Shown: piece by piece, positions 1 to 64,000 of the stretch
Layout of the letters: every line of letters starts with the position of its first letter
Numbering within the stretch: position 1 is the stretch's first letter
Source of the DNA: Nitrospirota bacterium
GTDB lineage: Bacteria; Nitrospirota; Nitrospiria; JACQBZ01
Reading direction: 5' to 3'
Length of the DNA stretch: 64,000 nucleotides
NCBI GenBank assembly: GCA_016194285.1
Contig: JACQBZ010000028.1
Location: 25,320-89,319, forward strand
The notes under the pieces: model-generated
Databases searched by the model: none
What the model was told of the DNA's origin: nothing
The model's input: the letters and a program-made list of their open reading frames with translations, nothing else
Program-made: the position numbers and the translations under genes

Positions 1-456
1 CAATGGGGGGCCCGATACGGTCGTGACGGAATAAAGAAAACCGACGCCCGTACCAAAAGGCAGACCAACAGCCCGTTCGGAATTGATGGGTTTGCGCACA
101 CCGGCTGCTTGGAGGAGAATGAGGGGTAGAAGAACGGCGAAGGTCGTGAATTTGATCCAGCCGGGGTGGACGTACGACAAAACATAGCTGCCGAGAACGA
201 TGCCGGGAACCATCCCGATCAGAATGGGGATGACACGTCTCCAAACTTTCGACACGCCTCTCCAGTTTGTCAGCAAGACGTAACTGTTGATAAAGATCTC
301 GACCAGCACCAGGGCGGGGTTCAAGATCCGATTGGTATAGAACAGAAGCGCCACCGGGACGGTGATGGATGAAAAACCATGACCCAGTCCACCATTGACG
401 AGCGCCGCGAAAAGTGTAATGGAGATCAGTATGATTAGATCCGATTCGGTGCTCAT
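1..456 (-). CDS. TSUP/TauE-SafE-like integral membrane transporter (5' part; gene continues left of window)
   Basis: Reverse-strand ATG at 456-454 opens a frame that stays open to position 1. Its translation is very hydrophobic (MSTESDLIILISITLFAALVNGGLGHGFSSITVPVALLFY...). It is absent from the ORF track because there is no in-window stop. Confidence 0.4.
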   Translation of the reverse strand, partial: MSTESDLIILISITLFAALVNGGLGHGFSSITVPVALLFYTNRILNPALVLVEIFINSYVLLTNWRGVSKVWRRVIPILIGMVPGIVLGSYVLSYVHPGWIKFTTFAVLLPLILLQAAGVRKPINSERAVGLPFGTGVGFLYSVTTVSGPPL

Positions 457-469
457 ATCTTCACGGTAT

Positions 470-928
470 TCATATGTGATACATTAATACCTTCTGTTTG
501 TCTTTATCTTTCTTTCGCTCGCAAATATCTTGAATGGTAATAGACTCCAGAATCTTCATCACGGCCGCTCGGACTTCTTCCCAGATCGGCTTTAGAATAT
601 CCTCGCCGGGTTCAATTTCATACGGATGAAAACGGTCGTCATTTCCGGAAGGACGGTTGGATGGACCGATCGGACCCTCGATCGCTTCCAGAACGTCGCT
701 GATCCGAATCTCGGAGGGCGGCCGGCTCAGTACATATCCGCCCTGTGCGCCTCGTACGCTCTCGATCAGACCGGCTTTTCGAAGGCCGCTTAACACCTGT
801 TCTAAGAACCGAAGGGGTATCTGCTGGTTCTTCGCGATTGTTTTAGCCTGTAGGGGTGTCTCTTCGACATGTTGAGCCAGTTCGAATACGGCCAATACAC
901 CATACTCCCCCTTTGCTGAAAAACGCAT
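470..928 (-). CDS. Rrf2-family transcriptional regulator (no Cys cluster)
   Basis: MRFSAKGEYGVLAV...GGYVLSRPPSEIRISDVLEAIEGP is a typical Rrf2 HTH. It has no cysteines, so it is not a Fe-S IscR/NsrR type. The likely ATG at 928 lies inside the track ORF 470..949. Confidence 0.75.
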   Translation of the reverse strand: MRFSAKGEYGVLAVFELAQHVEETPLQAKTIAKNQQIPLRFLEQVLSGLRKAGLIESVRGAQGGYVLSRPPSEIRISDVLEAIEGPIGPSNRPSGNDDRFHPYEIEPGEDILKPIWEEVRAAVMKILESITIQDICERKKDKDKQKVLMYHI

Positions 929-1134
929 AATTCCTACCTTTCCGATCAAAATTAAGTAATTTATATAATATTCATAATCATGATGTCAATAGTTTTTATT
1001 TTTTATATAAAATATAGTTATAATTCAAAATGTTATAAAGATAATAATTTTGTCTTGTAGCAATACGGTATTGCAATTTGATTTATTTTATGTTATTGTC
1101 GCACATATTTTTATTAACTTGAAGGGACCATAAT

Positions 1135-2448
1135 TTGCTGCATATCTGGGCAGAATTAATTTCAATTTTCTTGCTTATTTTGTTGAACGGCTTCTTTGCG
1201 TGTTCCGAGATCGCGATTATTGCGGTCCGCCGTAGCCGGATCAAGCAGCTATTTGAGCAGGGCAATCGCCGCGCTGGCTTTGTCCATCAACTCCAGGAAG
1301 ACACAGCAAGGTTCTTGGCTACGATTCAGATTGGTATGACGGTCGTCAGTTCCTTGGCTGCGGCTGTGGGCGGTGTTTTTGCCGTCGAGACACTCAAGCC
1401 CGTCATTCAGCAGATTCCAAACGAAACGGTGCAGGAAGCCAGTGAAGCTCTGGCGGTGGGAAGTGTCGTACTCGTGATTTCCTACCTCTCACTCATCATG
1501 GGCGAGCTGGTTCCAAAATCCCTCGCGCTGAAATATTCGGAACCCATTGCCCTGCGAGTGGCCCTCCCAATCGTTTGGATGTCAAAGCTCACGTCAAGAT
1601 TTATCAAGATCCTGACGCTTTCCAGCAACTTCCTGCTGCGTTTCTTTAAGGGACCGGTTTCGCATGAGAAAACCTTTATCTCGGAGGAGGAAATAAAGAT
1701 CCTGATCCGTGAAGGGCGTGAGAAAGGGATCTTCGACCAGACGGAACAAGATTTGATCCACAGCGTGTTTGAGTTCACGGATATTTCGGTCAAGGAAGTG
1801 ATGATTCCTCGCCCGAAGATGCATGCCCTACAGATCGATATGCCTTCGGACGAACTTTTGAAATTTGTATCCACCCATAAATTCTCTCGTTACCCGGTTT
1901 ATCGTAGAGGGGTTAATGAAATTGTCGGGATCCTGTATTACAAGGACCTTATGAGCCAGCTGGTCAGCAAGGAACCGATCGACTTGAAAAATCTCATCCG
2001 GCCCGTATATTTTGTCCCGGAGACCATGAAAGTGAGCCATCTCTTAAAGGAACTTCAGCGCCGTCGGATCCAGATGGCCGTTGTCGTGAACGAATATGGA
2101 AGTGTTGAAGGTCTGGTCACGCTGGAGGATCTTGTGGAAGAAATTGTAGGGGAAATTCAGGACGAGGTGGACCGCGGCGAACGGCCCGTCGAGCGGTTGA
2201 AGGACGGGTCCATGGTTGTGGACGCCTCGATGTCCATTCGTGACCTTCACGATGATTATGGTCTGTCTCTGCCGGAGTCGTCCGAGTACGAAACACTGGG
2301 AGGGTTCTTTCTTTCACAGATCCAGAGCATTCCCCGTGGGGGCGAGATCATTCAACATGGAAAGTATAAGTTTACCGTTGTGGACATGGCGGATCGACGA
2401 ATCGCCAAGGTCAAGATCGAGAAAATCCCTGAGAAAGTTTCTTCTTAG
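1135..2448 (+). CDS. CNNM/HlyC-CorC family transporter (DUF21 TM domain + CBS pair + CorC_HlyC C-terminal domain)
   Basis: 437 aa with an N-terminal membrane domain followed by CBS-pair and transporter-associated domain architecture. Confidence 0.8.
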   Translation: MLHIWAELISIFLLILLNGFFACSEIAIIAVRRSRIKQLFEQGNRRAGFVHQLQEDTARFLATIQIGMTVVSSLAAAVGGVFAVETLKPVIQQIPNETVQEASEALAVGSVVLVISYLSLIMGELVPKSLALKYSEPIALRVALPIVWMSKLTSRFIKILTLSSNFLLRFFKGPVSHEKTFISEEEIKILIREGREKGIFDQTEQDLIHSVFEFTDISVKEVMIPRPKMHALQIDMPSDELLKFVSTHKFSRYPVYRRGVNEIVGILYYKDLMSQLVSKEPIDLKNLIRPVYFVPETMKVSHLLKELQRRRIQMAVVVNEYGSVEGLVTLEDLVEEIVGEIQDEVDRGERPVERLKDGSMVVDASMSIRDLHDDYGLSLPESSEYETLGGFFLSQIQSIPRGGEIIQHGKYKFTVVDMADRRIAKVKIEKIPEKVSS

Positions 2449-2540
2449 ACCGCAATCTCAAAGGCGCATGCTCAGCCGCATTTGTTGAACTCATTTGAGC
2501 GCATCTCCATCGCCAAGGCCTGGCGATATCCCAGGCTCCT

Positions 2541-3404
2541 TCAAATCCTGCATTCAAGTCGAACCTGTTCTTGGTAAGCCTCGTGTAAGAGGCGGGTGAC
2601 GGGACCGGGCCTCCCATCACCAATCGTGAACCCATCCGCTTTCGCGACGGGCATGATCTCCATTGACGTGTTGGTCAGAAAGCACTCATCCGCTTTGTAA
2701 AGATCTGAGGGCCGGAGACGAGTTTCCTTCACAGGAATGTCGGCCTGCCTTGCCAAATCGATGACGAGTCGACGTGTGATTCCCGCCAAAATGCCCAGAT
2801 CAACCGTAGGAGTATAAAGCCGGCCTCGCGTCACGATAAAAAAATTGCTGATGCTTCCTTCGGTTAAATAGCCGTTGACGGCGAGCATCAGCCCTTCATC
2901 TGCACGGTTTCGCTTGGCCTGGATTTTAGCCAAGATGTTGTTGAGAAAGTTGGCCGATTTGATCTGGGGGTCCAAAACCGACCGAGGGGTCCTGCGCACC
3001 GACACAATGGCTATTTTCAATCCATGATGGTATTGACGGGGATTGTAACCGTTGAAGACGCGGGGGATAATGACGAACGTCGGTTTTCGGCAGAGGGCGG
3101 GATCCAAGCCGATCGGTCCACAACCGCGTGAAATACAGATTCGAAGCAAAGCATTTTTTAGATGGTTGACCAACAGAGTTTCATCGAGCTGTCGACGTAA
3201 AACGGGAAGGGTGTATGGGAGGAAGATTTCAAGTCCTCGGGCCGACTCTTTTAACCGCCTCAGGTGTTCGTCAGATCGAAAGAGCCTTCCTTGGTAAGCC
3301 CGCAGGGTTTCAAATACGCCGTCTCCATAAAGAAAACCATGGTCGAGTACGGAAATGACGGCTCTCTGTTCATCGACAAACTTGCTGTTGAGATAAATGC
3401 GCAT
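2541..3404 (-). CDS. Class IV (fold type IV) aminotransferase, likely aminodeoxychorismate lyase PabC or branched-chain/D-amino-acid aminotransferase
   Basis: HGFLYGDGVFETLRAY motif. It lies immediately downstream of pabB on the same strand. Confidence 0.75.
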   Translation of the reverse strand: MRIYLNSKFVDEQRAVISVLDHGFLYGDGVFETLRAYQGRLFRSDEHLRRLKESARGLEIFLPYTLPVLRRQLDETLLVNHLKNALLRICISRGCGPIGLDPALCRKPTFVIIPRVFNGYNPRQYHHGLKIAIVSVRRTPRSVLDPQIKSANFLNNILAKIQAKRNRADEGLMLAVNGYLTEGSISNFFIVTRGRLYTPTVDLGILAGITRRLVIDLARQADIPVKETRLRPSDLYKADECFLTNTSMEIMPVAKADGFTIGDGRPGPVTRLLHEAYQEQVRLECRI

Positions 3405-3410
3405 CGTCCG

Positions 3411-4886
3411 CTAACGCAACCGACTCAGAGCACGAAGCAAGGCCTCGGCTTTGTAAAGGGTTTCTTTATATTCAAGTTCAGGTTCCGAGTCGGCCACGAT
3501 GCCACCGCCGACCTGGATATAGGCGCGGCCATTTTTAATCACAAACGTCCGTATAATCAAGTTTAGGTCCAGTTCATCCGCAAAGCTGATATATCCGAAT
3601 GAGCCTGTATAGGGACCTCGAACCACCGGCTCCAATTCCTCGATGATCTCCATGCAGCGGACTTTGGGCACGCCGGTAATGGTCCCGCCCGGAAAGACGG
3701 CTCGGATGACGTCGAGGGAATGCTTGCCGGGTGAAAGTTCTCCACGGATATTGGAGACCATATGCATCACATGCGAGTAACGCTCCGTGACCATGAACTC
3801 ATTGACCTGGACGCTTCCGTAACGGCAGACTTTGCCAAGGTCATTCCGCTCCAGATCCACCAGCATGAGATGCTCCGCCCGTTCTTTTTCATTGGAGAGA
3901 AGTTCCATCCGCATTTCCCGGTCCTCGGGGGGATTTTCCCCTCGGGGTCGAGTTCCGGCGATGGGTCGGGTTTCAAGAAGGCCTTCTTGCAGACGGATAA
4001 GGCGTTCAGGAGAGGCACTGACCAGATAAAGATCTTCCATCTGGAGAAAGCCGGCAAAGGGAGAAGGATTGATTTCGCGCAGGACCTTGTACAGCAACCA
4101 AGGGTCCTGATCAAATGGAACCGAAAAGCGCTGTGAAAGATTAGCTTGATAAATGTCACCCGCAGCAATGTATTCTTTACACCGCAGGACCATTTTGATG
4201 TATTGTTCCTTTGTGAAATTCGAATCTGGATGAGCCGTCAGGGTCGAATTAGATTTGGGAAGACGACTTTGAATTGAACCTGCCAGTTGTTCCTCAATTC
4301 GTGCAATCTTCGATAGGCCCTTCTCCAAGAGGGCCTTACGGTCCGTGTGTAGAACATGGCTCTTGGGTGGCGTATAAATGATCTGGATGGTTTTTTGCTC
4401 ATGATCGAAGGCGATGACGGTATCTGTAAACATGAATAAAAGGTCTGGACAATCCAGATCATCCAAGCCAAGCCTGGGGAGTTTTTCGAAAAAACGGCCG
4501 ATGTCGTAACTGAAAAATCCGACGGCTCCGCCTGAAAAAGTGGGTAATCCTTCCGACTTGGGTATCGAAAACTCGTCGAGCAGGTTTTTCAGAATGGTCA
4601 ATGGAGATTCCTGGAGGATTTGGTGAGAACCTTGCCGATGGATCTCGCCCCGCTGGCCTTTCGTTCTCAAAACAAGGAAAGGTTCTGTTCCCACAAATGA
4701 GTAGCGTGCCGTTGCCCTCGACCCTTTCACACTTTCCAAAAGGAAACTAAAGGGACCGGTTGCGATGCGCTCATATGCCGCGACCGGTGTTGTCGTACTC
4801 CAGGATAGCCGTTTGACCAGCGAACCGGGATAAGGGCACTTTAGAAAGTGTTCTTTGGTTTGAAAATCCATTGAAAGGGGTTTCAT
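3411..4886 (-). CDS. pabB: Aminodeoxychorismate synthase component I / anthranilate synthase component I family (chorismate-binding)
   Basis: 491 aa with a chorismate-binding domain (PIAGTRPRG...ERAEHLMLVDLERNDL...GGTITGVPK). Confidence 0.8.
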   Translation of the reverse strand: MKPLSMDFQTKEHFLKCPYPGSLVKRLSWSTTTPVAAYERIATGPFSFLLESVKGSRATARYSFVGTEPFLVLRTKGQRGEIHRQGSHQILQESPLTILKNLLDEFSIPKSEGLPTFSGGAVGFFSYDIGRFFEKLPRLGLDDLDCPDLLFMFTDTVIAFDHEQKTIQIIYTPPKSHVLHTDRKALLEKGLSKIARIEEQLAGSIQSRLPKSNSTLTAHPDSNFTKEQYIKMVLRCKEYIAAGDIYQANLSQRFSVPFDQDPWLLYKVLREINPSPFAGFLQMEDLYLVSASPERLIRLQEGLLETRPIAGTRPRGENPPEDREMRMELLSNEKERAEHLMLVDLERNDLGKVCRYGSVQVNEFMVTERYSHVMHMVSNIRGELSPGKHSLDVIRAVFPGGTITGVPKVRCMEIIEELEPVVRGPYTGSFGYISFADELDLNLIIRTFVIKNGRAYIQVGGGIVADSEPELEYKETLYKAEALLRALSRLR

Positions 4887-4994
4887 TTACTTTTTTTCAA
4901 TCCGACCATTCGCGCTGTTTCAAAGCGCGTTTCATCATACCTTAAACGGCCGGCTTGTCAAGACGTTAAGCAGGCGCATCCCTATAAAGCGGTT

Positions 4995-5023
4995 TTGACA
5001 ATCCATCGGTCAGCATCTATAAT
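4995..5023 (+). promoter_or_regulatory. Consensus sigma70 promoter TTGACA-17-TATAAT
   Basis: ttgaca(4995-5000), 17-nt spacer, tataat(5018-5023), about 25 nt upstream of the HEAT/HD-GYP operon. Confidence 0.55.
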
Positions 5024-5047
5024 TAATCACAAACACGGGTTGTAGAG

Positions 5048-6802
5048 ATGGATGCGAAACTTCCAGGACCGGTCAAAAGTTCAGATTCCGATTCTAAAGT
5101 CGATGCGGATGTTGAGATTGATAAAGAAGAACTCAAATCGGTCAAAGATGTCCTTCTCCAGCTGACCAAAACGGCCAAAACCCTTAAAATCTATCTTCCC
5201 AATAATCCCATTTATCAAAAATTCCTGCAAGAACTTCAAAGCCGGTTCGATGCCCATCTTCGGGAATATGAGACGTTACGGCTTAAAATAAAGCAGTATG
5301 CCCTTTACTATAAAGGGCAAGTCGTTTATGAAAACACGAACCGACTGGAAAGCCTGGCTTTCAAGCTCTTTGTGGACGGCGTTCGAGACTTAACCTTCCT
5401 TGAGGGTATTGATAAAGACGAGATTACGAGCTTATTGGAGATTATCGGCCGGGAATACGATCCCAGCAACCCGGATGACGATATGGTGACGCTTTTATGG
5501 GAAAGACATTTTCCCCATATCAATTATTTAGTGGCCAGCGATTTCATCCAGGAAACCATCATGCCAAATAGGCCGCAGGAGGCGGCAATGTTTGAGAAAC
5601 TGGTTGAAAAAGAAAAATCCCAAATGAAGCCGGTGGCGGCGTCGGTTCAAACAACGCTCCAGGAACATCTGAGTCCCCAAATGGCCGTTCAGTCATCTCA
5701 GATTTTTGTTTTGTCAGAAGAGGAAATAGCCGCGATTAAGCAGCAAATGAAGGTGGAAAAATTTGCGAATCCGATCTCGACTCTCATGGGAATCTTGGCG
5801 GCCATTCTTCGGATCGAGAAGGACGATGCGGCGTTTTCCGAGATGGTTGAGATTCTCGATAATGTCTTGGAGACCCTGATGCTCCGAGGAGACTTCTGGC
5901 ACTCGAAGAAAATCCTGGAGCTCTTTCATGAACTCATGGAGCCGCAAAGAACCCTTCCGGAGTCTCAGCGGATTCGTTTAATTCAGGCGATCGATCGAGC
6001 GGGGGATCCACAGAGAATACGCGCGTTAGAGCCCGTGCTCAATCAGTGGGGAGCAAAAGAAACGGACGAGGTCTACGAATTCTGGTTGCTGCTCAACAAT
6101 AATGCCCTGCTCCCCTTGATCGAGCTTCTGGGCCGATTGACACAAATGAGAATGCGCCGTGTCATTTGCGAAGCCCTTGTTCATCTGGGAAAAGAAGATA
6201 TCGAACCTCTCATCCAAAAACTGGACGATCCTCGGTGGTTTGTGGTCAGAAATGTCGTTTATATTTTGGGCAAAATCGGACAGGAGAAGGTGATTGAGAA
6301 TTTCCGAAAATTGATTGGCCATAAGGAGGTTAAAGTTCGTAAGGAATTGCTTCATACCCTCGATGGAATGAAGGATAATCGGGCCCAGGAGCTGCTCGTG
6401 GGTTTTTTCAACGACCCGGAAAGTTCGCTTCGAATTCTGGCCGTTCGCAGCTTGGCGAGCCACAATTATCCAAGAGCCCTGGAGCCCTTAAAAAATATGA
6501 TCGATGAGCGGGAATTTGTTGTCCGGGATTTATACGAAAAGAAAGAAATCTTTGAGGCGTTGGGTAAAATAGGCGGCGCATCCATGGTGCCCAAGATGCG
6601 AAAACTCATCCGGCAAGGGGGCTCGGCTTGGTTTAAGAAAGCCGTCAAAGAAGAATTGGGACTGTGCGCAGTCATCACATTGAAACGCATTGGCACCGAA
6701 GATGCCGTTGCCGCATTACAAGAAGGGCAAAACCTGTCCAGCAAGGTCATTCGAGAAGCCTGTGTAAAAGCCCTGAGCGAGATCGGGAAATCCCATGGTT
6801 AA
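5048..6802 (+). CDS. HEAT/PBS-lyase-like repeat protein
   Basis: 584 aa with repeated ...VR..A...LG.IG... HEAT-like units in the C-terminal half. Its 3' end overlaps the HD-GYP gene by 8 nt, suggesting an operon. Confidence 0.6.
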   Translation: MDAKLPGPVKSSDSDSKVDADVEIDKEELKSVKDVLLQLTKTAKTLKIYLPNNPIYQKFLQELQSRFDAHLREYETLRLKIKQYALYYKGQVVYENTNRLESLAFKLFVDGVRDLTFLEGIDKDEITSLLEIIGREYDPSNPDDDMVTLLWERHFPHINYLVASDFIQETIMPNRPQEAAMFEKLVEKEKSQMKPVAASVQTTLQEHLSPQMAVQSSQIFVLSEEEIAAIKQQMKVEKFANPISTLMGILAAILRIEKDDAAFSEMVEILDNVLETLMLRGDFWHSKKILELFHELMEPQRTLPESQRIRLIQAIDRAGDPQRIRALEPVLNQWGAKETDEVYEFWLLLNNNALLPLIELLGRLTQMRMRRVICEALVHLGKEDIEPLIQKLDDPRWFVVRNVVYILGKIGQEKVIENFRKLIGHKEVKVRKELLHTLDGMKDNRAQELLVGFFNDPESSLRILAVRSLASHNYPRALEPLKNMIDEREFVVRDLYEKKEIFEALGKIGGASMVPKMRKLIRQGGSAWFKKAVKEELGLCAVITLKRIGTEDAVAALQEGQNLSSKVIREACVKALSEIGKSHG

Positions 6803-8279
6803 TGATCCTAAGCAGATAGAGCCGTTATCCACCCGGCAGCTCTTGTCCCCCAAAGGATTTGATGAAGAAATGGCTAAAAAGGGTAAAGAACTGGTCAACC
6901 AGTTCTATATCCTTATGAAGACTGCGCAGATCCATGGACCAACGAATGTGGCGATGGAAGCACCCATCGAAAATGTATTCCGGACTCTCCGAGGGGTTTG
7001 GCAATGGAGCGACGACGCCTATCTCCGATTGGAAGGGGATTACCTTTTCTTGGATGAACTCAAGCTCAAGATGGACATCGACGGTTTTACCAGCTTTACC
7101 TCGCTTATTGATGCGCTGAAGCAATTGCAGATCGGTGGCATCCTATTTAAAAAGTCCTCTACTACCGGAGATGAATTGAAGCGGTTCGTTTATATTCTCG
7201 TACAGACGGATCCCAATACCCCAGAGCCGTTTGAAGGGGTCACGCAACGGATGAAAACCATGGGGATTGCCAGCATCGAAGTTGATCCCTTTGAGGAAAA
7301 GAAGGAAAGTTTCGATGACATTCTCCGAGATACAAAAGAGATGGCCAAGAGCACCTATTTCAGAACGATGACGGCCGTTGCGGAGGTGATGGACAATATT
7401 AAACTAGGTCAGGCCGTGAGTGTGAAGCGGGCCAAGCGAGTGGTTCAGAGCATGGTGGACTTGTTGTTGCAGGAAGAGTCGACCCTCTTAGGACTAACGA
7501 CGCTCCGAAGTCATGACGAGTATACACATCACCATTCCGTGAATGTTTGCATTTTATCGCTGACCATGGGGCAGCGTCTGGGATACTCTAAAAAAGAGTT
7601 GACCGAGTTGGGAATCGCGGCCCTGTTTCATGATATGGGCAAGGCCAGCATTTCTCCCGAGATTTTGAACAAGCCGACGGACTTCACGGAAGAAGAGTGG
7701 CAGGTCATGCGTCGGCACCCCATTCTTGGCGTGAAATACGTCATCAAGCTAAAGGGCATCAACGAAATGACCATTCGGATGGTCACCGGTATATTCGAAC
7801 ATCACTTAAATTATGACTCGTCCGGCTACCCGAAGTTGGATACAAAGTGGGAACTCAGTCTTCTGGGAAGAATCATCAGCCTTGTAGACTGTTATGATGC
7901 CCTAACTTCTTCCAGGGTTTACAATCGTGTTCCTTATCCTCCGGATAAGGCGTTGAAATTTATGTTAAACAAAAGCGGACGAGCGTTTGATCCAATCTTG
8001 ATGAAAATTTTCGTCAACAGCATCGGCATTTTCCCGATCGGAACCTTGGTCCTCTTGGATACCAATGAACTGGGCGTTGTAGTCCAGACCAGTTCTTCTC
8101 CGGATCGAATAGATAGGCCAAAGGTCAAGATTATTGCGGACCCATCCGGCATGGAGGTTGACGGAGACGTGATAGACCTCTCTGAACTCAATGAAAAGAC
8201 AGGCCGTTTTAGGACGAGCATTCTCAAGATCATTGATTCCACAAAATATAAAGTCGACGTCAGCCGATACTTTTTGTAA
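6795..8279 (+). CDS. HD-GYP domain c-di-GMP phosphodiesterase with N-terminal domain of unknown function
   Basis: HHHSVNVC...LFHDMGK...HHLNYDSSGYPK contains the HD and GYP motifs. Confidence 0.8.
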   Translation: MVNDPKQIEPLSTRQLLSPKGFDEEMAKKGKELVNQFYILMKTAQIHGPTNVAMEAPIENVFRTLRGVWQWSDDAYLRLEGDYLFLDELKLKMDIDGFTSFTSLIDALKQLQIGGILFKKSSTTGDELKRFVYILVQTDPNTPEPFEGVTQRMKTMGIASIEVDPFEEKKESFDDILRDTKEMAKSTYFRTMTAVAEVMDNIKLGQAVSVKRAKRVVQSMVDLLLQEESTLLGLTTLRSHDEYTHHHSVNVCILSLTMGQRLGYSKKELTELGIAALFHDMGKASISPEILNKPTDFTEEEWQVMRRHPILGVKYVIKLKGINEMTIRMVTGIFEHHLNYDSSGYPKLDTKWELSLLGRIISLVDCYDALTSSRVYNRVPYPPDKALKFMLNKSGRAFDPILMKIFVNSIGIFPIGTLVLLDTNELGVVVQTSSSPDRIDRPKVKIIADPSGMEVDGDVIDLSELNEKTGRFRTSILKIIDSTKYKVDVSRYFL

Positions 8280-8339
8280 GCCCTGCCATTCGATTTTCTT
8301 AGCCCCATACAAAAAAATCCTTTTATTATAGTTTTAGAC

Positions 8340-8412
8340 TTGACAACATGAGAAAATATGTGATAAATTATATCCGACTAAAAGAGTCGCAGATTAAATC
8401 AGTCGTGTTTGA
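8340..8412 (+). promoter_or_regulatory. iscR promoter with two overlapping IscR type-1-like boxes
   Basis: TTGACA(8340-8345)-17-ATAAAT, followed by ATATCCGACTAAAAGAGTCGCAGAT (8370-8394). This resembles the IscR type-1 site (ATAsyyGACTrwwwyAGTCrrsTAT). A second half-site-like AAATCAGTCG follows. Confidence 0.5.
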
Positions 8413-8429
8413 GTATTTGGAGTGTAACG

Positions 8430-8843
8430 ATGTTGAAATTAAGCAAGAAAGTAGATTATGGGCTGATGGCGATCAGTCACATTGCCTATTGCGAGGATGA
8501 TCAGAAGATCGTCAACACCAAGAGAATCGCTGAAGAATACAGTATTCCGGTTGAGTTGCTCGCAAAGATACTGCAAAAAATGGCCAAGGGCGGATTAATA
8601 ACAAGCTTGAACGGTCCAAAAGGGGGATATGTTTTAGCAAGGCCTCCTCGAGATATTACCGTGGGTCAAGTGGTCAATGCCATTGAGGGACCCATTGAGC
8701 TGGTGCATTGCTATCGAGAAGATGAAACCGAGTGCCAACAGCTTGGGAAGTGCAGTGTAAGAAAGCCCATCCGGAGAATACAAGACAGCATTGCTCGGTT
8801 GTTGGACAGCATCACGATTGAGGAAATTACGCGGTTGTCTTAA
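8430..8843 (+). CDS. iscR: Fe-S cluster assembly transcriptional regulator IscR (Rrf2 family with Cys ligands)
   Basis: MLKLSKKVDYGLMAI...GGYVLARPP with a Cys-rich C-terminus (C..C.....C). It is the first gene of the isc operon. Confidence 0.85.
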   Translation: MLKLSKKVDYGLMAISHIAYCEDDQKIVNTKRIAEEYSIPVELLAKILQKMAKGGLITSLNGPKGGYVLARPPRDITVGQVVNAIEGPIELVHCYREDETECQQLGKCSVRKPIRRIQDSIARLLDSITIEEITRLS

Positions 8844-8864
8844 CCGCAACGAGAGGAGTTGGTT

Positions 8865-10079
8865 ATGAAGTTGCCTATTTATATGGATAATCACGCAACA
8901 ACTCCCATGGACCCGCGGGTCCTGGAAGCGATGATGCCTTATTTTACCGAAAAGTTTGGGAACGCCGCCAGCCGTAATCATTCTTTCGGATGGGAAGCAG
9001 AAAAGGCGGTGGACGATGCACGGCGTCAGATCGCGACGCTCATCCATGCGGATCCGAAAGAGATCATCTTCACCTCCGGTGCAACGGAATCGGACAACCT
9101 GGCCTTGAAGGGTGTGGTGGAGATGTATCGAGAAAAAGGCGATCATATTATAACCTCGGTAACGGAACACCGGGCGATACTGGATACGGTAAAGCGGTTG
9201 GAGAAGCAGGGCATGAAGGTGACCTATCTGCCCGTTGATAAAGATGGGTTTGTGAACCCCGATGAGGTGAGCAAGGCGATCACGGATAAAACGATCCTGA
9301 TCTCGATCATGATGGCCAATAATGAGATCGGGACGGTCAATCCGATCGCCGAGATCGGTCGGATCGCAAAATCGAGGGGTGTCTTGTTCCATTGTGATGC
9401 CACGCAAGGCGTCGGGAAGATTCCGGTGGATGTCGAAGCAATGGGGATCGACCTGATGTCGTTTTCCGCCCATAAGATCTACGGGCCGAAAGGGGTCGGT
9501 GCGTTGTATGTTCGTCGTAAAAATCCACGAGTCCGCTTAGCCCCCATGATGGATGGTGGAGGGCATGAGCGAGGGATGCGTTCAGGGACATTGCCTGTCC
9601 CATTGATTGTGGGATTTGGCAAGGCCTGTGAGATCTGCATGCAGGTGATGCCGGAAGAGTCGAAGCGATTGACCGAGATGCGGGAACGATTAAAGGCAGG
9701 AATTCTCAAAAACTTGGACGAAGTCTATCTCAACGGGCATCCCACGAAACGCCTTCCGAACAATCTTAACCTGAGTTTTGCGTATGTGGAAGGCGAATCG
9801 GTCTTGATGGGGTTAAAAGAGATCGCGGTTTCTTCAGGCTCCGCCTGTACCTCCGCCACGCTGGAGCCTTCGTATGTGATCCGGGCGTTGGGTGTCGGTT
9901 CGGATCTTGCCCATTCCTCGATTCGGTTCGGATTGGGTCGGTTTAATACGGAAGAGGAAGTGGATTATGTCATCAAACGGGTGACGGAGACGATTCAAAA
10001 ACTTCGGGCGATGTCGCCGCTTTACGAAATGGCCAAAGAGGGCATTGATATTAAAACCGTACAGTGGGCAAGAGATTAA
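8865..10079 (+). CDS. iscS: Cysteine desulfurase IscS
   Basis: [19 protein letters not shown]...[12 protein letters not shown]...SSGSACTS is canonical IscS. Confidence 0.95.
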
Positions 10080-10103
10080 GATTAGCAAAGGGAGGTAAAT
10101 AAA

Positions 10104-10496
10104 ATGGCGTATAGCAATAAAGTGATTGAGCATTACAATAACCCGCGGAACATGGGAAGTTTTGCGAAGGATGAAAAGGAGATCGGGACCGGCATTGTAG
10201 GTGCGCCCGAATGCGGAGACGTTATGAAACTCCAAATCAAGGTGGAGTCCGGCCGCATCGTTGACGCAAAATTCAAGACATTCGGTTGCGGAAGCGCGAT
10301 TGCCAGTTCCAGTCTCGCGACCGAATGGATGAAAGGAAAGACGTTGGACGAGGCCGAAAAAATTAAGAATACCGAGATTGTCCAGGAACTGTCTTTGCCG
10401 CCGGTGAAGATTCATTGCTCCGTGCTGGCGGAGGACGCCATCAAAGCCGCCATTGCAGATTATCGCAAAAAAACCGACAACAACGGTTCTATTTAA
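10104..10496 (+). CDS. iscU: Fe-S cluster scaffold IscU
   Basis: NPRNMGS...GAPECGDVMKLQIKV...FKTFGCGSAIASSS. Confidence 0.95.
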   Translation: MAYSNKVIEHYNNPRNMGSFAKDEKEIGTGIVGAPECGDVMKLQIKVESGRIVDAKFKTFGCGSAIASSSLATEWMKGKTLDEAEKIKNTEIVQELSLPPVKIHCSVLAEDAIKAAIADYRKKTDNNGSI

Positions 10497-10520
10497 CCAA
10501 GAACGAGGAGGAAACAAAAA

Positions 10521-10844
10521 ATGATTACCCTTACCGAGAGCGCAGCCAACGAAGTAAAACGATTAATGCAAGCACAGAATCTGACCGATGCCAACTTGAG
10601 GATGGGTGTGAAGGGCGGCGGATGTTCGGGGATGTCTTACACGCTGAACTTCGAATCCGAAACCCGTGAACAGGACCAAGTTTTCGAGGTCCATGGCGTC
10701 AAGGTCGCTATCGATCCCAAGAGCCTGCTCTATCTGGAAGGAACGACGCTGGATTTTGTGAACGGCCTTGAAGGAACAGGTTTTAAATTTGTCAACCCAA
10801 ACGCCACCAAAAGCTGCGGATGTGGGAGCTCTTTCTCGGCCTAA
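10521..10844 (+). CDS. iscA: Fe-S cluster insertion protein IscA/HesB family
   Basis: 107 aa with GGGCSGMSY...CGCGSSF. Confidence 0.9.
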   Translation: MITLTESAANEVKRLMQAQNLTDANLRMGVKGGGCSGMSYTLNFESETREQDQVFEVHGVKVAIDPKSLLYLEGTTLDFVNGLEGTGFKFVNPNATKSCGCGSSFSA

Positions 10845-10889
10845 CCATGGTCGGCAATTCAACCTTTGGATCGGCAGGGATAAAGAGCT

Positions 10890-11600
10890 GTGTCGGATGA
10901 AAAGGATTTGCTCGCAAGAAGCCTATGCTGGAATTGTCACTCGGAACTGGGAGGTGAGTACTTTTGCGACCATTGCATTAAGATTCAGCCTGCTCCGTCC
11001 CAGCTCGATTATTTCCAGCGGTTCAGCCTTCCCCGTCATCTAACCATTAATCTTCAGGATTTAGAACGACGGTTCCACGAATTAAGTCGGAAATTCCATC
11101 CGGATCTGTTCCAACGAGGATCAGATCAGGAAAAGGCGATCAGCCTTGAAAACTCGGCCTTACTGAATACGGCCTACCGAACCCTTCGTGATCCGATTCT
11201 CCGCGTGGAATATCTCATCCGCCTCGAAGAAGGGGCGGTGAAGGATATTCCGGCCAAAGCCCCTGCCGACCTGTTAGAAGAAATATTGGAACTTCAGGAA
11301 AGTCTCGAAGAATATAAGCAGGTCGGAAAAACGGCCCCCGAGAAAAGCGCGGATCTTCGGAAAACATTGTTGGTGGAACAGAAGCGAATCGGTTCCCGGA
11401 AAATGGTTTTGGAAAAGGACCTCTTTAGTCTTTTTGAGGAATGGGATCGTTTGCAGGATCAACACCTTTTTAAACCGGATGGGCAACAAGCGCATCGGCG
11501 ATCGTTGCTGCAGCGAATGAAGGATTTACTTTCAGCCCGGGCTTATTTGAAAACCGTACTGCAGGACCTGGACGAAGGGCTTCATGATCATCATCCGTAA
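10890..11600 (+). CDS. hscB: Co-chaperone HscB (J-domain)
   Basis: J-domain-like ...LERRFHELSRKFHPDLF.. and a position between iscA and hscA. It has an N-terminal CxxC..C..C zinc-finger-like extension. Confidence 0.8.
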   Translation: MSDEKDLLARSLCWNCHSELGGEYFCDHCIKIQPAPSQLDYFQRFSLPRHLTINLQDLERRFHELSRKFHPDLFQRGSDQEKAISLENSALLNTAYRTLRDPILRVEYLIRLEEGAVKDIPAKAPADLLEEILELQESLEEYKQVGKTAPEKSADLRKTLLVEQKRIGSRKMVLEKDLFSLFEEWDRLQDQHLFKPDGQQAHRRSLLQRMKDLLSARAYLKTVLQDLDEGLHDHHP

Positions 11601-11612
11601 AGGTGAACACCG

Positions 11613-13436
11613 ATGTCAAAGATAGTGGGAATCGATCTCGGCACGACCAACAGTCTTGTCGCGTACATGGACGGTAAAGAGCCAAAGGTCATTGCGGACC
11701 GCGAGGGCCGGACGCTCGTCCCGTCCGTGATTTCGGTCGACGAGCAAGGTTGGATTGTCGGGGCGCGGGCCCAACGACGATTGATGACCCATCCGCAATC
11801 GACGGTTTATTCGGTCAAGCGTTTGATGGGAAAAGGGCTTGCCGATGCTCAAGAAGAGCGCAAGTACTTTCCCGTCTCTCTGACCGAGAAGCAGCCCGGA
11901 ATCATTCAGGTCGAATTGGGCCCATACCGATTGACCCCGCCCGAGTTATCGGCGCTCATTCTTAAGGAAGTCAAACACCGCGCGGAGGAATTTCTAGAGA
12001 CGACAGTCACACAAGCCGTCATCACGGTGCCGGCCTATTTCAATGACAGTCAGCGACAGGCGACCAAGGATGCGGGACGGATCGCCGGGTTGGATGTCTT
12101 GCGTATTGTGAACGAACCCACGGCGGCCTGCTTGGCCTACGGTCTCCAGAAAAAAAAGCAGGGTGTGATTGCGGTTTACGATTTGGGGGGCGGGACCTTT
12201 GATATCTCCATCCTGAAAGTCAAGGAAGGGATCTTTGAAGTTCTGGCCACCAATGGAAACACTCATTTGGGCGGGGATGACCTTGACCAACGGCTTATGG
12301 AACTGGTCCTGCAAGAAATCCGGGTTGAATTCGGACAGGATCTCCAAAGGGATGTGGAAGCGGTTCAGCAAATTCGCTTGGGGATGGAGAAAGCCAAGCG
12401 GCAACTGTCGACCGAAGAAGTGACCGAAGTTGTGATACCGCTAAAACAAGGGGTTGTTTATCGCCGCTCGCTTAAACGGGGTGAGCTCGAGTCCCGGGTC
12501 AGGGATCTGATCGATTTAACCATCGGCCCGTGTCGGCAGGCTCTGGAAGATGCGCATTTGTCGTTGAAAGATGTCGACGAAGTTGTTTTAGTGGGCGGCG
12601 CAACGCGCATGCCGTTGGTGCATCGATTGGTTCAGGAATTTTTTCAAAAAGCGCCCCACTCTGAACTGAATCCGGATGAAGTGGTCGCCTTGGGTGCCGC
12701 GGTCCAGGCCGATATCCTGGCGGGTGGCATTCAGAACATGCTCTTGTTGGACGTGACGCCCTTGTCGCTTGGCATCGAGACCATGGGGGGCGTAATGAGC
12801 GTGCTGATTCCGCGCAACAGTACGATCCCGACCAACGCCAAGGAACTTTTCACGACGTTCGTCGACGGTCAGCGTTCCGTGGACGTCCATGTCTACCAAG
12901 GGGAACGGGAGTTGGTGCAGGATAATCGCAGCCTCGCGAGATTCCAGCTCAAAGATCTCGATCCCCTGCCGGCGGGCCTGCCGCGGATCGAGGTCCATTT
13001 TACGATCGATGCGAATGGAATTCTTCACGTGAGCGCGAAGGATCTGCGCAGCGGCCGGGATCAGACGATCGAGGTGAAACCCTCCTACGGGCTCAGCGAC
13101 GACGAGGTCGCGCGGATGATCGAGGAGTCCTTCAAGTTTGCCAAAAGCGATATGGAAGCCCGATTGTTAATCGAAGCTCGGAACGAGGCCGCGACGATTC
13201 TCCGTCATACTGAACGGGCTTTAAAACAAGGGGAGCCACTGATCGCTTTGGACGAGCGAGATCGCATCCGAGACCGGATCACGGCGCTTAAGAAGGCCAC
13301 GGAAGGCGATGACCACCGTTTGATCCGCGAGAGGATCGAACAACTGGACAAGATCACGGTTCATCTGGCCGAATGTTTAATGGATTCGACCTTGCAGAGC
13401 GGTTTAAAAGATAAAAAACTTTCGGAACTGCCCTGA
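11613..13436 (+). CDS. hscA: Fe-S protein assembly chaperone HscA (Hsp70 family)
   Basis: [13 protein letters not shown]...DLGGGTFD.S are Hsp70 signatures. Confidence 0.95.
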
Positions 13437-13464
13437 ACCGGTCGAAAAACAGGAAAGATTTTCT

Positions 13465-13869
13465 ATGGAAACAAAAGTCGGGGATGTTTTGCAGAACAGC
13501 AAGACCGCCGCGGAAGGGAACGGCGTCAAAAAGAAATACAAGGTGACCTTCCTGCCGATGAATGTGACGGTGGAAGTGGATGAATCGCAGTTCCCGTTGC
13601 AGCACGACGGCAAACCGGGTTCTCTCCTGGACATCGCATTGGCTCATGGGCTTAAGATGGGCCACAACTGCGGCGGAAACTGCGCCTGCACCACCTGCCA
13701 TGTCGTTGTGAAGCAGGGCCTGGAGAACCTCTCTCCCATGCAGCAAGACGAAGAGGACCGTCTGGATATCGCCGAGGGTCTGACCCTGTCTTCACGATTG
13801 GGCTGCCAGGCGGTTGTCAAAGGCGACGTCGTCGCGGAAATCATGGAAGAGGGCGAAGCCGGTCATTAA
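13465..13869 (+). CDS. fdx: [2Fe-2S] ferredoxin of the isc operon (Fdx)
   Basis: CGGNCACTTCHVVV...C adrenodoxin-type motif. The true start may be internal. Confidence 0.85.
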   Translation: METKVGDVLQNSKTAAEGNGVKKKYKVTFLPMNVTVEVDESQFPLQHDGKPGSLLDIALAHGLKMGHNCGGNCACTTCHVVVKQGLENLSPMQQDEEDRLDIAEGLTLSSRLGCQAVVKGDVVAEIMEEGEAGH

Positions 13870-13886
13870 CGCCGAAAGGATCAGTC

Positions 13887-14099
13887 ATGGAGTTGGATTG
13901 GCAGGACGCGGAAGAGATCGCGTTGCGATTGTTTGACCGATACCCGGATCTGGATCCCCTGACGGTGCGATTTACCCAGATGCATCAATGGGTGACGGAA
14001 CTGTCCGAGTTCAAAGGCGATCCCAAAGCCTCCAATGAAAAAATACTGGAGTCGATTCAAATAGCCTGGTACGAAGAATACAAAGCGGCCCACGAATAG
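13887..14099 (+). CDS. iscX: Fe-S assembly protein IscX (YfhJ)
   Basis: 70-aa acidic protein MELDWQDAEEIALRLFDRYPDLDPLTVRFT... typical of IscX. Confidence 0.85.
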   Translation: MELDWQDAEEIALRLFDRYPDLDPLTVRFTQMHQWVTELSEFKGDPKASNEKILESIQIAWYEEYKAAHE

Positions 14100-14106
14100 G
14101 CAAGGG

Positions 14107-14370
14107 TTACCAAACAACCACGGAATGAGAAGAGAGAATGAGATCGAGCATTTTTTCGTAATGGATCGATTCAAATTCCGAAGCAATTCCTCTCTTTTGA
14201 GCATCTTCTTCCAGAACATAGATCTTGACCGGTAGATCCGGGTGCAAACGAACCGCTTCTTGAATCAGAAGGACAGACAGGTCTCGGTCGGGTCCGTTCG
14301 CTTCTTTGGAAATGGCCGCCAGGGCTTCCGTGGGGTTGTCGTCTTTGAGAATATGAAAGATACGGACCAT
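14107..14370 (-). CDS. DsrH/TusB family sulfur-relay protein
   Basis: 87 aa, last gene of a three-gene dsrEFH/tusDCB-like operon. Confidence 0.6.
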   Translation of the reverse strand: MVRIFHILKDDNPTEALAAISKEANGPDRDLSVLLIQEAVRLHPDLPVKIYVLEEDAQKRGIASEFESIHYEKMLDLILSSHSVVVW

Positions 14371-14382
14371 TCCTCTCCTCGA

Positions 14383-14730
14383 TCAAAAGATAAAAAATCG
14401 GCCGGCCCGTTGAACCAGATCGGCAATTTGATCAAACGAAACGGTCTGGATTGTATAGTCCGATCCCTCCGGCAGATGGGCCTTTAATGCGTTTTCCTCG
14501 ATAAAGAAGGTCTGGCCCAACTCTTTGAAGGTGGGGAGATATTTCTGGAGGATGTCGCCGTCGATGAGATCTTCGGTGTCATCGGACAGCAGGAGCGGGG
14601 CCTGGTTGAGAAGCACGACCGCCACGGCGTGTTCGCCGCTGACGAAGCCCAGAGCGATTCGGATGGCCTCAACTGGTCGATGGCTTTCGAGAGGGTTGCT
14701 TTTAATCAGGACCAGAATGGTATCGGCCAT
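14383..14730 (-). CDS. DsrF/TusC family sulfur-relay protein
   Basis: 115 aa with a DsrE/DsrF-like fold signature (IKSNPLES...AIRIALGF). Confidence 0.6.
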   Translation of the reverse strand: MADTILVLIKSNPLESHRPVEAIRIALGFVSGEHAVAVVLLNQAPLLLSDDTEDLIDGDILQKYLPTFKELGQTFFIEENALKAHLPEGSDYTIQTVSFDQIADLVQRAGRFFIF

Positions 14731-14738
14731 GGAAGGGA

Positions 14739-15059
14739 TCAGTTAAAGGAAATAAATTGGTCACAGCCCTTGACCAGATCGGATAGAACCACCAGGCCAC
14801 ACGGGGTGGCTTTACCGCTCAGTGGAACATGGTGGTGTTCCGCCCCGTAAGCGCAAACGAATAATTTCAATCCTTGTTCGGTTAACGCGTTCAATCGGGG
14901 ATGGTCCATTGCCAGAGTTCCTTGATCGATCAGATACAAATAGACCTGACATTTGGCGGCTATCGCGGTTTCAGTCAGGCGAATTACGGTTTCGAGGTTG
15001 GGGTGTTGTGGAGGTGTCGACAGAAGAAGGCCAAGTTTCTTTTTTTCATGAGTCAACAC
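14739..15059 (-). CDS. DsrE/TusD family sulfur-relay protein
   Basis: 106 aa with ...FVCAYGAEHH... Cys-containing motif; first gene of the triplet. Confidence 0.6.
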   Translation of the reverse strand: MLTHEKKKLGLLLSTPPQHPNLETVIRLTETAIAAKCQVYLYLIDQGTLAMDHPRLNALTEQGLKLFVCAYGAEHHHVPLSGKATPCGLVVLSDLVKGCDQFISFN

Positions 15060-15186
15060 AACCCTACTCTAACACCCACTTCTTCGATTTGTCAATTTGT
15101 AAGGGATCACTGGGTAGATACCCACGGGCAACATGAGTTTATCCAATCGTTGCTCACCTGTAATCCACAGCCTCCCCCCAAGCAAT

Positions 15187-15242
15187 GCACAATATATGGG
15201 TGGGTAAGCAAGTTATATGCCCTCTATATTGTGCATTTTTTT
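15187..15242. terminator. Palindromic hairpin (GCACAATATA...TATATTGTGC) followed by T7
   Basis: 10-bp perfect inverted repeat at 15187-15196 / 15225-15234, then ttttttt at 15236-15242. Confidence 0.45.
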
Positions 15243-15243
15243 C

Positions 15244-15272
15244 TTGACATGCATTTGGAAAATTGATATATC
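15244..15272 (+). promoter_or_regulatory. sigma70-like promoter TTGACA-17-TATATC upstream of small ORF + nrdJ
   Basis: ttgaca at 15244-15249 and tatatc at 15267-15272. Confidence 0.45.
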
Positions 15273-15469
15273 ACATGACACATTTTCTACAATTCTGGTT
15301 CAATATTGTACCAAACGTCGTAAAAGCATTTCAGGCGGGTTCTGCAATTCTCAAGAAATCCGGTCAGGATCTAAAACATGCAACGGATTACCTTGTTATC
15401 CATCATCGGACCGGTTCCGAAAAGTAGGGGCGAGCGGGGTTCGTTCCACATTCTATCTAAGGAGGTTAA

Positions 15470-15727
15470 ATGACTCCAAGGCATATTTATGATGCGGAAG
15501 GGTATTGGGTGGCGTTTGTGGTGGGCACAGAGGTGTTTTTACGGGGCGGAGAATGGCTCGGCCGGCTGTCCGATCATCATGAGATCCGCGATCAGGACGG
15601 ACAGCTTCAGGGCTTCATGGATGATGACGGCCGACTGTTGATACTTGAATCCGAATCGGTTCGGATGAACGTCCCGGTACGGGTTACCTCGCGTGAAGCG
15701 GAGCGAGGCACGGAGAAAGTCCGATAA
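15470..15727 (+). CDS. Small hypothetical protein, possibly a 4-fold beta-flower-like domain
   Basis: Strong SD (taaggaggttaaATG). Repeated Y/W..G..V..G units (IYDAEGYWVAFVVGTEVFLRGGEWLGRL...DGQLQGFMDDDGRLL). Confidence 0.45.
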   Translation: MTPRHIYDAEGYWVAFVVGTEVFLRGGEWLGRLSDHHEIRDQDGQLQGFMDDDGRLLILESESVRMNVPVRVTSREAERGTEKVR

Positions 15728-15789
15728 GCAATCCTTATCACATCAAGGGATCTGGTCGAGTGGGAGATCAAAGGATAAAGGAGGATTCT

Positions 15790-18159
15790 ATGGAGATCGA
15801 AAAGAACGTCGATCATGCAAAAACGCATGGCTTCTCTCGACTCTCCAAACACTTCCCAATCACCAATCTGCGCGAGGGTCAATCCCCTGACCCGCAGACC
15901 CTCTGGGAAAGACGTGGCCAATGGACCCCCAATGCCTTAAAGGTGATGGAGGAAAGATACCTTCGGAAGGAGAACGGCCAGCTTCAAGAAACCGCCGAAG
16001 CCATGTTCAAACGGGTTGCCATGGCGATTGCGAAGGCCGAAAGCCATTGGGGGGCATCCACCCCGGAGGTGGAGGGGGTGGCCGCGCAATTTTATGATCG
16101 GATGATCCGGGGGCAGTTCATGCCGAACAGCCCAACCTTGATGAACGCGGGCAAGGAAAACGGGCTTCAGTATTCGGCCTGCTATGTCCTTCCGATCGAA
16201 GACTCGATCCGGGGCATCTTCGATGCAATCAAAAATGCCGCCGTGATTCACCAGTCGGGCGGCGGAACCGGCTTTTCATTCTCTCGGTTGCGGGCCAAAG
16301 GATCCTTGGTTTCCACCACCCAGGGCGAGGCCAGTGGGCCGGTCAGTTTTCTGAAGGTATTCGACGCCGCCACGAATTCCATCAAGCAAGGCGGCACCCG
16401 TCGGGGGGCCAACATGGCCATTCTCAATTACAACCATCCCGACATCATGGAGTTTGTGCTCTGCAAACGCAAACGGCAGATCACGAATTTCAATATCTCC
16501 GTGGCCGTGACCGAAGAATTCATGCAGGCGGTTTCGACGGGAAAAGAATACAACCTGATCTCGCCCCATACGGGGAAAGCCGTGGGCCGGCTCAATGCCC
16601 GCGAAGTCTTCGATGAGATCGTGGAATCGGCTTGGCAGACCGGCGATCCGGGGCTGGTCTTCATCGATCGCATGAATCAGGGACCGTCCAACCCCGTGCC
16701 CAAGATGGGTCCCGTCGAAGCCACGAATCCGTGCGGGGAGCAACCGCTCTACCCCAATGAGGCCTGCAATCTGGGATCCTTGAACCTCCTTTCTTTCGTC
16801 AACAGGAAAACCGGGAAATGGGGGATGGACTGGGAGGAGTTGGAGCAGGCCGTCCGAGTGACGGTCCGGTTTCTGGACGACGTGATCGAGGTCAATCCGT
16901 ACCCGTTGCCGGAGATCGATGCCGCCGTCAAGGCCAATCGTCGCATCGGTCTGGGCGTGATGGGTTGGGCCCATCTTCTTTTCCGTTTGGGAATTCCCTA
17001 TCACAGTGAGGAGGCCTTGGCGCTGGGCCGGAAGATCATGGGCTTCATCAATTCGGTCGGCCATCACGAGTCCGAAAACCTGGCCGAAGTGCGGGGGCCC
17101 TTTCCCAATTGGTCGGATAGCATCTACCGGAATAGCCGTCCTCTTCGGAATTCCACCGTGACCACCATCGCCCCGACCGGGACGATCAGCATCATCGCGG
17201 GCTGTTCATCGGGAATTGAGCCGGTTTTCGCGCTGGCGTTCCGTCACGTTTCCGGAGAAAGAAAACTGACCTTCGTGGACCCCGTCTTTGAGACCATCGC
17301 CCAGGAACGGGGTTTCTACAGCCCGGCCCTGATGGACCGAATCAGCGAGCAGGGAAACATCGACGGCATCGAGGAGGTGCACGCGGATCTGCGCGACGTG
17401 TTTCAGGCCTCGCACCAGATCTCGCCCGAATGGCATATCCGGATGCAGGGGGCGTTTCAGGAGTATACGGACAACGCCGTTTCCAAAACGATCAACCTGG
17501 CCAACTCCGCGGCGCGCGATGACGTGAAAAAAGCGTACCAGTTGGCGTATCAAGTCGGTTGCTTAGGAATCACCGTTTTCCGGGACGGTTGTCTGGAAGA
17601 ACAGGTTTTGAACGTCGGCACGTCGGCCAAACCCAAGACGGTATCCGCGGCCGCGTCGGCCGGGGAGGAAGTAAAAAAAGTCAAACCCCGTCCTTACAAG
17701 CGGGTCGGCGTCACCTTGAGCAAGGAGACGCCGTTAGGAACGGTGCACATCACGATGAACAACGATGAAGAGGGACCGGCCGAGGTGTTTATGACGATCG
17801 GAAAAGCCGGAAGCGACATCATGGCGATGGCCGAATCATTGGGGCGGTCGATTTCGCTCTATCTGCGCACGCCTTCTTACCTCTCGCGCTATGAAAAAGT
17901 TCAAGAGGAGGCGGAGCAGCTGCGCGGCATCGGGGGCGCGCGGTCGGTCGGGTTCGGGGAGGCCCGCGTCTCTTCACTGGCGGACGCCATCGCCCGTGCG
18001 ATGGAAGAGCATTGGCTCAAGTCGCCGAACAGCGGCAACGGTCACGGGAAGAGCGGAAGTTTCCGCCTCACCGGAAACCTCTGTCCGAAATGCGGTGTCC
18101 AGATGGCCCGGGAGGAAGGCTGCCAGAAATGCTACTCCTGCGGTTATTCGGAATGCTGA
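15790..18159 (+). CDS. nrdJ: Class II (adenosylcobalamin-dependent) ribonucleoside-diphosphate reductase NrdJ with C-terminal Zn-ribbon
   Basis: NPCGEQPLYPNEACNLGSLNL active-site region. C-terminal CPKCG...CQKCYSCGYSEC. SD aaaggagg before ATG 15790. Confidence 0.9.
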   Translation: MEIEKNVDHAKTHGFSRLSKHFPITNLREGQSPDPQTLWERRGQWTPNALKVMEERYLRKENGQLQETAEAMFKRVAMAIAKAESHWGASTPEVEGVAAQFYDRMIRGQFMPNSPTLMNAGKENGLQYSACYVLPIEDSIRGIFDAIKNAAVIHQSGGGTGFSFSRLRAKGSLVSTTQGEASGPVSFLKVFDAATNSIKQGGTRRGANMAILNYNHPDIMEFVLCKRKRQITNFNISVAVTEEFMQAVSTGKEYNLISPHTGKAVGRLNAREVFDEIVESAWQTGDPGLVFIDRMNQGPSNPVPKMGPVEATNPCGEQPLYPNEACNLGSLNLLSFVNRKTGKWGMDWEELEQAVRVTVRFLDDVIEVNPYPLPEIDAAVKANRRIGLGVMGWAHLLFRLGIPYHSEEALALGRKIMGFINSVGHHESENLAEVRGPFPNWSDSIYRNSRPLRNSTVTTIAPTGTISIIAGCSSGIEPVFALAFRHVSGERKLTFVDPVFETIAQERGFYSPALMDRISEQGNIDGIEEVHADLRDVFQASHQISPEWHIRMQGAFQEYTDNAVSKTINLANSAARDDVKKAYQLAYQVGCLGITVFRDGCLEEQVLNVGTSAKPKTVSAAASAGEEVKKVKPRPYKRVGVTLSKETPLGTVHITMNNDEEGPAEVFMTIGKAGSDIMAMAESLGRSISLYLRTPSYLSRYEKVQEEAEQLRGIGGARSVGFGEARVSSLADAIARAMEEHWLKSPNSGNGHGKSGSFRLTGNLCPKCGVQMAREEGCQKCYSCGYSEC

Positions 18160-18190
18160 TCGGGGGCTCAAGATTTCTGCTCGTCGGCGG

Positions 18191-19069
18191 CTGAATCTTT
18201 TCGTCATCGGCGTATGGGTGAGCTTGGGTGGCTTGGCCGTAGCGCAGTCGCCATGCCTCGGCTTGGAGGATTGTCTGAAGGACCTGAAATCGCCGGACGC
18301 CTCCAAGAAGTCCGGCGCCATTTTTATGCTGGGAACCTTGAAAGATAAACGGGCCACGCCGGCACTCGTGGAGCTCTTAAAAGAAGAACGCGATTTCGAG
18401 GTCCGTTCGTCGGCCGTCAAGGCCGTCGGTGCCCTTCATGATCCGAGGGCGGTGCCGGTCTTAGCGGGCCTTTTGGATGACAAGGGTCTACAGCAGGACG
18501 CGGCCGATGCGTTGGTGAAGATCGCGGATAAGTCGGCGGTAGAGGCTCTTATTCAGGGTCTCAAGCATCCCGAAATCCAAGTCGCGGCCGTGCGGGGACT
18601 GGGCGAAATTGCGGCTCCTTCCGCAAAGCCGGCGTTGACGGCGTTGTGGCGTCAGACCGACAACGAGCGTGTGCGGGGTCTGAGCGTCTTGGCCATTCAA
18701 AGGATCAATTCGATCTGGGGCCCCACCGAAGAGGAGATGGGGATTCCACGTTATCCCAAGTCCGAATTTATGCCGAACGCCCGGGGGGAATGGATTTTTG
18801 TTTCAGAGGATCCACTGCCAAAGGTATCCGATTTCTTCAAAAAGCACCTCAAGAAAGAGCCGTTGACCTTTCAGGGTTTCAAGGAAAGGTACGAGAACGA
18901 AATTGGCGAGGACAAAGAGGGCATTCCTCCCAATCAACCAAACCTGATCTTCGTGGCTGAGGAGCAAAAATTCCAGGGAAGGAACTATCCGGCGAAGCTG
19001 ATTTTTCTCCAAGCGAATAAGAGCGAGACCGAGATCAAGATCTTCAAAGCCATCGGAGGGCCGGATTGA
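18191..19069 (+). CDS. Secreted HEAT/PBS-lyase repeat protein (start codon uncertain)
   Basis: The signal-peptide-like RRRLNLFVIGVWVSLGGLAVAQS is followed by repeated ...DPRAVPVLAGLLDD..., ...AAVRGLGEI... HEAT units. The upstream part of track ORF 17891.. overlaps nrdJ and is rejected. Confidence 0.55.
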   Translation: MNLFVIGVWVSLGGLAVAQSPCLGLEDCLKDLKSPDASKKSGAIFMLGTLKDKRATPALVELLKEERDFEVRSSAVKAVGALHDPRAVPVLAGLLDDKGLQQDAADALVKIADKSAVEALIQGLKHPEIQVAAVRGLGEIAAPSAKPALTALWRQTDNERVRGLSVLAIQRINSIWGPTEEEMGIPRYPKSEFMPNARGEWIFVSEDPLPKVSDFFKKHLKKEPLTFQGFKERYENEIGEDKEGIPPNQPNLIFVAEEQKFQGRNYPAKLIFLQANKSETEIKIFKAIGGPD

Positions 19070-19092
19070 GTCCGGAAAATGCCGATTCTCTC

Positions 19093-19121
19093 TTGACATT
19101 GCCGATGCCGATTGGTAGTAT
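19093..19121 (+). promoter_or_regulatory. Near-consensus sigma70 promoter TTGACA-17-TAGTAT
   Basis: ttgaca at 19093-19098, 17-nt spacer, tagtat at 19116-19121. Confidence 0.5.
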
Positions 19122-19127
19122 TTTCAA

Positions 19128-19287
19128 GTTTATTTTTCCTATGCAATAAGACGAACCTCATTTCATACGTAGCTGTTCTGTTCATTGACGGTCGGATGAG
19201 CCCCGACCGTGGAAAGTGAGCTGACCCAGCTATCTTGCCCGGGATTCTGCTATGAATCCTGAGGCGGATACCTGGGTCATTTTTTTG
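19128..19287 (+). ncRNA. Candidate ~160-nt small RNA or 5' leader, bounded by a promoter and an intrinsic terminator
   Basis: Promoter at 19093-19121. Internal hairpins (GUCGGAUGAGCCCCGAC; GGAUUCugcuauGAAUCC). The terminal stem GACCCAG.../CUGGGUC (19224-19278) is followed by T7 (19280-19286). Confidence 0.35.
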
Positions 19288-19369
19288 TGGCGGCAACCTT
19301 ATTCATCGGAGTAGACTGGAATAATGTAAACGAGGGACAGCATCCTCAAAACGGAAAAAGGATCAGACG

Positions 19370-19717
19370 ATGAACCACAAAGCGGAAACGTTCATCTTCG
19401 GAGGACAGGCCCGACTGCCCAAAGAGCTCTCGGCCGTTGAGGTGTTTCAGGTGATTGCGCATGTGGAGGTGCCGACCGGAAAGGTGGTGGAGGTCGATTT
19501 CATGCCCTGTCCGCCGTTAATCATGGGTATGCTGAAACAGATGATGGTCGGCATGTCGCTGCAAAGCGACGTCAATGACCTGCTCGTTCAAATCGAACAG
19601 CGGCTTTTTCATAAATCCAAAAAGGCCGTGATCACGGCGATTAAAGATCTGGTCCGGGAATACCGGGAGTATCTGTACCGGGCTTCAAAAGCCACCCATC
19701 CGTCCTCGGAAGGCTGA
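19370..19717 (+). CDS. DUF3870-like hypothetical protein
   Basis: 115-aa ORF preceded by aaaaagga; no recognisable catalytic motif. Confidence 0.5.
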   Translation: MNHKAETFIFGGQARLPKELSAVEVFQVIAHVEVPTGKVVEVDFMPCPPLIMGMLKQMMVGMSLQSDVNDLLVQIEQRLFHKSKKAVITAIKDLVREYREYLYRASKATHPSSEG

Positions 19718-19720
19718 CGT

Positions 19721-21313
19721 TCATCCTCCCGGTCGGTTCTGGGTTTGTCCCACCCCCCGCGCCAATAAATCCTGCTCCAGGTGAATCAATACATCCCGCC
19801 CCGCGTTTTCAACCACGCCGCGGAACAGAGACTCATCGGCATACAGCTCGTGGACCGAACGGCCGGCCGGCGAGGCCAGTTCCCAGGCCGTTTTATCCCA
19901 GGCCCGCAGGCAGGCCCGTGCGATCAATTTGCTTAAGGGCGGTGGATTGTACAGCATCTTCTTGATCGTGATCGGGTTTAGGGAAAGCGGGTTGTAACCG
20001 CTCGAAAAATATCCTTCCTGAATGAGGCGCTGTTCGAATCCGGTGTGAGGCTGAACCCCGAGGAAGAAAAGCATGGGGAAGACACGGTCTTCACCCAGGA
20101 TTTCGGCGATTTTTTTGTACGAGTCCACGCTTTCCATCAAGGTGGCCTCCGTATCCCCGGGTGAGTTGAGCGAATAGTTCAGAATCAATTTGCCCGTGAA
20201 CCCCGCTTCTTTCAGGTAGCGGCAGCCATCGTAGAGATTGTCCAGGCGAAATCCCATATGCAGTTCGTTGAGAACCGCTTGGGAGCCGGACGTGATCGCC
20301 ACCTCCAGGTCTCCCACCCCGGATCGAACCATCCGGCGGGCCAGGTCGGGCGTGATCAGGCTCGTCCGAATGTAGCCGGACCAGGTCAGCTCCAGATTCT
20401 CGGCGATGATCCGGTCTAGGATTTCGTTGCATTGGGGCAGGGCCTCGCTGCCGGTGATGAACTGCGCATCGGTGAACCAAAACTTTTTTGTTCCCCATTG
20501 ACGGACGTGTTGCAGGATGTCTCCCACCACCCGTTCGGGCGCGCGGTATCGGACCCGTTTTCCCTCGATGTACGGGTATTCGCAGAACTGGCAATCGTAG
20601 GGACACCCGCGTTTCGACTGGACGCCGATACAGTCGTTCTTATAAGCGACGTGTTGGGGGAAGATCGTGGTCAGATAAGGAAGATCGATCGTCATGTCCT
20701 GAATGGATGTGATCGCGGTCTTGACGCCGCGGTAGACTTGAGTGCCGCTGCGCAAGATCGATCGTTCATCGGACAGGTCTTTTCCTTCGATCACCTTCAG
20801 CAACGCATCCTCGCCTTCGCCCAAAAGACCGATCGTGCCCTCCGGAAGCCGGCGGATCAATTGATCGGCGAACACGCTGAAGGCCCCGCCGCCGACGAGA
20901 ATCCGTTTTCCCGGAAACCGCCGGTGGACTGCCCAGAAATAGGACAGGATCTCCTGAATGCCCCGATAATAAGTCCAAAGGTATCCCAATCCCTTAATCG
21001 AGGCGGTCAGCTTCTTAAGAGGGTTGGTGGAATAATAGAAATTAAAGGCGTATTTTAAGGAGGGGTCGCCTTCATGGGGGGCGAACACTTGGATATCCCG
21101 CCAGGAAAAACAGACCAGGTCCGGATCGAATTGACGAAGCTGGGCCAGCAGGGTCTTGCGCCGGTGTGCCGGCGGGATCAGCGACAGATCGAGAATTTGC
21201 TGTCGGATGTCGGGATGTTTTTGGTGGACCGCGTCGGCCAGATAGGTCACGCCGAGCGGGTAGACCGGCCGGCAGGGAAGAAAGACATAGAGAATGGAAC
21301 GAACGTCAGGCAT
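19721..21313 (-). CDS. B12-binding domain radical SAM protein
   Basis: CPYDCQFC is a CxxxCxxC radical SAM motif, preceded by an N-terminal cobalamin-binding-like domain. 530 aa. Confidence 0.75.
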   Translation of the reverse strand: MPDVRSILYVFLPCRPVYPLGVTYLADAVHQKHPDIRQQILDLSLIPPAHRRKTLLAQLRQFDPDLVCFSWRDIQVFAPHEGDPSLKYAFNFYYSTNPLKKLTASIKGLGYLWTYYRGIQEILSYFWAVHRRFPGKRILVGGGAFSVFADQLIRRLPEGTIGLLGEGEDALLKVIEGKDLSDERSILRSGTQVYRGVKTAITSIQDMTIDLPYLTTIFPQHVAYKNDCIGVQSKRGCPYDCQFCEYPYIEGKRVRYRAPERVVGDILQHVRQWGTKKFWFTDAQFITGSEALPQCNEILDRIIAENLELTWSGYIRTSLITPDLARRMVRSGVGDLEVAITSGSQAVLNELHMGFRLDNLYDGCRYLKEAGFTGKLILNYSLNSPGDTEATLMESVDSYKKIAEILGEDRVFPMLFFLGVQPHTGFEQRLIQEGYFSSGYNPLSLNPITIKKMLYNPPPLSKLIARACLRAWDKTAWELASPAGRSVHELYADESLFRGVVENAGRDVLIHLEQDLLARGVGQTQNRPGG

Positions 21314-21361
21314 GGCGGATTTACGATAACACAGGCCGATGGGCTATGCAACCGACTCCAT

Positions 21362-21641
21362 GATGATACCCTGTTCGACTGGACCCTCACTGCTCCGACG
21401 GCGTTTGTTTGACCCGGCTAAGGCTCGGCCGCTAAATTCTGGCAAGGTAAGGCAGCCATAATTTGCCTGGAAGCGAGCATCGGGCTATGCCCGTGCGAGC
21501 GTGGGGCTTGGGGGCATCGGAGGACGTTGGTCACATCATCCGCACGGGCCCCCAATTATAATAGCCCGCGTCCTTCGCCAAGCCGGGAGCCCAAACAAAC
21601 GCCAAGTCGCAGTCCGGGCCTCAGCCGAACAGGGTATCATC
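21362..21641. repeat. Nested inverted-repeat element (about 50-bp imperfect terminal IRs with 16-bp perfect ends, plus an inner IR)
   Basis: GATGATACCCTGTTCG at 21362-21377 vs CGAACAGGGTATCATC at 21626-21641. Inner arms are GCGTTTGTTTG / CAAACAAACGC. The inner IR is cgggctatgcccgtgcg (21481-21497) vs cgcacgggc...atagcccg (21541-21568). Confidence 0.55.
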
Positions 21642-21693
21642 CAGGTTGGTTGACCAGATGTCGCAATATTGAACTCGTACAGGAGCATCTATC

Positions 21694-22107
21694 ATGACCC
21701 CTGCGGAAAAATACGAACGCTACTCCGCCACGTTGCGGATTTTTGGGAAGATCGAGGATATGAATGTGATCAGCATGCGCCTCGGGCTTGAGCCGACGCG
21801 GGTCCGTCGCCGAGGGGAGCCGGTTGAAGGAACGTCGGACCGGCTGGAATTTGATTTTTGGGAGATGACCGCGCCGGTGACGAAGGACCGGCCGCTGGAG
21901 GATCATCTGGCCTGGCTGAAGTCAAGGCTGGTTCCTCGAGGGTTCGTCCTTCGAGACATCCGGACGGCTTTATCGGTCGATCTGTTTTGCGAATATCGAT
22001 CCAATCACGGTCAGGGCGGGTTCAGTCTGCCGCCGGAGGCTCTGGCGTGGCTTGCGGAGCTCGGAATCGGACTTGATGTGGCGGTGGTGTTTGAAAAGGA
22101 GACGTAG
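21694..22107 (+). CDS. DUF4279-like hypothetical protein
   Basis: 137-aa ORF; the family call is from memory. Confidence 0.45.
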   Translation: MTPAEKYERYSATLRIFGKIEDMNVISMRLGLEPTRVRRRGEPVEGTSDRLEFDFWEMTAPVTKDRPLEDHLAWLKSRLVPRGFVLRDIRTALSVDLFCEYRSNHGQGGFSLPPEALAWLAELGIGLDVAVVFEKET

Positions 22108-22132
22108 GGACACAGCATGCTGTGTCCCTACA

Positions 22133-22906
22133 TTAATGCGGTTTCACCCCCACATGAATCGCCACGATTCCGCCGGTGAGGTTCCGGTAGGATACGGGAG
22201 AGAAGCCCGTTTCCGAGAACAACGCCTTGAGCCGTTCCTGATCCGGAAAGGCCCGTATCGAGGCCGGGAGATAGTCATAGACGCCGGTTTGATCGTGCGA
22301 GACGAGTCTTCCGATTCGGGGAAGAATCGTGAACGAGTAAAGATCGTACAGTTTTCGCAACGGTGCATTGGTGGGACGGGAGAATTCCAGACAGACGGCC
22401 CGTCCGCCCGGTTTTAAGACACGAAACATTTCACGCAAAGCCGCCTGGATATCGGCGACGTTGCGGATTCCGAAGGCCACGGTCACGACACGGAAGGTCC
22501 GGTCGCAGAACTGGAGCGATTCGGCGTTTCCCTGGAGCAACGTGATATGGCCGTTCAGCCGCAGCCGCTCGATCTTCCGTCGACCGTAATCCAGCATCCG
22601 TTCATTCAAGTCCAAGCCGATCACCTGTCCCTTCGACCCGACCTGTCGGGCCAGCAATACGGCCAGATCCCCCGTGCCGGTGCAAAGATCGAGGACGGCG
22701 TCGCCCTCGGCCGCCTCGCTCGACCGGACCGCCTCCCGCTTCCAGGCATGGTGAAGACCGAGCGAAAGAAGGGTGTTGTTGAGGTCATACCGGTGGGCGA
22801 TCGCCGTGAACATTTTTTGCACGGCCTGTTCTTTCTGGGGTGCGGTGGGTAACGAGGAAACCGGCTGCATCGGGGTATTCGTAACACCATTCGAGGCCGT
22901 TGTCAA
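22133..22906 (-). CDS. ubiE: Demethylmenaquinone/ubiquinone biosynthesis C-methyltransferase UbiE/MenG
   Basis: VLDLCTGTGD...LKPGGRAVCLEFS is a class I SAM MTase of the UbiE type. Confidence 0.85.
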   Translation of the reverse strand: MTTASNGVTNTPMQPVSSLPTAPQKEQAVQKMFTAIAHRYDLNNTLLSLGLHHAWKREAVRSSEAAEGDAVLDLCTGTGDLAVLLARQVGSKGQVIGLDLNERMLDYGRRKIERLRLNGHITLLQGNAESLQFCDRTFRVVTVAFGIRNVADIQAALREMFRVLKPGGRAVCLEFSRPTNAPLRKLYDLYSFTILPRIGRLVSHDQTGVYDYLPASIRAFPDQERLKALFSETGFSPVSYRNLTGGIVAIHVGVKPH

Positions 22907-22972
22907 TGGGTGGACGACCGGAAGCCGGACATGATATACTACAAAATTCCAACCGCTGTTTGAGGTTCATGG

Positions 22973-25816
22973 ATGCAACAGAAAGAGATCATCATCCGCG
23001 GCGCGCGCGAGCATAATTTAAGAAACATCGACGTCGTGATTCCCCGTGACAAACTGGTCGTGATCACCGGGCTGTCCGGCTCCGGGAAATCCTCGCTCGC
23101 CTTCGACACGATTTACGCCGAGGGCCAGCGCCGCTATGTGGAATCCCTCTCGGCGTACGCACGCCAATTTTTAGAGCAGATGGACAAGCCGGATCTGGAC
23201 TCGATCGATGGGCTTTCACCCGCCATCTCGATCGAGCAAAAGACGACCAGCCATAACCCGCGGTCGACCGTCGGAACCGTGACCGAGATCTACGACTACC
23301 TGCGCGTCCTGTTCGCGCGGGTCGGCCGGCCTCACTGTCCCCAATGCGGCCGCGTGATCGCGGCGCAGACGGTTCAGCAGATGGTCGATCAGGTGATGAC
23401 CTGGCCCGCCGGATCCAAGATCCAGATTTTTGCTCCGATCGTCCGCGGCCGAAAAGGGGAATATCGCAAGGAACTGCTCCAGCTCCGCAAAGGCGGTTTC
23501 ACCCGCGTCCGGGTCAACGGACAGCTCCGGGATCTGTCGGAAGAGATCGCCCTAGACAAAAAGAAGAAACAGACAATCGAAGTTTTGATCGACCGGCTGG
23601 TGGTCAAAGACGGGATTCAGAAACGGCTGGCCGATTCGATCGAGACAGCGTTGCGCCTACCGGCAGGATTGGCGGGCCTGACCGAGGGGATCATCCTCCT
23701 TCATCGCGACGGGGAGGAGGTCCTGTTCAGCGAAAAGCTGGCCTGCATCGAATGCGGGATCAGCCTTCCCGAACTGACGCCCCGCGTCTTCTCGTTCAAC
23801 AATCCCCACGGCGCCTGCCCGGCCTGCGGCGGCCTCGGAATGACGATGGACCTGGATCCCGACTTGATCATCCCGGACAAGAACCGCTCCCTCCGCGAGG
23901 GGGCGATCAAGCCGTGGGAAAAACGGTTCTCGGTCTATTATTATCAGATGCTGGAAGCGGTCGCGAAACATTACGGGTTCGATCTTCGGATCCCGTTCAA
24001 GGATCTCAAGCCGGAGCACCAGCGGGTTCTTCTGTACGGCTCCGGGTCGGAGGAGGTCACCTTCCATTACGATAGCGACGGCCACCGGCACCCCTACCAC
24101 CGGCCGTTCGAGGGCGTGATCGGAAATCTCCATCGGCGTTTTCGCGAAACGGATTCCAGCTATATCCGCGAAGAGATCGCCCGGTACATGGGCAGCCATC
24201 CCTGCAAGGTCTGCAAGGGCGAGCGGCTCAAACCGGAGAGCCTCGCCGTGAGGATCGGGGAAAAGTCGATCGCCGAGGTGGCGCGCTTCTCGATCAAAGA
24301 GGCGGACGTTTTCTTTGCCGGCCTGAGGCTGACCGAGCGGGAGGCGTTTATCGCCCACCGTATCTTGAAAGAGATCAAGGAACGACTCGGATTTTTGATG
24401 AACGTGGGTCTGGACTACCTCACGCTCGACCGCGCCGCGGCCACGCTGTCCGGCGGCGAGGGACAGCGGATCCGGCTCGCAACGCAGATCGGTTCCTCGC
24501 TGACCGGGGTGCTGTACATCCTGGACGAGCCCAGCATCGGCCTGCACCAGCGGGATAATCGCCGGCTGCTGGACACGCTGATCCGCCTGCGGGATCTGGG
24601 CAACACGGTCCTCGTGGTGGAGCACGACGAGGAGACGATCCGCTCGGCGGACCACGTGATCGATATGGGGCCGGGGGCCGGGATCCACGGCGGTGAGATC
24701 GTGGCCGAGGGAACGCCCGAAGCGATCACGGTCCACGAGAAGTCCCTGACGGGAAAATATCTTCGCCGGGATCTGGTGATCTCCCTTCCCAAGCGGCACC
24801 GATCGCCGCAGAAATTTTTAAAGATCATCGAGGCCCGTGAGAATAATCTCAAGAACATCGATGTTCCGATCCCGTTGGGCCTTTTTACCTGCATCACGGG
24901 CGTGTCGGGATCGGGCAAGAGCACCCTGGTCTTGGAGGTTCTGTACAAAAACCTTGCGCAGCGGCTGTACCGTGCGACGGACCGTCCCGGGGCCTGCAAC
25001 CAGATCAAGGGGCTGGAGCATCTCGACAAGGTGATCAACATCGACCAGTCGCCCATCGGCCGAACGCCCCGGTCCAACCCGGCCACCTACACCGGCCTGT
25101 TTACCTTCGTCCGCGATCTGTTCACCCAGCTTCCCGAATCCCGGATGCGGGGCTACAAGGCCGGACGGTACAGCTTCAACGTCAAGGGCGGCCGTTGCGA
25201 GGCCTGCCAGGGGGACGGCGTGATCAAGATTGAGATGCATTTTCTTCCGGACGTCTACGTCACCTGCGAGGTCTGCAAGGGCAAGCGCTATAATCGCGAG
25301 ACGCTTGAAATCACCTACAAGGGAAAAACGATCGCGGACATTCTGGACATGGCGGTGGATGAGGCCGCCGCCTTTTTCTCGGCGATCCCGCACATCAAGC
25401 AAAAACTCGAAACGCTGCAGGACGTCGGGCTGGGCTACGTTCATATGGGTCAGTCGGCCACGACGCTTTCCGGTGGCGAAGCGCAGCGCGTAAAACTCTC
25501 CCGCGAGTTGTCCAGGCGGGCGACCGGGCAGACGTTGTATATATTAGACGAGCCTACGACCGGCCTCCATTTCGCCGACATCCAAAAACTGTTGGACGTC
25601 TTGAATCGACTCGTCGATGCCGGAAACAGCGTTGTCGTGATCGAGCACAACCTGGACGTGATCAAGAATTCCGATTGGGTGATCGATCTGGGGCCGGAGG
25701 GCGGAGACTTGGGCGGCGAAGTCATCGCGACCGGCACGCCGGAGCAGCTCGGGCAGATCAAATCGTCCTACACGGGGCAGTTTTTGAAAAAAGCGATGTC
25801 ATCGGTGGGTCAATAA
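22973..25816 (+). CDS. uvrA: Excinuclease ABC subunit A
   Basis: 947 aa with two ABC ATPase modules ([12 protein letters not shown]; [10 protein letters not shown]) and Zn-finger Cys clusters. Confidence 0.97.
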
Positions 25817-27874
25817 ATGAAGAGCCGTTGGTCGGATAAAGAGGCGATGGGGCTGGAGGGGTTGGATGTTTTGGTCTACACCTCCCGGCTGATCGGGATG
25901 GATACGAACCTCGTTGTCTGGGGCGGGGGAAATTCGTCCGTGAAAGTGAAAGGGACGGATCATACCGGCCGGCCGATCCGGATCCTCTGGATGAAGAGCT
26001 CCGGTTCGGATATGAGGACGATCACCCCCAAACAATTCACCCCGCTGCGGTTAGACGACCTGCTGCCGCTGATGAAGCGGGACGCGATGACGGACGACGA
26101 GATGGTGGCCTATCAATCCAGATCCATCCTGGAGCCGGGCGCGCCGAAGCCCTCGATCGAGACGCTGCTCCATGCGTTTCTCCCGCCGACCCATATCTAC
26201 CACACCCATGCCGACGCGATCTGCGCATTGACCGACACGCCGAACAGCGATGAGATCATCGAAAAGGTATACGGGAAAAGTGTTGCGGTGATTCCCTATT
26301 TCCGCCCGGGTTTTCTCCTTTCCAAACGTACGGGCGAGGCCTATGTCAAACGTCCCGGGCTTCGCGCGATTATTTTAGACAAACATGGGCTGATTACCTG
26401 GGGCGAGTCGGCCAAAGAGGCCTATCTCGAGACCATCCGGATGATCACCTTGGCCGAGCACTATCTCGGACGGCGAAGACGGCCCCGTGTGCGGTCGGTC
26501 CGTCCCCCGGTCTCAAAAGAAACCCGCCATGCCGTCGCGTCCGCGATCGCCCCGACGCTTCGCGGCGAGATCGGCCGAGGGAAACGGATGGTCCTGTTTT
26601 ACGACGACGATCCCGCGGTGTTTCAGTTCATCCATGATCCGAAGGCCAAATCGTTGTCGCAGATTGGGCCGTTCACGCCGGATCACTTGATGCATACGAA
26701 ACCCTGGCCGCTGTTTCTGGAGGTAAAGGGTTCAAGCCGGCCTGATCCGGAGAAGATCGCGGCGGCACTTTCAAAATCGCTCGCGCAGTATCGAGAGCGG
26801 TACGTTGATTATTTCAACCGGCACAAGACGCCGGGCGTCACGATTCTGGACCCGAATCCGCGCGTGATCCTGATTCCGGGCGTGGGGATGTTCACGACCG
26901 GAAAAGACCGGCGGGCGAGCCGCATCACGCGGGATATTTATAAGCATACCGTTCAGGTCATTCAGAACAGCGCGGCGGTTTCGTCCTATGTCTCGTTGTC
27001 TCCTCGGGAGCTGTGCGATTTCGAGTACTGGCCGATGGAGAATTTCAAGCTGACGCTCCTCCCGCCCGAGAAGGAATTGTCCCGACGGGTCGCGCTGGTC
27101 ACCGGTGCGGCCGGGGGGATCGGAAAGGCGATCGCCGAGCGGCTCGCCGTAGAAGGAGCCATGGTCGTCCTGACCGACATCGATTTGGAAAAAACCCGCA
27201 CCATCGCCGAAGCGATCAATCAGAAGATGGGCGAGATGAATTCAATCGCCCTCAAGATGGACGTGGCCAGCGAGTCCTCGGTGCGAAAGGCTTTTGAGAA
27301 TGCGGTCCTGGCTTATGGTGGGCTTGACATCCTCGTCTCGAACGCCGGGATCGCGAAATCATCGCCGGTCGACCGGCTGTCGCTTTCGGACTGGGATCGC
27401 TCGATCGCCGTCAACGCCACCGGCCATTTTCTTGTAAGCCGTGAGGCGCTCCGGATCTTTAAAGCGCAGGGCCTCGGCGGGAATATCGTGGTCGTCGCCA
27501 CCAAAAATGTCCTCGCGCCGGGAAAAGATTTCGGGGCCTACTCGGCCTCCAAGGCGGCCCAGACCCAGCTCTCGCGCATCCTCGCGATCGAGGGCGCGGA
27601 TGATCGCATCCGCGTGAACATGGTCAATCCGGACGGCGTGTTTCAGGAGTCCGGACTCTGGTCCAAAGAGATACGGGAAGAACGGGCCAAGGCCCACGGC
27701 ATCCCGATCGAGAAGCTCGAGGATTTCTATGCGCGACGCAATCTTCTAAAGACGCGGATCTATCCCGGCGACGTGGCCGAGGCCGTGCTGTTCTTCGCCT
27801 CGGACCGCTCGGCCAAAACCACCGGCGCCATCCTTCCCGTCGACGGCGGCATCCGCGAGGCGTTTCCACGGTAA
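25817..27874 (+). CDS. Bifunctional class II aldolase (rhamnulose-1-phosphate aldolase-like) / short-chain dehydrogenase
   Basis: N-terminal aldolase_II domain plus C-terminal SDR ([10 protein letters not shown]...YSASKAA). Confidence 0.8.
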
Positions 27875-27971
27875 CGCGCGCATTTCTCCTTTTGTTCACC
27901 CTGAATCCTGCCTTTCCCCGCTTGAAATTCCGACGGGGTTCGACTATACTTTCATTGTATCGGAGGCGACC

Positions 27972-28985
27972 ATGCTGATCGTCATGCGACAGGATGCCAC
28001 CGCGGAGCAGATCAATGCGGTGGCTGAAAAGATAAAGGCGCTGGGTTTTAAACCCCATGCCATCCCCGGCAGTGAGCGCACGGCCATCGGGATTACGGGG
28101 AACCGCGGTTCCGTAGACGCCGACCTCTTCGAGCTTCTGCCGGGCGTGGCCCAGGCGATTCCGGTCAGCCAGCCCTTTAAGTTGGTGTCGGCGGAGGTCA
28201 AGCCCGAACGCACGGTTGTGAATGTGAACGGTGCCACTATCGGCGGCGAATCGTTGGCCGTGATGGCCGGCCCTTGCTCCGTTGAAAGCGAGGCCCAGAT
28301 TTTGGCTTGCGCACGGGCCGCCAAGGCCGCCGGCGCGCAGTTTCTTCGAGGCGGGGCGTTCAAGCCGCGCACCAGCCCATACGATTTTCAGGGACTCAAA
28401 GAGGAGGGGCTCAAACTCCTGGCGCTCGCGCGCGAAGAGACCGGTCTGAAGGTGGTGACCGAGGTGATGAGCCCCGGATCGGTGGATCTGGTGGCGCGCT
28501 ATGCGGACGTGCTCCAGATCGGAGCCCGCAACATGCAGAACTTTCCGCTCTTGGAGGAGGTCGGCGATGCCAAGCGACCCGTGTTGCTGAAGCGGGGTCT
28601 GAGCGCCACGCTCAAGGAGCTCTTGATGGCCGCCGAATACATCGCCTCGCGCGGCAATTACGAGATCGTGCTGTGTGAGCGAGGCATCCGGACGTTTGAG
28701 ACCATGACCCGCAACACTTTGGATCTGGGCGCGGTCATCGTGCTCAAACAGCTCTCCCACCTACCGGTGATTGTGGATCCCTCCCATGGATTCGGATTGC
28801 GCTACGGCGTCATTCCCCTGGCGCGCGCGGGCGTGGCGGTGGGCGCGGATGGATTGATGGTGGAGATCCATCCCGAGCCGGAACGCGCCCTCTCCGACGG
28901 TCCTCAATCCTTAACCCTGCCCATGTTTCAGGAGTTGATGCAGCAGGTCCGACGTGTGGCCGCCTCCGTCGGCCGCCGCATCTAA
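27972..28985 (+). CDS. 3-deoxy-7-phosphoheptulonate (DAHP) synthase, class I-beta with N-terminal regulatory domain (paralog 1)
   Basis: GPCSVES...[16 protein letters not shown]...KRG is the DAHP/KDO8P synthase fold with an N-terminal ACT-like extension. Confidence 0.85.
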
Positions 28986-28993
28986 AACAGCCG

Positions 28994-29644
28994 TTGATGC
29001 ATGCATGGATTGTCATTTGGTTCGGGCTGGTGCGCGACTGGGGCTATCCGGGAATCGTGCTGTTGATGGCGATGGAGAGCTCCGTCCTCCCGCTTCCAAG
29101 CGAAGTGGTGATTCCTCCGGCGGCCTACTGGGCGGCGCAGGGAAAGTATAATTTTTGGGGCGTGATCCTGGCCGGGACGGTCGGAAGCTATCTCGGCGCG
29201 GCCGTCATGTACTGGGCGTCCCGATGGATCGGCCGGCCGCTCGTCGTGCGGTACGGAAAATATTTTTTCATTCCTGAATCGAAATTGCTCCGCGCCGAGC
29301 GGTGGCTGGCGCGATATGAGGTCGGAGGGATTTTCTTCGCACGGCTCCTCCCCGTTGTGCGGCATCTGATCGGCCTCCCGGCCGGAATCGTCCGGATGAA
29401 TTTTAGGACTTACAGTTTCATGACAATCGTCGGCTCGGCGGTCTGGTGCACCGTGCTGGCCTGGTTCGGGGCCGAGGTGATCGGCGACCGGCCCGAGCTG
29501 CTCAATAATCCGCAACAGATGATCCAGGTCCTGACCGACCGGTTCCACTGGTTCGTGGGCCTCATCCTGCTCTTAACCGTTCTTTACATCGTCGTCATGC
29601 GCCTCACCGCCAAGCCCGAGCTGGCGCGTCCGAACCTGGAATAA
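28994..29644 (+). CDS. DedA/SNARE-associated family membrane protein
   Basis: 216-aa membrane protein with a DedA-type ...ARLLPVVRHLIGLPAG... motif. Confidence 0.75.
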   Translation: MMHAWIVIWFGLVRDWGYPGIVLLMAMESSVLPLPSEVVIPPAAYWAAQGKYNFWGVILAGTVGSYLGAAVMYWASRWIGRPLVVRYGKYFFIPESKLLRAERWLARYEVGGIFFARLLPVVRHLIGLPAGIVRMNFRTYSFMTIVGSAVWCTVLAWFGAEVIGDRPELLNNPQQMIQVLTDRFHWFVGLILLLTVLYIVVMRLTAKPELARPNLE

Positions 29645-29663
29645 GCCCGCCTCCGCGGTCGTG

Positions 29664-29742
29664 TCTCGAATCAAAATCCTCTCGGATTCTCAAAGGTCGG
29701 TATATTGATTTTTAGTCGGTTTAGGCATATCCTTGTTCCGGA
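29664..29742 (+). repeat. Copy A of a ~75-nt conserved intergenic element (promoter-like: TTGATT-17-TATCCT; small hairpin AATCC.TCTC.GGATT)
   Basis: About 85% identical to 32442-32520. Confidence 0.6.
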
Positions 29743-29790
29743 ATTCCACGCGACTCTCATCTTGGGACCTAGACGGCGGAAGCGGAGGCG

Positions 29791-31866
29791 ATGCCCGTGG
29801 GCAAGGATCTTCCTTTTTTTAACCTTTACAACCATGCGTTCGTGCGTGTGGCGGTGGCGATTCCCGAAGTCCGGGTGGCCGATCCCGCGTATAACGCCCG
29901 CCAGACGATCGCGCTCATGGAGCGGGCCGCGGAGCGGAACGTCCTGCACGTACTGTTTCCGGAGCTGGGGTTATCCGCCTATTCCTGTGAGGACTTGTTC
30001 CATCAACGGGCCCTCCTCGACGGCTGCGACGAGGGCCTCGCCGAGGTTCTGAACGCATCTAAAAAAATCCCGGTGATCGCCGTCGTCGGACTGCCGCTGC
30101 AGGTCGACAGCTTGCTTTTCAACTGCGCCGTGGTGCTGTATCGCGGGCAGGTGCTCGGGGTGATCCCGAAGACGTATCTTCCCAATTACCGCGAGTTCTA
30201 TGAGTTGCGCCAGTTCACGCCGGCCGACTGCGCCCTGCGCCGCACGATCGACCTCTTGGGTCATCGCGATGTGCCCTTTGGCAACCGGCTCTTGTTTCAG
30301 ATCGAAGACCAACCCCGTTATACTTTTTACGTCGAGATCTGCGAGGATTTATGGGTTCCCATCCCGCCCTCCTCGCTGGCCTCGCTGGCCGGCGCCACGG
30401 TCCTTTTCAATCTTTCCGCGTCCAACATTACGGTGGGCAAAGAAGACTACCGCCGTCAACTGGTCGCCAACCAGTCCGCTCGGTGCCTTGCGGCCTACGT
30501 GTATTCAGCCGCGGGATTCGGCGAGTCCACGACCGACCTCGCCTGGGACGGTCACGGCATGATCTATGAAAACGGGACTCTCGTGGCGGAAACTCCGCGA
30601 TTCACCTACGGCCCCCAATTTATAACGGGCGACCTTGACCTGGAGCGCCTCGTTCAGGACCGCATGCGGCAAAATAGTTTCGCGCAAGCGACCCGTCATC
30701 ACCGGGAAGATCTCGAGGACTTTCGCCTCGTGCGCGTGGCCGCAAAGCTTCCCGACACGGGCCGCATGCTGTTGGATCGCCGGTATGATCGATATCCCTA
30801 TGTCCCCAACGACCCTCGACGACGCGATGAACGGTGTCGCGAAGTCTATGAGATTCAAGTGCAGGGATTGGTCAAGCGTCTGCAGGCGGCCCGGGTGAAT
30901 AAGACGGTGATCGGGGTTTCGGGAGGACTGGATTCCACTCAGGCCCTCCTAGTCTGTGCGAAAGCCATGGATGTGATGGGGCAATCGCGTGAGAACATTC
31001 TGGCCTTCACCCTCCCCGGATTTGCCACAAGCCCGCGCACACGCGAGCAGGCCTGGCATCTGATGAAGACGGTGGGTTGCACCGCCCGCGAGATCGATAT
31101 CCGTCCGAGCTGCAATCAGATGCTCAACGCCATCGGCCACGCCTATGCCCACGGTAAGCCCTTGTACGATACGACGTTTGAGAACGTCCAGGCGGGTGAG
31201 CGGACGAGTCTCCTGTTTCGCGTGGCGAACAAAGAAGGGGCGATCGTCGTGGGGACGAGCGACTTGAGCGAACTGGCACTGGGCTGGTGTACGTACGGAG
31301 TGGGCGACCAGATGGCCCATTACGATGTGAATGCGAGCGTGCCGAAAACGCTGATCCAGTACCTGATTCGTTGGGTCGCCGAGAGCCGGGCGCTGGGTCC
31401 CGATCTGCGTTCCGTGCTCGATGACATTCTCTCGACCGAAATCAGCCCGGAACTCGTTCCCGGGATGGTCAAAGAACAACCCGGCCAGCGCTCGGAAGAC
31501 ATCGTGGGCCCCTATGCGCTGCAGGATTTTCATCTCTATTACACCCTTCGCTTCGGGTACTCGCCACCGATGATCGCTTTTCTCGCCTACTGCGCGTGGC
31601 ATGACAAAGCCGAAGGCCAATGGCCGGATATTCCGGAGGGCCAGCGCCGGGAGTTTACGATCGGAGAGATCAAGCGGTGGCTGGGGGTTTTTCTCAAACG
31701 ATTCTTTCAGGACAGCCAGTTCAAACGGAGCGCATTGCCAAACGCCCCGAAAGTCGGGTCGGGCGGTTCGCTCTCGCCTCGCGGGGACTATCGAGCGCCG
31801 AGTGATAGTGAGGCCAGCGCATGGCTGGCACAGCTCGACGCCGTCCCGAACGAAGAGACGGATTAA
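29791..31866 (+). CDS. nadE: Glutamine-dependent NAD+ synthetase (nitrilase/CN-hydrolase domain + NAD synthetase domain)
   Basis: 691 aa with an N-terminal carbon-nitrogen hydrolase domain (FPELGLSAY) and a C-terminal NadE (GVSGGLDS P-loop). Confidence 0.9.
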
Positions 31867-31880
31867 GGGAAAGGAGAAGA

Positions 31881-32360
31881 ATGGGTATGGCGCACAAAAA
31901 AATCGTCATGGAACATGATAAGAAGATCGCGCTGGTCGCGCACGACAATAAGAAGCGCGATTTGGTCGAATGGGCTAAATACAATCGAACGCTCTTGGCT
32001 CACCACAAGATCTATGCGACGGGGACAACCGGGGGAATCCTGGAGCAGGAGCTCGGCTTCAAAATCAACAAACTCCAGAGCGGACCGTTGGGCGGCGATC
32101 AGCAGATCGGCGCCAAAATCGCCGACCGGGAGATCGATTTTCTCATCTTTTTCTGGGATCCGCTCGAACCGCAGCCTCACGACCCGGACGTCAAGGCGCT
32201 CTTGCGCATGGCGGTGGTCTGGAACATTCCCGTCGCCTGCAATCGCTCCACCGCCGATTTCATGATCTCCTCTCCCCTGATGGACAGCGATTACGAGCGT
32301 CTTGTGCCCGATTATGACGTGTATCGAACCCGGAAGATCGACGAGGACAAATCATCGTAG
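31881..32360 (+). CDS. mgsA: Methylglyoxal synthase
   Basis: [12 protein letters not shown]...ATGTTG...[12 protein letters not shown] aaggagaag before ATG 31881. Confidence 0.85.
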
Positions 32361-32441
32361 GCCATCGAAACCGTCGACAAGATGACGGATCGTCCAATCG
32401 CGGCCAAAGTTCGTGGGCACTTTCCCACCCCCACGGTTGCC

Positions 32442-32520
32442 TCTCGTTTCAAAATCCTCTCTGATTCTCAAAAGGCGAGATATTGATTTCCAGTAGATTT
32501 AGGCATATCCTTTCGAGGGG
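32442..32520 (+). repeat. Copy B of the ~75-nt conserved intergenic element
   Basis: tctcgtttcaaaatcctctctgattctcaaaaggcgagatattgatttccagtagatttaggcatatcct. Confidence 0.6.
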
Positions 32521-32544
32521 TCCGGATGAGTTTTCAAAAGAAAA

Positions 32545-33345
32545 ATGCCCAGCAAAACTGCATTTCACATAATCCGAGCTGTCGGAGGTTCCTTTCTGTT
32601 TCTTCTCTCTGCCTGCGCTGCTGTCCCCCTTCCCAAATCTCTTCCTCTGGATCATCCCCCGCGTCTGGGAATTATCGGCTTTAAAGTAACCGCTCCGATT
32701 TATCACCTCTCTGCCATCGCTGAGATACCCAAAGAATTAAAACGTGAGGAAGAGCCCATCCTTCTTAATGAAGCTCTGCGTCGCGTCGAGGACCAAGCGG
32801 CGAGCTTTCTTACGGCTGCCCTAATTAAAGAGGGTAACGTCGCTCCTGTGACGGTTCCGGAAGGACTCTATGGAACGCGGAGAGGCGAGCGGCCTACGCA
32901 GTCGCAGGTCGATCAACTTCGGAAAGAATTGGGGGTGGATGCCATCCTTTACGGCCAGATTCCCTGGTATGGAAAGACCCATCCGATTTATCCCATCTTG
33001 GGCGAAAGTCTGGACATCGCTGCGGAGAGCGTGGTCCTCGGCCTAGTGACCCACTGGAACCCGGTGTTGATCTCCGCCAACGCCGGCTTTGAACTTCTGA
33101 CCAGCACCCCCCTCTGGTTTGGTGGGGCCTATCTTTTTGGATGGGCCTTCCGGCCGGTAACGGTCGAGGCTTGGGTGATCTCGGCTGCGGATGGAAAGGA
33201 GGTCTGGCGCAAATCGATCGACCAGATTCTCTCGCGAAAGATTCTAAAGAGCTATCCCGAATCCGAGCGATCCAAGAAACAGATCCAGCTCGAGGCCTCT
33301 CTTCGTGGAGCTACTGAGGCCCTAGCCAAGTCTTTGAGCAGGTAG
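32545..33345 (+). CDS. Hypothetical lipoprotein
   Basis: Signal peptide with lipobox LLSAC; 266 aa. Confidence 0.55.
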   Translation: MPSKTAFHIIRAVGGSFLFLLSACAAVPLPKSLPLDHPPRLGIIGFKVTAPIYHLSAIAEIPKELKREEEPILLNEALRRVEDQAASFLTAALIKEGNVAPVTVPEGLYGTRRGERPTQSQVDQLRKELGVDAILYGQIPWYGKTHPIYPILGESLDIAAESVVLGLVTHWNPVLISANAGFELLTSTPLWFGGAYLFGWAFRPVTVEAWVISAADGKEVWRKSIDQILSRKILKSYPESERSKKQIQLEASLRGATEALAKSLSR

Positions 33346-33522
33346 CTCTTCGAATTCATAGTTTTGGGTAGAGGCATTGTTGGACTGAACCCCTAAAATG
33401 AGACACTCGGAATTAGCACACTTGAGCACAAGGAGGAGGAGTGGACCGCACCCTTCGATTTGGACAACCCTCACCCGTTCCGAATATTCGCCCAATGGAC
33501 GACTCCCGATGCGGGTCGAGGA

Positions 33523-33912
33523 TCAACCCTCTTTGTCTTTGTCGTGATGTAGCTCTCTGTGGTCTTTGCGGCGATCCTTTTTATCGGCCTTAAGATCGAC
33601 ACGATCCTTGCGAGTGTCCCTGCGGTCGCCACGAACGTCTCGCCGGTCATGTCTCAACGCGGCCCTGTCTTGATGGGCGGCCGCGCCGTTCCCCGATTTG
33701 ACGTCCTGATGCAGTTGATGACGGTCGGCGTTGCGTTGCTTGATATCTTTGCGCCGGTCCGCTTTGTCCGCTTGAATGTCCTTTTTATCCTGATGAATAT
33801 CCTGAGTGTCCTTTTGAACGTCGTTCCGATCCTGTTTCACGTCGTCCGAATAGGCCGGTGTAATCAACGCGAACGCGCTCAAAATTCCGGCTGCCAATAG
33901 TGCGTTCTTCAT
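33523..33912 (-). CDS. Small secreted protein composed of D/K/R/Q/H-rich heptad-like repeats
   Basis: SD aaggagg before ATG 33912. Signal peptide MKNALLAAGILSAFALITPAYS. About 14 units of D-x-x-x-D-x-x / DRRD-x-R-x. Confidence 0.55.
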   Translation of the reverse strand: MKNALLAAGILSAFALITPAYSDDVKQDRNDVQKDTQDIHQDKKDIQADKADRRKDIKQRNADRHQLHQDVKSGNGAAAHQDRAALRHDRRDVRGDRRDTRKDRVDLKADKKDRRKDHRELHHDKDKEG

Positions 33913-34183
33913 TCTTTGATCCTCCTTTTTAGCTCGAGCCACTTGATGCATCTCGATAAATCTGCGCCAAATAAATATACCTCGCTCGCTTTGTCTGTCA
34001 AGCCCGATTCGCAGGTTTCATTGACTCTCGCCGTCGTTTGTGTTAAAAATAGCGCATTCAGACAATCGCATGTTACTCAAGTCTCCGTTCACCCGGTAGG
34101 GATAGGTCGATGTGTCTGCCTTGCGCGGCCGCGGGCCACCACCCCTACGAAGGGTGAACGGAGTATAAAAAGGGTTATCCCTC

Positions 34184-34936
34184 ATGGGCGGGCATTCGCA
34201 CTGGTCGACGATCAAACGAAAGAAGGGCGCCGAGGACGCCAAGCGGGGGAAGGTCTTTACCAAGATCATCCGCGAGATCACGACGGCGGCCCGCGTCGGC
34301 GGCGGTGATCCGAACGGAAATCCAAGGCTGCGGTTGGCGATCGTGAAGGCGAAAGACGTCAACATGCCGGCCGACAACATCAAGAAGGCGATCCAGCGCG
34401 GGACGGGCGAGCTCCCGGGCGTACATTATGAGGAGGCGGTCTACGAAGGCTACGGCCCGGGCGGCGTGGCGATGCTGATCGAGACCACCTCGGACAATAA
34501 AAACCGCAGCGTCTCCGAGATCCGCAACCTGCTGGAGAAAAACGGCGGCCGGATGGCCGACGCCGGCAGCGTGGCCTGGATGTTTCATCGCAAGGGCCGG
34601 ATCGTGGTGGATAAATCCAAGGCGGACGAGGAAAAGCTGATGAACCTCGTTTTAGAGGCCGGGGCGGAGGATCTCCGCACGGAGGATGACAGCTTCGAAG
34701 TGATCACCTCACCCCATGATTTTGAGAACGTGCGAAAGGTCCTGGAGAATCAGAAGATCGAGACGATTTCGGCCGAGGTGGCCTCCGTTCCTCAAAATTA
34801 TGTGAGTCTGCAGGGGAAGGATGCCGAGCAGATGCTCAAGCTGATGGAAGCACTCGAGGATCACGACGACGTTCAGAACGTCCATGCGAATTTTGATATT
34901 CCCCAGGACGTGATGGAAAAGGTGGCCGCGAAATAA
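34184..34936 (+). CDS. yebC: YebC/PmpR family DNA-binding transcriptional regulator
   Basis: [27 protein letters not shown]... Confidence 0.9.
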
Positions 34937-34952
34937 TAAGGATGAGGCCTGC

Positions 34953-35489
34953 ATGCGCGTGATCGGAATTGATCCGGGAACCGTGACGACGGGCTACGGG
35001 GTGGTGGATGAAAAGGACCACCGGCTTTCGTACGTCGCCTCCGGTTCGATCACAACCGCCGCACGACAATCGCTCCCGAAACGGCTCAAAAAAATCTATG
35101 ATGAGCTGGTGGACCTGATTCGAACGCAGAATCCGACGGCCGTGGTGGTCGAGAACACCTTCGTCTCCAAAAATTTCCAAAGCGCGTTGAAACTGGGCCA
35201 GGCCCACGGCATCGCCCTCCTGGCGGCCGAGGCGTGCGGCCTTCCGGTCTATGAATGCATGCCGACCGAGGTGAAGCTGGCCGTGGTCGGGTACGGCGCG
35301 GCCCGCAAGGATCAGGTCGAGAGCATGGTCGGCCGCCTGTTGAACCTCAAGACCCCGCCCGATTCTCACCATGCGGCGGATGCGCTGGCCGTTGCGATCT
35401 GCTATCTGCATTCAGCCAAGATCCGGGCTTTGACAAACCTGTCTGCTGAGAACCGCGGCATGCCGGCGCGTCGGTCCTGCCCGTTATGA
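34953..35489 (+). CDS. ruvC: Crossover junction endodeoxyribonuclease RuvC
   Basis: MRVIGIDPGTVTTGYGVV... Confidence 0.9.
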   Translation: MRVIGIDPGTVTTGYGVVDEKDHRLSYVASGSITTAARQSLPKRLKKIYDELVDLIRTQNPTAVVVENTFVSKNFQSALKLGQAHGIALLAAEACGLPVYECMPTEVKLAVVGYGAARKDQVESMVGRLLNLKTPPDSHHAADALAVAICYLHSAKIRALTNLSAENRGMPARRSCPL

Positions 35490-36106
35490 TCGCCTCGCTC
35501 ACCGGGATCTTGAAACAGAAGACGCCCCACTCGGTCATCGTGGATATTCACGGCGTGGGCTACGAGGCAATCGTTCCGCTGACGACGTTCTATCAGCTTC
35601 CCTCGCAAAACGAGACGGTCCATCTCTGGACCTATACCCATGTACGCGAGGATGCCCTCCAGCTGTTCGGGTTTTCGACGGTGGAGGAAAAAAACGTTTT
35701 TCTGCTGCTGCTGGGGATCTCGGGTATCGGGCCGAAACTAGCGATCAATATTCTGTCCGGACTCCCGCTGGCCGAGCTGGTCGCGGCGGTCAAAAAGGGG
35801 GACATCGCGAAATTGAGCTCGATCCCGGGCGTCGGCCAGAAAACGGCGTCCCGTCTGGCGCTGGAGCTGAAAGAAAAGATCCTGACCGTGGCGGTGGATG
35901 TAATATCGGCCGGCCCGATCGAAGAAAAGGATGCTCGGCGGGTTGAGGATGCCGTCTCGGCGCTTGTTAATCTGGGTTATAAATCCCCGCTGGCCAAGGA
36001 TGCCATCAAGAAGGTCCTGAACTCCAGGAACGGCGAGTCCGGCCGCGAAGGGTTCCCCATCGAGGAACTGATCAAGGAGACCTTGAAGGTTCTTTCAAGA
36101 ACGTGA
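35486..36106 (+). CDS. ruvA: Holliday junction branch migration protein RuvA
   Basis: Two HhH motifs ([12 protein letters not shown]) plus a C-terminal domain. Confidence 0.9.
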
Positions 36107-36113
36107 GTGTCTG

Positions 36114-37145
36114 ATGCCGGAACATATACTGACATCCCGGTTGAACGAAGAGGAGAAGACCTACGAGGCCTCGCTCCGTCCGACGTCGCTTGCGGAGTAC
36201 ATCGGCCAAACGAAGCTCAAAGAGAACCTCACGATTTATATCCAGGCCGCCCGGGACCGGGGCGATGTCCTGGATCATGTGATCTTCTACGGACCACCTG
36301 GGCTGGGCAAGACGACGCTGGCCCATATTATCGCACGGGAGCTGGGCGTCAATATCAAGGCCACGTCCGGACCGGCGTTGGAACATCCCGGCGATCTCGC
36401 CGCGATCTTAAGCAACCTCTCGGAGCGGGACGTCTTTTTCATCGACGAAATCCACCGCCTCCATCCGGCGGTGGAGGAGATTCTTTATCCGGCCATGGAG
36501 GATTTTCAGCTGGACCTCGTGATCGGACAGGGTCCCTCGGCGCGAAGCGTCAAGCTGGCCCTGCCCCGGTTCACCCTAATCGGGGCCACGACGCGAGCCG
36601 GTCTGCTCACCTCCCCATTGCGGGAGCGATTCGGCGTGATCAACCGGTTGGACTTCTACCGGCTGCAGGAGCTGGAAGAGATCGTGAACCGTTCGGCGCG
36701 GATTTTGGGAATCGAAGTCGATGCCGCCGGGGCCAAAGAAGTCGCGCGCCGCGCGCGGGGGACGCCTCGGATCGCGAACCGGCTGCTCAAGCGCGTACGC
36801 GATTTTGCGCAGGTCAAGGCCGACGGACGGATCACATTGAACGTCGCAAGCGAAGCCCTTGGCCGGATGGAGATCGATGACAAGGGCTTCGATACGATGG
36901 ACCGAAAGCTACTGCTGACGATCATCGAAAAATTCGGCGGCGGCCCGGTCGGCGTCGAGACGCTCGCGGCGGCCGTCAGCGAGGAAAAGGACACGATCGA
37001 GGATGTCTACGAACCGTTTCTGATCCAGGGCGGCTATCTTGACCGCACCCCCCGCGGCCGCCAGGCAACGCCGCTCGCCTATCAACATTTCGGCAAGCCC
37101 GTTCCCGTCAGCATGCAGAAACCCGAACAGCCTAAGCTGCTTTGA
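36114..37145 (+). CDS. ruvB: Holliday junction branch migration DNA helicase RuvB
   Basis: [11 protein letters not shown] Walker A. Length 343 aa. Confidence 0.95.
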
Positions 37146-37260
37146 TCCTGGTCAGTCGGAAAAGGGGATAGGCTACTTAATCCGGGATTTTCGTGGGCGT
37201 CTCCGAGGGCGAAAAGTTAATTCTATCCCCGATGACTTGGCCACTTAAAATAGCCGTTGC

Positions 37261-37824
37261 TTGCGAACCGTGACCAAAAAGGGAGGGAGGGGAGACCGGA
37301 TTATGATTTGTACATTAGAATCGCACATCAACCGCAAGCGAAACAAAAGGCGGTGGCGCGTAGTAGTGATGATTTTATTTTTCACTTTATTTCTATTTCC
37401 ATCGGTCAATCATGCGACCACTTGGGAAAAATTTGACTTCTTAGGCAGTGATAAAAATGATAAAGTGGGAGTAACGTACTACGTTGGCACTCCTGTTAAC
37501 GCGATCGACGCCAACACGTTCCGTATCTGGTACAAATTTGTGGCAGAGTTCGGATCAACTTTTCATAATATTACCATTGAGTATATTGAAATCAACTGTA
37601 AAGAGAAGAAAAGGACCATCCTTCAGAGAACAGAGACTGGTGATAACAGCCCCAAAGCGGAGACGGGTGCCGAGCAAATTGGGGCGGTGATGTATATCGA
37701 GCCAGGGAGTATCTATGACGGTTTTGCAAATAACTATTGTGAAGATTTAAAGACAATATTCGGATCTCAGAAAAGCGAAAAAGAGTCGAAACCGAATGGC
37801 GCTGAAAATGAAAGGTCAAAATGA
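37261..37824 (+). CDS. Secreted hypothetical protein in low-GC islet, possibly surface-adhesin protein E-like
   Basis: About 40% GC against the ~60% background. Internal signal peptide MILFFTLFLFPSVNHA (the real start is likely 37303 or 37366). YY....IW...C......Y..C pattern resembling the adhesin-E family. Confidence 0.45.
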   Translation: MRTVTKKGGRGDRIMICTLESHINRKRNKRRWRVVVMILFFTLFLFPSVNHATTWEKFDFLGSDKNDKVGVTYYVGTPVNAIDANTFRIWYKFVAEFGSTFHNITIEYIEINCKEKKRTILQRTETGDNSPKAETGAEQIGAVMYIEPGSIYDGFANNYCEDLKTIFGSQKSEKESKPNGAENERSK

Positions 37825-37874
37825 GCCCACCCACATGACCAAAAAACGGGGTCGCGTCTTGCATTAACACATTT

Positions 37875-38165
37875 TCAACGGCGCTGGGCGGGTTCGTAGA
37901 CGCCTATGAGAATCAGCAGGCCGGTTTCAAGGAGGATCGATACGCTCTTGTCCGCGCAGGCATCGGCCAGCTTTTCACGTGCTTTGTCCGAAAGCGAATC
38001 CGGCGGAAACACCAGGATGTGAGCGTCTTCCCCCTCATATCGGGCAAGCGACACCTCGATCACGGCTTCAGGACACTGCTTCTTGATGAAAAGACTAATG
38101 TCCGTTACGTAACGATCCAATAAGGACCGGCGACTTTTTGTCGACTGCGTCATTTTATCGGGCAT
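37875..38165 (-). CDS. Hypothetical protein (96 aa)
   Basis: ORF only; no recognisable motif. Confidence 0.35.
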   Translation of the reverse strand: MPDKMTQSTKSRRSLLDRYVTDISLFIKKQCPEAVIEVSLARYEGEDAHILVFPPDSLSDKAREKLADACADKSVSILLETGLLILIGVYEPAQRR

Positions 38166-38396
38166 GAAGAACCTTTTTCCTCACTTGCTGGACGATCTCT
38201 TCAATCTTTTCTATCGACGTGTTCAGGGATACTGTACTTTATTTTCCCTGAGGTGGTCAAGGAGACTCTGAGATGAGCGTGGTGAGGCACAAGGATGCAT
38301 ATAAAGGGATCAAATTTTTGTCCAGTGCTTGGAACATTGACACTGCGTGCGGCATCTCTTACAATCGAGACCTTATATTCGTGGAGGAAAATCATC

Positions 38397-39257
38397 ATGG
38401 CTAATTTTGATCCGCAACAATTTGTCGAAATACAACGTCAAGACTGGAACCGCGTCTCATCTGCATGGGAGAAATGGGATGCCTGGCTGGATATCAGCAT
38501 GGGGTCATGCAACCGGCGTTTGGTAGAGAGGGCCCGGCTTGCGCAGGGCCATCGGGTTTTAGACCTGGGTTGCGGAACCGGATATCCCGCGATCCCGGCT
38601 GCGCTTCGGGTCGGTCCGAGCGGGCATGTGACGGGCGTTGATCTTGCGGAAGCGATGATCGAGGTCGCCTGTCGGAAGGCCGACGCGCTGGGGCTGAAGC
38701 ATGTGACGTTCCGAGCGTGCGATGTCGCGTCTCTGCCTTTTGAAGACGCCGGCTTCGATTCGGTCATCTCCCGGTTCTGTCTGATGTTTCTTCCTCATCT
38801 GGATAAGACCCTTCATGAGACCCGCCGGGTCCTCAAGCCGGGCGGAACCGTCGCGGCGGCCGTCTGGGCGGTGCGCGAGAAAAATCCGTTTCTGTCGCTT
38901 CCGATGGGGGTGCTGAAGGACTTTATCGAGATGCCGCCGATGGATCCGTCCATCCCGGGCATTTTCTATCTGGGCCAACCGGGTGATCTGGTGAATCGAA
39001 TGAAGGCCGCCGGTTTTGCAAATCTCGTGGAGGAAGAGGTGCCGGTGGAAGGGATCTATACCTCCGGCCGGGAATATCTGGAATGCCTTCAGGAGATCGC
39101 GGCGCCTCTCCAAACGTTGTTCGCCAAAGTGCCGTCCGAAAAGCGGCGGGCGGTCGAGGACGGAATCGCAGCCGCGGCCGAAAAATTTCGCCGGGATGGG
39201 AAAGTCCGCATCCCCGGGGTGGCCCTGGCGGTCTCGGGAATCAAGCCTTCCGTTTGA
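38397..39257 (+). CDS. Class I SAM-dependent methyltransferase
   Basis: SD ggagga before ATG 38397. VLDLGCGTGY...LKPGGTV. Confidence 0.8.
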   Translation: MANFDPQQFVEIQRQDWNRVSSAWEKWDAWLDISMGSCNRRLVERARLAQGHRVLDLGCGTGYPAIPAALRVGPSGHVTGVDLAEAMIEVACRKADALGLKHVTFRACDVASLPFEDAGFDSVISRFCLMFLPHLDKTLHETRRVLKPGGTVAAAVWAVREKNPFLSLPMGVLKDFIEMPPMDPSIPGIFYLGQPGDLVNRMKAAGFANLVEEEVPVEGIYTSGREYLECLQEIAAPLQTLFAKVPSEKRRAVEDGIAAAAEKFRRDGKVRIPGVALAVSGIKPSV

Positions 39258-39374
39258 GCATTCGTGACCGCCGGCAAGGAGGCCCGCACCTGCTGACCGC
39301 GTTCCTGGCCGATCGCTCACACTCCGCTAAGATCATTGAGTTTTTTTGAAATTTGTTCTCGCCCACCTCTTGCC

Positions 39375-39402
39375 TTGACAAAATACAGGGCCCTGCTAAT
39401 CT
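39375..39402 (+). promoter_or_regulatory. sigma70-like promoter TTGACA-16-TAATCT
   Basis: ttgaca at 39375-39380 and taatct at 39397-39402. Confidence 0.45.
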
Positions 39403-39424
39403 TTTATTAGACAGCTGAATCGAT

Positions 39425-39515
39425 CCAAGAAAAACGCAAACCAGTCGAAAGGCTGGGACGCAAAGCTTCAAGGCTTCGCCTTCAGCGATGAAGGCATGCT
39501 AGTTGGGCTGCCCTG
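39425..39515 (+). ncRNA. Probable cyclic-di-GMP-I (GEMM) riboswitch aptamer
   Basis: ACGCAAACCAGUCGAAAGGCUGGGACGCAAAGC matches the GEMM-I core (GCAAACC-stem-GAAA-stem-GGGACGCAAAGCC, cf. Vc2). The compensatory P1 pairs are CCAGUC/GGCUGG. Confidence 0.6.
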
Positions 39516-39544
39516 GATTAACAAAAGAATGTTTTTCCATGCGT

Positions 39545-39578
39545 AGCCCATTTCTGAAAAGAAATGGGCTTTTTTATT
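39545..39578 (+). terminator. Intrinsic terminator (expression platform of the riboswitch)
   Basis: AGCCCAUUUC-ugaaaa-GAAAUGGGCU followed by UUUUUUAUU, about 80 nt upstream of the lipoprotein start codon. Confidence 0.7.
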
Positions 39579-39659
39579 GCGGATCTGCGGGCGACGGTTC
39601 GATTCGGAGGATGAGGTTAAAGCACTTAACCGAAAGTCCACTGGGAGGAGGCAAAGAAA

Positions 39660-42209
39660 ATGAAGAAGATGCTCGCAACCGCGTTGGTTTCAATGATCTG
39701 CGCGTTGGGGATCACCGCCTGCAGCGGAGGGGGCGGCAGTTCATCGGGAAGCGCCGGAGGTTCCGTGACCGGCTTCAGCGTGCCGACCGAGATATCGGCC
39801 GTGCCGACGAATCAGTCCGGGGGGGGTGTTCAGGCGACCTTGAAATCCAAGCTCGTCGCCTTGCAGGCGGCGACCGATCCTGGAACGGATTACAGCAACG
39901 CGAAGACCGTAAAGTTCGTGGAGGAGCGCACGCTTGAACAGTTTGATATCATCGAGCAGATCATGAAGGCGTTGGCTCAAACGAAATACGCCGACCCGGC
40001 GAACGTCAATCAAGGGCCCTACAAGGCCATGATCGCCTGGCAGGACAACCAAAACGGTGTTGAAACTAAAACGCTGGAGCCCTGGGTGGTGGATTCCAGC
40101 ATGATCGTGGAAAACGGTCAAAACGTGAATCGCGTGCAGGTCTGGGTGGAAGAGCCGGATGAAATGGGAGGAACGCGCGTCGTCAAAGCCGAATTTAAGA
40201 TCTATGCCTCGGCGACCCAACGGAGCGACGGTTCCTATCAGGATTACGGCGTCTGGACACTGAACGTCAAATTTGACGACGCGGCGACCTCCTTCTTCGC
40301 GGCCGACGCCTCGATCGGACCGAACGGGGAAACGATTCTCAAGCTCCACGAGAACTCGATTGAAAACCAGGTGCTGCATGTGGCGAAAGCCATATTGAAC
40401 AAATCCGACACGCAGGGGTTCGGACAGGTGCTCTATCCGGACTGGAGCAACTGCATGGATCTGAACTGCATTCCGACGTCGGTGACGGCGAAGTACGTAT
40501 ACGACGCGAATGATCTCGGGGTGCAAAAAGGAAGCGATCCCGTGGCCTATAAAGACCGCAACACCGTCGTCGAGATGACACACCGCTACGGGCTGTTTGA
40601 CAGCGTCACGGGCGATGATGTCATGAGGACGAAGTCGTTCGGTTTCCCGGTCCAGTTTACACTCAACGGCGTGAATCAATTCGCCTATTACGGCGCCTGG
40701 CAGGGGCGGCATCAGCTCTGGGCCGGACAGGGCGCGACGGTGCCGGCCGGGACGGTCGTGACCCGTCAGGACCGGGGCTCGAATCAGGCCCCCGAGACGT
40801 ATACCGTATCGGCGCCTTTTATCGGGACCTTGACGAAGCGGACGTTGGTGCTGGCCGATATCAACGATCTCCTGAACATTCCCGTGGAGACCTGGGTTAA
40901 TATGAATTCCAACCTTCAGTATGACGGTTCTCAATGGGTGGATTGCAAGAATCCGGACTTCAGCACCTTCCCGCCCACCTGCGGCGCGGGATCGGCTCCG
41001 TTCACCGATTTCAGCTCTCTGACGTTCAATCCCAACGACCATCGGAAGTTCATCGGGATTAACCGATGGGACAACGCCAGCCAGACGAACCTCGACTATG
41101 TTTATGAGTCCAACGGACCGTCGGGCGCCGGGTTCTATGTCGCGACCCGTGATCCGAACACCGGAAACCTGACCCCCACCGCAACATTATTTTCTCCGGT
41201 CGCCGGGGATCAGTTGTGGGTGAATATCGGCGGATCGATCTATATCATGTATACCGGAACTGGTGCGACCGGCTGGGTGCAAAAAACGCTGCTAAGTTTC
41301 GATGACAGTACTTGGACTCCCGTCTTTGATCCTACAGGAGACGTTGATTATACCCTGCCGCTGGATCGGGAATATTACATCAACAACAGCGGGGCCAATT
41401 ATGTCGTCAAAAGAACGGCGTCCGGATACGATGTCAAGATCGAACTCCAGACCGTGGCCAATCCGGTCAATGCGACCTCGTTCCTTGATCCGAACACACG
41501 GTTTATGGTCCAATGGGCGGCCTGGGGGGACGGCGTCAATTCAACCTATCGGTTTGAAACATCGAGCGGCAGCCCCGATTTTCTGAAGCTCGTTTATAAC
41601 ACGGTGGGATCCAATGACGCCAACCTGCTGAATGCCTCGGGTCAGCCGGTCCAAGCCGGCGATGTTCTCGCTCAAGGCCAATGGGGACTGATGGCCTATG
41701 TGAATGGCGTCAGCACCGGCATTCAGTACAACTGGGAATACCCGCGAGCGGGCGAGACGTGGGGAATACTGACTTACCTGATCGATTCCAACAATGCCTA
41801 CAAGCTGTTGGATGATCCGATCCGGTTGGACCCGATGACCCTGACCAACAACGGGGGCATTTCCAAAGTCTTGTCGCTACAGTACGACGGCTGGATGCAC
41901 GGTCTGCCGGATCTGTATGAAGATCTGAGAAAGAATGATTTTGTGATGACGGCCGATATTTCCAGCAAGATCATCAATATTCCGGACGGGACGGTCGCGA
42001 CCGATTCGATCGATCCGGCCAAGAGCTACCTCATCAAGCCGCTCGAGATCAGCCAGTTCCTCAACGTGGTGGCCGATCCCGGCACGCTGGATATGACGGT
42101 CGCCGACACCGTGGATCTCTCGACTGTTCCAAATTTCGTCGAGCATAACATGGGACCGATGCCGCCGGTGACGGGGGTGAAGTACTCGGAGGGAATCTTG
42201 GTGCAGTAA
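39660..42209 (+). CDS. Large (849 aa) domain-less cell-surface lipoprotein under putative c-di-GMP riboswitch control
   Basis: SD ggaggaggcaaagaaaATG. Lipobox LGITAC plus a Gly/Ser-rich linker. I recognise no conserved domain. Confidence 0.7.
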   Translation: MKKMLATALVSMICALGITACSGGGGSSSGSAGGSVTGFSVPTEISAVPTNQSGGGVQATLKSKLVALQAATDPGTDYSNAKTVKFVEERTLEQFDIIEQIMKALAQTKYADPANVNQGPYKAMIAWQDNQNGVETKTLEPWVVDSSMIVENGQNVNRVQVWVEEPDEMGGTRVVKAEFKIYASATQRSDGSYQDYGVWTLNVKFDDAATSFFAADASIGPNGETILKLHENSIENQVLHVAKAILNKSDTQGFGQVLYPDWSNCMDLNCIPTSVTAKYVYDANDLGVQKGSDPVAYKDRNTVVEMTHRYGLFDSVTGDDVMRTKSFGFPVQFTLNGVNQFAYYGAWQGRHQLWAGQGATVPAGTVVTRQDRGSNQAPETYTVSAPFIGTLTKRTLVLADINDLLNIPVETWVNMNSNLQYDGSQWVDCKNPDFSTFPPTCGAGSAPFTDFSSLTFNPNDHRKFIGINRWDNASQTNLDYVYESNGPSGAGFYVATRDPNTGNLTPTATLFSPVAGDQLWVNIGGSIYIMYTGTGATGWVQKTLLSFDDSTWTPVFDPTGDVDYTLPLDREYYINNSGANYVVKRTASGYDVKIELQTVANPVNATSFLDPNTRFMVQWAAWGDGVNSTYRFETSSGSPDFLKLVYNTVGSNDANLLNASGQPVQAGDVLAQGQWGLMAYVNGVSTGIQYNWEYPRAGETWGILTYLIDSNNAYKLLDDPIRLDPMTLTNNGGISKVLSLQYDGWMHGLPDLYEDLRKNDFVMTADISSKIINIPDGTVATDSIDPAKSYLIKPLEISQFLNVVADPGTLDMTVADTVDLSTVPNFVEHNMGPMPPVTGVKYSEGILVQ

Positions 42210-42223
42210 GACATCCGGAGGGA

Positions 42224-42258
42224 AAGGGGGGTGCCTCACGGCACCCCCCCTTTTTATT
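42224..42258. terminator. Bidirectional intrinsic terminator
   Basis: GGGGGGUGCC-ucac-GGCACCCCCC followed by UUUUUAUU, between the convergent lipoprotein and MEKHLA genes. Confidence 0.75.
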
Positions 42259-42289
42259 CGGGTGGTTGCAGGGAAATTACTTCACGGCA

Positions 42290-42745
42290 TCATAAATAAG
42301 TCCAGCGGCTGAAGGTCGCGGCCTGGCCGCGGTACCGATCCTGCTCGTCGAGCAGATTCCAGACGATGGCTTTTTCGACCCGGAAGCGTCGGCCTGTTTT
42401 GGAAATTCGCACCCCTCGATAGCCGTCCATAAAACCTTTCTTCGACACCTCGGACAGAAGTCTTGCGCGCTCGGCCTGTTCCATCGGCTCGGCCGTGAGG
42501 CACGACGGTGTTTTTGTGAACTCCTCCCACGACATTTCCCAGAGCGTCAACGCCGCCTGATTGCCGTAATTCAGAACAGGATCGTCTTCGGTACCGTGCG
42601 AGATGACGACGAACGGCATGTTGAACAAGCGCCGGGTCAGTTCTTCCGGCGAGCCGGAAGCCGGAATCAGATCCCGCCCCGTCCAACGCCGATAGCTTGA
42701 GAGCAGGCGCTGCGTGTGATCAATCAGAAAAGCCGAGATCACCAC
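42290..42745 (-). CDS. MEKHLA domain-containing protein
   Basis: 151 aa with a PAS-like MEKHLA signature (family call from memory). Confidence 0.5.
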   Translation of the reverse strand: MVISAFLIDHTQRLLSSYRRWTGRDLIPASGSPEELTRRLFNMPFVVISHGTEDDPVLNYGNQAALTLWEMSWEEFTKTPSCLTAEPMEQAERARLLSEVSKKGFMDGYRGVRISKTGRRFRVEKAIVWNLLDEQDRYRGQAATFSRWTYL

Positions 42746-43710
42746 GCATAGGCCTCGGGCGCCTCGCCGCCGTGGCCGGGCCAGATCGCGTCGAGCGCCT
42801 TCATCGTCGGTTCATCCAGATGAACTTCGACCGCGCGGAGGCTGTCCTTGAGTTGATCCATCGTGCGGGGCCCGATGATCGGTGCGGTGACGGAGGGGTT
42901 CGCCAGGAGCCAGGCCAGGGCCACAACGGCAGGCGGTTCGCCAATCTGTTTGCAGAAGGCTTCGTACCGTTCGATCTGCGGCCGGTGCTTCTCTGCAAGG
43001 GCCAGGGTCTCCGAATCGGCGCGACGGCCTTTCGTGGCTTTCTTCAACGTGCCACCAAGAATGCCGCCTGCAAGCGGGCTCCAAGGGATGAGACCCAGAC
43101 CATATTCGCGGCAGGCCGGGATCACTTCCAGTTCGATCATGCGGTTTTGCAGGCTGTAGATGCTCTGCTCACTGACCAGCCCCAAGAAATGGCGCCGGGC
43201 AGCTGTCTGGTTGGCGGTTGCGATCTGCCAGCCGGCAAAGTTGCTGCTGCCGACATAGACCACCTTGCCTTCGCGCACCAATTGCTCCATCGCTTGCCAG
43301 ATTTCCTCCCACGGCGTGTCGCGATCGATGTGGTGCATCTGGTAGAGATCGATATGATCGGTCCGGAGCCGTCGGAGGCTCTCTTCACAGGCCCGCCGGA
43401 TATGATAGGCCGAAAGGGCCCGCTCGTTGGGCCGGTCGCCCATCCGGCCGTAAACCTTCGTCGCCAGCACGATCGCCTCCCGTCGGCCGCCGCCCTGCTC
43501 GAGCCATTGGCCGATGATCTGCTCCGTCCAGCCCTCCCCTTTCTTCCATCCGTAGACATTGGCGGTGTCGAAGAAGTTGATTCCGAGCGCCAACGCCTCA
43601 TCCATGATGGCATGGCTCTCTTTTTCAGTGGTTTCAGGCCCGAAGTTCATCGTGCCGAGACAGAGACGGCTAACCTGCAGTCCGGTTCGTCCGAGTTTTG
43701 TATAGAGCAT
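42739..43710 (-). CDS. Aldo/keto reductase
   Basis: MLYTKLGRTGLQVSRLCLGTMNFG... Confidence 0.9.
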   Translation of the reverse strand: MLYTKLGRTGLQVSRLCLGTMNFGPETTEKESHAIMDEALALGINFFDTANVYGWKKGEGWTEQIIGQWLEQGGGRREAIVLATKVYGRMGDRPNERALSAYHIRRACEESLRRLRTDHIDLYQMHHIDRDTPWEEIWQAMEQLVREGKVVYVGSSNFAGWQIATANQTAARRHFLGLVSEQSIYSLQNRMIELEVIPACREYGLGLIPWSPLAGGILGGTLKKATKGRRADSETLALAEKHRPQIERYEAFCKQIGEPPAVVALAWLLANPSVTAPIIGPRTMDQLKDSLRAVEVHLDEPTMKALDAIWPGHGGEAPEAYAW

Positions 43711-43905
43711 CGCGAGATGATCCTTCCTGACTTTTTAAAAACCTACGCTTTTTGAGGGAAGAATGTCAAGAGCCGGAACCCTACCGATCGTCCAAGGTTG
43801 CTCATGGTGCTCCATAAAGCGCTTGCAAAGAACGCCGAAATCGTATAGGATGATAGGTCTTCAATTCTAAAGGTAAAATCGTTATGGCCGGGGCCATGAA
43901 TCAGC

Positions 43906-45066
43906 ATGAATAAGAAAGATAAGAAGGATAATAAAAGCATCGCACAATTACGGCGGCTGATCGACAAGCTGGATGAACAGGTCCTGGAACTTCTGAATAA
44001 GCGGGCCAAGATCGTCATGCAGATCGGCAAGCTCAAGAAGGTCAGCCTGTCCGATCTGCATGCCCCCGCGCGCGAAATGGAAATTTACGAACGGCTTTCG
44101 CGTTTGAACAAGGGACCATTTCCGAAGGAGGCCCTCCGCGCCGTCTATCGCGAGATCATCTCGGCCTCGCTCTCTTTGGAGGGCCCGCTCAAAGTGGCCT
44201 ATCTCGGTCCGAAGGCGACCTTCACCCATCTCGCCAGCCAGCGGCAGTTCGGTTTCTCGGCCTCGTATGTTCCGGTGAACAGCATCAAGGATGTCTTCAG
44301 CGAGGTGGAACGGGGGAGGGCCGATTACGGTGTGGTCCCGATCGAAAACTCGACCGAAGGGGTGGTGAATCATACGCTGGACATGTTCGTCGACTCGCCG
44401 TTGAAGATCGTGGGCGAGGTGATGCAGGAGGTGTCGCTCCACCTGATGAACAAGAGCGGAAAGATGGAGGATGTGAAGCATATCTACTCCCATCCGCAGC
44501 CGTTCGCTCAATGCCGGGTCTGGCTGGAGAACCACCTGCCCCATATCCCGACGACGGAGGTCTACAGCACCGCCCGGGCGGCCGAGCTCTGCAACGAAGA
44601 TGCGTCCGCCGCGGCGATCGCCTCCGAGCTGGCGGCCCGGCTGTACGATCTCCAGATCATCCAGCGGCGGATCGAGGACAACATCAACAACTTCACGCGG
44701 TTCCTGATCATCTCGTCCAAGGGTCTCGGCCGGACCGGCCGGGATAAGACCTCGGTCATGTTCACGATCCGCGACCGGGTCGGCGCGCTGCATGACATGC
44801 TGCAACCTTTCTCCCAGCATGGGATCAATCTGACCAAGATCGAATCCCGGCCGTCGAGGAAAAAGGCCTGGGAATATATCTTCTTTGTGGATCTCGAAGG
44901 GCATCAGGACGATGACCGGGTGAGACGCGCGCTGGAGCAGCTCAACGAGCAATGTCTTTTCTTAAAGGTGCTGGGATCTTATCCGGCGGCCAAAGAAAAA
45001 GAACGTGAGCGAGAGGGGGAGGCTCCATCCGGCTTGGCCGGTGGAGGGGGCGACGTGAGCCCCTAA
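43906..45066 (+). CDS. pheA: Bifunctional chorismate mutase / prephenate dehydratase (P-protein) with repeat-encoded C-terminal tail
   Basis: N-terminal CM (LRRLIDKLDEQVLELLNKRAKI), PDT, and ACT (SRPSRKKAWEYIFFVDLEGH). The last ~20 aa (EGEAPSGLAGGGGDVSP) are encoded by a REP-like repeat. Confidence 0.9.
   Translation: MNKKDKKDNKSIAQLRRLIDKLDEQVLELLNKRAKIVMQIGKLKKVSLSDLHAPAREMEIYERLSRLNKGPFPKEALRAVYREIISASLSLEGPLKVAYLGPKATFTHLASQRQFGFSASYVPVNSIKDVFSEVERGRADYGVVPIENSTEGVVNHTLDMFVDSPLKIVGEVMQEVSLHLMNKSGKMEDVKHIYSHPQPFAQCRVWLENHLPHIPTTEVYSTARAAELCNEDASAAAIASELAARLYDLQIIQRRIEDNINNFTRFLIISSKGLGRTGRDKTSVMFTIRDRVGALHDMLQPFSQHGINLTKIESRPSRKKAWEYIFFVDLEGHQDDDRVRRALEQLNEQCLFLKVLGSYPAAKEKEREREGEAPSGLAGGGGDVSP
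45007..45064 (+). repeat. REP-like palindromic repeat copy 1 (inside pheA 3' end)
   Basis: GAGCGAGAGGGGGAGGCTCCATCCGGCTTGGCCGGTGGAGGGGGCGACGTGAGCCCC with an internal hairpin CTCCATCCGGC/GCCGGTGGAG. Confidence 0.7.
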
Positions 45067-45072
45067 AAAAAG

Positions 45073-46079
45073 ATGATCGAGATCGGTAAACATATCGAAG
45101 GAATCGAGCCTTACAAACCGGGCAAGCCGCTGGAAGAATTGGAACGCGAACTCGGGATCAAGGATGCGATCAAACTGGCCTCGAATGAAAACCCGCTCGG
45201 CCCGTCAAAGAAGGCCCTGGCCGTTTTAAAAAAGGGATCGGCCCGGAGCAGGTGATCCTCGGGAACGGTTCGGACGAGATCATGGATCTGGCGGCCAAGA
45301 CTTTTCTGGAGCCGGGCGATGAAGCGATCCTCGGTGATTTGACGTTTGCGATCTATCGCATCAGTGTGACGGCCCATCACGGCGTCGCTGTCCGCGTTCC
45401 GCTTCGGGACGGTTGCTACGACCTGGAGGCGATGGCGCGCCGGTTGACGCCCCTCACCCGTCTGGTCTTCATCTGCAATCCGAACAACCCGACAGGGACG
45501 ATGGTCACCCGGCGGGAGTTGGATCGCTTGTTGAACCACCTGCCCTCCAATGTTCTCGTGGTCATGGACGAGGCCTATGCCGAATACGCCGACGACCCGG
45601 AATTTCCGAACACGATCGAGGACGTGAGGCGGGGCGCGCCGGTCCTGGTTCTCCGGACCTTCTCCAAGATGTACGGCCTGGCCGGTCTCCGGATCGGATA
45701 CGGTCTGTCGACGCCGGAAGTGGTCGAGGCGATGAATCGCGTCCGGCTTCCGTTCAATACCAACAGCCTGGCCCAGTCTGCGGCCCTGGCGGCTTTATCG
45801 GACGAGACCCACGTGGCTCGAAGCCTTCGGGTCAACCGCGAGGGGCGGCGTTACCTGTCCGAATCGTTCAAGGCCCTTGACCTGAGATTTTTTCCGAGCC
45901 AGGCCAACTTTATCTATGTCGATACCGGCCGGAAGGGTGAGGCCGTGTACGAAAAGCTTCTGAGAAAAGGCGTGATCGTCCGTCATATCCAGGGATCGTG
46001 GTTGCGGATTTCGATCGGCCGGCCGGCCGAGAACCGGCGGTTTGTGAAAGCGCTGGCCGACGTCTTGAAAACGAAGTAA
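45073..46079 (+). pseudogene. hisC: Histidinol-phosphate aminotransferase, disrupted (frameshift plus ~20-codon gap) or assembly error
   Basis: ORF 45073..45255 ([21 protein letters not shown]...[11 protein letters not shown]) and ORF 45252..46079 (ILGNGSDEI...) are both HisC-like but in different frames. The frame switches at the A6 run ttaaaaaaggg (~45232). The conserved ~20-aa ..YPDG...LR..LA.. segment between them is missing. Confidence 0.55.
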
Positions 46080-46096
46080 AACTATTTACCAGCTCG

Positions 46097-46188
46097 CAAA
46101 GCGAGCGAGAGGGGGAGGCTCCATCCGGCTTTGCCGGCCTGCATGCTGCGGTTCGCAGCAGACATGTGGAGGGGGCGACGCTAGCCCC
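46097..46188 (+). repeat. REP-like palindromic repeat copy 2 (intergenic, with ~30-bp hairpin insertion)
   Basis: GCGAGCGAGAGGGGGAGGCTCCATCCGGCTTTGCCGG...TGGAGGGGGCGACGCTAGCCCC. Confidence 0.65.
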
Positions 46189-46211
46189 GATCAAATGAGA
46201 AAGGGAGTTCC

Positions 46212-47228
46212 ATGATTATTGTCTTGAAACCGAACGCCACCGAGAAAGAGATCAACCATATTATCGACAAACTGAAAGAGTACGGCCTCAAGCCCCACGT
46301 CTCCCGAGGCGAGGAGCGCGTCATCATCGGAGCGATCGGGGATGAGCGCCAACTGGCCAGTCAGCCGCTGTCCATCTTCCCAGGCGTCGAGAAGGTGATG
46401 CCGATTCTGTCTCCGTACAAGCTGGTCAGCCGCGAATTTAAAAAGGCCGATTCCGTGGTGGAGGTGAACAAGAACGTCAAGATCGGCGGGAAGAAGGTTC
46501 ATGTGATGGCCGGTCCCTGCGCCGTCGAAAAACAGGATCTGCTGATCCATATCGCGCAACAGGTGAAGGAGGCCGGGGCGACGATCCTTCGCGGCGGCGC
46601 CTTCAAGCCGCGGACCTCGCCTTACAGCTTTCAGGGCCTCGAGGAGAAAGGCCTGGAGTTTCTCGTGGAGGCCAGGAAAAAGACCGGGCTTCCGATCGTG
46701 ACCGAGGTGGTGGACCCTCGCGACGTGGCGCTGGTGGCCGAGCATGCCGACATCCTCCAGGTCGGCGCGCGAAACATGCAGAACTTTCGGCTGCTGACCG
46801 AGGTGGGAGCCTATGACAAGCCGGTGCTGCTGAAGCGGGGCCTGTCGGCCACGATCAAGGAGTTCCTGCTCTCGGCCGAGTACATCATGGCGCGGGGCAA
46901 TCATAAGGTGATCCTTTGCGAACGGGGGATCCGGACGTTTGAGACCGCCACCCGAAACACCCTCGATCTGTCCGCAGTACCGGTGATCAAGGGCTTGAGC
47001 CACCTGCCGATCATCGTGGATCCCAGCCATGCGACCGGCCGGTGGGAGCTGGTCGTTCCCCTCGCGCGGGCGGCCGTGGCGGCCGGCGCGGACGGCATCA
47101 TGGTGGAGGTCCATCAAAATCCGGAAGAGGCCCTCTGCGACGGTGAGGAGTCGATCAAGCCGAATAAGTTCAAGACCATGATGGGCGAGATTCGGAAGAT
47201 TGCCGATGCGATTGGCCGCGAAATCTAG
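46212..47228 (+). CDS. 3-deoxy-7-phosphoheptulonate (DAHP) synthase, class I-beta with N-terminal regulatory domain (paralog 2)
   Basis: Same architecture as 27972..28985 (GPCAVEK...[16 protein letters not shown]). Confidence 0.85.
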
Positions 47229-47256
47229 TAAGGGCACGGCGCGCCGTGCCCCTTAT

Positions 47257-48153
47257 ATGATGATGTCCAAAAAACGCTTGTTCCGAAAGATCGTCATCGT
47301 GGGAGTCGGTCTGATCGGCGGGTCCCTCGGGATGGCCGCCCGAAAGAAACGCCTGGCGGACATGATCATCGGTGTAGGACCCCGCGCCGATGAGTTGAGA
47401 CGGGCGGTTGCGCGGAAGGCGGTTGATCGGTACGAAACGGATTTCCGGAAGCTTGAAAAGGCGGTTCATAAAGCGGACCTGGTGATCCTGGCCACACCGG
47501 TGGGACAATTGGAGGCCGTGTCCCGCGAGTTGGCCCCCTGCCTTTCGGAAGGAACCGTCGTCACGGATGTGGGCAGCGTCAAAGGCTACCTGGTCCGTCA
47601 TCTGGAAGAACGGTTTTCCCCCGATCCCTCGAATCGGTCGCCCTTTGTGGGGGGGCATCCGATCGCAGGCCATGAAAAATCCGGCATCGAGGCGGCCTCG
47701 GCGAATCTGTTCACGGGTGCCCTCTGCATTCTGACGCCGACCGACCGCACCTCTCCCGAGGCTTTCAAAAAAGTTCAACGGTTCTGGGAGGCGATCGGGG
47801 TCAAGACCGTTTCGATGGATCCCGACGCGCACGATCGGATCTTGGCCGTTGTGAGCCATCTGCCGCATCTGATCGCGTACGCCCTGGTCAATACCGCTCT
47901 CGAACTTCAGTCCAAGAGCGGCGATCTCCTGTCCTACTCGGCGGGCGGCTTCCGGGATTTCACCCGCGTGGCATCCAGCTCCCCCGAGATGTGGCGGGAC
48001 ATCTGCATGGCCAACCGGGAAAATCTGTTGGCCGTCATCGAGGCCTATGAGAAAACCCTGGACCGATTTAAGCGGCTCTTGGTTGAGGGCCATGCGGAAG
48101 GACTTCGTCGCGAATTTGAACGAGCCAAAACGGCGAAGGAAAAATTCAATTGA
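47257..48153 (+). CDS. tyrA: Prephenate/arogenate dehydrogenase
   Basis: IVIVGVGLIGGSLG Rossmann motif and HPIAGHEKSG. Its stop TGA (48151-48153) lies 1 nt before the aroA ATG. Confidence 0.85.
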   Translation: MMMSKKRLFRKIVIVGVGLIGGSLGMAARKKRLADMIIGVGPRADELRRAVARKAVDRYETDFRKLEKAVHKADLVILATPVGQLEAVSRELAPCLSEGTVVTDVGSVKGYLVRHLEERFSPDPSNRSPFVGGHPIAGHEKSGIEAASANLFTGALCILTPTDRTSPEAFKKVQRFWEAIGVKTVSMDPDAHDRILAVVSHLPHLIAYALVNTALELQSKSGDLLSYSAGGFRDFTRVASSSPEMWRDICMANRENLLAVIEAYEKTLDRFKRLLVEGHAEGLRREFERAKTAKEKFN

Positions 48154-48154
48154 G

Positions 48155-49450
48155 ATGAAATCGGTCGCGGTCAGAAAAAGTCGGGGGATTCGGGGAACGA
48201 TCTCGGCGCCCGGAGATAAATCGATCACCCACCGCGCGATCATCCTGGGCTCGCTCGCGCGCGGGACCACGGTGGTCAACGGATATCTGCCTTCCGAGGA
48301 CTGTCTGCATACCGTCTCGGCCTTCCGTTCGATGGGCATTTCCATCGAAGAAGTCCAAACGGCCGGTGGTCCACTGCGGATCGACGGGAAAGGGCTTCAC
48401 GGCCTTTCCGAACCGTCGGCCGTCTTGGATTTGGGAAATTCCGGCACGGGGCTGAGGCTTCTGACCGGCGTCCTGGCCGGCCAGGATTTTTTTTCGGTCT
48501 TGACCGGAGACGAATCGCTGCGGCGTCGACCCATGCGGCGGGTGGTCGATCCACTCCGGCGGATGGGGGCCGAAATCAACGGTCGGGAGGGTGGAAATTT
48601 GGCGCCGTTGGGCGTTCGGGGACGGCGGCTGAAAGGCATCGCCTATGCTTTACCGGTAGCCAGCGCGCAGGTCAAGTCGGCCCTGCTTCTGGCCGGATTG
48701 CTGGCGGAGGGCCGAACCGTCTTGACCGAACCGCTGCCGTCTCGCGATCATACCGAGCGGATGTTTCGCGGGCTTGGGATTTCCGTTGAGATCAAAGGGG
48801 CGGAACTTTCGCTGGAACCGCCGTCTGAATTTGCCGGCTGTGAAATCGATGTCCCGGGGGATTTCTCATCCGCTGCTTTTTTTATCGTGGCCGCCACGAT
48901 TGTGAAAGATTCGGAGCTGGTGATCCGCCATGTGGGCGTCAATCCCACGCGCACCGGTCTTCTAAATCTGCTTTCCGAAATGGGGGCCGAGATCCGTATC
49001 GAGAACCGCCGCGAGGTCAATCAGGAACCGGTCGCGGATCTGGTGGTGCGGTCGCGGCCGCTCAAGGGGATCCCGATTCGGCCCGAGAGCGTGCCGAAGA
49101 CGATCGATGAATTTCCGATCCTGTGCGTCGCCGCGGCCGTGGCGGAGGGCGAGACCGTCGTCCGGGGCGCGGAAGAGCTTCGCGTGAAGGAAACGGACCG
49201 GATCCAGGCCATCGTCCGCGAGCTTTCCAAACTGGGCGTCGACCTGAAAGAACTTCCGGATGGGCTGGTAATCCGGGGGGGCCGAAAACTTTCGGGGGCC
49301 CGGTGTCTGAGCTACGGCGATCACCGCATCGCAATGGCCCTGGCCATCGCCGGTCTGGTCGCCGAGGGCGAGACCGTGGTGGAAGGGACCGAATGGATCG
49401 AGACCTCCTTTCCCGGCTTCGAACGGCTCCTCCGGTCGGTCGGACAGTAA
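48155..49450 (+). CDS. aroA: 3-phosphoshikimate 1-carboxyvinyltransferase (EPSP synthase)
   Basis: ISAPGDKSITHRAIILGSLA...LGNSGTGLRLL... Confidence 0.92.
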   Translation: MKSVAVRKSRGIRGTISAPGDKSITHRAIILGSLARGTTVVNGYLPSEDCLHTVSAFRSMGISIEEVQTAGGPLRIDGKGLHGLSEPSAVLDLGNSGTGLRLLTGVLAGQDFFSVLTGDESLRRRPMRRVVDPLRRMGAEINGREGGNLAPLGVRGRRLKGIAYALPVASAQVKSALLLAGLLAEGRTVLTEPLPSRDHTERMFRGLGISVEIKGAELSLEPPSEFAGCEIDVPGDFSSAAFFIVAATIVKDSELVIRHVGVNPTRTGLLNLLSEMGAEIRIENRREVNQEPVADLVVRSRPLKGIPIRPESVPKTIDEFPILCVAAAVAEGETVVRGAEELRVKETDRIQAIVRELSKLGVDLKELPDGLVIRGGRKLSGARCLSYGDHRIAMALAIAGLVAEGETVVEGTEWIETSFPGFERLLRSVGQ

Positions 49451-49651
49451 GGACGGGTGCCGAATTATGAGGCTGCTCAAAACGTCCCGGCTGCGAGGCC
49501 GCAGGGCCGAGGCGACCGGAGCGTACGAAACAGGTACGTGAGGATCGCCGAGGGCCGAGAAACCGCACCGCACGGCGACAGCGGCGCGGAATATAATCAA
49601 TCAGCGCCGAAGGCGCGACTTTTCGGTTCGCCGTCTTCGGCAACAAAGCAG

Positions 49652-50356
49652 ATGGGCGTTTTCAGCAGAAACATCATCATCGCGATCGACGGTCCGGCCG
49701 GCTCGGGCAAAAGCAGCGCCGCCCGATTGCTGGCGAAGACGCTGGGCTATCTTTATCTGGACACCGGCGCCCTCTACCGTGCGGTGGGATGGAAGGCGTT
49801 GAAGGAAGGGGTGAGCGTTCAGGATGAAGAGGTCCTCGCAAAGTTATGTTCGCGGCTGAAATTGACGGTCAGGCCCGCCGGTGACGGGATGAAGATCTAT
49901 GTGGACGGACGCGACATCACGGGCGCGATCCGAACGCCGGACGTGAGCCGGGCCGCCGCGGCCGTGGCCGTGGTGGCGGCGGTCCGCCATCGGTTGCTGG
50001 GAATCCAGCGCCGGATGGGGAAAAAAACCGGCGCGCACGGCGGCATCGTGGTGGAGGGTCGCGATATCGGAACGGTGGTGTTTCCTGAAGCAACGGTGAA
50101 GTTCTTCTTGAACGCTTCTCCGGAGGTTCGTGTGAAGCGCCGGTATCAGGAGCTCCGGCAGCAGGGAATGCCGGTCGATCTGACCGTGACCCGGCAAGAG
50201 ATCGACACACGGGACCTGAAAGACTCCAGCCGGGAGATTGCGCCGCTCAAGGTGGCGGAAGACGCGATCCGAATCGACTCGACCGGCTTGACATTGGACG
50301 GCGTGGTTTCGACGATGTTGGAAACGATACAGCAGAAAGCGGGCTTGAAACGATGA
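49652..50356 (+). CDS. cmk: Cytidylate kinase
   Basis: IIIAIDGPAGSGKSSAARLLA...LDTGALYRA. Confidence 0.9.
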   Translation: MGVFSRNIIIAIDGPAGSGKSSAARLLAKTLGYLYLDTGALYRAVGWKALKEGVSVQDEEVLAKLCSRLKLTVRPAGDGMKIYVDGRDITGAIRTPDVSRAAAAVAVVAAVRHRLLGIQRRMGKKTGAHGGIVVEGRDIGTVVFPEATVKFFLNASPEVRVKRRYQELRQQGMPVDLTVTRQEIDTRDLKDSSREIAPLKVAEDAIRIDSTGLTLDGVVSTMLETIQQKAGLKR

Positions 50357-50392
50357 GGGGCCGGTTCTATTGCGGTCCGGTTGATCGTTGAT

Positions 50393-51067
50393 ATGCTGTA
50401 CGCAATCTCCCGTGCGCTTGTGAAAATATTGGGGCGGCTCCTGTTGCGATTGCGAGTGATCGGAGCGGAGCACATCCCCAAAACCGGACCGGCTCTGATC
50501 GCCGCAAATCATGTGAGTTACCTGGATATTCCGCTTCTCGGCGTCATGATCGACCGGCCGCTTCATTTCATGGGGAAGGCCAGTCTGTTTCGCGGTCGTT
50601 GGGTCGGGTGGCTTTATCGGAAACTGAACGGTTTCCCGATTAAAAAAGGGGCCCGCTCACGGGTCGGATTGATGGAGGCCGTCCACCGGCTCAAGCAAGG
50701 CCACTGCGTGGTGATGTATCCGGAGGGTGGTCGAAGCGTCAGCGGTCGGCTCCAGCATCCGATGCCGGGGATCGGGATGATCGTGGCCATGAGCGGGGCG
50801 AAAGTGATTCCGGTCTATGTGGCCGGAACCGACAAGGTGCTCCCGGTGGGCGCCTGGATGATTCGGATCCATCCGGTGACGGTGTTGATCGGCGAACCCC
50901 TCGATTTCACGGAGCAAGTCCGGAAGGAAAACGGGAAGGAACTTTATCTTCAGATCAGCCGCACCGTGATGGAACAGATCATGAAGTTGGAGGCTCAGGC
51001 CACGGGTAAACCGGTGCAAAAGATCGATTCCGTACCGGATGCGGCCGTGAAGGGTGAAAATAATTAA
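50393..51067 (+). CDS. plsC: 1-acyl-sn-glycerol-3-phosphate acyltransferase
   Basis: AANHVSYLDIPLLG (HX4D motif) and YPEGGRS. Confidence 0.85.
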   Translation: MLYAISRALVKILGRLLLRLRVIGAEHIPKTGPALIAANHVSYLDIPLLGVMIDRPLHFMGKASLFRGRWVGWLYRKLNGFPIKKGARSRVGLMEAVHRLKQGHCVVMYPEGGRSVSGRLQHPMPGIGMIVAMSGAKVIPVYVAGTDKVLPVGAWMIRIHPVTVLIGEPLDFTEQVRKENGKELYLQISRTVMEQIMKLEAQATGKPVQKIDSVPDAAVKGENN

Positions 51068-51174
51068 AGTAGTGACAAATCATGAAAAAGTATAGTACAA
51101 TGCGCATTCAGTTTTTCTAGGAAACAAATTATAATCCAATCGAACGGATCGAACGGAAAGGGGACACAGACAGC

Positions 51175-52830
51175 ATGACGTTTTCGGAAGACGCACCGAT
51201 CACCAACACGGCAGGGGCGCCCAATGAAGAGCTCCCGATGAATATGCACGCCCTCTATGAGGAGTCGTTCAAGAATTTAAAGGAAGGAGGGGTCGTCGAG
51301 GGGACGGTGGTTGCCATCCAACAGGCCGGCGTGGTGGTGGATATCGGTTACAAATCCGAGGGACTGATCCCCGCCAGTGAGTTCAGCTCGACCGAGATCG
51401 CGGCCCTGAAGGTCGGGGAACAGATCCAGGTTTATCTGGAGGAGCGTGAGGACAACGAGGGGAACCTCATTCTTTCCAAGGAGAAGGCGGCCAAGATGAA
51501 GGTCTGGGAAGTCTTGGAGAAGTCCTTCGAAAAAGAAGAGGTCGTCGAGGGCAAGATGGTCTCAAAAGTCAAGGGCGGGATGATGGTGGATATCGGGGTC
51601 AAGGCCTTCCTGCCGGGTTCGCAGATCGACCTTCATCCGGTCCGGGACCTAGATTCCCTGATCGGCAAAACCTTTCCGATGAAGATTATCAAGATGAACC
51701 ACCGCCGGGGCAACATCGTTGTGTCCCGTCGCGTGCTGTTGGAGGAGTCCCGAGACAAGAAACGCCGAGCCGCCATGGCGACGCTGGAAGACGGGCAGCT
51801 CATCGATGGGATGGTCAAGAACATTACGGAGTACGGGGCTTTTATTGATCTGGGCGGGATCGACGGTCTGCTCCATATCACGGACATGTCCTGGGGGCGC
51901 GTGAACCATCCCTCCGAGATTTTGTCGGTGGGCGACCGGATCGGTGTGGTCGTCCTTAAATATGACAAAGAAACCGGCCGCGTTTCTCTGGGACTCAAGC
52001 AAAAGACGCCGGATCCCTGGGGACGGGTGGAGGAGAAATACCCCGTCGGGACTCGGGTCAAAGGGAAAATCGTGAGCATCACGGATTACGGAGCCTTTGT
52101 GGAGCTTGAGGCCGGCATCGAGGGCCTGGTTCATATCTCGGAGATGTCCTGGAGTCACGAGGTCCGCCATCCTTCCAAACTGGTTTCGGTCGGGGACCAT
52201 GTGGAGGTGGTTGTCCTGATGGTGGACCGGGAGAACCGCAAGATCTCGCTGGGCATGAAGCAGGTGACGCCGAATCCGTGGAGCGCGGTCGAGGGCAAAT
52301 ATCCGGTCGGGAGCCGGATCACCGGCAAGATCAAGGGACTGACCGACTTCGGCGCGTTTGTGGGACTGGAGGAAGGGATCGACGGGCTGATCCATATTTC
52401 GGACATGTCCTGGACCAAACGTCTTACCCATCCCTCCGAGTTGTTCAAAAAAGGTCAGCCGGTCGAGGCGGTGGTTCTCAAAGTGGACAAAGAAAAAGAG
52501 CGCCTGTCGCTCGGCTACAAGCAGCTTCAATCCGACCCGTGGGAGACCGGTATCGCCGAGAAATACCATGTCGGCGATGTGGTGAAGTGCCGGATCGTCA
52601 AGGTGACGGATTTTGGCGTCTTCGTCGAGCTGGAGGACGGAGTCGAAGGGCTGATCCATGTCAGTGAAACGGGCATCGAACCGTCTTCCCGAATCAGCGA
52701 TGCCATGCAGGTCAATGATGTCATTCGAGCCCAGATCATCAAGATGGACCTTACGGAACGCAAGATTGCTTTGAGCATCAAGGCCTATAAGAGCGAGCAG
52801 GAACGCGCCCAGAAAAAGGATAAGAAGTAA
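51175..52830 (+). CDS. rpsA: 30S ribosomal protein S1
   Basis: Six tandem S1 domains; 551 aa. Confidence 0.95.
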   Translation: MTFSEDAPITNTAGAPNEELPMNMHALYEESFKNLKEGGVVEGTVVAIQQAGVVVDIGYKSEGLIPASEFSSTEIAALKVGEQIQVYLEEREDNEGNLILSKEKAAKMKVWEVLEKSFEKEEVVEGKMVSKVKGGMMVDIGVKAFLPGSQIDLHPVRDLDSLIGKTFPMKIIKMNHRRGNIVVSRRVLLEESRDKKRRAAMATLEDGQLIDGMVKNITEYGAFIDLGGIDGLLHITDMSWGRVNHPSEILSVGDRIGVVVLKYDKETGRVSLGLKQKTPDPWGRVEEKYPVGTRVKGKIVSITDYGAFVELEAGIEGLVHISEMSWSHEVRHPSKLVSVGDHVEVVVLMVDRENRKISLGMKQVTPNPWSAVEGKYPVGSRITGKIKGLTDFGAFVGLEEGIDGLIHISDMSWTKRLTHPSELFKKGQPVEAVVLKVDKEKERLSLGYKQLQSDPWETGIAEKYHVGDVVKCRIVKVTDFGVFVELEDGVEGLIHVSETGIEPSSRISDAMQVNDVIRAQIIKMDLTERKIALSIKAYKSEQERAQKKDKK

Positions 52831-52835
52831 AAACG

Positions 52836-53726
52836 GTGCAGGTGATGAAAAGGCATCCGTTGATCGTCGGCTTGGTTCTGTTGGCCGTCCTGGCCGTCCT
52901 TTTCTTTTTTGTGACCTATTCCGCCACCCTCATGCAGGCCGGCGGCGGCTTCCTTGAAGACCGGATCGCCCTGGTCAAAATCGAGGGCGTCATCCTCGAT
53001 TCTTCCGACACGATCGAAGAACTCCGTCGATACCATAACAGCTCCGGGATCAAGGCCATCATCCTCCGGATCAACAGCCCCGGCGGCGGGGTCGTTCCCT
53101 CGCAGGAAATCTACGAAGAAGTGAAAAAAATCCGCGAGGAAGGCCAAAAGAAAGTGGTGGTTTCGATGGGGACGGTCGCGGCTTCCGGGGGGTATTACAT
53201 CGCCAGCGCCTCGAACCGAATCGTGGCCAATCCGGGCACGCTGACGGGGAGCATCGGCGTGATCATGGAGTTGGCCAATGTGGAGGGGTTGTTTAAGAAG
53301 ATCGGCGTGGAGAGCGTCGTGATCAAGAGCGGGCGGAACAAGGACATCGGCTCTCCCTTCCGCAAGATGAAGCCGGAGGAGCGGGCGATTCTGCAACGCT
53401 TGATGGACGATGTCCATGACCAGTTTATCCAGGCGGTGGCCGAGGGACGGGGGTTGGCGGAAGATCGGGTTCGCGAGATGGCGGACGGAAGCGTCTTCAC
53501 CGGACGGCAGGCCAAAGAGCTCGGGCTGGTGGATGACATTGGAGATCTTCAGGATACCATCCGCGTCACGGCCGATCTGGTCGGAATCAAAGGGGAGCCC
53601 CGGATCGTGGAGTCCCGAAAACGGGTCTCGATATTGGATCTGTTCCGGGACCAGTTCCTGGGCCGGTTGCCCAGCATGCAACTGCCCCAGGCCGGCGTTT
53701 CAATGAAATATCTTCTGGTGTTTTAA
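52836..53726 (+). CDS. sppA: Signal peptide peptidase SppA (36K type)
   Basis: N-terminal TM segment, then ...GTVAASGGYYIASA... ClpP/crotonase fold with Ser protease motif. Confidence 0.85.
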   Translation: MQVMKRHPLIVGLVLLAVLAVLFFFVTYSATLMQAGGGFLEDRIALVKIEGVILDSSDTIEELRRYHNSSGIKAIILRINSPGGGVVPSQEIYEEVKKIREEGQKKVVVSMGTVAASGGYYIASASNRIVANPGTLTGSIGVIMELANVEGLFKKIGVESVVIKSGRNKDIGSPFRKMKPEERAILQRLMDDVHDQFIQAVAEGRGLAEDRVREMADGSVFTGRQAKELGLVDDIGDLQDTIRVTADLVGIKGEPRIVESRKRVSILDLFRDQFLGRLPSMQLPQAGVSMKYLLVF

Positions 53727-53765
53727 ATTGATCCTTGTCCAAGTTTATTCACGAGGAGAGCAGAG

Positions 53766-54044
53766 ATGACCAAAGCTCAGTTGATCGAAACGATGTCCCA
53801 GAAAGTGACCCACCTCACGAAACGTCAGACCGAGATGATCGTCAACACGATCTTCAACAGCATACGGCAGTCGCTGGCCAACGGGGACAAGATCGAGATC
53901 CGCGGCTTCGGGAGCTTTAAGCTCCGCCAACGGCGCATGCGGGAAGGCCGGAATCCCAAGACCGGCACCCAGGTCCATGTCCCGGCCAAGCGCGTGCCGT
54001 TCTTCAAGGCCGGAAAAGAACTGAAAGAGATTGTAAATAGTTAA
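53766..54044 (+). CDS. ihfB: Integration host factor beta subunit / HU-family DNA-binding protein
   Basis: EIRGFGSFKLRQRR.R.GRNPKTG is the IHF/HU signature. Length 92 aa. Confidence 0.85.
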   Translation: MTKAQLIETMSQKVTHLTKRQTEMIVNTIFNSIRQSLANGDKIEIRGFGSFKLRQRRMREGRNPKTGTQVHVPAKRVPFFKAGKELKEIVNS

Positions 54045-54619
54045 TCAAACCGGCAGGAAAGCGAGAGCGCTTTTTCAAGCCGATGGATGTATTCCCGACG
54101 GGAGATTTCGACCGCGCCGAAGCGCTTCAAGTGCGTCGTCGTGAACTGGACGTCGAACAACCGATAGCCCCGCTCCTTCAATCGGTTCAGGAGAAACACC
54201 AGGCAGACTTTTGAAGCATCGCGCACAATCGTAAACATCGATTCGCCCATGAACGCCCCGCCCAGGCTCACGCCATAAATCCCGCCCGCCAGTTTCCCTT
54301 CGTGATAGGCTTCGACCGAGTGGGCTTTGCCCAGACGATGCATCGCCGTGTAGGCGGCCATGATCTCCCCGCTGATCCAGGTCTCCTCTCGATTCGCACA
54401 GCCTCGTATGACCCCGTCAAAATCGCGGTTGACGGTGATTTCAAACTTCGGCCGACGGATCGTCCGGCCCAAACGCCGAGGGATGTGGGACCGTTCCAGA
54501 TCGATGATCGTCCGCGGATCGGGCGAGTACCAATGAATCCGTCCATCCTCATCCGCCATCGGAAAGATACCTCGGCGGTAGGCTTCTTCAAGCAGTTCGG
54601 GCGGGATGGCCTGGGACAT
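54041..54619 (-). CDS. aat: Leucyl/phenylalanyl-tRNA--protein transferase
   Basis: YRRGIFPMADEDGRIHWYSPDPR... Confidence 0.9.
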   Translation of the reverse strand: MSQAIPPELLEEAYRRGIFPMADEDGRIHWYSPDPRTIIDLERSHIPRRLGRTIRRPKFEITVNRDFDGVIRGCANREETWISGEIMAAYTAMHRLGKAHSVEAYHEGKLAGGIYGVSLGGAFMGESMFTIVRDASKVCLVFLLNRLKERGYRLFDVQFTTTHLKRFGAVEISRREYIHRLEKALSLSCRFD

Positions 54620-54622
54620 GAA

Positions 54623-56008
54623 TCACGCCGCCTTCAGCGCGCCGATCAGATCGAGAATCGCCTTCTTCCCGTCGGCGAAGTACATCAACGTGTTGTCGGC
54701 GGCGAACAGGGGATTGGGAATCCCGGCGAAACCGGGACTCAAGCTGCGCTTGATCACGACCACCGTCCTGGCCTTATCCACATTCAGGATCGGCATGCCG
54801 GCGATCGGACTCGACGGATCGGTCCGCGCCACCGGGTTGACCACGTCATTGGCGCCGATCACCAGCGCGACGTCGGTCTGCTCGAACGCGGGGTTGATCT
54901 CGTCCATCTCTTTGAGTTTATCGTAGGGGATGTCGGCCTCGGCCAGCAGCACGTTCATATGGCCAGGCATCCGTCCGGCGACGGGATGAATCGCGAACGC
55001 CACCTCCGCGCCGCGACTTTCCAGCAAAATGGCGAGGTCGCGGACGGCATGCTGGGCCTGGGAGACGGCCATCCCGTATCCGGGAACGATCACAACGCGA
55101 CGGGCCGTGTCCAGCAACGAGGCGATCTCTTCGGCCGTGGCCGCTTTCACCTTTCCTCCGTAAACCTGGTCGGCCGTCGGGCCGACGGCCGGCGCGATAC
55201 CCATCCCGCCGAACAGAACGTTGGCGAGCGACCGGTTCATCGCCTTGCACATTAAAATAGACAGCACGAAACCGGAGGCCCCGTCCAGCGTGCCGGCGAT
55301 GATGAGAATGGTGTTCGAGATCACAAATCCGGTGGCCGCGGCCGCCAAACCGGCATAGGAATTCAGCAGAGAAATGACCACCGGCATGTCCGCCGCGCCG
55401 ATCGGCAGGACCAAGAGGATTCCGAATACGAGGCCCAGACCCACCAAGAGATAGAACAGAGGGCCCGCGGCCGGGACGGCGATGAGGTAGAACCAGATCC
55501 CCAACAGGAAGGCGAAGAGCGCGACGTTCGAGGTGTTTTGACCCCGGTAGGTGATCAGCGACCCGGTGATCAGTTCCTGGAGCTTGGAAAACGCCATCAG
55601 GCTTCCGGTGACCGTCAGGGCTCCCATCATGACTTCAAAACCGATCGCGGTCATCTTGATCGGGCCGAGTTCCGATCCGTGCCGATGGTACTCGGATATT
55701 CCGACGAGGGTCACAGCCAGGGCCCCAAAGGCATGGGACAGGGCGGTTCGCTGCGGCATGGCGGTCATCGGCGTCCAGAGCGCGATTCCGACCCCGATCA
55801 TGGACCCGATCACCATTCCGGTGATGATCCATTGATAGCGGATGATCTCGTGATGGAAAAGCGTCCCCACAATCGCCAGGGCCATCCCGATCTCGGCCAG
55901 GAACATCCCGCGTCGGGCGGTCCTCGCGGAGTTCAGATCTTTAAGCCCCAGGATGAACAGGATCGAAGCGACCAGATAGGCCCATTGGATGAAGGCGCTT
56001 GCGGTCAT
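54623..56008 (-). CDS. pntB: NAD(P) transhydrogenase subunit beta
   Basis: 461 aa with an N-terminal TM domain and a C-terminal NADP(H)-binding dIII (VPGYGMAV...GANDVVNP). Confidence 0.92.
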   Translation of the reverse strand: MTASAFIQWAYLVASILFILGLKDLNSARTARRGMFLAEIGMALAIVGTLFHHEIIRYQWIITGMVIGSMIGVGIALWTPMTAMPQRTALSHAFGALAVTLVGISEYHRHGSELGPIKMTAIGFEVMMGALTVTGSLMAFSKLQELITGSLITYRGQNTSNVALFAFLLGIWFYLIAVPAAGPLFYLLVGLGLVFGILLVLPIGAADMPVVISLLNSYAGLAAAATGFVISNTILIIAGTLDGASGFVLSILMCKAMNRSLANVLFGGMGIAPAVGPTADQVYGGKVKAATAEEIASLLDTARRVVIVPGYGMAVSQAQHAVRDLAILLESRGAEVAFAIHPVAGRMPGHMNVLLAEADIPYDKLKEMDEINPAFEQTDVALVIGANDVVNPVARTDPSSPIAGMPILNVDKARTVVVIKRSLSPGFAGIPNPLFAADNTLMYFADGKKAILDLIGALKAA

Positions 56009-56295
56009 CGCCGGTTTTTATCCTTCTTGAACATCTTCAGTATCCGGTCGGTGATGAGGAACCCTCCCACGACATTCGTCATGGCCGAGACCACCGCGAT
56101 GAATCCCAGGATGGTACTCACGGTGCCATAGTCGGACCCTGCGGTGACCAGCGCGCCCACCACCGAGATCGCGGAGATGGCATTGGTGGCGGACATGAGC
56201 GGCGTGTGGAGCAGCGGCGGGACCCGTGAGATCACCTGATAGCCCACAAAGGCGGCCAGCACGAAGATCGTGAGTAATGCGATCGAAATATCCAT
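56005..56295 (-). CDS. pntA: NAD(P) transhydrogenase alpha subunit part 2 (membrane dII segment)
   Basis: 96-aa hydrophobic protein between pntAA and pntB. Confidence 0.85.
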   Translation of the reverse strand: MDISIALLTIFVLAAFVGYQVISRVPPLLHTPLMSATNAISAISVVGALVTAGSDYGTVSTILGFIAVVSAMTNVVGGFLITDRILKMFKKDKNRR

Positions 56296-56313
56296 CAGCG
56301 TTCCTTTCTATTT

Positions 56314-57564
56314 TTAGGGGCTAGCGTCGCCCCCTCCACCGGCAGAGCCGGATGGAGCCTCCCCCTCTCGCTCGCTTCCGCTCGCTGGGTGACCACCGCC
56401 GGCCAATGCGGCCGTCGGTCCCAAAAGCTCCCGAACCCGTGAGTGCACCACCTCCCCGTTCCGGGCCACGAGCGTTTCGCGGATGATGGCGTCCTGTGCG
56501 TCAAGACGAAGCTGGCCTTCCTTCACGATGTGGGTCAGAAACGCCGAGATATTTTTGGCGTACAGCTGGCTGGCGTGATAGGGAACCGTTGCGGCGAGGC
56601 GGACCGGTCCGATAATCGTCACGCGGTGGGCCGTAACGGTCCGGCCGGGCTGCGTCAATTCGCAATTGCCCCCGTTCTCGGCGGCCAGATCGATGATCAC
56701 CGAGCCGGGGGCCATGCCGGATACCATCGCCCCGGTTAGCAGCACCGGCGATCGTTTGCCGGGAATCGCCGCGGTGCAAATGACCACATCGCTTCCGGCC
56801 ACGACGCGGGCCATGGTCTCGCGCTGCCGACGGTAAAACGATTCATCCATAGCCTTGGCATAACCGCCTTCGGACTCCGTGCCGGAAGTGTCCAGGGACA
56901 GCTCCACGAACTTCGCCCCCACGCTCTGAACCTGCTCTTTGACGGCGGGGCGAACATCGTACGCCTGCACGACCGCACCCAGCCGGCGCGCGGTCGCGAT
57001 CGCCTGCAGCCCCGCCACCCCGGCGCCGATCACGAAGGCGCGGGCCGGGTTGACGGTTCCGGCGGCCGTCATCAACATCGGAAACATTCGGGGCAGCGCC
57101 TCGGCCGCGAGCAGCACCGCTTTGTATCCGGCGATGGTCGCCATCGAACTCAAGACGTCCATGCTCTGCGCCCGGGTGATTCGGGGCAGGAGTTCCAGGG
57201 CGAACACGACGGCGCGCCGTTCGGCCAGATCTTTTACGGCCTTGGGAGAGGAAAGCGGATCCTGCAATCCAATAAGGATCTGGTCGGGGCGTACGTGGTT
57301 GAGGTCGGCGCGGCCGGCCTCCGGGTTGGCTCCGAGGCCGAGGACTTGGAGAATGATATCGGCCGAGCGGAATAAGTCGGTGCGTCCCGCGATGATCTGT
57401 GCACCTTTTTCTTGGTAGGCCACGTCCAAAAAGCCGGCCGCCTCGCCGGCCCCGACCTCAATCGAGATTTGGAGCCCGGCTTTGATGAGGGCGGCCGCGA
57501 CGGCGGGAACAAGGGCGACACGCCGCTCGCCCGGAAAGGTTTCTTTGGGGACTCCGATGATCAT
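56314..57564 (-). CDS. pntA: NAD(P) transhydrogenase alpha subunit part 1 (alanine dehydrogenase/PNT domain) with repeat-encoded C-terminal tail
   Basis: MIIGVPKETFPGERRVALVP...GAGVAGLQAI. The C-terminal ...EREGEAPSGSAGGGGDASP is encoded by REP-like repeat copy 3. Confidence 0.85.
   Translation of the reverse strand: MIIGVPKETFPGERRVALVPAVAAALIKAGLQISIEVGAGEAAGFLDVAYQEKGAQIIAGRTDLFRSADIILQVLGLGANPEAGRADLNHVRPDQILIGLQDPLSSPKAVKDLAERRAVVFALELLPRITRAQSMDVLSSMATIAGYKAVLLAAEALPRMFPMLMTAAGTVNPARAFVIGAGVAGLQAIATARRLGAVVQAYDVRPAVKEQVQSVGAKFVELSLDTSGTESEGGYAKAMDESFYRRQRETMARVVAGSDVVICTAAIPGKRSPVLLTGAMVSGMAPGSVIIDLAAENGGNCELTQPGRTVTAHRVTIIGPVRLAATVPYHASQLYAKNISAFLTHIVKEGQLRLDAQDAIIRETLVARNGEVVHSRVRELLGPTAALAGGGHPASGSEREGEAPSGSAGGGGDASP
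56317..56378 (-). repeat. REP-like palindromic repeat copy 3 (inside pntAA 3' end)
   Basis: The reverse complement reads GCGAGCGAGAGGGGGAGGCTCCATCCGGCTCTGCCGGTGGAGGGGGCGACGCTAGCCCC-TAA. Confidence 0.7.
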
Positions 57565-57912
57565 CGAGGAGTTACTATACCAGTGCTGTGTCGCAGAGGT
57601 CAAACCTCTGAAAAGGCCCCGGACCTCCGTCCTGAACGGAATCTTGAATGGTCCTTTAAGACCCCGGGGGGAGAGATCGGAACGGGTCAAAGAAATAATT
57701 GCCTTGACATTCTATAAATCTTTGTTTTATATTACATTATCCTGCCACCATGCACAACGTTGTATTACGTTGCGGCTTCATCTGTATTAGTATGTGTTTG
57801 TACAGCGTGGAGATGGGGAAATGGCACGGTTTTCTCTTCTCGAATCTTCCTGTTCATCGATGGATTCTTGTCCTACCGGCCGCCCCCTCTTATGCTATCG
57901 GCGGGTGAATCG

Positions 57913-58161
57913 ATGACCCTTCCAGATCACCCTCGTCTCATATCTTCGCTCAAACGCTTTTCAAAATTCGCAAGTGGCATCGTCATTTTTATCGGCGGCC
58001 TTGCGCTCGTCGGCTGGATGTTCGATATCGAAGTTCTTACAAGCGGTCTTCCCGGTTTGGTGGCCATGAACCCTGCCACGGCGCTCGCCTTTATTCTGTC
58101 CGGCGTGTCGTTGGGACTGTACTGGCTCGTGCTGAACGAAGTTCCGCCGCAGGAAAGGTAG
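57913..58161 (+). CDS. Small two-TM membrane protein resembling the N-terminus of a membrane sensor
   Basis: MTLPDHPRLISSLKRFSKFASGIVIFIGGLALVGWMFDIEVL...ALAFILSGVSLGL; the start is uncertain. Confidence 0.35.
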   Translation: MTLPDHPRLISSLKRFSKFASGIVIFIGGLALVGWMFDIEVLTSGLPGLVAMNPATALAFILSGVSLGLYWLVLNEVPPQER

Positions 58162-58167
58162 ACGGCC

Positions 58168-59886
58168 ATGACGATCCCTCTTCGTGTTTTGATCGTCGAA
58201 GATTCGGTGGACGATACAGATCTGCTGCTTCGGGAATTGCGGCTCGGCGGTTACGAGCCGACCCATGAGCGCGTCGAGACACCCGAAGCCATGAACGCGG
58301 CACTGGACCAACAAATGTGGGATATCGTCTTCGGAGATTACTCCATGCCGCACTTCAACGGCATGGCGGCCTTGAAGTTATTGAGGGAGAGAGGGCTCGA
58401 TCTGCCCTTTATTTTTATATCGGGGACGATTGGTGAAGATACCGCGGTGGCTTCGATGAAGGCCGGCGCAAACGACTACGTGATCAAAGGCAACCTGAAG
58501 CGCCTCCTTCCGGCGGTCGACCGTGAACTGAAGGAAGCCGCGGTGCGGCGCGAGCACCGGCAGGCCGAAGAAACGATCCGGTACCTGGCCTATTACGATC
58601 CCCTCACCGGCCTTCCCAATCGGACTTCGCTCCTAGACCGGCTGCACCTTGCGATTACGGAAGGGTCGGGCCAAAAAAAATCCGTCGCTCTTCTATTAAT
58701 GGATTTGGACCACTTCAAGGAGGTCAATGATACGCTAGGGCATCATCGCGGCGATATTCTGTTGCAGCAGGTCGGATCGCGACTGCGGGCCGTGTTGAGG
58801 CCATCCGATCTCGTCGCGCGTCTGGGGGGGGATGAGTTTGCGGTGTTGCTGCCGTTGGCGTCATCCCAGCATGCGGCCCAAGTGGCCCAGAAGATCCTGG
58901 AGGCGTTGGAGCCGCCCTTTATGATTGACGGGTTGCCCGTTGCGGTTGAAGCCGGTGTCGGTATTGCAGTCTGTCCCGATCACGGAACGAATCCGAACAG
59001 CCTGATGCAGCGGGCCGATGTGGCGATGTACGCGGCGAAGCAGACCGGCAGCGGCTACATCGTTTATGATACCCACTATGACCGGCACAGTCCCCGCCGA
59101 CTGTCGCTGATCGGAGAATTGCGCCAGGCCATCGAGCGGGACCAGCTTTTTCTACACTTCCAGCCGAAGATCGACCTGAAAACCCGTCGGGTCATCGGGG
59201 TCGAGGCGTTGGTGCGATGGCGGCATCCCGAGCATGGGTTCGTCCCGCCGGATCAATTCATCGAGCCGGCGGAGCAGACCGGGCTGATCAAGCCGCTGAC
59301 GCTGTGGATCTTCAATGCGGCGCGGCGGGAAGGGTTGATGTGGCAGCAGGCCGGGATCCACCTTTCAATGTCGGTGAACCTATCGGCTCGGAACCTTCAT
59401 GATCCGCACTTTCCGGACCAGATCTCCGAGATCCTTCAAACCACGGGCGGGAAGCCGGATGAGCTGGAACTGGAGATTACCGAGAGCGCGATCATGAATG
59501 ATCCGGCCCGTGCGTTGGAAGCGATCACGCGGCTCCGGGCGATGGGTATCCGGTTTGCGATCGACGATTTCGGAATCGGCTATTCCTCGCTGGCCTATCT
59601 TAAACGATTGCCGGTGGACGCGATCAAAATCGACAAGTCGTTCGTGATCAACATGATCGAAAATCAAAACGATGCCGTGATCGTTCGTTCCACGATCGAC
59701 CTGGCCCACAATCTGGGCCTTAAGGTGATCGCGGAGGGCGTGGAGAAACAGGATATCTGGGATCGGCTGTCGGCCCTGGGCTGTGATGCCGCACAGGGCT
59801 ATTACATGAGCCGCCCGATGCCGGCCGAGGAACTCACCCGCTGGTTGTCCGACTCGCCGTATGGTTTGAATTGCCGTGCCGTATGA
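58168..59886 (+). CDS. Response regulator with REC-GGDEF-EAL domains (c-di-GMP turnover), paralog 1
   Basis: N-terminal REC (VLIVEDS.DD), an intact GGDEF motif (RLGGDEFAV) and an intact EAL motif (EALVRW). Confidence 0.9.
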   Translation: MTIPLRVLIVEDSVDDTDLLLRELRLGGYEPTHERVETPEAMNAALDQQMWDIVFGDYSMPHFNGMAALKLLRERGLDLPFIFISGTIGEDTAVASMKAGANDYVIKGNLKRLLPAVDRELKEAAVRREHRQAEETIRYLAYYDPLTGLPNRTSLLDRLHLAITEGSGQKKSVALLLMDLDHFKEVNDTLGHHRGDILLQQVGSRLRAVLRPSDLVARLGGDEFAVLLPLASSQHAAQVAQKILEALEPPFMIDGLPVAVEAGVGIAVCPDHGTNPNSLMQRADVAMYAAKQTGSGYIVYDTHYDRHSPRRLSLIGELRQAIERDQLFLHFQPKIDLKTRRVIGVEALVRWRHPEHGFVPPDQFIEPAEQTGLIKPLTLWIFNAARREGLMWQQAGIHLSMSVNLSARNLHDPHFPDQISEILQTTGGKPDELELEITESAIMNDPARALEAITRLRAMGIRFAIDDFGIGYSSLAYLKRLPVDAIKIDKSFVINMIENQNDAVIVRSTIDLAHNLGLKVIAEGVEKQDIWDRLSALGCDAAQGYYMSRPMPAEELTRWLSDSPYGLNCRAV

Positions 59887-60245
59887 TCGGCCTAAAACTT
59901 GACTTTCATCATCCGAGGATATAATGCTACTCCATCGGTAAATACCTTCGGATCATCAAGCGAATTGTTCTCTTGCCGTTGGGGTTCGGCTTTATACGGA
60001 TTCAAACCGTTCTGTTGAAGGTCGGCGAATGCTTTTGGAGGGTTAAACCATGCCCCTTCAAGGTGATCCTCATCTCTTCATTCAGGTTCTCTTCGAGAAT
60101 TGCAAGCATCGTCGTCATCCTGAGCCGAAGTCATCGGCTGACGCTTTGGCATCCCGTATCATCCCAACCCCATATAAAAAAATGCTCAACGAGGTGGAAA
60201 CCATACGGGCTTCCTCATTCCGCTGTTGACTCGATGGGAACGGGT

Positions 60246-61310
60246 ATGGACCCGAAGAATGCACTTCGCTACGCATGGCAACCCTATGTCGTTGCCATAG
60301 CCCTTATCGCTGCGGCTGCCGCACTGCGGCTATGGCCACTGCAAGCTCTCGGAGTGCGCCTTGCCTGGCTGACGTTCTATCCGGCCGTAGTGGCCGCGGC
60401 TCTCTACGGGGGCTTTTCTGCTGGCTTGCTGGGGACATTTCTCAGCTGTCTCACCCTACTATATTTATTGCCAGCATTCGTTGACCAACCCTTCATCCGA
60501 GATTCCGTTGACTGGTTGGGCCTGGCGGTCTTCTTCATAACGTGCACGATGATCTCATCCGTCGCCGAGGCGATGCGTCGCGCCCAGGCACGAGCGAAGC
60601 AGGCCAAGGAGCAACTCAAAACCGCCAACCGCAAGTTGGAAGCGGCCAACAAAGAGTTGGAGGCCTTCAGCTATTCCGTCTCTCACGATCTGCGCGCGCC
60701 GCTCCGAAGCATTGATGGTTTCAGCCAGGCACTGCTGGAGGATTATTCCGAAAAGCTGGACGTGGAAGGGAAGGACCACCTTCAGCGCGTGCGCGCGGCC
60801 ACCCGGCGCATGGCCCAGCTCATTGACGACATGCTCAATCTCTCCCGCGTGACGCGCTCCGAGATGCAGCGCGAGAAAGTGGATCTGAGTACGCTGGCGC
60901 AAACGATCGCCGCGGAATTGAAAAAGACGCAGCCCGAACGTCACGTGACATTCGTCATTGCGCCCGGGCTGGTCGCGGAGGGGGATGCGCGGCTGCTTCG
61001 GGCCGTCCTGGAGAACCTGTTTTCCAACGCCTATAAGTTTACGCGAAAGCAGCCCCAGGCTAAAATCGAGTTCGGTCTGACACGGCAGGATGGACAACCG
61101 GTCTATTTCGTGCGCGACAACGGCGCCGGCTTAGACATGGCCTATGCGGACAAGCTGTTCGGGGTGTTTCAGAGGCTGCACGGGATTGCCGAGTTTGAAG
61201 GCACCGGAATCGGGCTCGCCACCGTTCAACGGATCATCCATCGCCACGGCGGGCGCATCTGGGCCGAGGGCGCGGTGGAAAAAGGAGCCACGATCTACTT
61301 CACCCTGTAA
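60246..61310 (+). CDS. Sensor histidine kinase (N-terminal 4-TM DUF4118-like domain, coiled coil, HisKA, HATPase_c)
   Basis: [17 protein letters not shown]-box and G-boxes (DNGAGLD; GTGIGLA). The start could be ATG 60234 or 60246; the sequence gggaacgggtATG also precedes the PAS gene at 63501. Confidence 0.85.
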
Positions 61311-61328
61311 CGGTAAAGGAGAAACGGG

Positions 61329-61775
61329 ATGGCCGAGAAAATCATTCTGCTGGTGGAAGACAATCCGGATGACGAGGCCTTGACCGTCCGCGCGCTCAAA
61401 AAACATCACATCACGAGCAAGATCGTCGTGGCCCGTGACGGCGCCGAGGCGTTGGACTATCTGTTCGGCGCCGGCGCCCATGCCGGCCGTGATACGAGCC
61501 GGATGCCCGTCTTGATCTTTCTGGATTTACAACTGCCGGGGATCAACGGCATCGAGGTCTTGAAGCGGATCCGAGGCAACCACCGGACGAAATTCATTCC
61601 GGTCGTGATCCTGACCGGCTCGGCGGAGGACCGGCACGTCGCCGAGAGCTATCGGGTCGGCGTCAACAGCTTCATTCAAAAGCCGGCCGAATTCAAGGCC
61701 TTTGCCGAGGCGGTCTGGCAAATCGGGCATTACTGGCTCATGATCAACCGGCCGGCCCCGGCGGCGGGGTCTTAA
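61329..61775 (+). CDS. Single-domain response regulator (CheY-like receiver)
   Basis: ILLVEDNPDD...IFLDLQLPG.NG receiver signature. Confidence 0.85.
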   Translation: MAEKIILLVEDNPDDEALTVRALKKHHITSKIVVARDGAEALDYLFGAGAHAGRDTSRMPVLIFLDLQLPGINGIEVLKRIRGNHRTKFIPVVILTGSAEDRHVAESYRVGVNSFIQKPAEFKAFAEAVWQIGHYWLMINRPAPAAGS

Positions 61776-63488
61776 ATGAGCATTCCAATTCGGGTTTTAA
61801 TCGTTGAGGATTCCGAAGACGACGCGATGCTTCTGGTCCAGGAACTCCGGCGGGAAGGCTATGACCCGACGTATGAGCGGGTGGATACGCCGGAAGCCAT
61901 GACGGCGGCGCTGGACCGGCAAACTTGGGAAATCGTTTTTTGTGACTACACCATGCCCCATTACAGCGGCACATCGGCGTTGAAGTTGCTGAGGGCGCGG
62001 GATCCGGATATTCCCTTTATCTTTGTCTCCGGCACGATCGGCGAGGATGCGGCAGTGGAGGCCATGAAGAACGGGGCAAACGACTACATCATGAAAGACA
62101 ATCTGAAACGTCTGATTCCGGCCATCAAGCGGGAATTGCGCGAAGCGGAGATGCGGCGGTCGCATGCGCTTGCGGAGGAGACGATTCAGCACATGGCCTT
62201 TTACGACACGCTGACCGGCCTTCCGAATCGTAACATGCTCTACGACCGCCTGCTCAACGCCATCCGGACCGGCGGTGATAAAGGCAGACCGATGGCGCTG
62301 CTGCTCATGGATCTGGACCATTTCAAGGAGATCAACGACACGCTGGGCCATCATCGCGGCGACGTCTTGTTGCAACAGGTCGGGTCGCGCCTGCAAGGGG
62401 CATTGAGGCCGACCGATATCGTCGCGCGTCTGGGCGGAGATGAATTCGCCGTGATGCTTCCGTTGTCCGGATCGGGCGACGCCGCGCTGGTTGCAAAGAA
62501 GATCCAAAAGGCGTTGGAGCTGCCCTTTATGATCGAGGGACTGCCCGTTGCGGTTGAATTCAGTATCGGGGTCGCGCTCTATCCCGATCACGGGGCGAAT
62601 CCGGACAGCCTGATGCAGCGGGCCGATGTCGCCATGTACGCGGCCAAGACGACCGGCGAGGGGTACCTCCTTTACGAAGCCCGACATGACCGGCACAGCC
62701 CTCGCCGACTCGCGCTGATAGGCGAGCTGCGGTGGGCCATCGAAAGAAGCCAGTTATTGTTACACTACCAGCCCAAGATCAGCCTCAAGACCGGCCGCGT
62801 AATCGGGATGGAGGCGCTGGTCCGGTGGCAGCACCCGGAGCACGGCTTCATCCCGCCCGATCAGTTCATCGAGCCGGCTGAACGGACGGGGCTGATTAAG
62901 CCGCTTACGCGGTGGGTGTTTGATACGGCACAGAAACAGTGTCTTACCTGGCACCGGGCCGGTTACGAGTTCACGACGTCAATCAACCTGTCGGCCCGAA
63001 ACCTGCACGATACGCAGCTTCCGGATGAACTCGCCGGGCTCCTTCGGGAATGCGGCGGGCGGCCGGACCGACTGCAACTGGAGATCACCGAGACCGCGAT
63101 CATGGCCGATCCGGCCCGCGCGCTGGAGGCGATCACTCGGTTGCGGGCCATCGGTATTCGATTCTCGATTGATGATTTCGGGACCGGCTATTCCTCCCTG
63201 GGCTATCTCAAAAAGCTGCCGGTGGACGAGATCAAGATCGACCGGTCGTTTGTGATCAACATGGCGAAAGACCCGAGCGATGTCATGATCGTGCGCTCGA
63301 CAATCGATCTCGCCCACAATCTGGGTCTGAAGGTCGTGGCCGAAGGGGTAGAGAATAAAGAGACCTACGATCGGTTGGGCAAGTTGGGCTGCGATGCCGC
63401 GCAGGGCTATTACATGGCCCGGCCGATGCCGGCCGAGAACCTTACCCGCTGGCTGGCCGAATCGCCGTGGGGGTTGAATTTAAGGTAA
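61776..63488 (+). CDS. Response regulator with REC-GGDEF-EAL domains, paralog 2
   Basis: Collinear with and highly similar to 58168..59886; GGDEFAV and EALVRW are intact. Confidence 0.9.
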   Translation: MSIPIRVLIVEDSEDDAMLLVQELRREGYDPTYERVDTPEAMTAALDRQTWEIVFCDYTMPHYSGTSALKLLRARDPDIPFIFVSGTIGEDAAVEAMKNGANDYIMKDNLKRLIPAIKRELREAEMRRSHALAEETIQHMAFYDTLTGLPNRNMLYDRLLNAIRTGGDKGRPMALLLMDLDHFKEINDTLGHHRGDVLLQQVGSRLQGALRPTDIVARLGGDEFAVMLPLSGSGDAALVAKKIQKALELPFMIEGLPVAVEFSIGVALYPDHGANPDSLMQRADVAMYAAKTTGEGYLLYEARHDRHSPRRLALIGELRWAIERSQLLLHYQPKISLKTGRVIGMEALVRWQHPEHGFIPPDQFIEPAERTGLIKPLTRWVFDTAQKQCLTWHRAGYEFTTSINLSARNLHDTQLPDELAGLLRECGGRPDRLQLEITETAIMADPARALEAITRLRAIGIRFSIDDFGTGYSSLGYLKKLPVDEIKIDRSFVINMAKDPSDVMIVRSTIDLAHNLGLKVVAEGVENKETYDRLGKLGCDAAQGYYMARPMPAENLTRWLAESPWGLNLR

Positions 63489-63500
63489 AGGGGAACGGGT

Positions 63501-64000
63501 ATGAAGCCGGTCACGACGTTTCTGCGGATTTTGGTTGTTGTGGCCGTTGCAGAAGTCCTGGTGACGGGGATCTTTTGGGCCCTCAACATCCCGCGGGGCA
63601 TGATCGCTGTGATGACCGATACGGTTCTGCTGACCGTGATTGGCGGCTCGCTCATCTATTTGTGGGTTGTTAAACCGGTCGGGCAAGAGCTTCGAGCCCG
63701 GGTGGAGGCGATCGACGCGGCCGGCGAGATGATCGTCATCACCGATCGAAATGGAGTGGTCGAATACGTCAATCCTGCCTTTGCCCGCACCACCGGCTAT
63801 ACCCCGGCTGAAATCATCGGCCGAAAACTGTCGCTGCTTAAATCCGGCAGCCACGATCAGGCCTTTTTTCGGTCTCTCTGGGAGACAATCTCGATACCGA
63901 GGGTATGGTCCGGCGAGATGATCAATCGTCGGAAGGATGGGACCCTGTATCCTGAGGAGCAGACCATTACACCGGTGACGGATGAGAAAGGGCGGGTCAT
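63501..64000 (+). CDS. PAS-domain membrane sensor protein (3' truncated by window end)
   Basis: ATG 63501 follows gggaacgggt. Two TM segments are followed by a PAS fold (VITDRNGVVEYVNPAFARTTGYTPAEIIGRK...). The frame is open to the window end. Confidence 0.7.
   Translation, partial: MKPVTTFLRILVVVAVAEVLVTGIFWALNIPRGMIAVMTDTVLLTVIGGSLIYLWVVKPVGQELRARVEAIDAAGEMIVITDRNGVVEYVNPAFARTTGYTPAEIIGRKLSLLKSGSHDQAFFRSLWETISIPRVWSGEMINRRKDGTLYPEEQTITPVTDEKGRV

Follow-up and report, generated by a model that had tools for sequence, protein, structure and literature searches.

The gene at 39660-42209, which encodes an 849-residue predicted lipoprotein, is preceded by an element (39423-39518) that, by family match and covariation, is a genuine riboswitch of the known GEMM-I (c-di-GMP-I) family. 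The leader most likely acts as an OFF switch with c-di-GMP as its ligand, which it would probably bind less tightly or let go sooner than do relatives carrying G at the position of G20 in the Vibrio cholerae Vc2 aptamer. We give this model as a whole a probability of roughly 0.8. Its computed basis consists of the family membership, the conservation and covariation of aptamer, antiterminator and terminator, and the genomic association with the lipoprotein gene; we infer where transcription starts, which ligand is bound, in which direction control works in vivo and what the nucleotide at position 20 does. As a GEMM-I riboswitch the element is routine, the family being detected by Rfam and OFF-type c-di-GMP leaders being well understood. 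The new part is a variant of the ligand pocket, an uncharacterised C at the reader of the alpha site within a known riboswitch family. The features, numbered along the 64,000-nucleotide stretch of DNA that was analysed (the window), are as follows.

39375-39380, plus strand: -35 hexamer TTGACA (sequence and conservation)
39394-39402, plus strand: extended -10 element TGcTAATCT, its hexamer 16 nt after the -35 (sequence and conservation)
39423-39518, plus strand: GEMM-I aptamer including the outer P1 (RF01051, covariation and P1 fold)
39435, plus strand: C at the equivalent of Vc2 G20, the contact to the alpha base of the ligand (mismatch in the cmscan alignment, model position 11)
39441-39456, plus strand: first hairpin, CCAGUC-GAAA-GGCUGG (sequence and cmscan alignment)
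39462, plus strand: A47 equivalent (aligned, invariant in the clade)
39464-39509, plus strand: second aptamer hairpin (cmscan alignment, alignment of relatives and covariation)
39504-39550, plus strand: predicted antiterminator stem-loop (folds of truncated transcripts and covariation)
39511, plus strand: C92 equivalent, also part of the antiterminator (aligned, invariant in the clade)
39545-39578, plus strand: intrinsic terminator with an 11-bp stem, GAAA loop and U-tract (terminator scan and full-length folds)
39644-39652, plus strand: Shine-Dalgarno-like GGGAGGAGG (sequence)
39660-42209, plus strand: regulated gene, an 849-residue predicted lipoprotein of uncharacterised function (lipobox LGITA-C)

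Concerning the aptamer, RF01051 (c-di-GMP-I) was the sole match at the gathering level when Rfam 15 was searched with cmscan over the whole window; it lies at 39425-39515 of the plus strand (69.7 bits against a gathering score of 35, E 1.3e-11, model positions 1-87 of 87). RF01051 was also the best-scoring clan member at the aptamer in a permissive Rfam scan of 39300-39700, in which c-di-GMP-II (RF01786) was not among the matches at E up to 10. A preliminary description made from the letters had assigned the element to the c-di-GMP-I family, and this was borne out by a match along the entire model that scores twice the gathering threshold, the RF01786 control giving none. Over the terminator, SSRC10, PyrR and other Rfam families matched weakly; all stayed below threshold and were set aside as reflecting a generic hairpin with a U-tract. 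The conserved core, ACGCAAACCAGTCGAAAGGCTGGGACGCAAAGC, was located at 39434-39466. The preliminary description had likened it to that of Vc2, with GCAAACC, the hairpin capped by GAAA and GGGACGCAAAGC, and all of these are present; what it had missed is C39435, which occupies the place of a conserved G just 5' of GCAAACC.

The fold of the aptamer is supported by its relatives. Twenty-four Nitrospirota loci and one gammaproteobacterial locus have a GEMM-I element ahead of the orthologous gene. Among 24 distinct related leaders, 97.8% of cells in the aptamer pairing were paired, with compensatory change at 17 of 25 pairs; none of 500 shuffles matched this value, and slid registers gave 27-43% paired. 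A separate consensus-fold test found compensatory change at 12 of 25 pairs. The first hairpin, whose GNRA tetraloop (GAAA) is at 39447-39450, shows compensatory change at 3 of its 6 pairs, as the preliminary description had supposed for this stem, and the pairings of the element as a whole are kept at the orthologous loci with compensatory changes. The outer P1, in which ATCCA (39423-39427) pairs with TGGAT (39514-39518), was predicted in the aptamer-only fold. At the place of the tetraloop receptor the second hairpin reads GCUUCG/CAUGC, whereas the Rfam consensus there is CUAAG/UAUG; this region is invariant in 24 of 24 Nitrospirota leaders and thus differs from the family consensus throughout the clade. 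Thermodynamic folds of the whole leader missed the complete aptamer, as is expected where ligand and tertiary contacts stabilise the fold, and were not counted as evidence for it.

The aptamer sits in a compact leader. The promoter pointed out in the preliminary description, TTGACA followed after 16 nt by TAATCT (39397-39402), is present, and a TG at 39394-39395 precedes the latter hexamer. Of 19 orthologous leaders, 17 carry TTGAC[AT] at an equal distance (TTGACA being the hexamer conserved), and orthologues read TGnTAnnnT at the -10 place. A generic promoter scan called no promoter at 39375-39402, the -10 matching TATAAT at three of six positions, so that our promoter call rests on conservation; transcription would start near 39409. 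The terminator, likewise as first described, consists of a stem at 39545-39570 followed by TTTTTTATT, lies downstream of the aptamer without overlap, and appears in the full-length minimum-energy folds. Of 23 orthologous leaders, 22 have kept its 3' arm, GAAATGGGCTTTTTT.

We found that the 3' strand of the aptamer can form an alternative, antiterminating structure. Eight base pairs between 39504-39511 and 39543-39550 make up its base, in which C39511, the C92 equivalent, pairs with G39543, and the stem is extended by C39512-G39541, 39514-39517 with 39536-39539, and 39520-39523 with 39530-39533. This is the minimum-energy fold of both 39409-39556 and 39495-39556, that is, before the 3' arm of the terminator exists, and truncated transcripts of 22 of 22 orthologues likewise fold into it. 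Pairing in the 8-bp base reaches 95.5% across these orthologues, as against 26-46% in shifted registers. Two of its positions covary: position 6 is T-A (6) or C-G (16), and position 7, which lies outside the terminator stem, is G-C (10), A-T (7), G-T (3) or T-T (2). The direction of control was absent from the preliminary description.

These structures suggest the following course of events. A sigma-70-type promoter (39375-39402) would start a leader of about 250 nt, the first 95 nt or so of which would fold into a GEMM-I cyclic-dinucleotide aptamer, and ligand would be captured or missed while the polymerase makes the next 30 nt or so. Without ligand, the strand 39504-39517, which comprises the C92 equivalent together with the 3' strands of P1 and of the lower part of the second hairpin, would re-pair with 39536-39550 into a long antiterminator hairpin, consuming the 5' half of the terminator and letting the polymerase read on into the lipoprotein gene. 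Bound ligand would lock P1, the junction and C92, so that the antiterminator could not nucleate; the hairpin at 39545-39570 and the U-tract would then form and transcription would stop near 39577, giving a short leader transcript of about 170 nt. Ligand binding would thus most likely stop transcription of the lipoprotein gene. The reverse arrangement, an ON switch in which bound ligand prevents termination, is very improbable: the sole strand complementary to the 5' half of the terminator is the aptamer 3' strand including C92, which is sequestered in the bound state, and the terminator, being clear of the aptamer, meets no obstacle in the bound state.

The ligand pocket was then compared with that of Vc2. 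In Vc2, A47 intercalates between both ligand bases (PMC9049102), C92 is the Watson-Crick partner of the beta guanine (PMC6140456; PMC9049102), and G20, or A20 in the GEMM-Ib subclass, contacts the alpha base (PMC6140456). The triad at positions 20, 47 and 92 in the window is C-A-C. C39435 is neither the G of the c-di-GMP-selective subclass nor the A of GEMM-Ib; among the related leaders this column is G in 21 of 25, A in two (L001 and L020) and C in the window alone. Of these two, L001 is the closest relative (protein 88% identical), and the rest of its aptamer is conserved. Given a C in the window beside G in most relatives and A in two, one of them the closest, c-di-GMP is only the probable ligand. 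We examined whether C20 might pair with the nucleotide 5' of C92 (G39510) and rejected this, as relatives have G, A or U there irrespective of position 20. Mutation of G20 in Vc2 is reported to weaken c-di-GMP binding 30,000-fold (PMC4744006), and G20U together with C92U disrupts binding in vivo (bioRxiv 10.1101/617340). Mutations of G20 and C92 act mainly on the off-rate and less on the on-rate (bioRxiv 10.1101/617340), and for this reason a weaker contact at C20 should matter less where a transcriptional switch is driven by kinetics. In the literature searched, no study testing C20 or G20C in a GEMM-I RNA was found, nor anything relevant on c-di-GMP in Manganitrophus. GEMM-I aptamers with C or U at position 20 occur commonly in metagenomes, and an unrelated clade, sampled by way of protein homology only, has kept C20, for which reasons C20 is probably functional. 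Among the C/U-20 aptamers, the leaders of FN3 lipoproteins group by clade and by downstream gene. Of the original proposal that c-di-GMP is the ligand, then, the family basis stood, and C as the alpha-base reader puts the specificity and the affinity in doubt. c-di-GMP would still be the most likely ligand; since the alpha-site reader is C, its binding is probably weaker or its release faster than in G20 relatives, and the RNA may instead sense cGAMP or both ligands.

Two other explanations of C39435 have to be weighed. The RNA might have the same architecture and OFF logic and yet respond to 3',3'-cGAMP, or be bispecific, which we regard as unlikely. The Watson-Crick edge of cytosine (N4 amino donor, N3 acceptor) shares the pattern of adenine (N6 amino, N1), and A20 pairs with A-alpha through N1 and N6 and is protonated for c-di-GMP binding (PMC6140456). 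On this basis the Hoogsteen edge of a ligand adenine could be read by C20 as it is by A20 in GEMM-Ib, and guanine only if C20 is protonated (C+), as shown for A20. A at position 20 in L001 and L020 within otherwise conserved aptamers fits this explanation, as does the conservation of C20 in an independent clade, which implies that C20 aptamers are under selection. The G-versus-A rule itself held when Desulfobacca aptamers were examined by in-line probing (PMC9481103). However, the isosteric argument is formal only, a pyrimidine being about 2 Å shorter than a purine, no cGAMP synthase was seen within the 64-kb window, and both GGDEF domains there have Asp, not the Ser/Thr of Hypr proteins.

Somewhat less likely still is that C39435 arose as a recent substitution, neutral or mildly deleterious, or that it reflects a strain-level SNP or an error in the consensus of the metagenome-assembled genome, with poor ligand binding and a gene that is mostly read through. 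The rarity of C (1 of 25 related leaders) and the strong loss of binding reported for G20 mutation in Vc2 speak for this, and the exact gene occurs on one contig, so that the base is without independent confirmation. Nevertheless, all other invariant or nearly invariant aptamer columns and the entire expression platform are intact in the window, the sister leader likewise departs from G, and natural C20 and U20 aptamers are numerous, with C20 conserved in another clade. A weakened c-di-GMP OFF switch thus stays our preferred reading. More tentatively, those GEMM-I aptamers that have a pyrimidine (in most cases C) at position 20 might be a natural, selected subclass with recognition unlike both characterised subclasses, the window holding one member. 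In that case they might sense cGAMP or both ligands through a C.A or C+.G contact of Hoogsteen type, or another cyclic dinucleotide, and the A20 sister and G20 cousins would make this one orthologous leader family showing a specificity switch under way.

The regulated protein is identical to the NCBI protein HY203_03500 of a groundwater metagenome-assembled genome and has 378 homologues. It had been described as a giant lipoprotein; the lipobox (LGITAC) agrees with a lipoprotein, and at 849 residues it is large rather than giant. It had no Pfam or NCBIfam match, its predicted structure is all-beta (pLDDT 80), and no convincing relative of that structure was found among solved structures. Domain analysis located the HD-GYP and two REC-GGDEF-EAL proteins noted earlier in the window, an HD_5 (HD-GYP-type) protein at 6795-8279 and REC-GGDEF-EAL proteins at 58168-59886 and 61776-63488, both with the canonical GHxxGD site in their GGDEF domains. 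The presence of these c-di-GMP turnover genes in the window speaks for the main model. The riboswitch would link cyclic-dinucleotide signalling to a widespread, uncharacterised family of 850-residue lipoproteins in Nitrospirota, including Manganitrophaceae; the orthologue in the cultivated relative Ca. Manganitrophus noduliformans is one of its members. The expression platform of the riboswitch is well resolved and supported by covariation, and a single orthologous leader family shows G, A or C at the nucleotide that is key to specificity. This variation, together with the many metagenomic C/U-20 aptamers, offers a cheap and testable entry to the effect of a pyrimidine on ligand choice.

Among known systems, Cd1 from the flagellar operon leader of Clostridioides difficile, an experimentally established c-di-GMP-I OFF switch (PMC9262584), has, like the window, an intrinsic terminator downstream of a GEMM-I aptamer. 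The strand logic predicted for the window is also that of Cd1, with an antiterminator made from the aptamer 3' strand and a switching strand, and with ligand favouring the terminator. Cd1 belongs to another phylum and regulates another gene, and the window differs in the C at the alpha-site reader and in its non-consensus tetraloop receptor; the logic of Cd1 is experimental, whereas that of the window is predicted here from sequence and folding. Vc2 (PDB 3IRW) has the same core of GCAAACC, GAAA hairpin and GGGACGCAAAGC, with the equivalents of A47 and C92, but G20 where the window has C. The terminator is found in the window only, Vc2 being without one and acting through RNA stability and translation (bioRxiv 10.1101/617340). 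The GEMM-Ib riboswitches for 3',3'-cGAMP (Geobacter Gs1761, Gm0970 and pilM) share the fold, with specificity set at Vc2 position 20; characterised examples such as pilM are ON switches (PMC9262584). Their A20 state is present in the closest relative of the window, while the window itself has C. The c-di-GMP-I-GGC and c-di-GMP-I-UAU families of Rfam clan CL00126 are likewise GEMM-I folds with altered ligand-contact nucleotides. We take their names to give the nucleotides at positions 20, 47 and 92, at which the window reads C-A-C, with RF01051 as its best match in the clan.

An aptamer core quoted in a preliminary description of this DNA, upstream of an 849-residue lipoprotein gene, was located at 39434-39466. 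In the whole 64-kb window, the sole gathering-level match to Rfam 15 was c-di-GMP-I (RF01051) at 39425-39515 on the plus strand; at 69.7 bits it scored well above the threshold (35), and with E 1.3e-11 it covered the entire model (positions 1-87 of 87). A permissive Rfam scan (E up to 10) of 39300-39700 gave no match to c-di-GMP-II, and the other matches obtained there were sub-threshold and due to the generic terminator hairpin. The GEMM assignment and layout proposed earlier were correct, and the element belongs to the GEMM-I structural family. In the tetraloop-receptor region (39474-39478 and 39495-39499), GCUUCG/CAUGC is found where the family consensus is CUAAG/UAUG. UC replaces the AA platform invariantly, in the same columns, in 24 leaders of the Nitrospirota clade, which suggests a clade-specific receptor variant.

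Features of the leader, the regulated gene and the c-di-GMP genes in the window
39375-39380, plus strand: -35 element TTGACA, 16 nt before the -10 (sequence)
39397-39402, plus strand: -10 element TAATCT, TG two bases upstream (sequence)
39504-39511 (UGGGCUGC) with 39543-39550 (GUAGCCCA), plus strand: antiterminator base, 8 bp (complementarity, fold, orthologues)
39545-39570, plus strand: intrinsic terminator, 11-bp stem with GAAA loop, then TTTTTTATT (terminator scan)
39660-42209, plus strand: lipoprotein ORF, 849 aa, signal peptide, lipobox LGITA-C (ORF and signal analysis)
6795-8279: HD_5 (HD-GYP-type) protein (domain match)
58168-59886: REC-GGDEF-EAL protein, 572 aa (domain match)
61776-63488: REC-GGDEF-EAL protein, 570 aa (domain match)

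The promoter described earlier, TTGACA-16-TAATCT, is present. A generic promoter scan did not call the site, whose -10 hexamer matches at only 3 of 6 positions; TTGACA was seen at an equal distance in 17 of 19 orthologous leaders. The proposed terminator downstream of the aptamer was also confirmed, and its 3' arm, GAAATGGGCTTTTTT, is nearly invariant among orthologous leaders. The 5' UTR contains a perfect small hairpin, GGTTAA-AGCAC-TTAACC (39616-39632), downstream of the terminator and ahead of the ribosome-binding site.

Eighty loci encoding lipoprotein relatives were fetched, one genome per species, and a covariance model built on the first 20 leaders was run on them. The element was found upstream of the lipoprotein gene at 23 Nitrospirota loci, twice in one of them, and at one gammaproteobacterial locus. 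In the covariation set of 25 sequences (24 distinct), the pairings were kept, with standard pairs in 97.8% of cells and compensatory, both-sided changes in 17 of 25 pairs. None of 500 shuffles reached the observed covariation values, and moving partners by 1-3 columns lowered pairing to 27-43%. The covariation and these controls thus indicate that the aptamer structure and its association with the lipoprotein gene are real and conserved. The locus with two elements (L006, Nitrospiria MAG JBHHXH010000054) carries tandem complete units at 1032-1132 and 1304-1404 before the orthologous gene, each with aptamer, antiterminator and terminator, behind a single TTGACA promoter at 999; the aptamers are identical and the spacers differ.

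Concerning the ligand pocket (V. cholerae Vc2 numbering), G20 contacts the alpha base of the ligand, C92 pairs with the other guanine and A47 stacks between the two (PMC6140456; PMC9049102), while in cGAMP-sensing GEMM-Ib RNAs A replaces G20 (PMC6140456; PMC9481103). The pair adjoining the ligand is G21-C46 (PMC9049102), which places G20 directly 5' of GC in GCAAACC, at Rfam model position 11. The equivalent base in the window is C39435. Across the 25 related leaders this column holds G in 21, A in two and C in the window only. The closest relative, L001, whose protein is 88% identical, has A. The other A20 leader, L020 (3770-3875, Nitrospirae MAG JACQBY010000136), has a compensatory U-A in place of C22-G45 beside the pocket, and since it is without the GAAATGGGCTTTTTT terminator of the other leaders, its expression platform differs. 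With C39435, the window departs both from the c-di-GMP subclass, defined by G20, and from the cGAMP subclass, defined by A20. We rejected a decaying element, since the equivalents of A47 and C92, every other invariant or near-invariant column of the aptamer, and the whole expression platform are intact.

How common C20 is was examined in metagenomes with the pattern YGCAAAC-N5-GAAA-N5-GGACGCAAAG, in which Y fixes a pyrimidine at position 20; at least 120 stretches matched. Among the matches listed, 80 loci gave 116 model hits, with C at position 20 in 65 and U in 15. In an unbiased sample of viral contigs, taken with the same core pattern minus the preceding base, 19 distinct sequences had G in 16, A in three and a pyrimidine in none. 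Pyrimidine-20 aptamers are a minority, yet numerous in absolute terms, as among metagenome contigs L081-L160. One of these, L081 (Ga0079305_1000707), carries an unusually long tandem array of seven GEMM-I matches head to tail in about 750 nt (5307-6049), with mixed bases at position 20. One recurrent C20 group precedes a gene for an FN3 lipoprotein of about 150 aa in Steroidobacteraceae-like soil bacteria. Selection bias was removed by fetching contigs on protein identity alone, through a protein search for homologues. All five distinct leaders (L223-L235; proteins down to 49% identity) had C20, so that C20 is conserved in at least one clade, where it is presumably functional.

What C20 does in the window can be read in several ways. 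C39435 might be a recent SNP or a MAG consensus error; the exact gene lies on one contig only, and a homologue search found no second contig with an identical gene. Binding of c-di-GMP, picomolar to begin with, reportedly falls by orders of magnitude when G20 is mutated (PMC4744006, secondary source), and the off-rate is reported to be the main target of G20 and C92 mutations (bioRxiv 10.1101/617340, secondary source). A transcriptional switch rests chiefly on on-rate, so an aptamer with C20 could remain responsive to c-di-GMP in the sub-micromolar to micromolar range; we prefer this reading. Neutral A20 has been demonstrated to read adenine, and protonated A20 guanine (PMC6140456). C20 could formally mimic A20, giving a cGAMP or dual-ligand switch, as the N4-amino/N3 edge of cytosine has the same donor/acceptor pattern as the N6-amino/N1 edge of adenine; the A20 sister sequence in L001 makes this worth testing. 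On the other hand, within a view limited to 64 kb of the genome, both GGDEF domains have the canonical Asp in GHxxGD, which we take to be the c-di-GMP-type rather than the Hypr-type residue.

The HD-GYP protein and two REC-GGDEF-EAL proteins previously claimed are all present. The latter two have intact GGDEF, EAL and GHHRGD motifs, and a histidine kinase gene (59973-61310) lies between their paralogous genes. A hypothetical protein of a groundwater Nitrospirae MAG has exactly the sequence of the lipoprotein, whose 378 homologues (E ≤ 0.001) are spread over Nitrospirota (Candidatus Manganitrophaceae among them), Anaeromyxobacter, and MAGs of gamma- and deltaproteobacteria. Neither Pfam nor NCBIfam offers a model for it, and no convincing relative was found among solved structures; its predicted fold is all-beta, one part resembling outer-membrane barrels. 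Control of an exported or cell-surface lipoprotein is in keeping with what GEMM riboswitches usually regulate. The lipoprotein gene is probably the sole target, because the following MEKHLA-domain gene is convergent.

The 3' strand of the aptamer itself has its complement in the terminator 5' half plus two or three upstream bases. The segment 39504-39511 runs through the final six bases of the second hairpin 3' strand to the C92 equivalent, with a single base, 5' of C92, in between. Pairing of the 8-bp helix in 22 orthologues reached 95.5% in register, whereas shifted registers gave 26-46%. T-A was found at position 6 in six and C-G in 16, and position 7 was G-C in 10, A-T in seven, G-T in three and T-T in two; covariation at position 7 is not explicable by terminator pairing because this position lies outside the terminator stem. 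Upward, the P1 3' strand (39514-39517) pairs with 39536-39539 and a small apical stem follows, giving one long hairpin (39504-39550). This antiterminator hairpin was the RNAfold minimum-energy structure of the transcript to 39556, where the terminator 3' arm is still absent, and the predicted folds of truncated transcripts contained at least 6 of 8 basal pairs in 22 of 22 orthologues; in the predicted fold of the full-length window leader the terminator took its place. C92, P1 and the lower part of the second hairpin are all needed in the bound aptamer. Because these are the same strands, ligand binding would exclude the antiterminator and permit termination, and from this structure we infer an OFF switch.

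The riboswitch class and mechanism are textbook. Two features were not in the preliminary description: a probable OFF logic, with an antiterminator that covaries, and a non-canonical C at the position that determines specificity. With G, A and C at position 20 in one orthologous leader family, and abundant C20 elsewhere, a simple ligand-specificity experiment is at hand. In its strand logic, the element is like Cd1, the C. difficile c-di-GMP-I riboswitch, whose OFF logic has been established by experiment (PMC9262584).

Follow-up and report, generated by a model that had tools for sequence, protein, structure and literature searches.

A predicted terminating GEMM-I riboswitch upstream of an unnamed family of beta-rich lipoproteins in Nitrospirota

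Described GEMM-I systems and the present locus

GEMM riboswitches often lie upstream of genes for secreted or surface proteins, multihaem outer-surface cytochromes are their usual targets in Geobacter, and the Clostridioides difficile element Cd1, located upstream of the flagellar flgB operon, acts by termination. Vibrio cholerae Vc2, upstream of tfoY, is described as an off-switch (bioRxiv 10.1101/617340). The locus that we describe here, within the window (the whole 64-kb stretch of DNA that was analysed), shares its aptamer class with Vc2 and Cd1, and also, by prediction, a logic in which ligand lowers the expression of a gene of the low-c-di-GMP state. It differs from both in having an uncharacterised lipoprotein as its target, an antiterminator that uses the P2 3′ strand and C92, a host among the Nitrospirota, and a C at aptamer position 20.

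The Geobacter GEMM-Ib riboswitches, which sense cGAMP, likewise place a GEMM-I scaffold before monocistronic genes for extracytoplasmic proteins or lipoproteins (e.g. GSU1761), and there, as here, position 20 varies, with consequences in Geobacter for ligand choice (PMC6140456, PMC8835794). GEMM-Ib elements carry A20 and activate, transcripts dropping upon deletion of the cGAMP synthase (PMC8835794), whereas the present aptamers have G20 in most orthologs and C20 in the window, and repression is predicted. The encoded protein recalls Neisseria-type surface lipoproteins (TbpB, HpuA, fHbp) in its lipobox cysteine, poly-Gly/Ser tether and beta-rich body. Unlike these, it is much larger and is modelled as a single compact body. 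Slam-dependent lipoproteins are marked by an adjoining Slam (DUF560) translocon gene and by a C-terminal barrel of 8 strands with a handle domain; for the present gene, a general clustering of neighbours over 81 loci gave no conserved one.

The aptamer and its expression platform

An Rfam scan of the window returned a single match, RF01051, at 39425-39515 on the plus strand (69.7 bits, E 1.3e-11, gathering score 35), covering model positions 1-87 in full length. With its outer P1 helix, formed by ATCCA (39423-39427) and TGGAT (39514-39518), the GEMM-I (c-di-GMP-I class) aptamer extends from 39423 to 39518 and has the two-hairpin architecture of its class, closed by P1. Alignment of 12 orthologs gave 31 pairs that were 92.5% paired, with compensatory changes in 16 of them, a level reached by none of 500 shuffles, and the window copy scored 115.8 bits with a covariance model of our own (R1). 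The candidate riboswitch of an earlier, sequence-only reading is thereby confirmed, with a score well over the gathering value and with covariation. The related label c-di-GMP-I-GGC (RF03167) was considered and set aside, as its defining G47 (GCGAAG instead of GCAAAG) is absent and all 25 aptamers have A47; scores of 62-64 bits for RF03167 at six loci, against a gathering score of 59, arise through model competition only.

Downstream of the aptamer, a terminator scan recovered an intrinsic terminator at 39545-39578 on the plus strand, consisting of a hairpin, AGCCCATTTCT-GAAA-AGAAATGGGCT (39545-39570), and a T-run, TTTTTTATT. Its 10 bp stem is conserved in sequence and 100% paired in 23 orthologs. 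Covariation and minimum free energy (MFE) folding define an antiterminator on the same strand at 39504-39550, in which UGGGCUGC (39504-39511, the P2 3′ strand plus C92) pairs with GUAGCCCA (39543-39550), enclosing a UGGA (39514-39517):UCCA (39536-39539) helix and a small hairpin. Its 8 pairs are 95.7% paired in 23 orthologs and two positions covary (CG16/UA7 and GC11/AU7/GU3), one of which lies outside the terminator stem; when the nascent leader is folded in its ligand-free form, the antiterminator is also the MFE structure, both in the window and in 23/23 orthologs. The two helices are mutually exclusive: the terminator stem lies wholly outside the aptamer, and the aptamer 3′ half competes with the terminator 3′ arm for the 5′ arm. 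In L096, an aptamer of this subtype whose terminator and antiterminator follow the same plan precedes a PilX_N pilus gene.

Since the aptamer 3′ half pairs with the terminator 5′ arm, ligand binding should terminate transcription, making this a predicted OFF switch. In the absence of ligand, the P2 3′ strand, the ligand-pairing C92 and the P1 3′ strand would bind the terminator 5′ arm to form the antiterminator, allowing RNA polymerase to read through and the lipoprotein to be made. With ligand bound, the same nucleotides would be locked in the aptamer, the terminator hairpin would form, and transcription would stop before the gene. The lipoprotein would then be made in the low cyclic-dinucleotide state, be it planktonic growth, dispersal or envelope remodelling. 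We infer that this logic holds in vivo from thermodynamic folding and from covariation that reflects few inherited substitutions.

A promoter-like element, putative and read from the sequence, precedes the aptamer at 39375-39402 (plus strand), with a -35 TTGACA (39375-39380), a 16-nt spacer and a weak -10 TAATCT (39397-39402); it fails a strict sigma-70 scan, the -10 matching at 3/6 positions. A ribosome-binding site, GGGAGGAGG, can be read at 39643-39651 on the plus strand, and SD-like motifs precede the orthologous starts. Beyond the gene, sequence inspection and the terminator scan place a plus-strand 3′ intrinsic terminator at 42226-42258, composed of the hairpin GGGGGGTGCC-TCAC-GGCACCCCCC (42226-42249) and the T-run CTTTTTATT. 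Because terminators stand on both sides and the next gene 3′ lies on the opposite strand, the gene is a monocistronic unit, as had been proposed from the sequence. The further description of the 3′ terminator as bidirectional is justified in part: the hairpin has its T-run on the plus strand, but on the minus strand TTTCCC takes the place of a proper T-run.

The lipoprotein family and its linkage to the riboswitch

The open reading frame (39660-42209, plus strand, ATG start) encodes an acidic protein of 849 aa and ~90 kDa that begins with MKKMLATALVSMICALGITAC followed by SGGGGSSSGSAGGS. A signal peptide and lipobox, LGITAC, occupy residues 1-21 (39660-39722, plus strand), and the features of an Lgt/LspA substrate are all found: K2-K3 in the n-region, a hydrophobic core, and ITAC ending in Cys21. 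The lipoprotein call was made by pattern matching only, for a lipobox [LVI][ASTVI][GAS]C with an N-terminal signal peptide; the lipobox cysteine is kept in 38 of 42 aligned homologs, and each ortholog examined has L-x-[AGS]-C followed by a G/S/T-rich linker, which in the window protein is a Gly/Ser tether of residues 22-37. Both the lipobox and the linker had been noticed at the outset, and both hold. Two cysteine pairs, 265/270 and 429/441, are conserved in the family and fit with an oxidising compartment. Given its putative lipidation at Cys21, the Gly/Ser tether and these cysteine pairs, the protein is predicted to be extracytoplasmic, with the outer membrane as its most likely site of anchoring. 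CXXCH haem motifs of the multihaem cytochrome type number zero in the 849 aa.

By sequence comparison, the protein is a member of a real, large, unnamed family, with 378 word-indexed matches and 572 clusters at 50% identity, 155 of them at E<=1e-30. Its members, full-length proteins of some 800-1000 aa, are distributed patchily over Nitrospirota/Manganitrophaceae, Acidobacteriota, Gammaproteobacteria, Desulfobacterota and Anaeromyxobacter. The sequence-only reading could tie the protein to no known family, and our searches agree: Pfam gave no match for it or for any of the 42 aligned members, NCBIfam gave no real match, and a PDB sequence search gave none. A weak hint of an NHL/'Pizza' propeller blade at residues 523-609 (E 0.003) was all that the sequence and PDB profile searches yielded, and it was set aside. 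In one homolog (P0151) the N-terminal part bears three Ig-like CHB_HEX_C_1/Fn3_assoc domains, a type usual in extracellular proteins.

The AlphaFold (AF2) model (pLDDT 82.5, pTM 0.73) is a compact single body, almost wholly beta, that spans roughly residues 38-849, in keeping with the beta-rich character first suspected. Foldseek found no significant match to it. Its N-terminal domain consists of a long helix with a long curved beta-meander wrapped round it, and the best structural neighbours of this domain, all non-significant, are a DUF1849 barrel-like protein, LptD, Osh6, PagP, START and ApoB-type lipid binders. The DUF1849 protein (PDB 6ntr) ranks highest and is still sub-significant (E 0.057, prob 0.63, TM 0.16-0.23, rmsd 14 A); it has no sequence similarity to the lipoprotein, and its own function is likewise uncharacterised. 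HpuA and TbpB rank low in the lists (E 0.4-2.7, insignificant). Sequence and model searches together suggest a family with no detectable relative of established function or structure. The hallmarks of a fibrillar adhesin or repeat-based matrix protein were not found: TRF detected no DNA tandem repeats in the gene, hhalign of sub-profiles detected no internal protein repeats at the profile level, there are neither stalk repeats nor, in 42 members, any Pfam domain, and the model is compact. The adhesin-like nature raised earlier thus finds no counterpart in repeats, adhesin domains or predicted shape, and a binding or enzymatic role seems to us the better inference than a fibrillar one.

The proposed co-occurrence of riboswitch and gene was borne out in relatives. 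Of the 27 Nitrospirota loci whose upstream sequence could be used, 24, including that of Ca. Manganitrophus noduliformans (L081), have an aptamer 80-240 nt ahead of the homolog start, and linkage is kept in relatives to about 50% identity. Of the two findings that would have told against the first reading, clear homology to a characterised family of unrelated function and a lack of conserved linkage in relatives, neither was made. Among metagenomes, 33 contigs contain the aptamer pattern, 14 of them with a family gene immediately downstream. In other phyla the aptamer occurs at 1 of 54 loci, a gammaproteobacterial one (L026) whose leader has no recognisable terminator. Riboswitch linkage is lineage-restricted, and since three Nitrospirota loci and 53 of the 54 loci from other phyla are without the riboswitch, this mode of regulation does not belong to the family as such.

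Clustering of gene neighbourhoods at the 81 loci gave no conserved partner of any kind; the biggest clusters were antisense artefacts, generic REC-domain regulators and ABC permeases. Adjoining c-di-GMP enzymes at five loci (L052, L056, L059, L076, L083) were discounted as evidence, being roughly as frequent there as the abundance of these genes would predict. An operon with malQ, which adjoins the gene in two lineages, was also rejected, a terminator separating both genes in L003.

Ligand, location and role

We favour, as reasonably probable, a compact all-beta lipoprotein of an unnamed family that is repressed through a terminating GEMM-I riboswitch and serves as an output of the low-cyclic-dinucleotide state. 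The ligand is the part of this reading in which the window copy stands apart. Of the ligand-contacting positions, A47 (A39462) and C92 (C39511) are present in the window, and position 20, normally G, is C39435. Among 25 related aptamers position 20 is G in 22, C in the window, and A in two (L001, the closest relative of the window locus, and L020). G20 contacts the Hoogsteen edge of one c-di-GMP guanine, and Vc2 with the G20A change, instead of binding c-di-GMP at picomolar affinity, binds c-di-GMP and cGAMP about equally well at nanomolar affinity (PMC6140456). We found no data on a C20 aptamer in the literature. The GEMM-Ib cGAMP class, which needs A20, does not apply to the window aptamer. 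For most orthologs c-di-GMP is the presumed ligand. The c-di-GMP assignment made for the window copy is weakened because C stands at this position, and its aptamer may bind c-di-GMP weakly, another ligand, or none.

It is conceivable, though we hold it only tentatively, that the riboswitch of this genome has changed or lost its ligand, either sensing a different cyclic dinucleotide or having become ligand-blind and mostly read through. The substitutions at position 20 and the altered preference of Vc2 G20A point this way, but Vc2 G20 mutants keep nanomolar affinity for c-di-GMP (PMC6140456), and the window copy has preserved A47, C92, every helix, the terminator and the antiterminator, as would be expected if a functional switch were still under selection. 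An ON switch inducing a surface adhesin or biofilm-matrix protein in response to c-di-GMP, the role first suggested, would suit the frequent placement of GEMM riboswitches before genes for secreted and surface proteins, the lipobox with its long flexible tether, and the Ig-like domains of P0151. We consider it improbable: competition of the aptamer 3′ half for the terminator 5′ arm is an OFF design, opposite to what a matrix protein would need, and adhesin domains and repeats are missing from a compact model. The predicted OFF switch instead implies a low-c-di-GMP-state protein, and so reverses the expected phenotype to one of dispersal, planktonic life or the envelope, not a gain of biofilm.

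A cell-surface location, as in the earlier reading, is an assumption. Lipoproteins without Asp at +2 are expected, by the E. coli rule, to sort to the outer membrane, and the present protein has no Asp there after the lipid cysteine. Together with the N-terminal helix and curved beta-meander, the lipid binders among its non-significant Foldseek neighbours, and the lack of a conserved surface-export partner beside the gene, this could indicate a protein that faces the periplasm, not the cell surface, with an envelope or lipid-handling role. Such a placement is rather unlikely in our estimation, since no structural match reaches significance (best E 0.057, TM <= 0.23), second-messenger riboswitches seldom govern housekeeping envelope proteins, and the family is patchily distributed. 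As a more far-reaching speculation, to which we attach a low probability, Manganitrophaceae and related Nitrospirota may make a new-fold envelope protein specifically at low c-di-GMP, such as a factor with which Mn-oxidising chemolithoautotrophs attached to minerals disperse or remodel their surface, and C20 in the window and A20 in L001 and L020 would be natural changes that retune a GEMM-I OFF switch to another cyclic dinucleotide. Our literature search found no paper that ties Manganitrophus to lipoproteins or c-di-GMP.

Many genes behind second-messenger riboswitches lack an assigned function. Here one such output belongs to a coherent, widespread family with a confident yet unmatched predicted structure, and the riboswitch link is kept across a whole lineage, among whose members is Ca. 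Manganitrophus noduliformans, a manganese oxidiser in culture. Position 20 varies naturally between G, A and C in leaders that are otherwise orthologous, and this variation offers a ready test set for the tuning of GEMM-I ligand specificity.

The lipoprotein gene, its leader and their linkage

The ORF listing places the 849-aa lipoprotein gene at 39660..42209 on the + strand, with an ATG start. In the N-terminus of its product, MKKMLATALVSMICALGITAC-SGGGGSSSGSAGGS, a basic n-region leads into a hydrophobic core and the lipobox I-T-A-C (Cys21), behind which comes a Gly/Ser tether, and the protein was accepted as a lipoprotein in our membership test. In the leader, a perfect -35 hexamer, TTGACA (39375-39380), accompanied by a weak -10 that fails a strict scan, precedes a full-length c-di-GMP-I aptamer (RF01051; 39425-39515, + strand), which scores 69.7 bits in Rfam against a gathering score of 35, is the sole Rfam family match in the 64-kb window, and qualifies as GEMM-I apart from G20. 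The intrinsic terminator AGCCCATTTCT-GAAA-AGAAATGGGCT, with its T-run (39545-39578), and a strong Shine-Dalgarno sequence, GGGAGGAGG (39643-39651), complete the leader, and a GC-rich hairpin with a T-run (42226-42258) follows the stop codon. The transcription unit is monocistronic, since the genes on either side bear no relation to the lipoprotein: upstream, on the + strand, lies a SAM-dependent methyltransferase gene, and downstream, on the minus strand, lie a MEKHLA-domain gene and an aldo/keto reductase gene. The sequence-only reading had anticipated the lipobox and Gly/Ser linker, the candidate riboswitch and the monocistronic unit, and all of these stand; its strong bidirectional terminator holds for the + strand, but the minus-strand tail of the hairpin is only TTTCCC, and "bidirectional" is generous. 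The MEKHLA-domain protein is a stand-alone version of its domain, encoded convergently just 3′ of the lipoprotein gene (42290-42745, minus strand; E 2e-60).

Linkage was surveyed by Rfam scans of 37 related loci and with a covariance model trained on 12 orthologous aptamers. Among the 27 Nitrospirota loci with upstream sequence, 24 carry a same-strand aptamer ~80-240 nt 5′ of the homolog start (the window, L001-L017, L020, L027, L028, L052, L078 and L081), the encoded proteins ranging from 88% down to ~50% identity to that of the window; the aptamer is missing upstream in L021, L059 and L077. In other phyla it occurs at 1 of 54 loci, that of a gammaproteobacterium (L026), where a divergent GEMM-I aptamer (676-764; 64 bits) lies ~260 nt 5′ of the family member in a leader with no recognisable terminator and may represent an independent recruitment of c-di-GMP control. 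A reciprocal pattern scan of metagenome contigs returned 33 with the aptamer subtype, 14 of which have a family member immediately 3′; PilX_N minor-pilin-like, QueE-like radical-SAM or high-GC-taxa lipoprotein genes lie downstream in the remainder. It is the lipoprotein gene that the aptamer accompanies, because the other genes around family members change from locus to locus, and the co-occurrence across relatives that had been proposed as a check is found in Nitrospirota. Riboswitch linkage is lineage-specific and not a property of the whole family. At one Nitrospirota locus, L006, a 184-nt tandem duplication (1025-1208 and 1297-1480; 98% identical) of aptamer and terminator places two complete switches in series 5′ of the family gene.

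Expression platform and ligand

The leader terminator is present in every Nitrospirota ortholog with a conserved sequence (G[GA]CCCATTTC - loop - GAAATGGGC - T6), with 100% of cells paired in the 10-bp stem across 23 sequences. This conservation is accounted for by the aptamer: its invariant P2 3′ strand and junction, UGGGC-y1-y2-C (39504-39511 in the window, with the ligand-pairing C92 as its last nucleotide), repeats the terminator 3′ arm exactly and is complementary to 39543-39550, which comprises the 5′ arm and two nucleotides upstream. The 8-bp alternative helix formed by these segments (39504-39511/39543-39550) has 95.7% of cells paired, and slid controls all collapse to 25-46%. Its y1:x1 pair covaries (C-G in 16 sequences, U-A in 7), as does y2:n (G-C in 11, A-U in 7, G-U in 3), and since y2:n lies outside the terminator stem, its covariation is explicable solely by the alternative helix. 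In the window, pairing of UGGA in the P1 3′ strand (39514-39517) with UCCA (39536-39539), together with a small hairpin, lengthens the helix, and RNAfold returns this composite antiterminator as the minimum-energy fold of the ligand-free nascent leader (-52.5 kcal/mol); at least 6 of the 8 helix pairs are present in the ligand-free minimum-energy fold of 23/23 orthologous leaders.

Without ligand, the aptamer 3′ half would form the antiterminator and allow read-through; with ligand, the aptamer would keep those nucleotides, the terminator would form and transcription would stop. With no aptamer nucleotides in the terminator stem, an OFF design is the only consistent reading, and structure and covariation make it quite probable that the riboswitch is an OFF switch. 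Among GEMM-I switches, Cd1/flgB of C. difficile also acts in the OFF direction. The Vc2/tfoY riboswitch has likewise been described as an off-switch (bioRxiv 10.1101/617340).

In recognition of c-di-GMP, G20 contacts the Hoogsteen edge of one guanine and C92 forms a Watson-Crick pair with the second, with A47 stacked between the two; an A at position 20 marks the cGAMP-sensing GEMM-Ib class, and changing G20 to A in Vc2 gives roughly equal affinity for c-di-GMP (53 nM) and cGAMP (120 nM) (PMC6140456). The equivalents of A47 and C92 are invariant in 25/25 family-linked aptamers. Position 20 is G in 22 of the 25, A in L001 (~3481) and L020 (~4155), and C in the window (39435); we found no literature data on a C20 GEMM-I variant. 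To judge from sequence, c-di-GMP is almost certainly the ancestral ligand, and the ligand of the window C20 copy is uncertain. Six loci, L002 (3802-3898), L003, L004, L010, L014 and L017, draw the RF03167 "c-di-GMP-I-GGC" label at 62-64 bits, barely over the threshold of 59. We rejected this identity as a marginal effect of model competition: the defining G47 is absent (A in its place), and with such scores we treat these as ordinary c-di-GMP-I aptamers. Membership tests for the GGC and GEMM-Ib variants were negative.

An unnamed lipoprotein family and its predicted role

The window protein has no Pfam or NCBIfam match, and Pfam scans of each of 42 aligned family members gave scattered noise only. 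PDB sequence and profile searches with the window protein returned nothing apart from a weak NHL/"Pizza"-type propeller-blade hint at residues 523-609 (E 0.003 and 0.03), in keeping with the earlier remark that no motif could be tied to a known adhesin, enzyme or transporter family. The lipoprotein family is nonetheless real and large. A word-indexed search gave 378 matches, all named "hypothetical protein" or "Lipoprotein" and 0 with a Pfam domain, one of them an identical (100%) protein in a groundwater "Nitrospirae bacterium" MAG. When 1.84 billion representatives were searched exhaustively by profile, 572 clusters reached E<=1e-3, 155 of them E<=1e-30, and almost all are full-length (800-1000 aa). 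In GTDB genomes the family occurs in Nitrospirota, where many of the carriers are Ca. Manganitrophaceae, including Ca. Manganitrophus noduliformans, and outside that phylum in Acidobacteriota, Desulfobacterota, Anaeromyxobacteraceae and Gammaproteobacteria (Ca. Tenderia, Chromatiaceae and Thiotrichaceae). One member, P0151 (1102 aa), has three N-terminal CHB_HEX_C_1/Fn3_assoc Ig-like domains (residues ~49-250) before the conserved core, which fits an extracellular or envelope location.

The mature protein (828 aa, ~90 kDa, pI 4.5) contains no CXXCH motif. Apart from Cys21 it has four cysteines, arranged as the conserved pairs 265/270 and 429/441, which fits an oxidising extracytoplasmic location. 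An AlphaFold2 model of the whole chain, built from the 42-sequence alignment, is confident (mean pLDDT 82.5, pTM 0.73) and almost wholly beta, as the composition had suggested to the sequence-only reading, with disorder confined to residues 1-34 and 54-68. Given the high whole-chain pTM and the lower confidence obtained for the N-terminal 392 residues by themselves (pLDDT 77.5, pTM 0.56), the models indicate one integrated body and not beads on a string. Neither tandem repeats in the DNA of the gene nor internal repeats at profile level were found. With this compact, non-repetitive architecture and numerous invariant polar and aromatic residues, such as DGSYxDYGVW (190-199), YYGAWQGRHQLW (343-354) and DGWMHGLPD (743-751), the protein resembles a binding protein or an enzyme more closely than a fibrillar adhesin, and membership tests for adhesins and cytochromes were both negative.

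We favour, with reasonable though far from complete confidence, a compact all-beta lipoprotein anchored in the outer membrane, from an uncharacterised family, which in Nitrospirota ceases to be made when a cyclic dinucleotide triggers termination at the riboswitch, and which would therefore belong to a low-second-messenger state. The original proposal, read as a biofilm or matrix adhesin switched ON by c-di-GMP, is improbable: its terminator would have to be reconciled with a stem free of aptamer nucleotides and an aptamer 3′ half that serves as antiterminator, both pointing to an OFF design, and its adhesin with a compact, non-repetitive fold that failed the adhesin test. Somewhat less unlikely is a lipoprotein that faces the periplasm and serves the envelope or lipid handling. 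The alternative we would take most seriously, though still doubtful, is compatible with the architecture of the favoured model and holds that the switch has been retuned or become ligand-blind in the window genome, as the C at position 20 would permit; against blindness, antiterminator and terminator are intact, as is the aptamer elsewhere, which speaks for continued selection on the window switch.

Riboswitches of this class, termination as their mechanism and their control of secreted or lipoprotein genes are already known. What is new is the recognition that, in Nitrospirota/Manganitrophaceae, an unnamed family is the output of a conserved riboswitch, the prediction that this switch represses, and the naturally occurring G, A or C at position 20. 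The lead is sound and testable, in a lineage with a cultivated representative, and will not surprise specialists.

Related aptamers and genes near family members

On a metagenome contig (L096, ~3035-4494; LWDU01037104.1), a same-subtype aptamer lies 5′ of a gene for a 400-aa PilX_N protein (type IV pilus minor pilin), and the leader shares the terminator/antiterminator design (GGCCCGTTTCT...GAACGGGC-T7); this single case would fit a "low-c-di-GMP" regulon shared by the pilus gene and the lipoprotein. GEMM-I aptamers of another subtype precede QueE-like radical-SAM genes (Radical_SAM + Fer4_12) in L095 (1655-2697), L097, L098 and L112, an unusual target for c-di-GMP riboswitches.

A GH77 4-alpha-glucanotransferase gene (malQ) adjoins family members in two unrelated lineages (L003, 8423-10153; L052, 8654-10253; L042/L043/L047/L049, ~465-3680 and 8891-10162), and in Ca. 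Tenderia/Chromatiaceae loci the lipoprotein gene lies among GH57, malQ and glgC genes. A malQ-lipoprotein operon in L003 was ruled out by the terminator that lies between them. Genes for c-di-GMP turnover enzymes, all on the minus strand, occur near family members in several phyla (L052, 4592-5572; L056, 3740-5404; L076, 3342-5156; L059, 2097-3167; L083, 4789-5724); the FHA-GGDEF, REC-GAF-HD-GYP, PAS-GGDEF-EAL and REC-HD-GYP architectures were assigned by reading the sequences, with Pfam support for the FHA-GGDEF protein of L083 only, and adjacency at ~6% of loci is not clearly over expectation for such abundant genes. In a Manganitrophaceae locus, L014, an Rfam 5_ureB_sRNA match (11654-11952; 96.5 bits) lies ~3 kb 3′ of the family gene; the closely related M. 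noduliformans locus (L081) has urease genes in the corresponding stretch, and the match probably reflects conserved ureB coding sequence and not an sRNA.

Follow-up and report, generated by a model that had tools for sequence, protein, structure and literature searches.

The three repeats found in the 64-kb window (the whole stretch of DNA that was analysed) are probably copies of a multi-copy, non-coding mobile element, strand-asymmetric and hairpin-forming, that is best placed among RPE- or REP-like structured repeats. The family to which they belong is apparently a large, undescribed one of Nitrospirota and syntrophic deltaproteobacterial (Desulfobacterota) genomes, and the Gly-rich tails that the window's pheA and pntAA products share are by-products of having the element at the end of a gene.

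The conserved halves of the element co-occur exactly three times in the window (45007-45063 and 46103-46188 on the plus strand, 56317-56373 on the minus strand) where none is expected by chance (0 in 100 dinucleotide-preserving shuffles of the window), and a covariance model run without filters found no fourth copy in the 64 kb. The initial annotation was right about these three copies, about the hairpin (CTCCA-T-CCGGC/GCCGG-TGGAG) and its flanking G runs, about the reversed third copy, about an extra hairpin of some 30 bp in the second, and about the intergenic position of that second copy behind hisC. The repeat is longer than the 57-60 nt it was given, continuing for about 25-45 nt more on the 5′ side (CCCAGCGAGC...) and 9 nt more on the 3′ side (TAAAAATAG). 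Copy 2 lies between a hisC-like gene (stop 46077-46079) and a DAHP synthase gene (ATG 46212), and the closest relative, L001, has an orthologous copy at the same junction. The 29-mer nested in copy 2 is also present in one other copy (L064), at a different position, and nowhere else among the 117 loci examined.

Table 1. Positions of the element copies, their parts and the two genes carrying element-encoded tails.
Feature	Position	Strand	Remark
pheA (chorismate mutase / prephenate dehydratase / ACT), with element-encoded tail	43906-45066	+	Pfam
Junction of 33-nt in-frame deletion relative to L001	45001-45002	+	
Copy 1, 5′-truncated	45002-45072	+	covariance model 89.9 bits
Copy 1, remnant of 5′ part	45002-45014	+	
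Copy 1, G run and AGG	45015-45022	+	
Copy 1, hairpin P1	45023-45046	+	
Copy 1, hairpin P2	45047-45063	+	
Copy 1, tail TAAAAAAAG	45064-45072	+	
Copy 2, intergenic	46086-46197	+	covariance model 57.2 bits
Copy 2, hairpin P0 (GCTCGC-AAA-GCGAGC)	46092-46106	+	
Copy 2, G run	46111-46118	+	
Copy 2, P1	46119-46171	+	
Copy 2, nested 29-nt mini-hairpin CCTGCATGCTGCGGTTCGCAGCAGACATG in P1	46138-46166	+	missing from L001 copy 2
Copy 2, P2	46172-46188	+	
Copy 2, tail	46189-46197	+	
Copy 3	56308-56389	-	covariance model 89.2 bits
Copy 3, 5′ part CCCAGCGAGCGGAAGCGAGCGAGAG	56365-56389	-	
Copy 3, G run/AGG	56358-56364	-	
Copy 3, P1	56334-56357	-	
Copy 3, P2	56317-56333	-	
Copy 3, tail TAAAAATAG	56308-56316	-	
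pntAA (transhydrogenase alpha, 416 aa from MIIGVPKE), with element-encoded tail	56314-57564	-	Pfam

In pheA and pntAA the element has the same orientation and the same frame relative to the gene, with the stop TAA directly after it, all as first described. The last 20 codons of pheA are copy 1 (C-terminus ...EREREGEAPSGLAGGGGDVSP), whose TAA at 45064-45066 is the pheA stop, and the last ~25 codons of pntAA are copy 3 (C-terminus ...SEREGEAPSGSAGGGGDASP), which lies on the pntAA sense strand; pntAB starts 12 nt downstream (ATG at 56295). The PntAA protein is a 100% match to an NCBI protein annotated as “MAG: Nitrospirae bacterium”. The proposal that the element remodels gene termini holds, but for pheA the route was not insertion. 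In L001, which is 95% identical, the element is intergenic and sits behind pheA’s own stop; outgroup PheA proteins end in KEKGNE or KGKGHE, and the pheA-hisC junction that is filled in L001 and the window is without the element in L002. Relative to L001, a 33-nt deletion took the native ...GNE-TAG end of pheA along with the 5′ part of the element (CCCAGCGAAC), and because it removed the native stop, pheA was fused to a pre-existing intergenic copy at this later point. This fusion is seen in a single MAG assembly, the next gene of which also has a 73-nt frameshifting gap.

The pntAA tail goes back to an old insertion of the element 12-15 nt ahead of the gene’s own stop and to a subsequent TAT-to-TAA change. 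The site is empty in L116 and L117 and filled in L004, L005, L006 and the window, and empty and filled alleles show no target duplication beyond a possible TAG. Reading continues through the element to the native stop in L004 and ends right after the element in L005 and the window, while in L006 a 1-nt indel puts the stop ahead of the element with nothing else changed. Between lineages the element at pntAA shares 97% identity, against only 70-77% for the pntAA coding DNA on its flank, which shows concerted evolution or strong constraint; in L006, P1 has been swapped wholesale. Because the insertion is old, the tail is common to pntAA orthologues at 85-89% identity. The initial annotation’s suggestion that a tail shared by orthologues in distant taxa would indicate a conserved peptide does not apply as it was worded. 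Most pheA and pntAA orthologues, the more distant ones included, are without the tail, making it lineage-specific.

The common reading frame of the two tails is not a coincidence, as the bias runs across the family: 11 of the 12 long ORFs that enter the element use one frame, and all three frames are open in >80% of copies. The dominant frame encodes an acidic/Gly/Ser/Pro peptide (EREGEAPSGxAGGGGDASP), and two internal in-frame insertions were found, in queG and in the activation domain of metH. This bias, together with the retention of the tail in three pntAA lineages, is what could be said for a genuine conserved C-terminal peptide, e.g., a sorting or degradation signal, an explanation that we consider almost certainly wrong. 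It is contradicted by the tailless orthologues, by the different stops used in L004, L005, L006 and the window, and by the intergenic location of most copies. A search with the peptide matched only hypothetical ORFs of 32-90 aa, with no Pfam domain and no recognised protein family.

Read 5′ to 3′ on the G-rich strand, the element is ~85-130 nt long and opens with an optional long hairpin (GTAGATACCCACG...CGTGGGTATCTAC, the 5′ GTAG hairpin), followed by the small hairpin P0, GAGAG or TTGAG, GGGGAGG, P1, P2 (GGAGGGGGC-GAYGNNA-GCCCC, i.e., GGGGC-GAYGNNA-GCCCC) and a 9-nt 3′ tail, TNTAAWWG(C/A). At least six copies have the long form with its GTAG...CTAC hairpin; the conserved core carries no GTAG tag, and has a GC content of ~65% against 44-61% in the hosts. 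P0 comes as 14 different complementary stems, four of them within one MAG, and is non-pairing in 53 copies, with GCGAGC-AAA-GCGAGC in most Nitrospirota copies. P1 is built on a conserved CUCC(A)/(U)GGAG base and has a freely covarying inner stem of 5-6 bp, a 3-5-nt loop and, in most cases, a single bulged nucleotide; it also tolerates nested insertions. Nearly all of its 77 distinct sequences form hairpins: 98.7% of cells are paired and seven pairs (71 cells) have both partners changed, as high a level being reached in 0 of 500 shuffles and slid controls giving 46-59% pairing. Covariation is limited to this inner helix and the joining strands are invariant, though the invariance of the G-rich segments is partly by construction because the scan pattern fixed them, which variants found by the model offset only partly. 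There are 39 G·U pairs versus three A·C mismatches, and therefore the G-rich strand is the folding strand.

Searching beyond the window, as had been proposed, gave more than 130 copies in more than 30 MAGs, mainly of Nitrospirota, Syntrophus and Syntrophorhabdus. Several MAGs have at least 9-16 copies each; the taxon labels are the MAG submitters’ own and single-contig matches (Ignavibacteriales) could be mis-binned. The pattern scan of genomes contributed at least 125 copies in at least 108 stretches, and the covariance model at least 132 in 775 kb, 27 of them missing the scan pattern. Presence and absence differ between close relatives, in keeping with the dispersed repeat first suspected. 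Copies are single or in tandem in the same orientation and sit at gene ends and at operon junctions, immediately ahead of the next gene’s ribosome-binding site, many ending 8-30 nt before the start codon. Within co-directional gene pairs the G-rich strand is sense in 54 of 61 copies and antisense in seven, counts that are based on crude ORF calling.

The family also includes tandem arrays, truncated copies (5′ in 6-8 versus 3′ in 1-2, a small sample) and one nested insert. The right boundary is fixed, at 9-13 nt past P2, and the left boundary varies; many copies, though not all, have a TAG just ahead of the left junction, and ATAG or ATTG is found ≤12 nt after P2 in 67 of 121. Direct repeats of host sequence, 17-90 nt long, flank ~12% of copies and include the 3′ halves of tRNA-Gln and tRNA-Ser as well as gene 3′ ends, and in one 90-nt pair the differences are mostly at third codon positions. 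In some cases (L010, L095) such a flanking repeat is in fact a tandem array or the start of a paralogous gene. No gene family is enriched among neighbours of the copies, and ~800 kb of flanks (~8 kb around each copy) yielded no transposase, no RAYT and no other gene that recurs beside the copies; an approximate IS200 TnpA probe gave spurious matches only.

Rickettsia palindromic elements (RPE; Ogata et al. 2000) are reportedly hairpin repeats of ~100-150 bp that lie between genes and in-frame within or at the ends of housekeeping genes, add a tolerated peptide and differ in presence among relatives. The element is similarly small, hairpin-forming, present or absent among relatives and placed both between genes and in-frame at the end of (pheA, pntAA and others) or inside (queG, metH) housekeeping genes. 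It differs in having no apparent sequence kinship with RPE, in occurring in Nitrospirota and Desulfobacterota rather than one genus, in its strand asymmetry and sense-strand bias, and in its covarying helix between invariant G runs. IS200/IS605 palindrome-associated elements, for which IS608 supplies the features compared, are alike in their strand asymmetry, hairpins near both ends, bulged base and absence of terminal inverted repeats, and here too there is no duplication at pntAA and NTAG occurs in many copies at the left flank and right end. Unlike them, the element has no tnpA/tnpB partner among its neighbours, and long host duplications would not be expected; repeats of 17-90 nt at ~12% of copies with none at pntAA are unpredicted by either IS200/IS605 or classical MITE transposition. 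Correia/NEMIS, ERIC and bcr1 are MITE-type intergenic repeats that are transcribed and, through hairpins in the RNA, affect how mRNA is processed or how stable it is, with compensatory changes in bcr1. They carry terminal inverted repeats and short target duplications of fixed length, and the element has neither.

RPE and elements of the Correia/NEMIS, ERIC and bcr1 types are among those listed in PMC3733652, according to which GTAG REPs supply TAG stops, can lie inside ORFs and are found mostly between unidirectional or convergent genes. Like REP/BIME/REPIN sequences (PMC3733652), of which the GTAG-tagged REPs are mobilised by RAYT (HUH Y1) transposases, the element is high-copy, mostly extragenic between unidirectional or convergent genes, sometimes within ORFs and plausibly transcribed, with a boundary TAG that can serve as a neighbour’s stop and, in the long form, a GTAG...CTAC hairpin at its start. 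Its core is nevertheless 2-3 times longer and near-identical across phyla, and no RAYT was found beside any copy in the ~8 kb around it, where REP families are species- or genus-specific. The simple REP/BIME/Correia-type palindrome first envisaged is not what we find, given the lack of terminal inverted repeats and inverted doublets, the strong strand asymmetry, the RNA-like covariation and the spread across phyla.

Other classes were also set aside. The 15-30 bp terminal inverted repeats of a MITE were not found, the 5′ ends (TTACCCAGCG, AGAAAACCAGCG) being by eye not complementary to ...GCCCCTATAATAG when ends are set by empty/filled alleles and flanking repeats, nor was a fixed-length target duplication (none at pntAA beyond the possible TAG, 17 to ~90 nt elsewhere). 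The inverted copy pairs of REPINs and BIMEs are missing. As an integron attC site the element would have RYYYAAC and GTTRRRY core sites at its two ends, but the 125 copies inspected have no AAC/GTT boxes and end in ...CCAGCG (5′) and TNTAAWWG (3′) and sit in housekeeping operons. An intrinsic terminator would have a U run, and the tail is A-rich in the sense direction (TATAATAG, TAAAAAAAG). Rfam 15 had no match in the window at the gathering score, and none at E ≤ 10 over the window copies or eight loci with full-length copies, twister P1/P3/P5, twister-sister, pistol, hatchet, HDV-like and hammerhead ribozymes included; UGGAGGGGGCG may resemble a plant twister sequence, which we treat as a lead only.

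It seems unlikely that the element is mainly a functional cis-acting RNA module held by selection, with its spread secondary. Such a module might process or stabilise mRNA between cistrons, use two GGAGG motifs and its A/U-rich tail for ribosome standby or translational coupling, or form a small core resembling a ribozyme or riboswitch with a peripheral helix that varies, and it would fit the confined covariation, the excess of G·U pairs, the sense bias, the short distance to the next start codon, the conservation of the element at pntAA relative to neighbouring coding DNA and the same core in several phyla and across host GC contents. However, the copies have no gene-family association, empty alleles are viable in close relatives, and copies inside the queG and metH ORFs would be unfolded by ribosomes. 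Tandem arrays, truncated copies, the many non-pairing P0 stems and the Rfam result also argue against it.

Two further explanations involve a single-stranded intermediate with one fixed end. We hold it to be distinctly unlikely that the copies represent a structured single-stranded module that spreads horizontally, either as RNA reconverted into DNA or as a rolling-circle strand, in effect a SINE-like or one-ended element of bacteria. Its 3′ end (...UAAUAG) would be fixed and perhaps self-processed, and its 5′ end variable; integration would target gene and tRNA 3′ ends and leave duplications of variable, sometimes considerable length, and the invariant G-rich core would be a catalytic or enzyme-recruiting RNA. 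Highly unlikely, in our opinion, is a one-ended or retro-type mobile element with an RNA/cDNA or rolling-circle intermediate (3′ end ...TAATAG), joined on the left by homology or microhomology and on the right illegitimately, which would leave variable and sometimes long duplications of the target’s 3′ end. The fixed right and variable left ends, the predominance of 5′ truncation and the long flanking repeats with tRNA 3′ halves and gene 3′ ends are consistent with it, as is co-orientation with upstream genes, from which it follows that the element is co-transcribed. On the other hand, no reverse transcriptase or HUH gene was found in the flanks of the copies, pntAA, the sole site with true empty alleles, has no duplication, an empty allele sought for a long-repeat copy was not found, the sample of truncated copies is small, and some of the repeats have the more ordinary origins given above.

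For the RPE/REP-like mobile repeat that we favour, the window would record an old insertion at pntAA with a later change of stop, a secondary deletion at pheA, and a copy 2 that stayed intergenic and gained its mini-hairpin. Movement may proceed via a single-stranded intermediate recognised by its structure. The candidate mobiliser would be an HUH-type enzyme like those of IS200/IS605 or REP-RAYT systems, with cutting proposed after NTAG; a TAG is often found just ahead of the left junction, and the element finishes in ATAG or ATTG. When copies are transcribed as part of operons, the stable P1 and P2 hairpins with the A/U-rich tail probably act as an mRNA 3′-end protector or processing site, and antisense insertions may be selected against. 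Counting against this reading, besides the absence of a recurrent neighbour gene from the flanks searched, some 40 nt are nearly identical from phylum to phylum, which is uncommon in a selfish repeat and suits a functional RNA better, and target duplication is without a fixed length.

Near base-for-base conservation across phyla and in hosts of 44-61% GC, a covarying helix and a sense-strand bias together mean that the element is either a highly successful selfish element or an unrecognised RNA module, and either outcome extends the catalogue of bacterial non-coding elements in little-studied groundwater and syntrophic lineages. It also explains artefacts of MAG annotation, namely dozens of “hypothetical proteins” of 30-90 aa and odd Gly-rich C-terminal tails; a mis-called start is seen in L001, where that of hisC falls inside the element. 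Finally, the family is an RPE-like case outside Rickettsia, with repeat DNA tolerated in-frame in QueG, MetH, PntAA and PheA, and since this tolerance comes with a clear frame preference, which peptides proteins tolerate becomes testable.

The two conserved halves of the element match the window at exactly three places, where dinucleotide-preserving shuffles predict no chance copies, and a covariance model run without filters found no fourth copy in the 64 kb. The three copies of the initial annotation are therefore upheld, as are the opposite orientation of the last, the hairpin and G runs, and the intergenic position of copy 2 with its extra insertion, which measures 29 nt. pheA and pntAA, both confirmed by Pfam, do end in an identical element-encoded peptide, read in one frame and closed by a TAA immediately 3′ of the element. 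The proposal that a mobile repeat has remodelled gene termini was largely right, with two amendments: the pheA tail appears to stem from a deletion, and ‘simple palindrome’ does not describe the element. Elsewhere in the window we noted a c-di-GMP-I riboswitch aptamer (69.7 bits; gathering score 35) and an 89-nt repeat with 81% identity between copies 2778 nt apart.

Copies of the element, neighbouring genes and other features (window positions unless a locus from another genome is named)
Feature	Sequence	Position	Strand	Remark
Copy 1	window	45007–45063	+	at pheA end
Copy 2	window	46103–46188	+	intergenic, between hisC-like gene and DAHP synthase gene
Copy 3	window	56317–56373	−	at pntAA end
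29-nt mini-hairpin	window	46138–46166		inside P1 of copy 2
29-nt mini-hairpin	L064	6426–6445 region		between P0 and G run
pheA	window	43906–45066	+	Pfam
Putative 33-nt deletion	window	45001/45002		junction
hisC-like aminotransferase gene	window	45073–46079		two frames, 45073–45255 and 45252–46079
73 nt absent	window	~45243		relative to L001
hisC start as called	L001	3428		GTG inside element
pntAA	window	56314–57564	−	Pfam
~572-aa paralogues	window	58168–59886; 61776–63480		3608 nt apart
c-di-GMP-I aptamer	window	39425–39515	+	
89-nt repeat	window	29646–29734; 32424–32512		
Head-to-tail array	L087	4731–5060		period 88 nt
Head-to-tail array	L089	1809–1953		period 79 nt
Head-to-tail array	L107	1121–1260		period 89 nt
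Head-to-tail array	L010	6780–7114		period 193 nt
Copy downstream of intact tRNA-Gln (CTG)	L074	6290–6532		same orientation as tRNA
Copy downstream of intact tRNA-Ser (TGA)	L079	6556–6761		same orientation as tRNA

We scanned one genome per species with the pattern GGGGAGG-N19–48-TGGAGGGGGCGAYGNNAGCCCC, which returned at least 108 stretches. A covariance model found at least 132 copies in 775 kb; the scan pattern itself fixed the conserved segments, and 27 of the 132 copies depart from it (e.g., GGGGUGG, GGGAAGG, GGGGA/UCCCC in the 3′ G/C hairpin, P2, or a shorter P2 loop). Going by the labels of MAG submitters, carriers among the matches listed are Nitrospirota, Syntrophus, Syntrophaceae, Syntrophorhabdales and ‘delta proteobacterium’ MAGs, one ‘Patescibacteria group’ MAG (three contigs), one Pseudomonadota MAG (two contigs) and one Ignavibacteriales contig. 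Several MAGs hold at least 9–16 copies each within the small fraction of the genome sampled, and the core stays at ~65% GC regardless of a host GC of 44–61%. No Rfam family matched the window or full-length copies, at the gathering score or at E ≤ 10, and full-text keyword and conserved-string searches found no published description of the element, the string returning only unrelated G-quadruplex papers.

The element extends 5′ beyond the 57 nt first outlined, with CCCAGCGAGC... and a small hairpin (P0), and 3′ by a 9-nt tail (consensus TNTAAWWG); at least six copies also have a long hairpin without mismatches, GTAGATACCCACG-loop-CGTGGGTATCTAC. About a third of copies form P0 as a true hairpin, and its stem takes 14 different sequences; in 53 copies, mostly from Nitrospirota, its place is taken by a non-pairing GCGAGC-AAA-GCGAGC. 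For the variable hairpin, P1, there are 77 sequence variants; almost every one folds into a hairpin with CUCC(A)/(U)GGAG as its closing base, and the inner stems include CCGGC/GCCGG, CGGGC/GCCCG, CAGGC/GCCUG, UCCGCC/GGCGGA and GUGAC/GUCAC, and some variants have additional hairpins inserted. On the model-fitted alignment 98.7% of cells are paired, and seven pairs show changes at both positions (71 cells), a covariation that none of 500 shuffles reached; slid controls paired at 46–59%. Little variation is seen in P2 or in the outer pairs of P1, which are therefore uninformative in this respect. Folding is strand-specific: since G·U-type pairs outnumber A·C-type mismatches by 39 to 3, the G-rich strand is the one that folds, as RNA or as top-strand ssDNA. 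The 29-nt mini-hairpin in copy 2, CCTGCATGCTGCGRTTCGCAGCAGACATG, occurs at a different position in one other copy (L064) and nowhere else in the 117 loci searched; it could represent a very small nested insertion, either mobile or templated.

The family is dispersed and polymorphic for insertion, as at pntAA. Empty alleles (L116 and L117) read ...GATCG/AAAGGAGA..TGATGG, and filled ones (L004, L005, L006 and the window) hold ~85 nt between the same points. The ORF end varies among the filled alleles: in L004 it continues past the element as far as the native stop (...DASPYKKET), in L005 and the window it stops at the TAA immediately 3′ of the element, and in L006 a 1-nt indel brings a TAG just 5′ of it. 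Judging by this variation, the tail peptide is dispensable though the DNA is kept. The element at this site is 97% identical between lineages, against 70–77% for the adjacent pntAA coding DNA, and in L006 the entire inner P1 has been swapped for a variant frequent in other genomes, the flanks being unaltered; together these mean that the element is strongly constrained, that gene conversion acts among copies, or both. The element evolves in a concerted or constrained manner. Tandem arrays (periods 79–193 nt), truncated copies and a nested insert also occur, and the units of the L087 array are joined within P2 (AGCCC/AGCG), as if by recombination between the 3′ GCCCC and the 5′ CCCAGCG of the element. 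Upstream of pntAA, two paralogous genes (70–85% nucleotide identity) are GGDEF/EAL response-regulator genes by synteny with annotated relatives.

At pheA, comparison of the window, which comes from a MAG of the class Nitrospiria (Nitrospirota), with its relatives gives a different history. In the closest pheA relative, L001 (95% amino-acid identity), the element occupies both of the corresponding junctions and is intergenic in each; its pheA ends ...KEKGNE-TAG, followed by AAAAAGACGAAG and the full element. More distant orthologues also end in KEKGNE or KGKGHE, and a relative at 87% identity has an 18-nt spacer without the element instead. Because L001 and the distant orthologues keep these ends, the window pheA is best read as a derived, in-frame deletion of 33 nt, which would have taken the pheA stop and the 5′ end of the element and fused pheA to a copy already present. 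This fusion is seen in one assembly only. The neighbouring hisC-like gene is frameshifted by the 73 nt it lacks relative to L001, which makes it a pseudogene or else reflects an error in MAG assembly; since the pheA deletion adjoins this gap, read-level confirmation of the stretch is advisable.

A typical copy occupies an entire intergenic spacer, ending 8–30 nt before the next start codon. Insertion is biased to the sense orientation: among 61 co-directional gene pairs, as defined by crude ORF calls, the G-rich strand is sense in 54. Replication-linked gene-strand bias in such phyla is generally modest, and a bias as strong as the one observed speaks for a constraint tied to transcription rather than to replication alone. 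Of twelve ORFs that enter the element after 150 codons or more, 11 do so in the frame used in the window, even though more than 80% of copies have no stop in any of the three frames; the favoured frame gives a bland acidic/Gly/Ser/Pro segment and the other two would be Arg-, Cys- and Trp-rich. Two in-frame insertions are internal, one between the Fe-S motifs of QueG and the other inside the MetH activation domain. Such tolerance within ORFs is shared with Rickettsia RPEs and intragenic GTAG REPs, for which this behaviour has been described (PMC3733652). A peptide search with a doubled query matched only ‘hypothetical proteins’ of 32–90 aa, none with a Pfam domain; dozens of these in Nitrospirota MAGs are the element translated. 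In L001 the public gene call was likewise misled, starting hisC inside the element.

Several other identities were considered. Against a gene-specific regulator, neighbouring genes are heterogeneous and their proteins do not cluster save for artefacts of the translated element, and all-against-all clustering of 697 flanking ORFs gave housekeeping families only. A similarity to a twister ribozyme strand was set aside for want of an Rfam match. The TATAAT tail is unlikely to be a promoter, as it has no −35 box within usable range and is replaced by TAATTG in the deltaproteobacterial subtype; a terminator would need a U run, and there is none. Neither attC core sites, nor the adenine-specific flanking-repeat differences of a DGR, nor CRISPR spacer arrays were found.

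As for mobility, the element may move as a single strand recognised by its structure, with HUH chemistry (IS200/IS605, REP-RAYT-like) as a candidate, since it has no inverted terminal repeats, has a bulged hairpin, left no duplication at pntAA, and has TAG at many left junctions and ATAG or ATTG on the right. A search of the flanks gave no enzyme for movement: the flanking ORFs include no transposase, an IS200 TnpA probe was negative, and ORFs between two convergent copies in L069 neither resemble that probe nor belong to any recurrent neighbour family. About 12% of copies lie between long direct repeats (17 to ~90 nt) of host DNA, whereas controls pairing one copy’s upstream flank with another’s downstream flank never exceeded 10 nt. 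Some of these repeats consist of the closing codons of upstream genes; others are tRNA parts, namely the 3′ half of tRNA-Gln and the 3′ end of tRNA-Ser, and in these two cases the duplicated tRNA part follows the copy (47 nt in L074, 19 nt in L079). A tRNA gene with a duplicated 3′ part is the layout typical of integrase-mediated islands, but here the duplications enclose only ~115–170 bp. Metagenome scans for an empty allele of a long-repeat insertion returned only the identical filled one. The right-hand repeat always starts 9–13 nt past P2, the left end is variable, and 5′-truncated copies are commoner than 3′-truncated ones, a pattern suggestive of an intermediate whose 3′ end is fixed (one-ended, rolling-circle or cDNA-like).

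Taken together, the element belongs with small structured repeats of the REP/RPE kind. It is set apart from them by sequence conservation across phyla, covariation like that of RNA, a bias to the sense strand, a tolerance in proteins that favours one frame, and long flanking duplications. If REP, BIME and Correia elements are a guide, two stacked stable hairpins with an A/U-rich tail in operons would be expected to protect the upstream mRNA or mark a site of processing.
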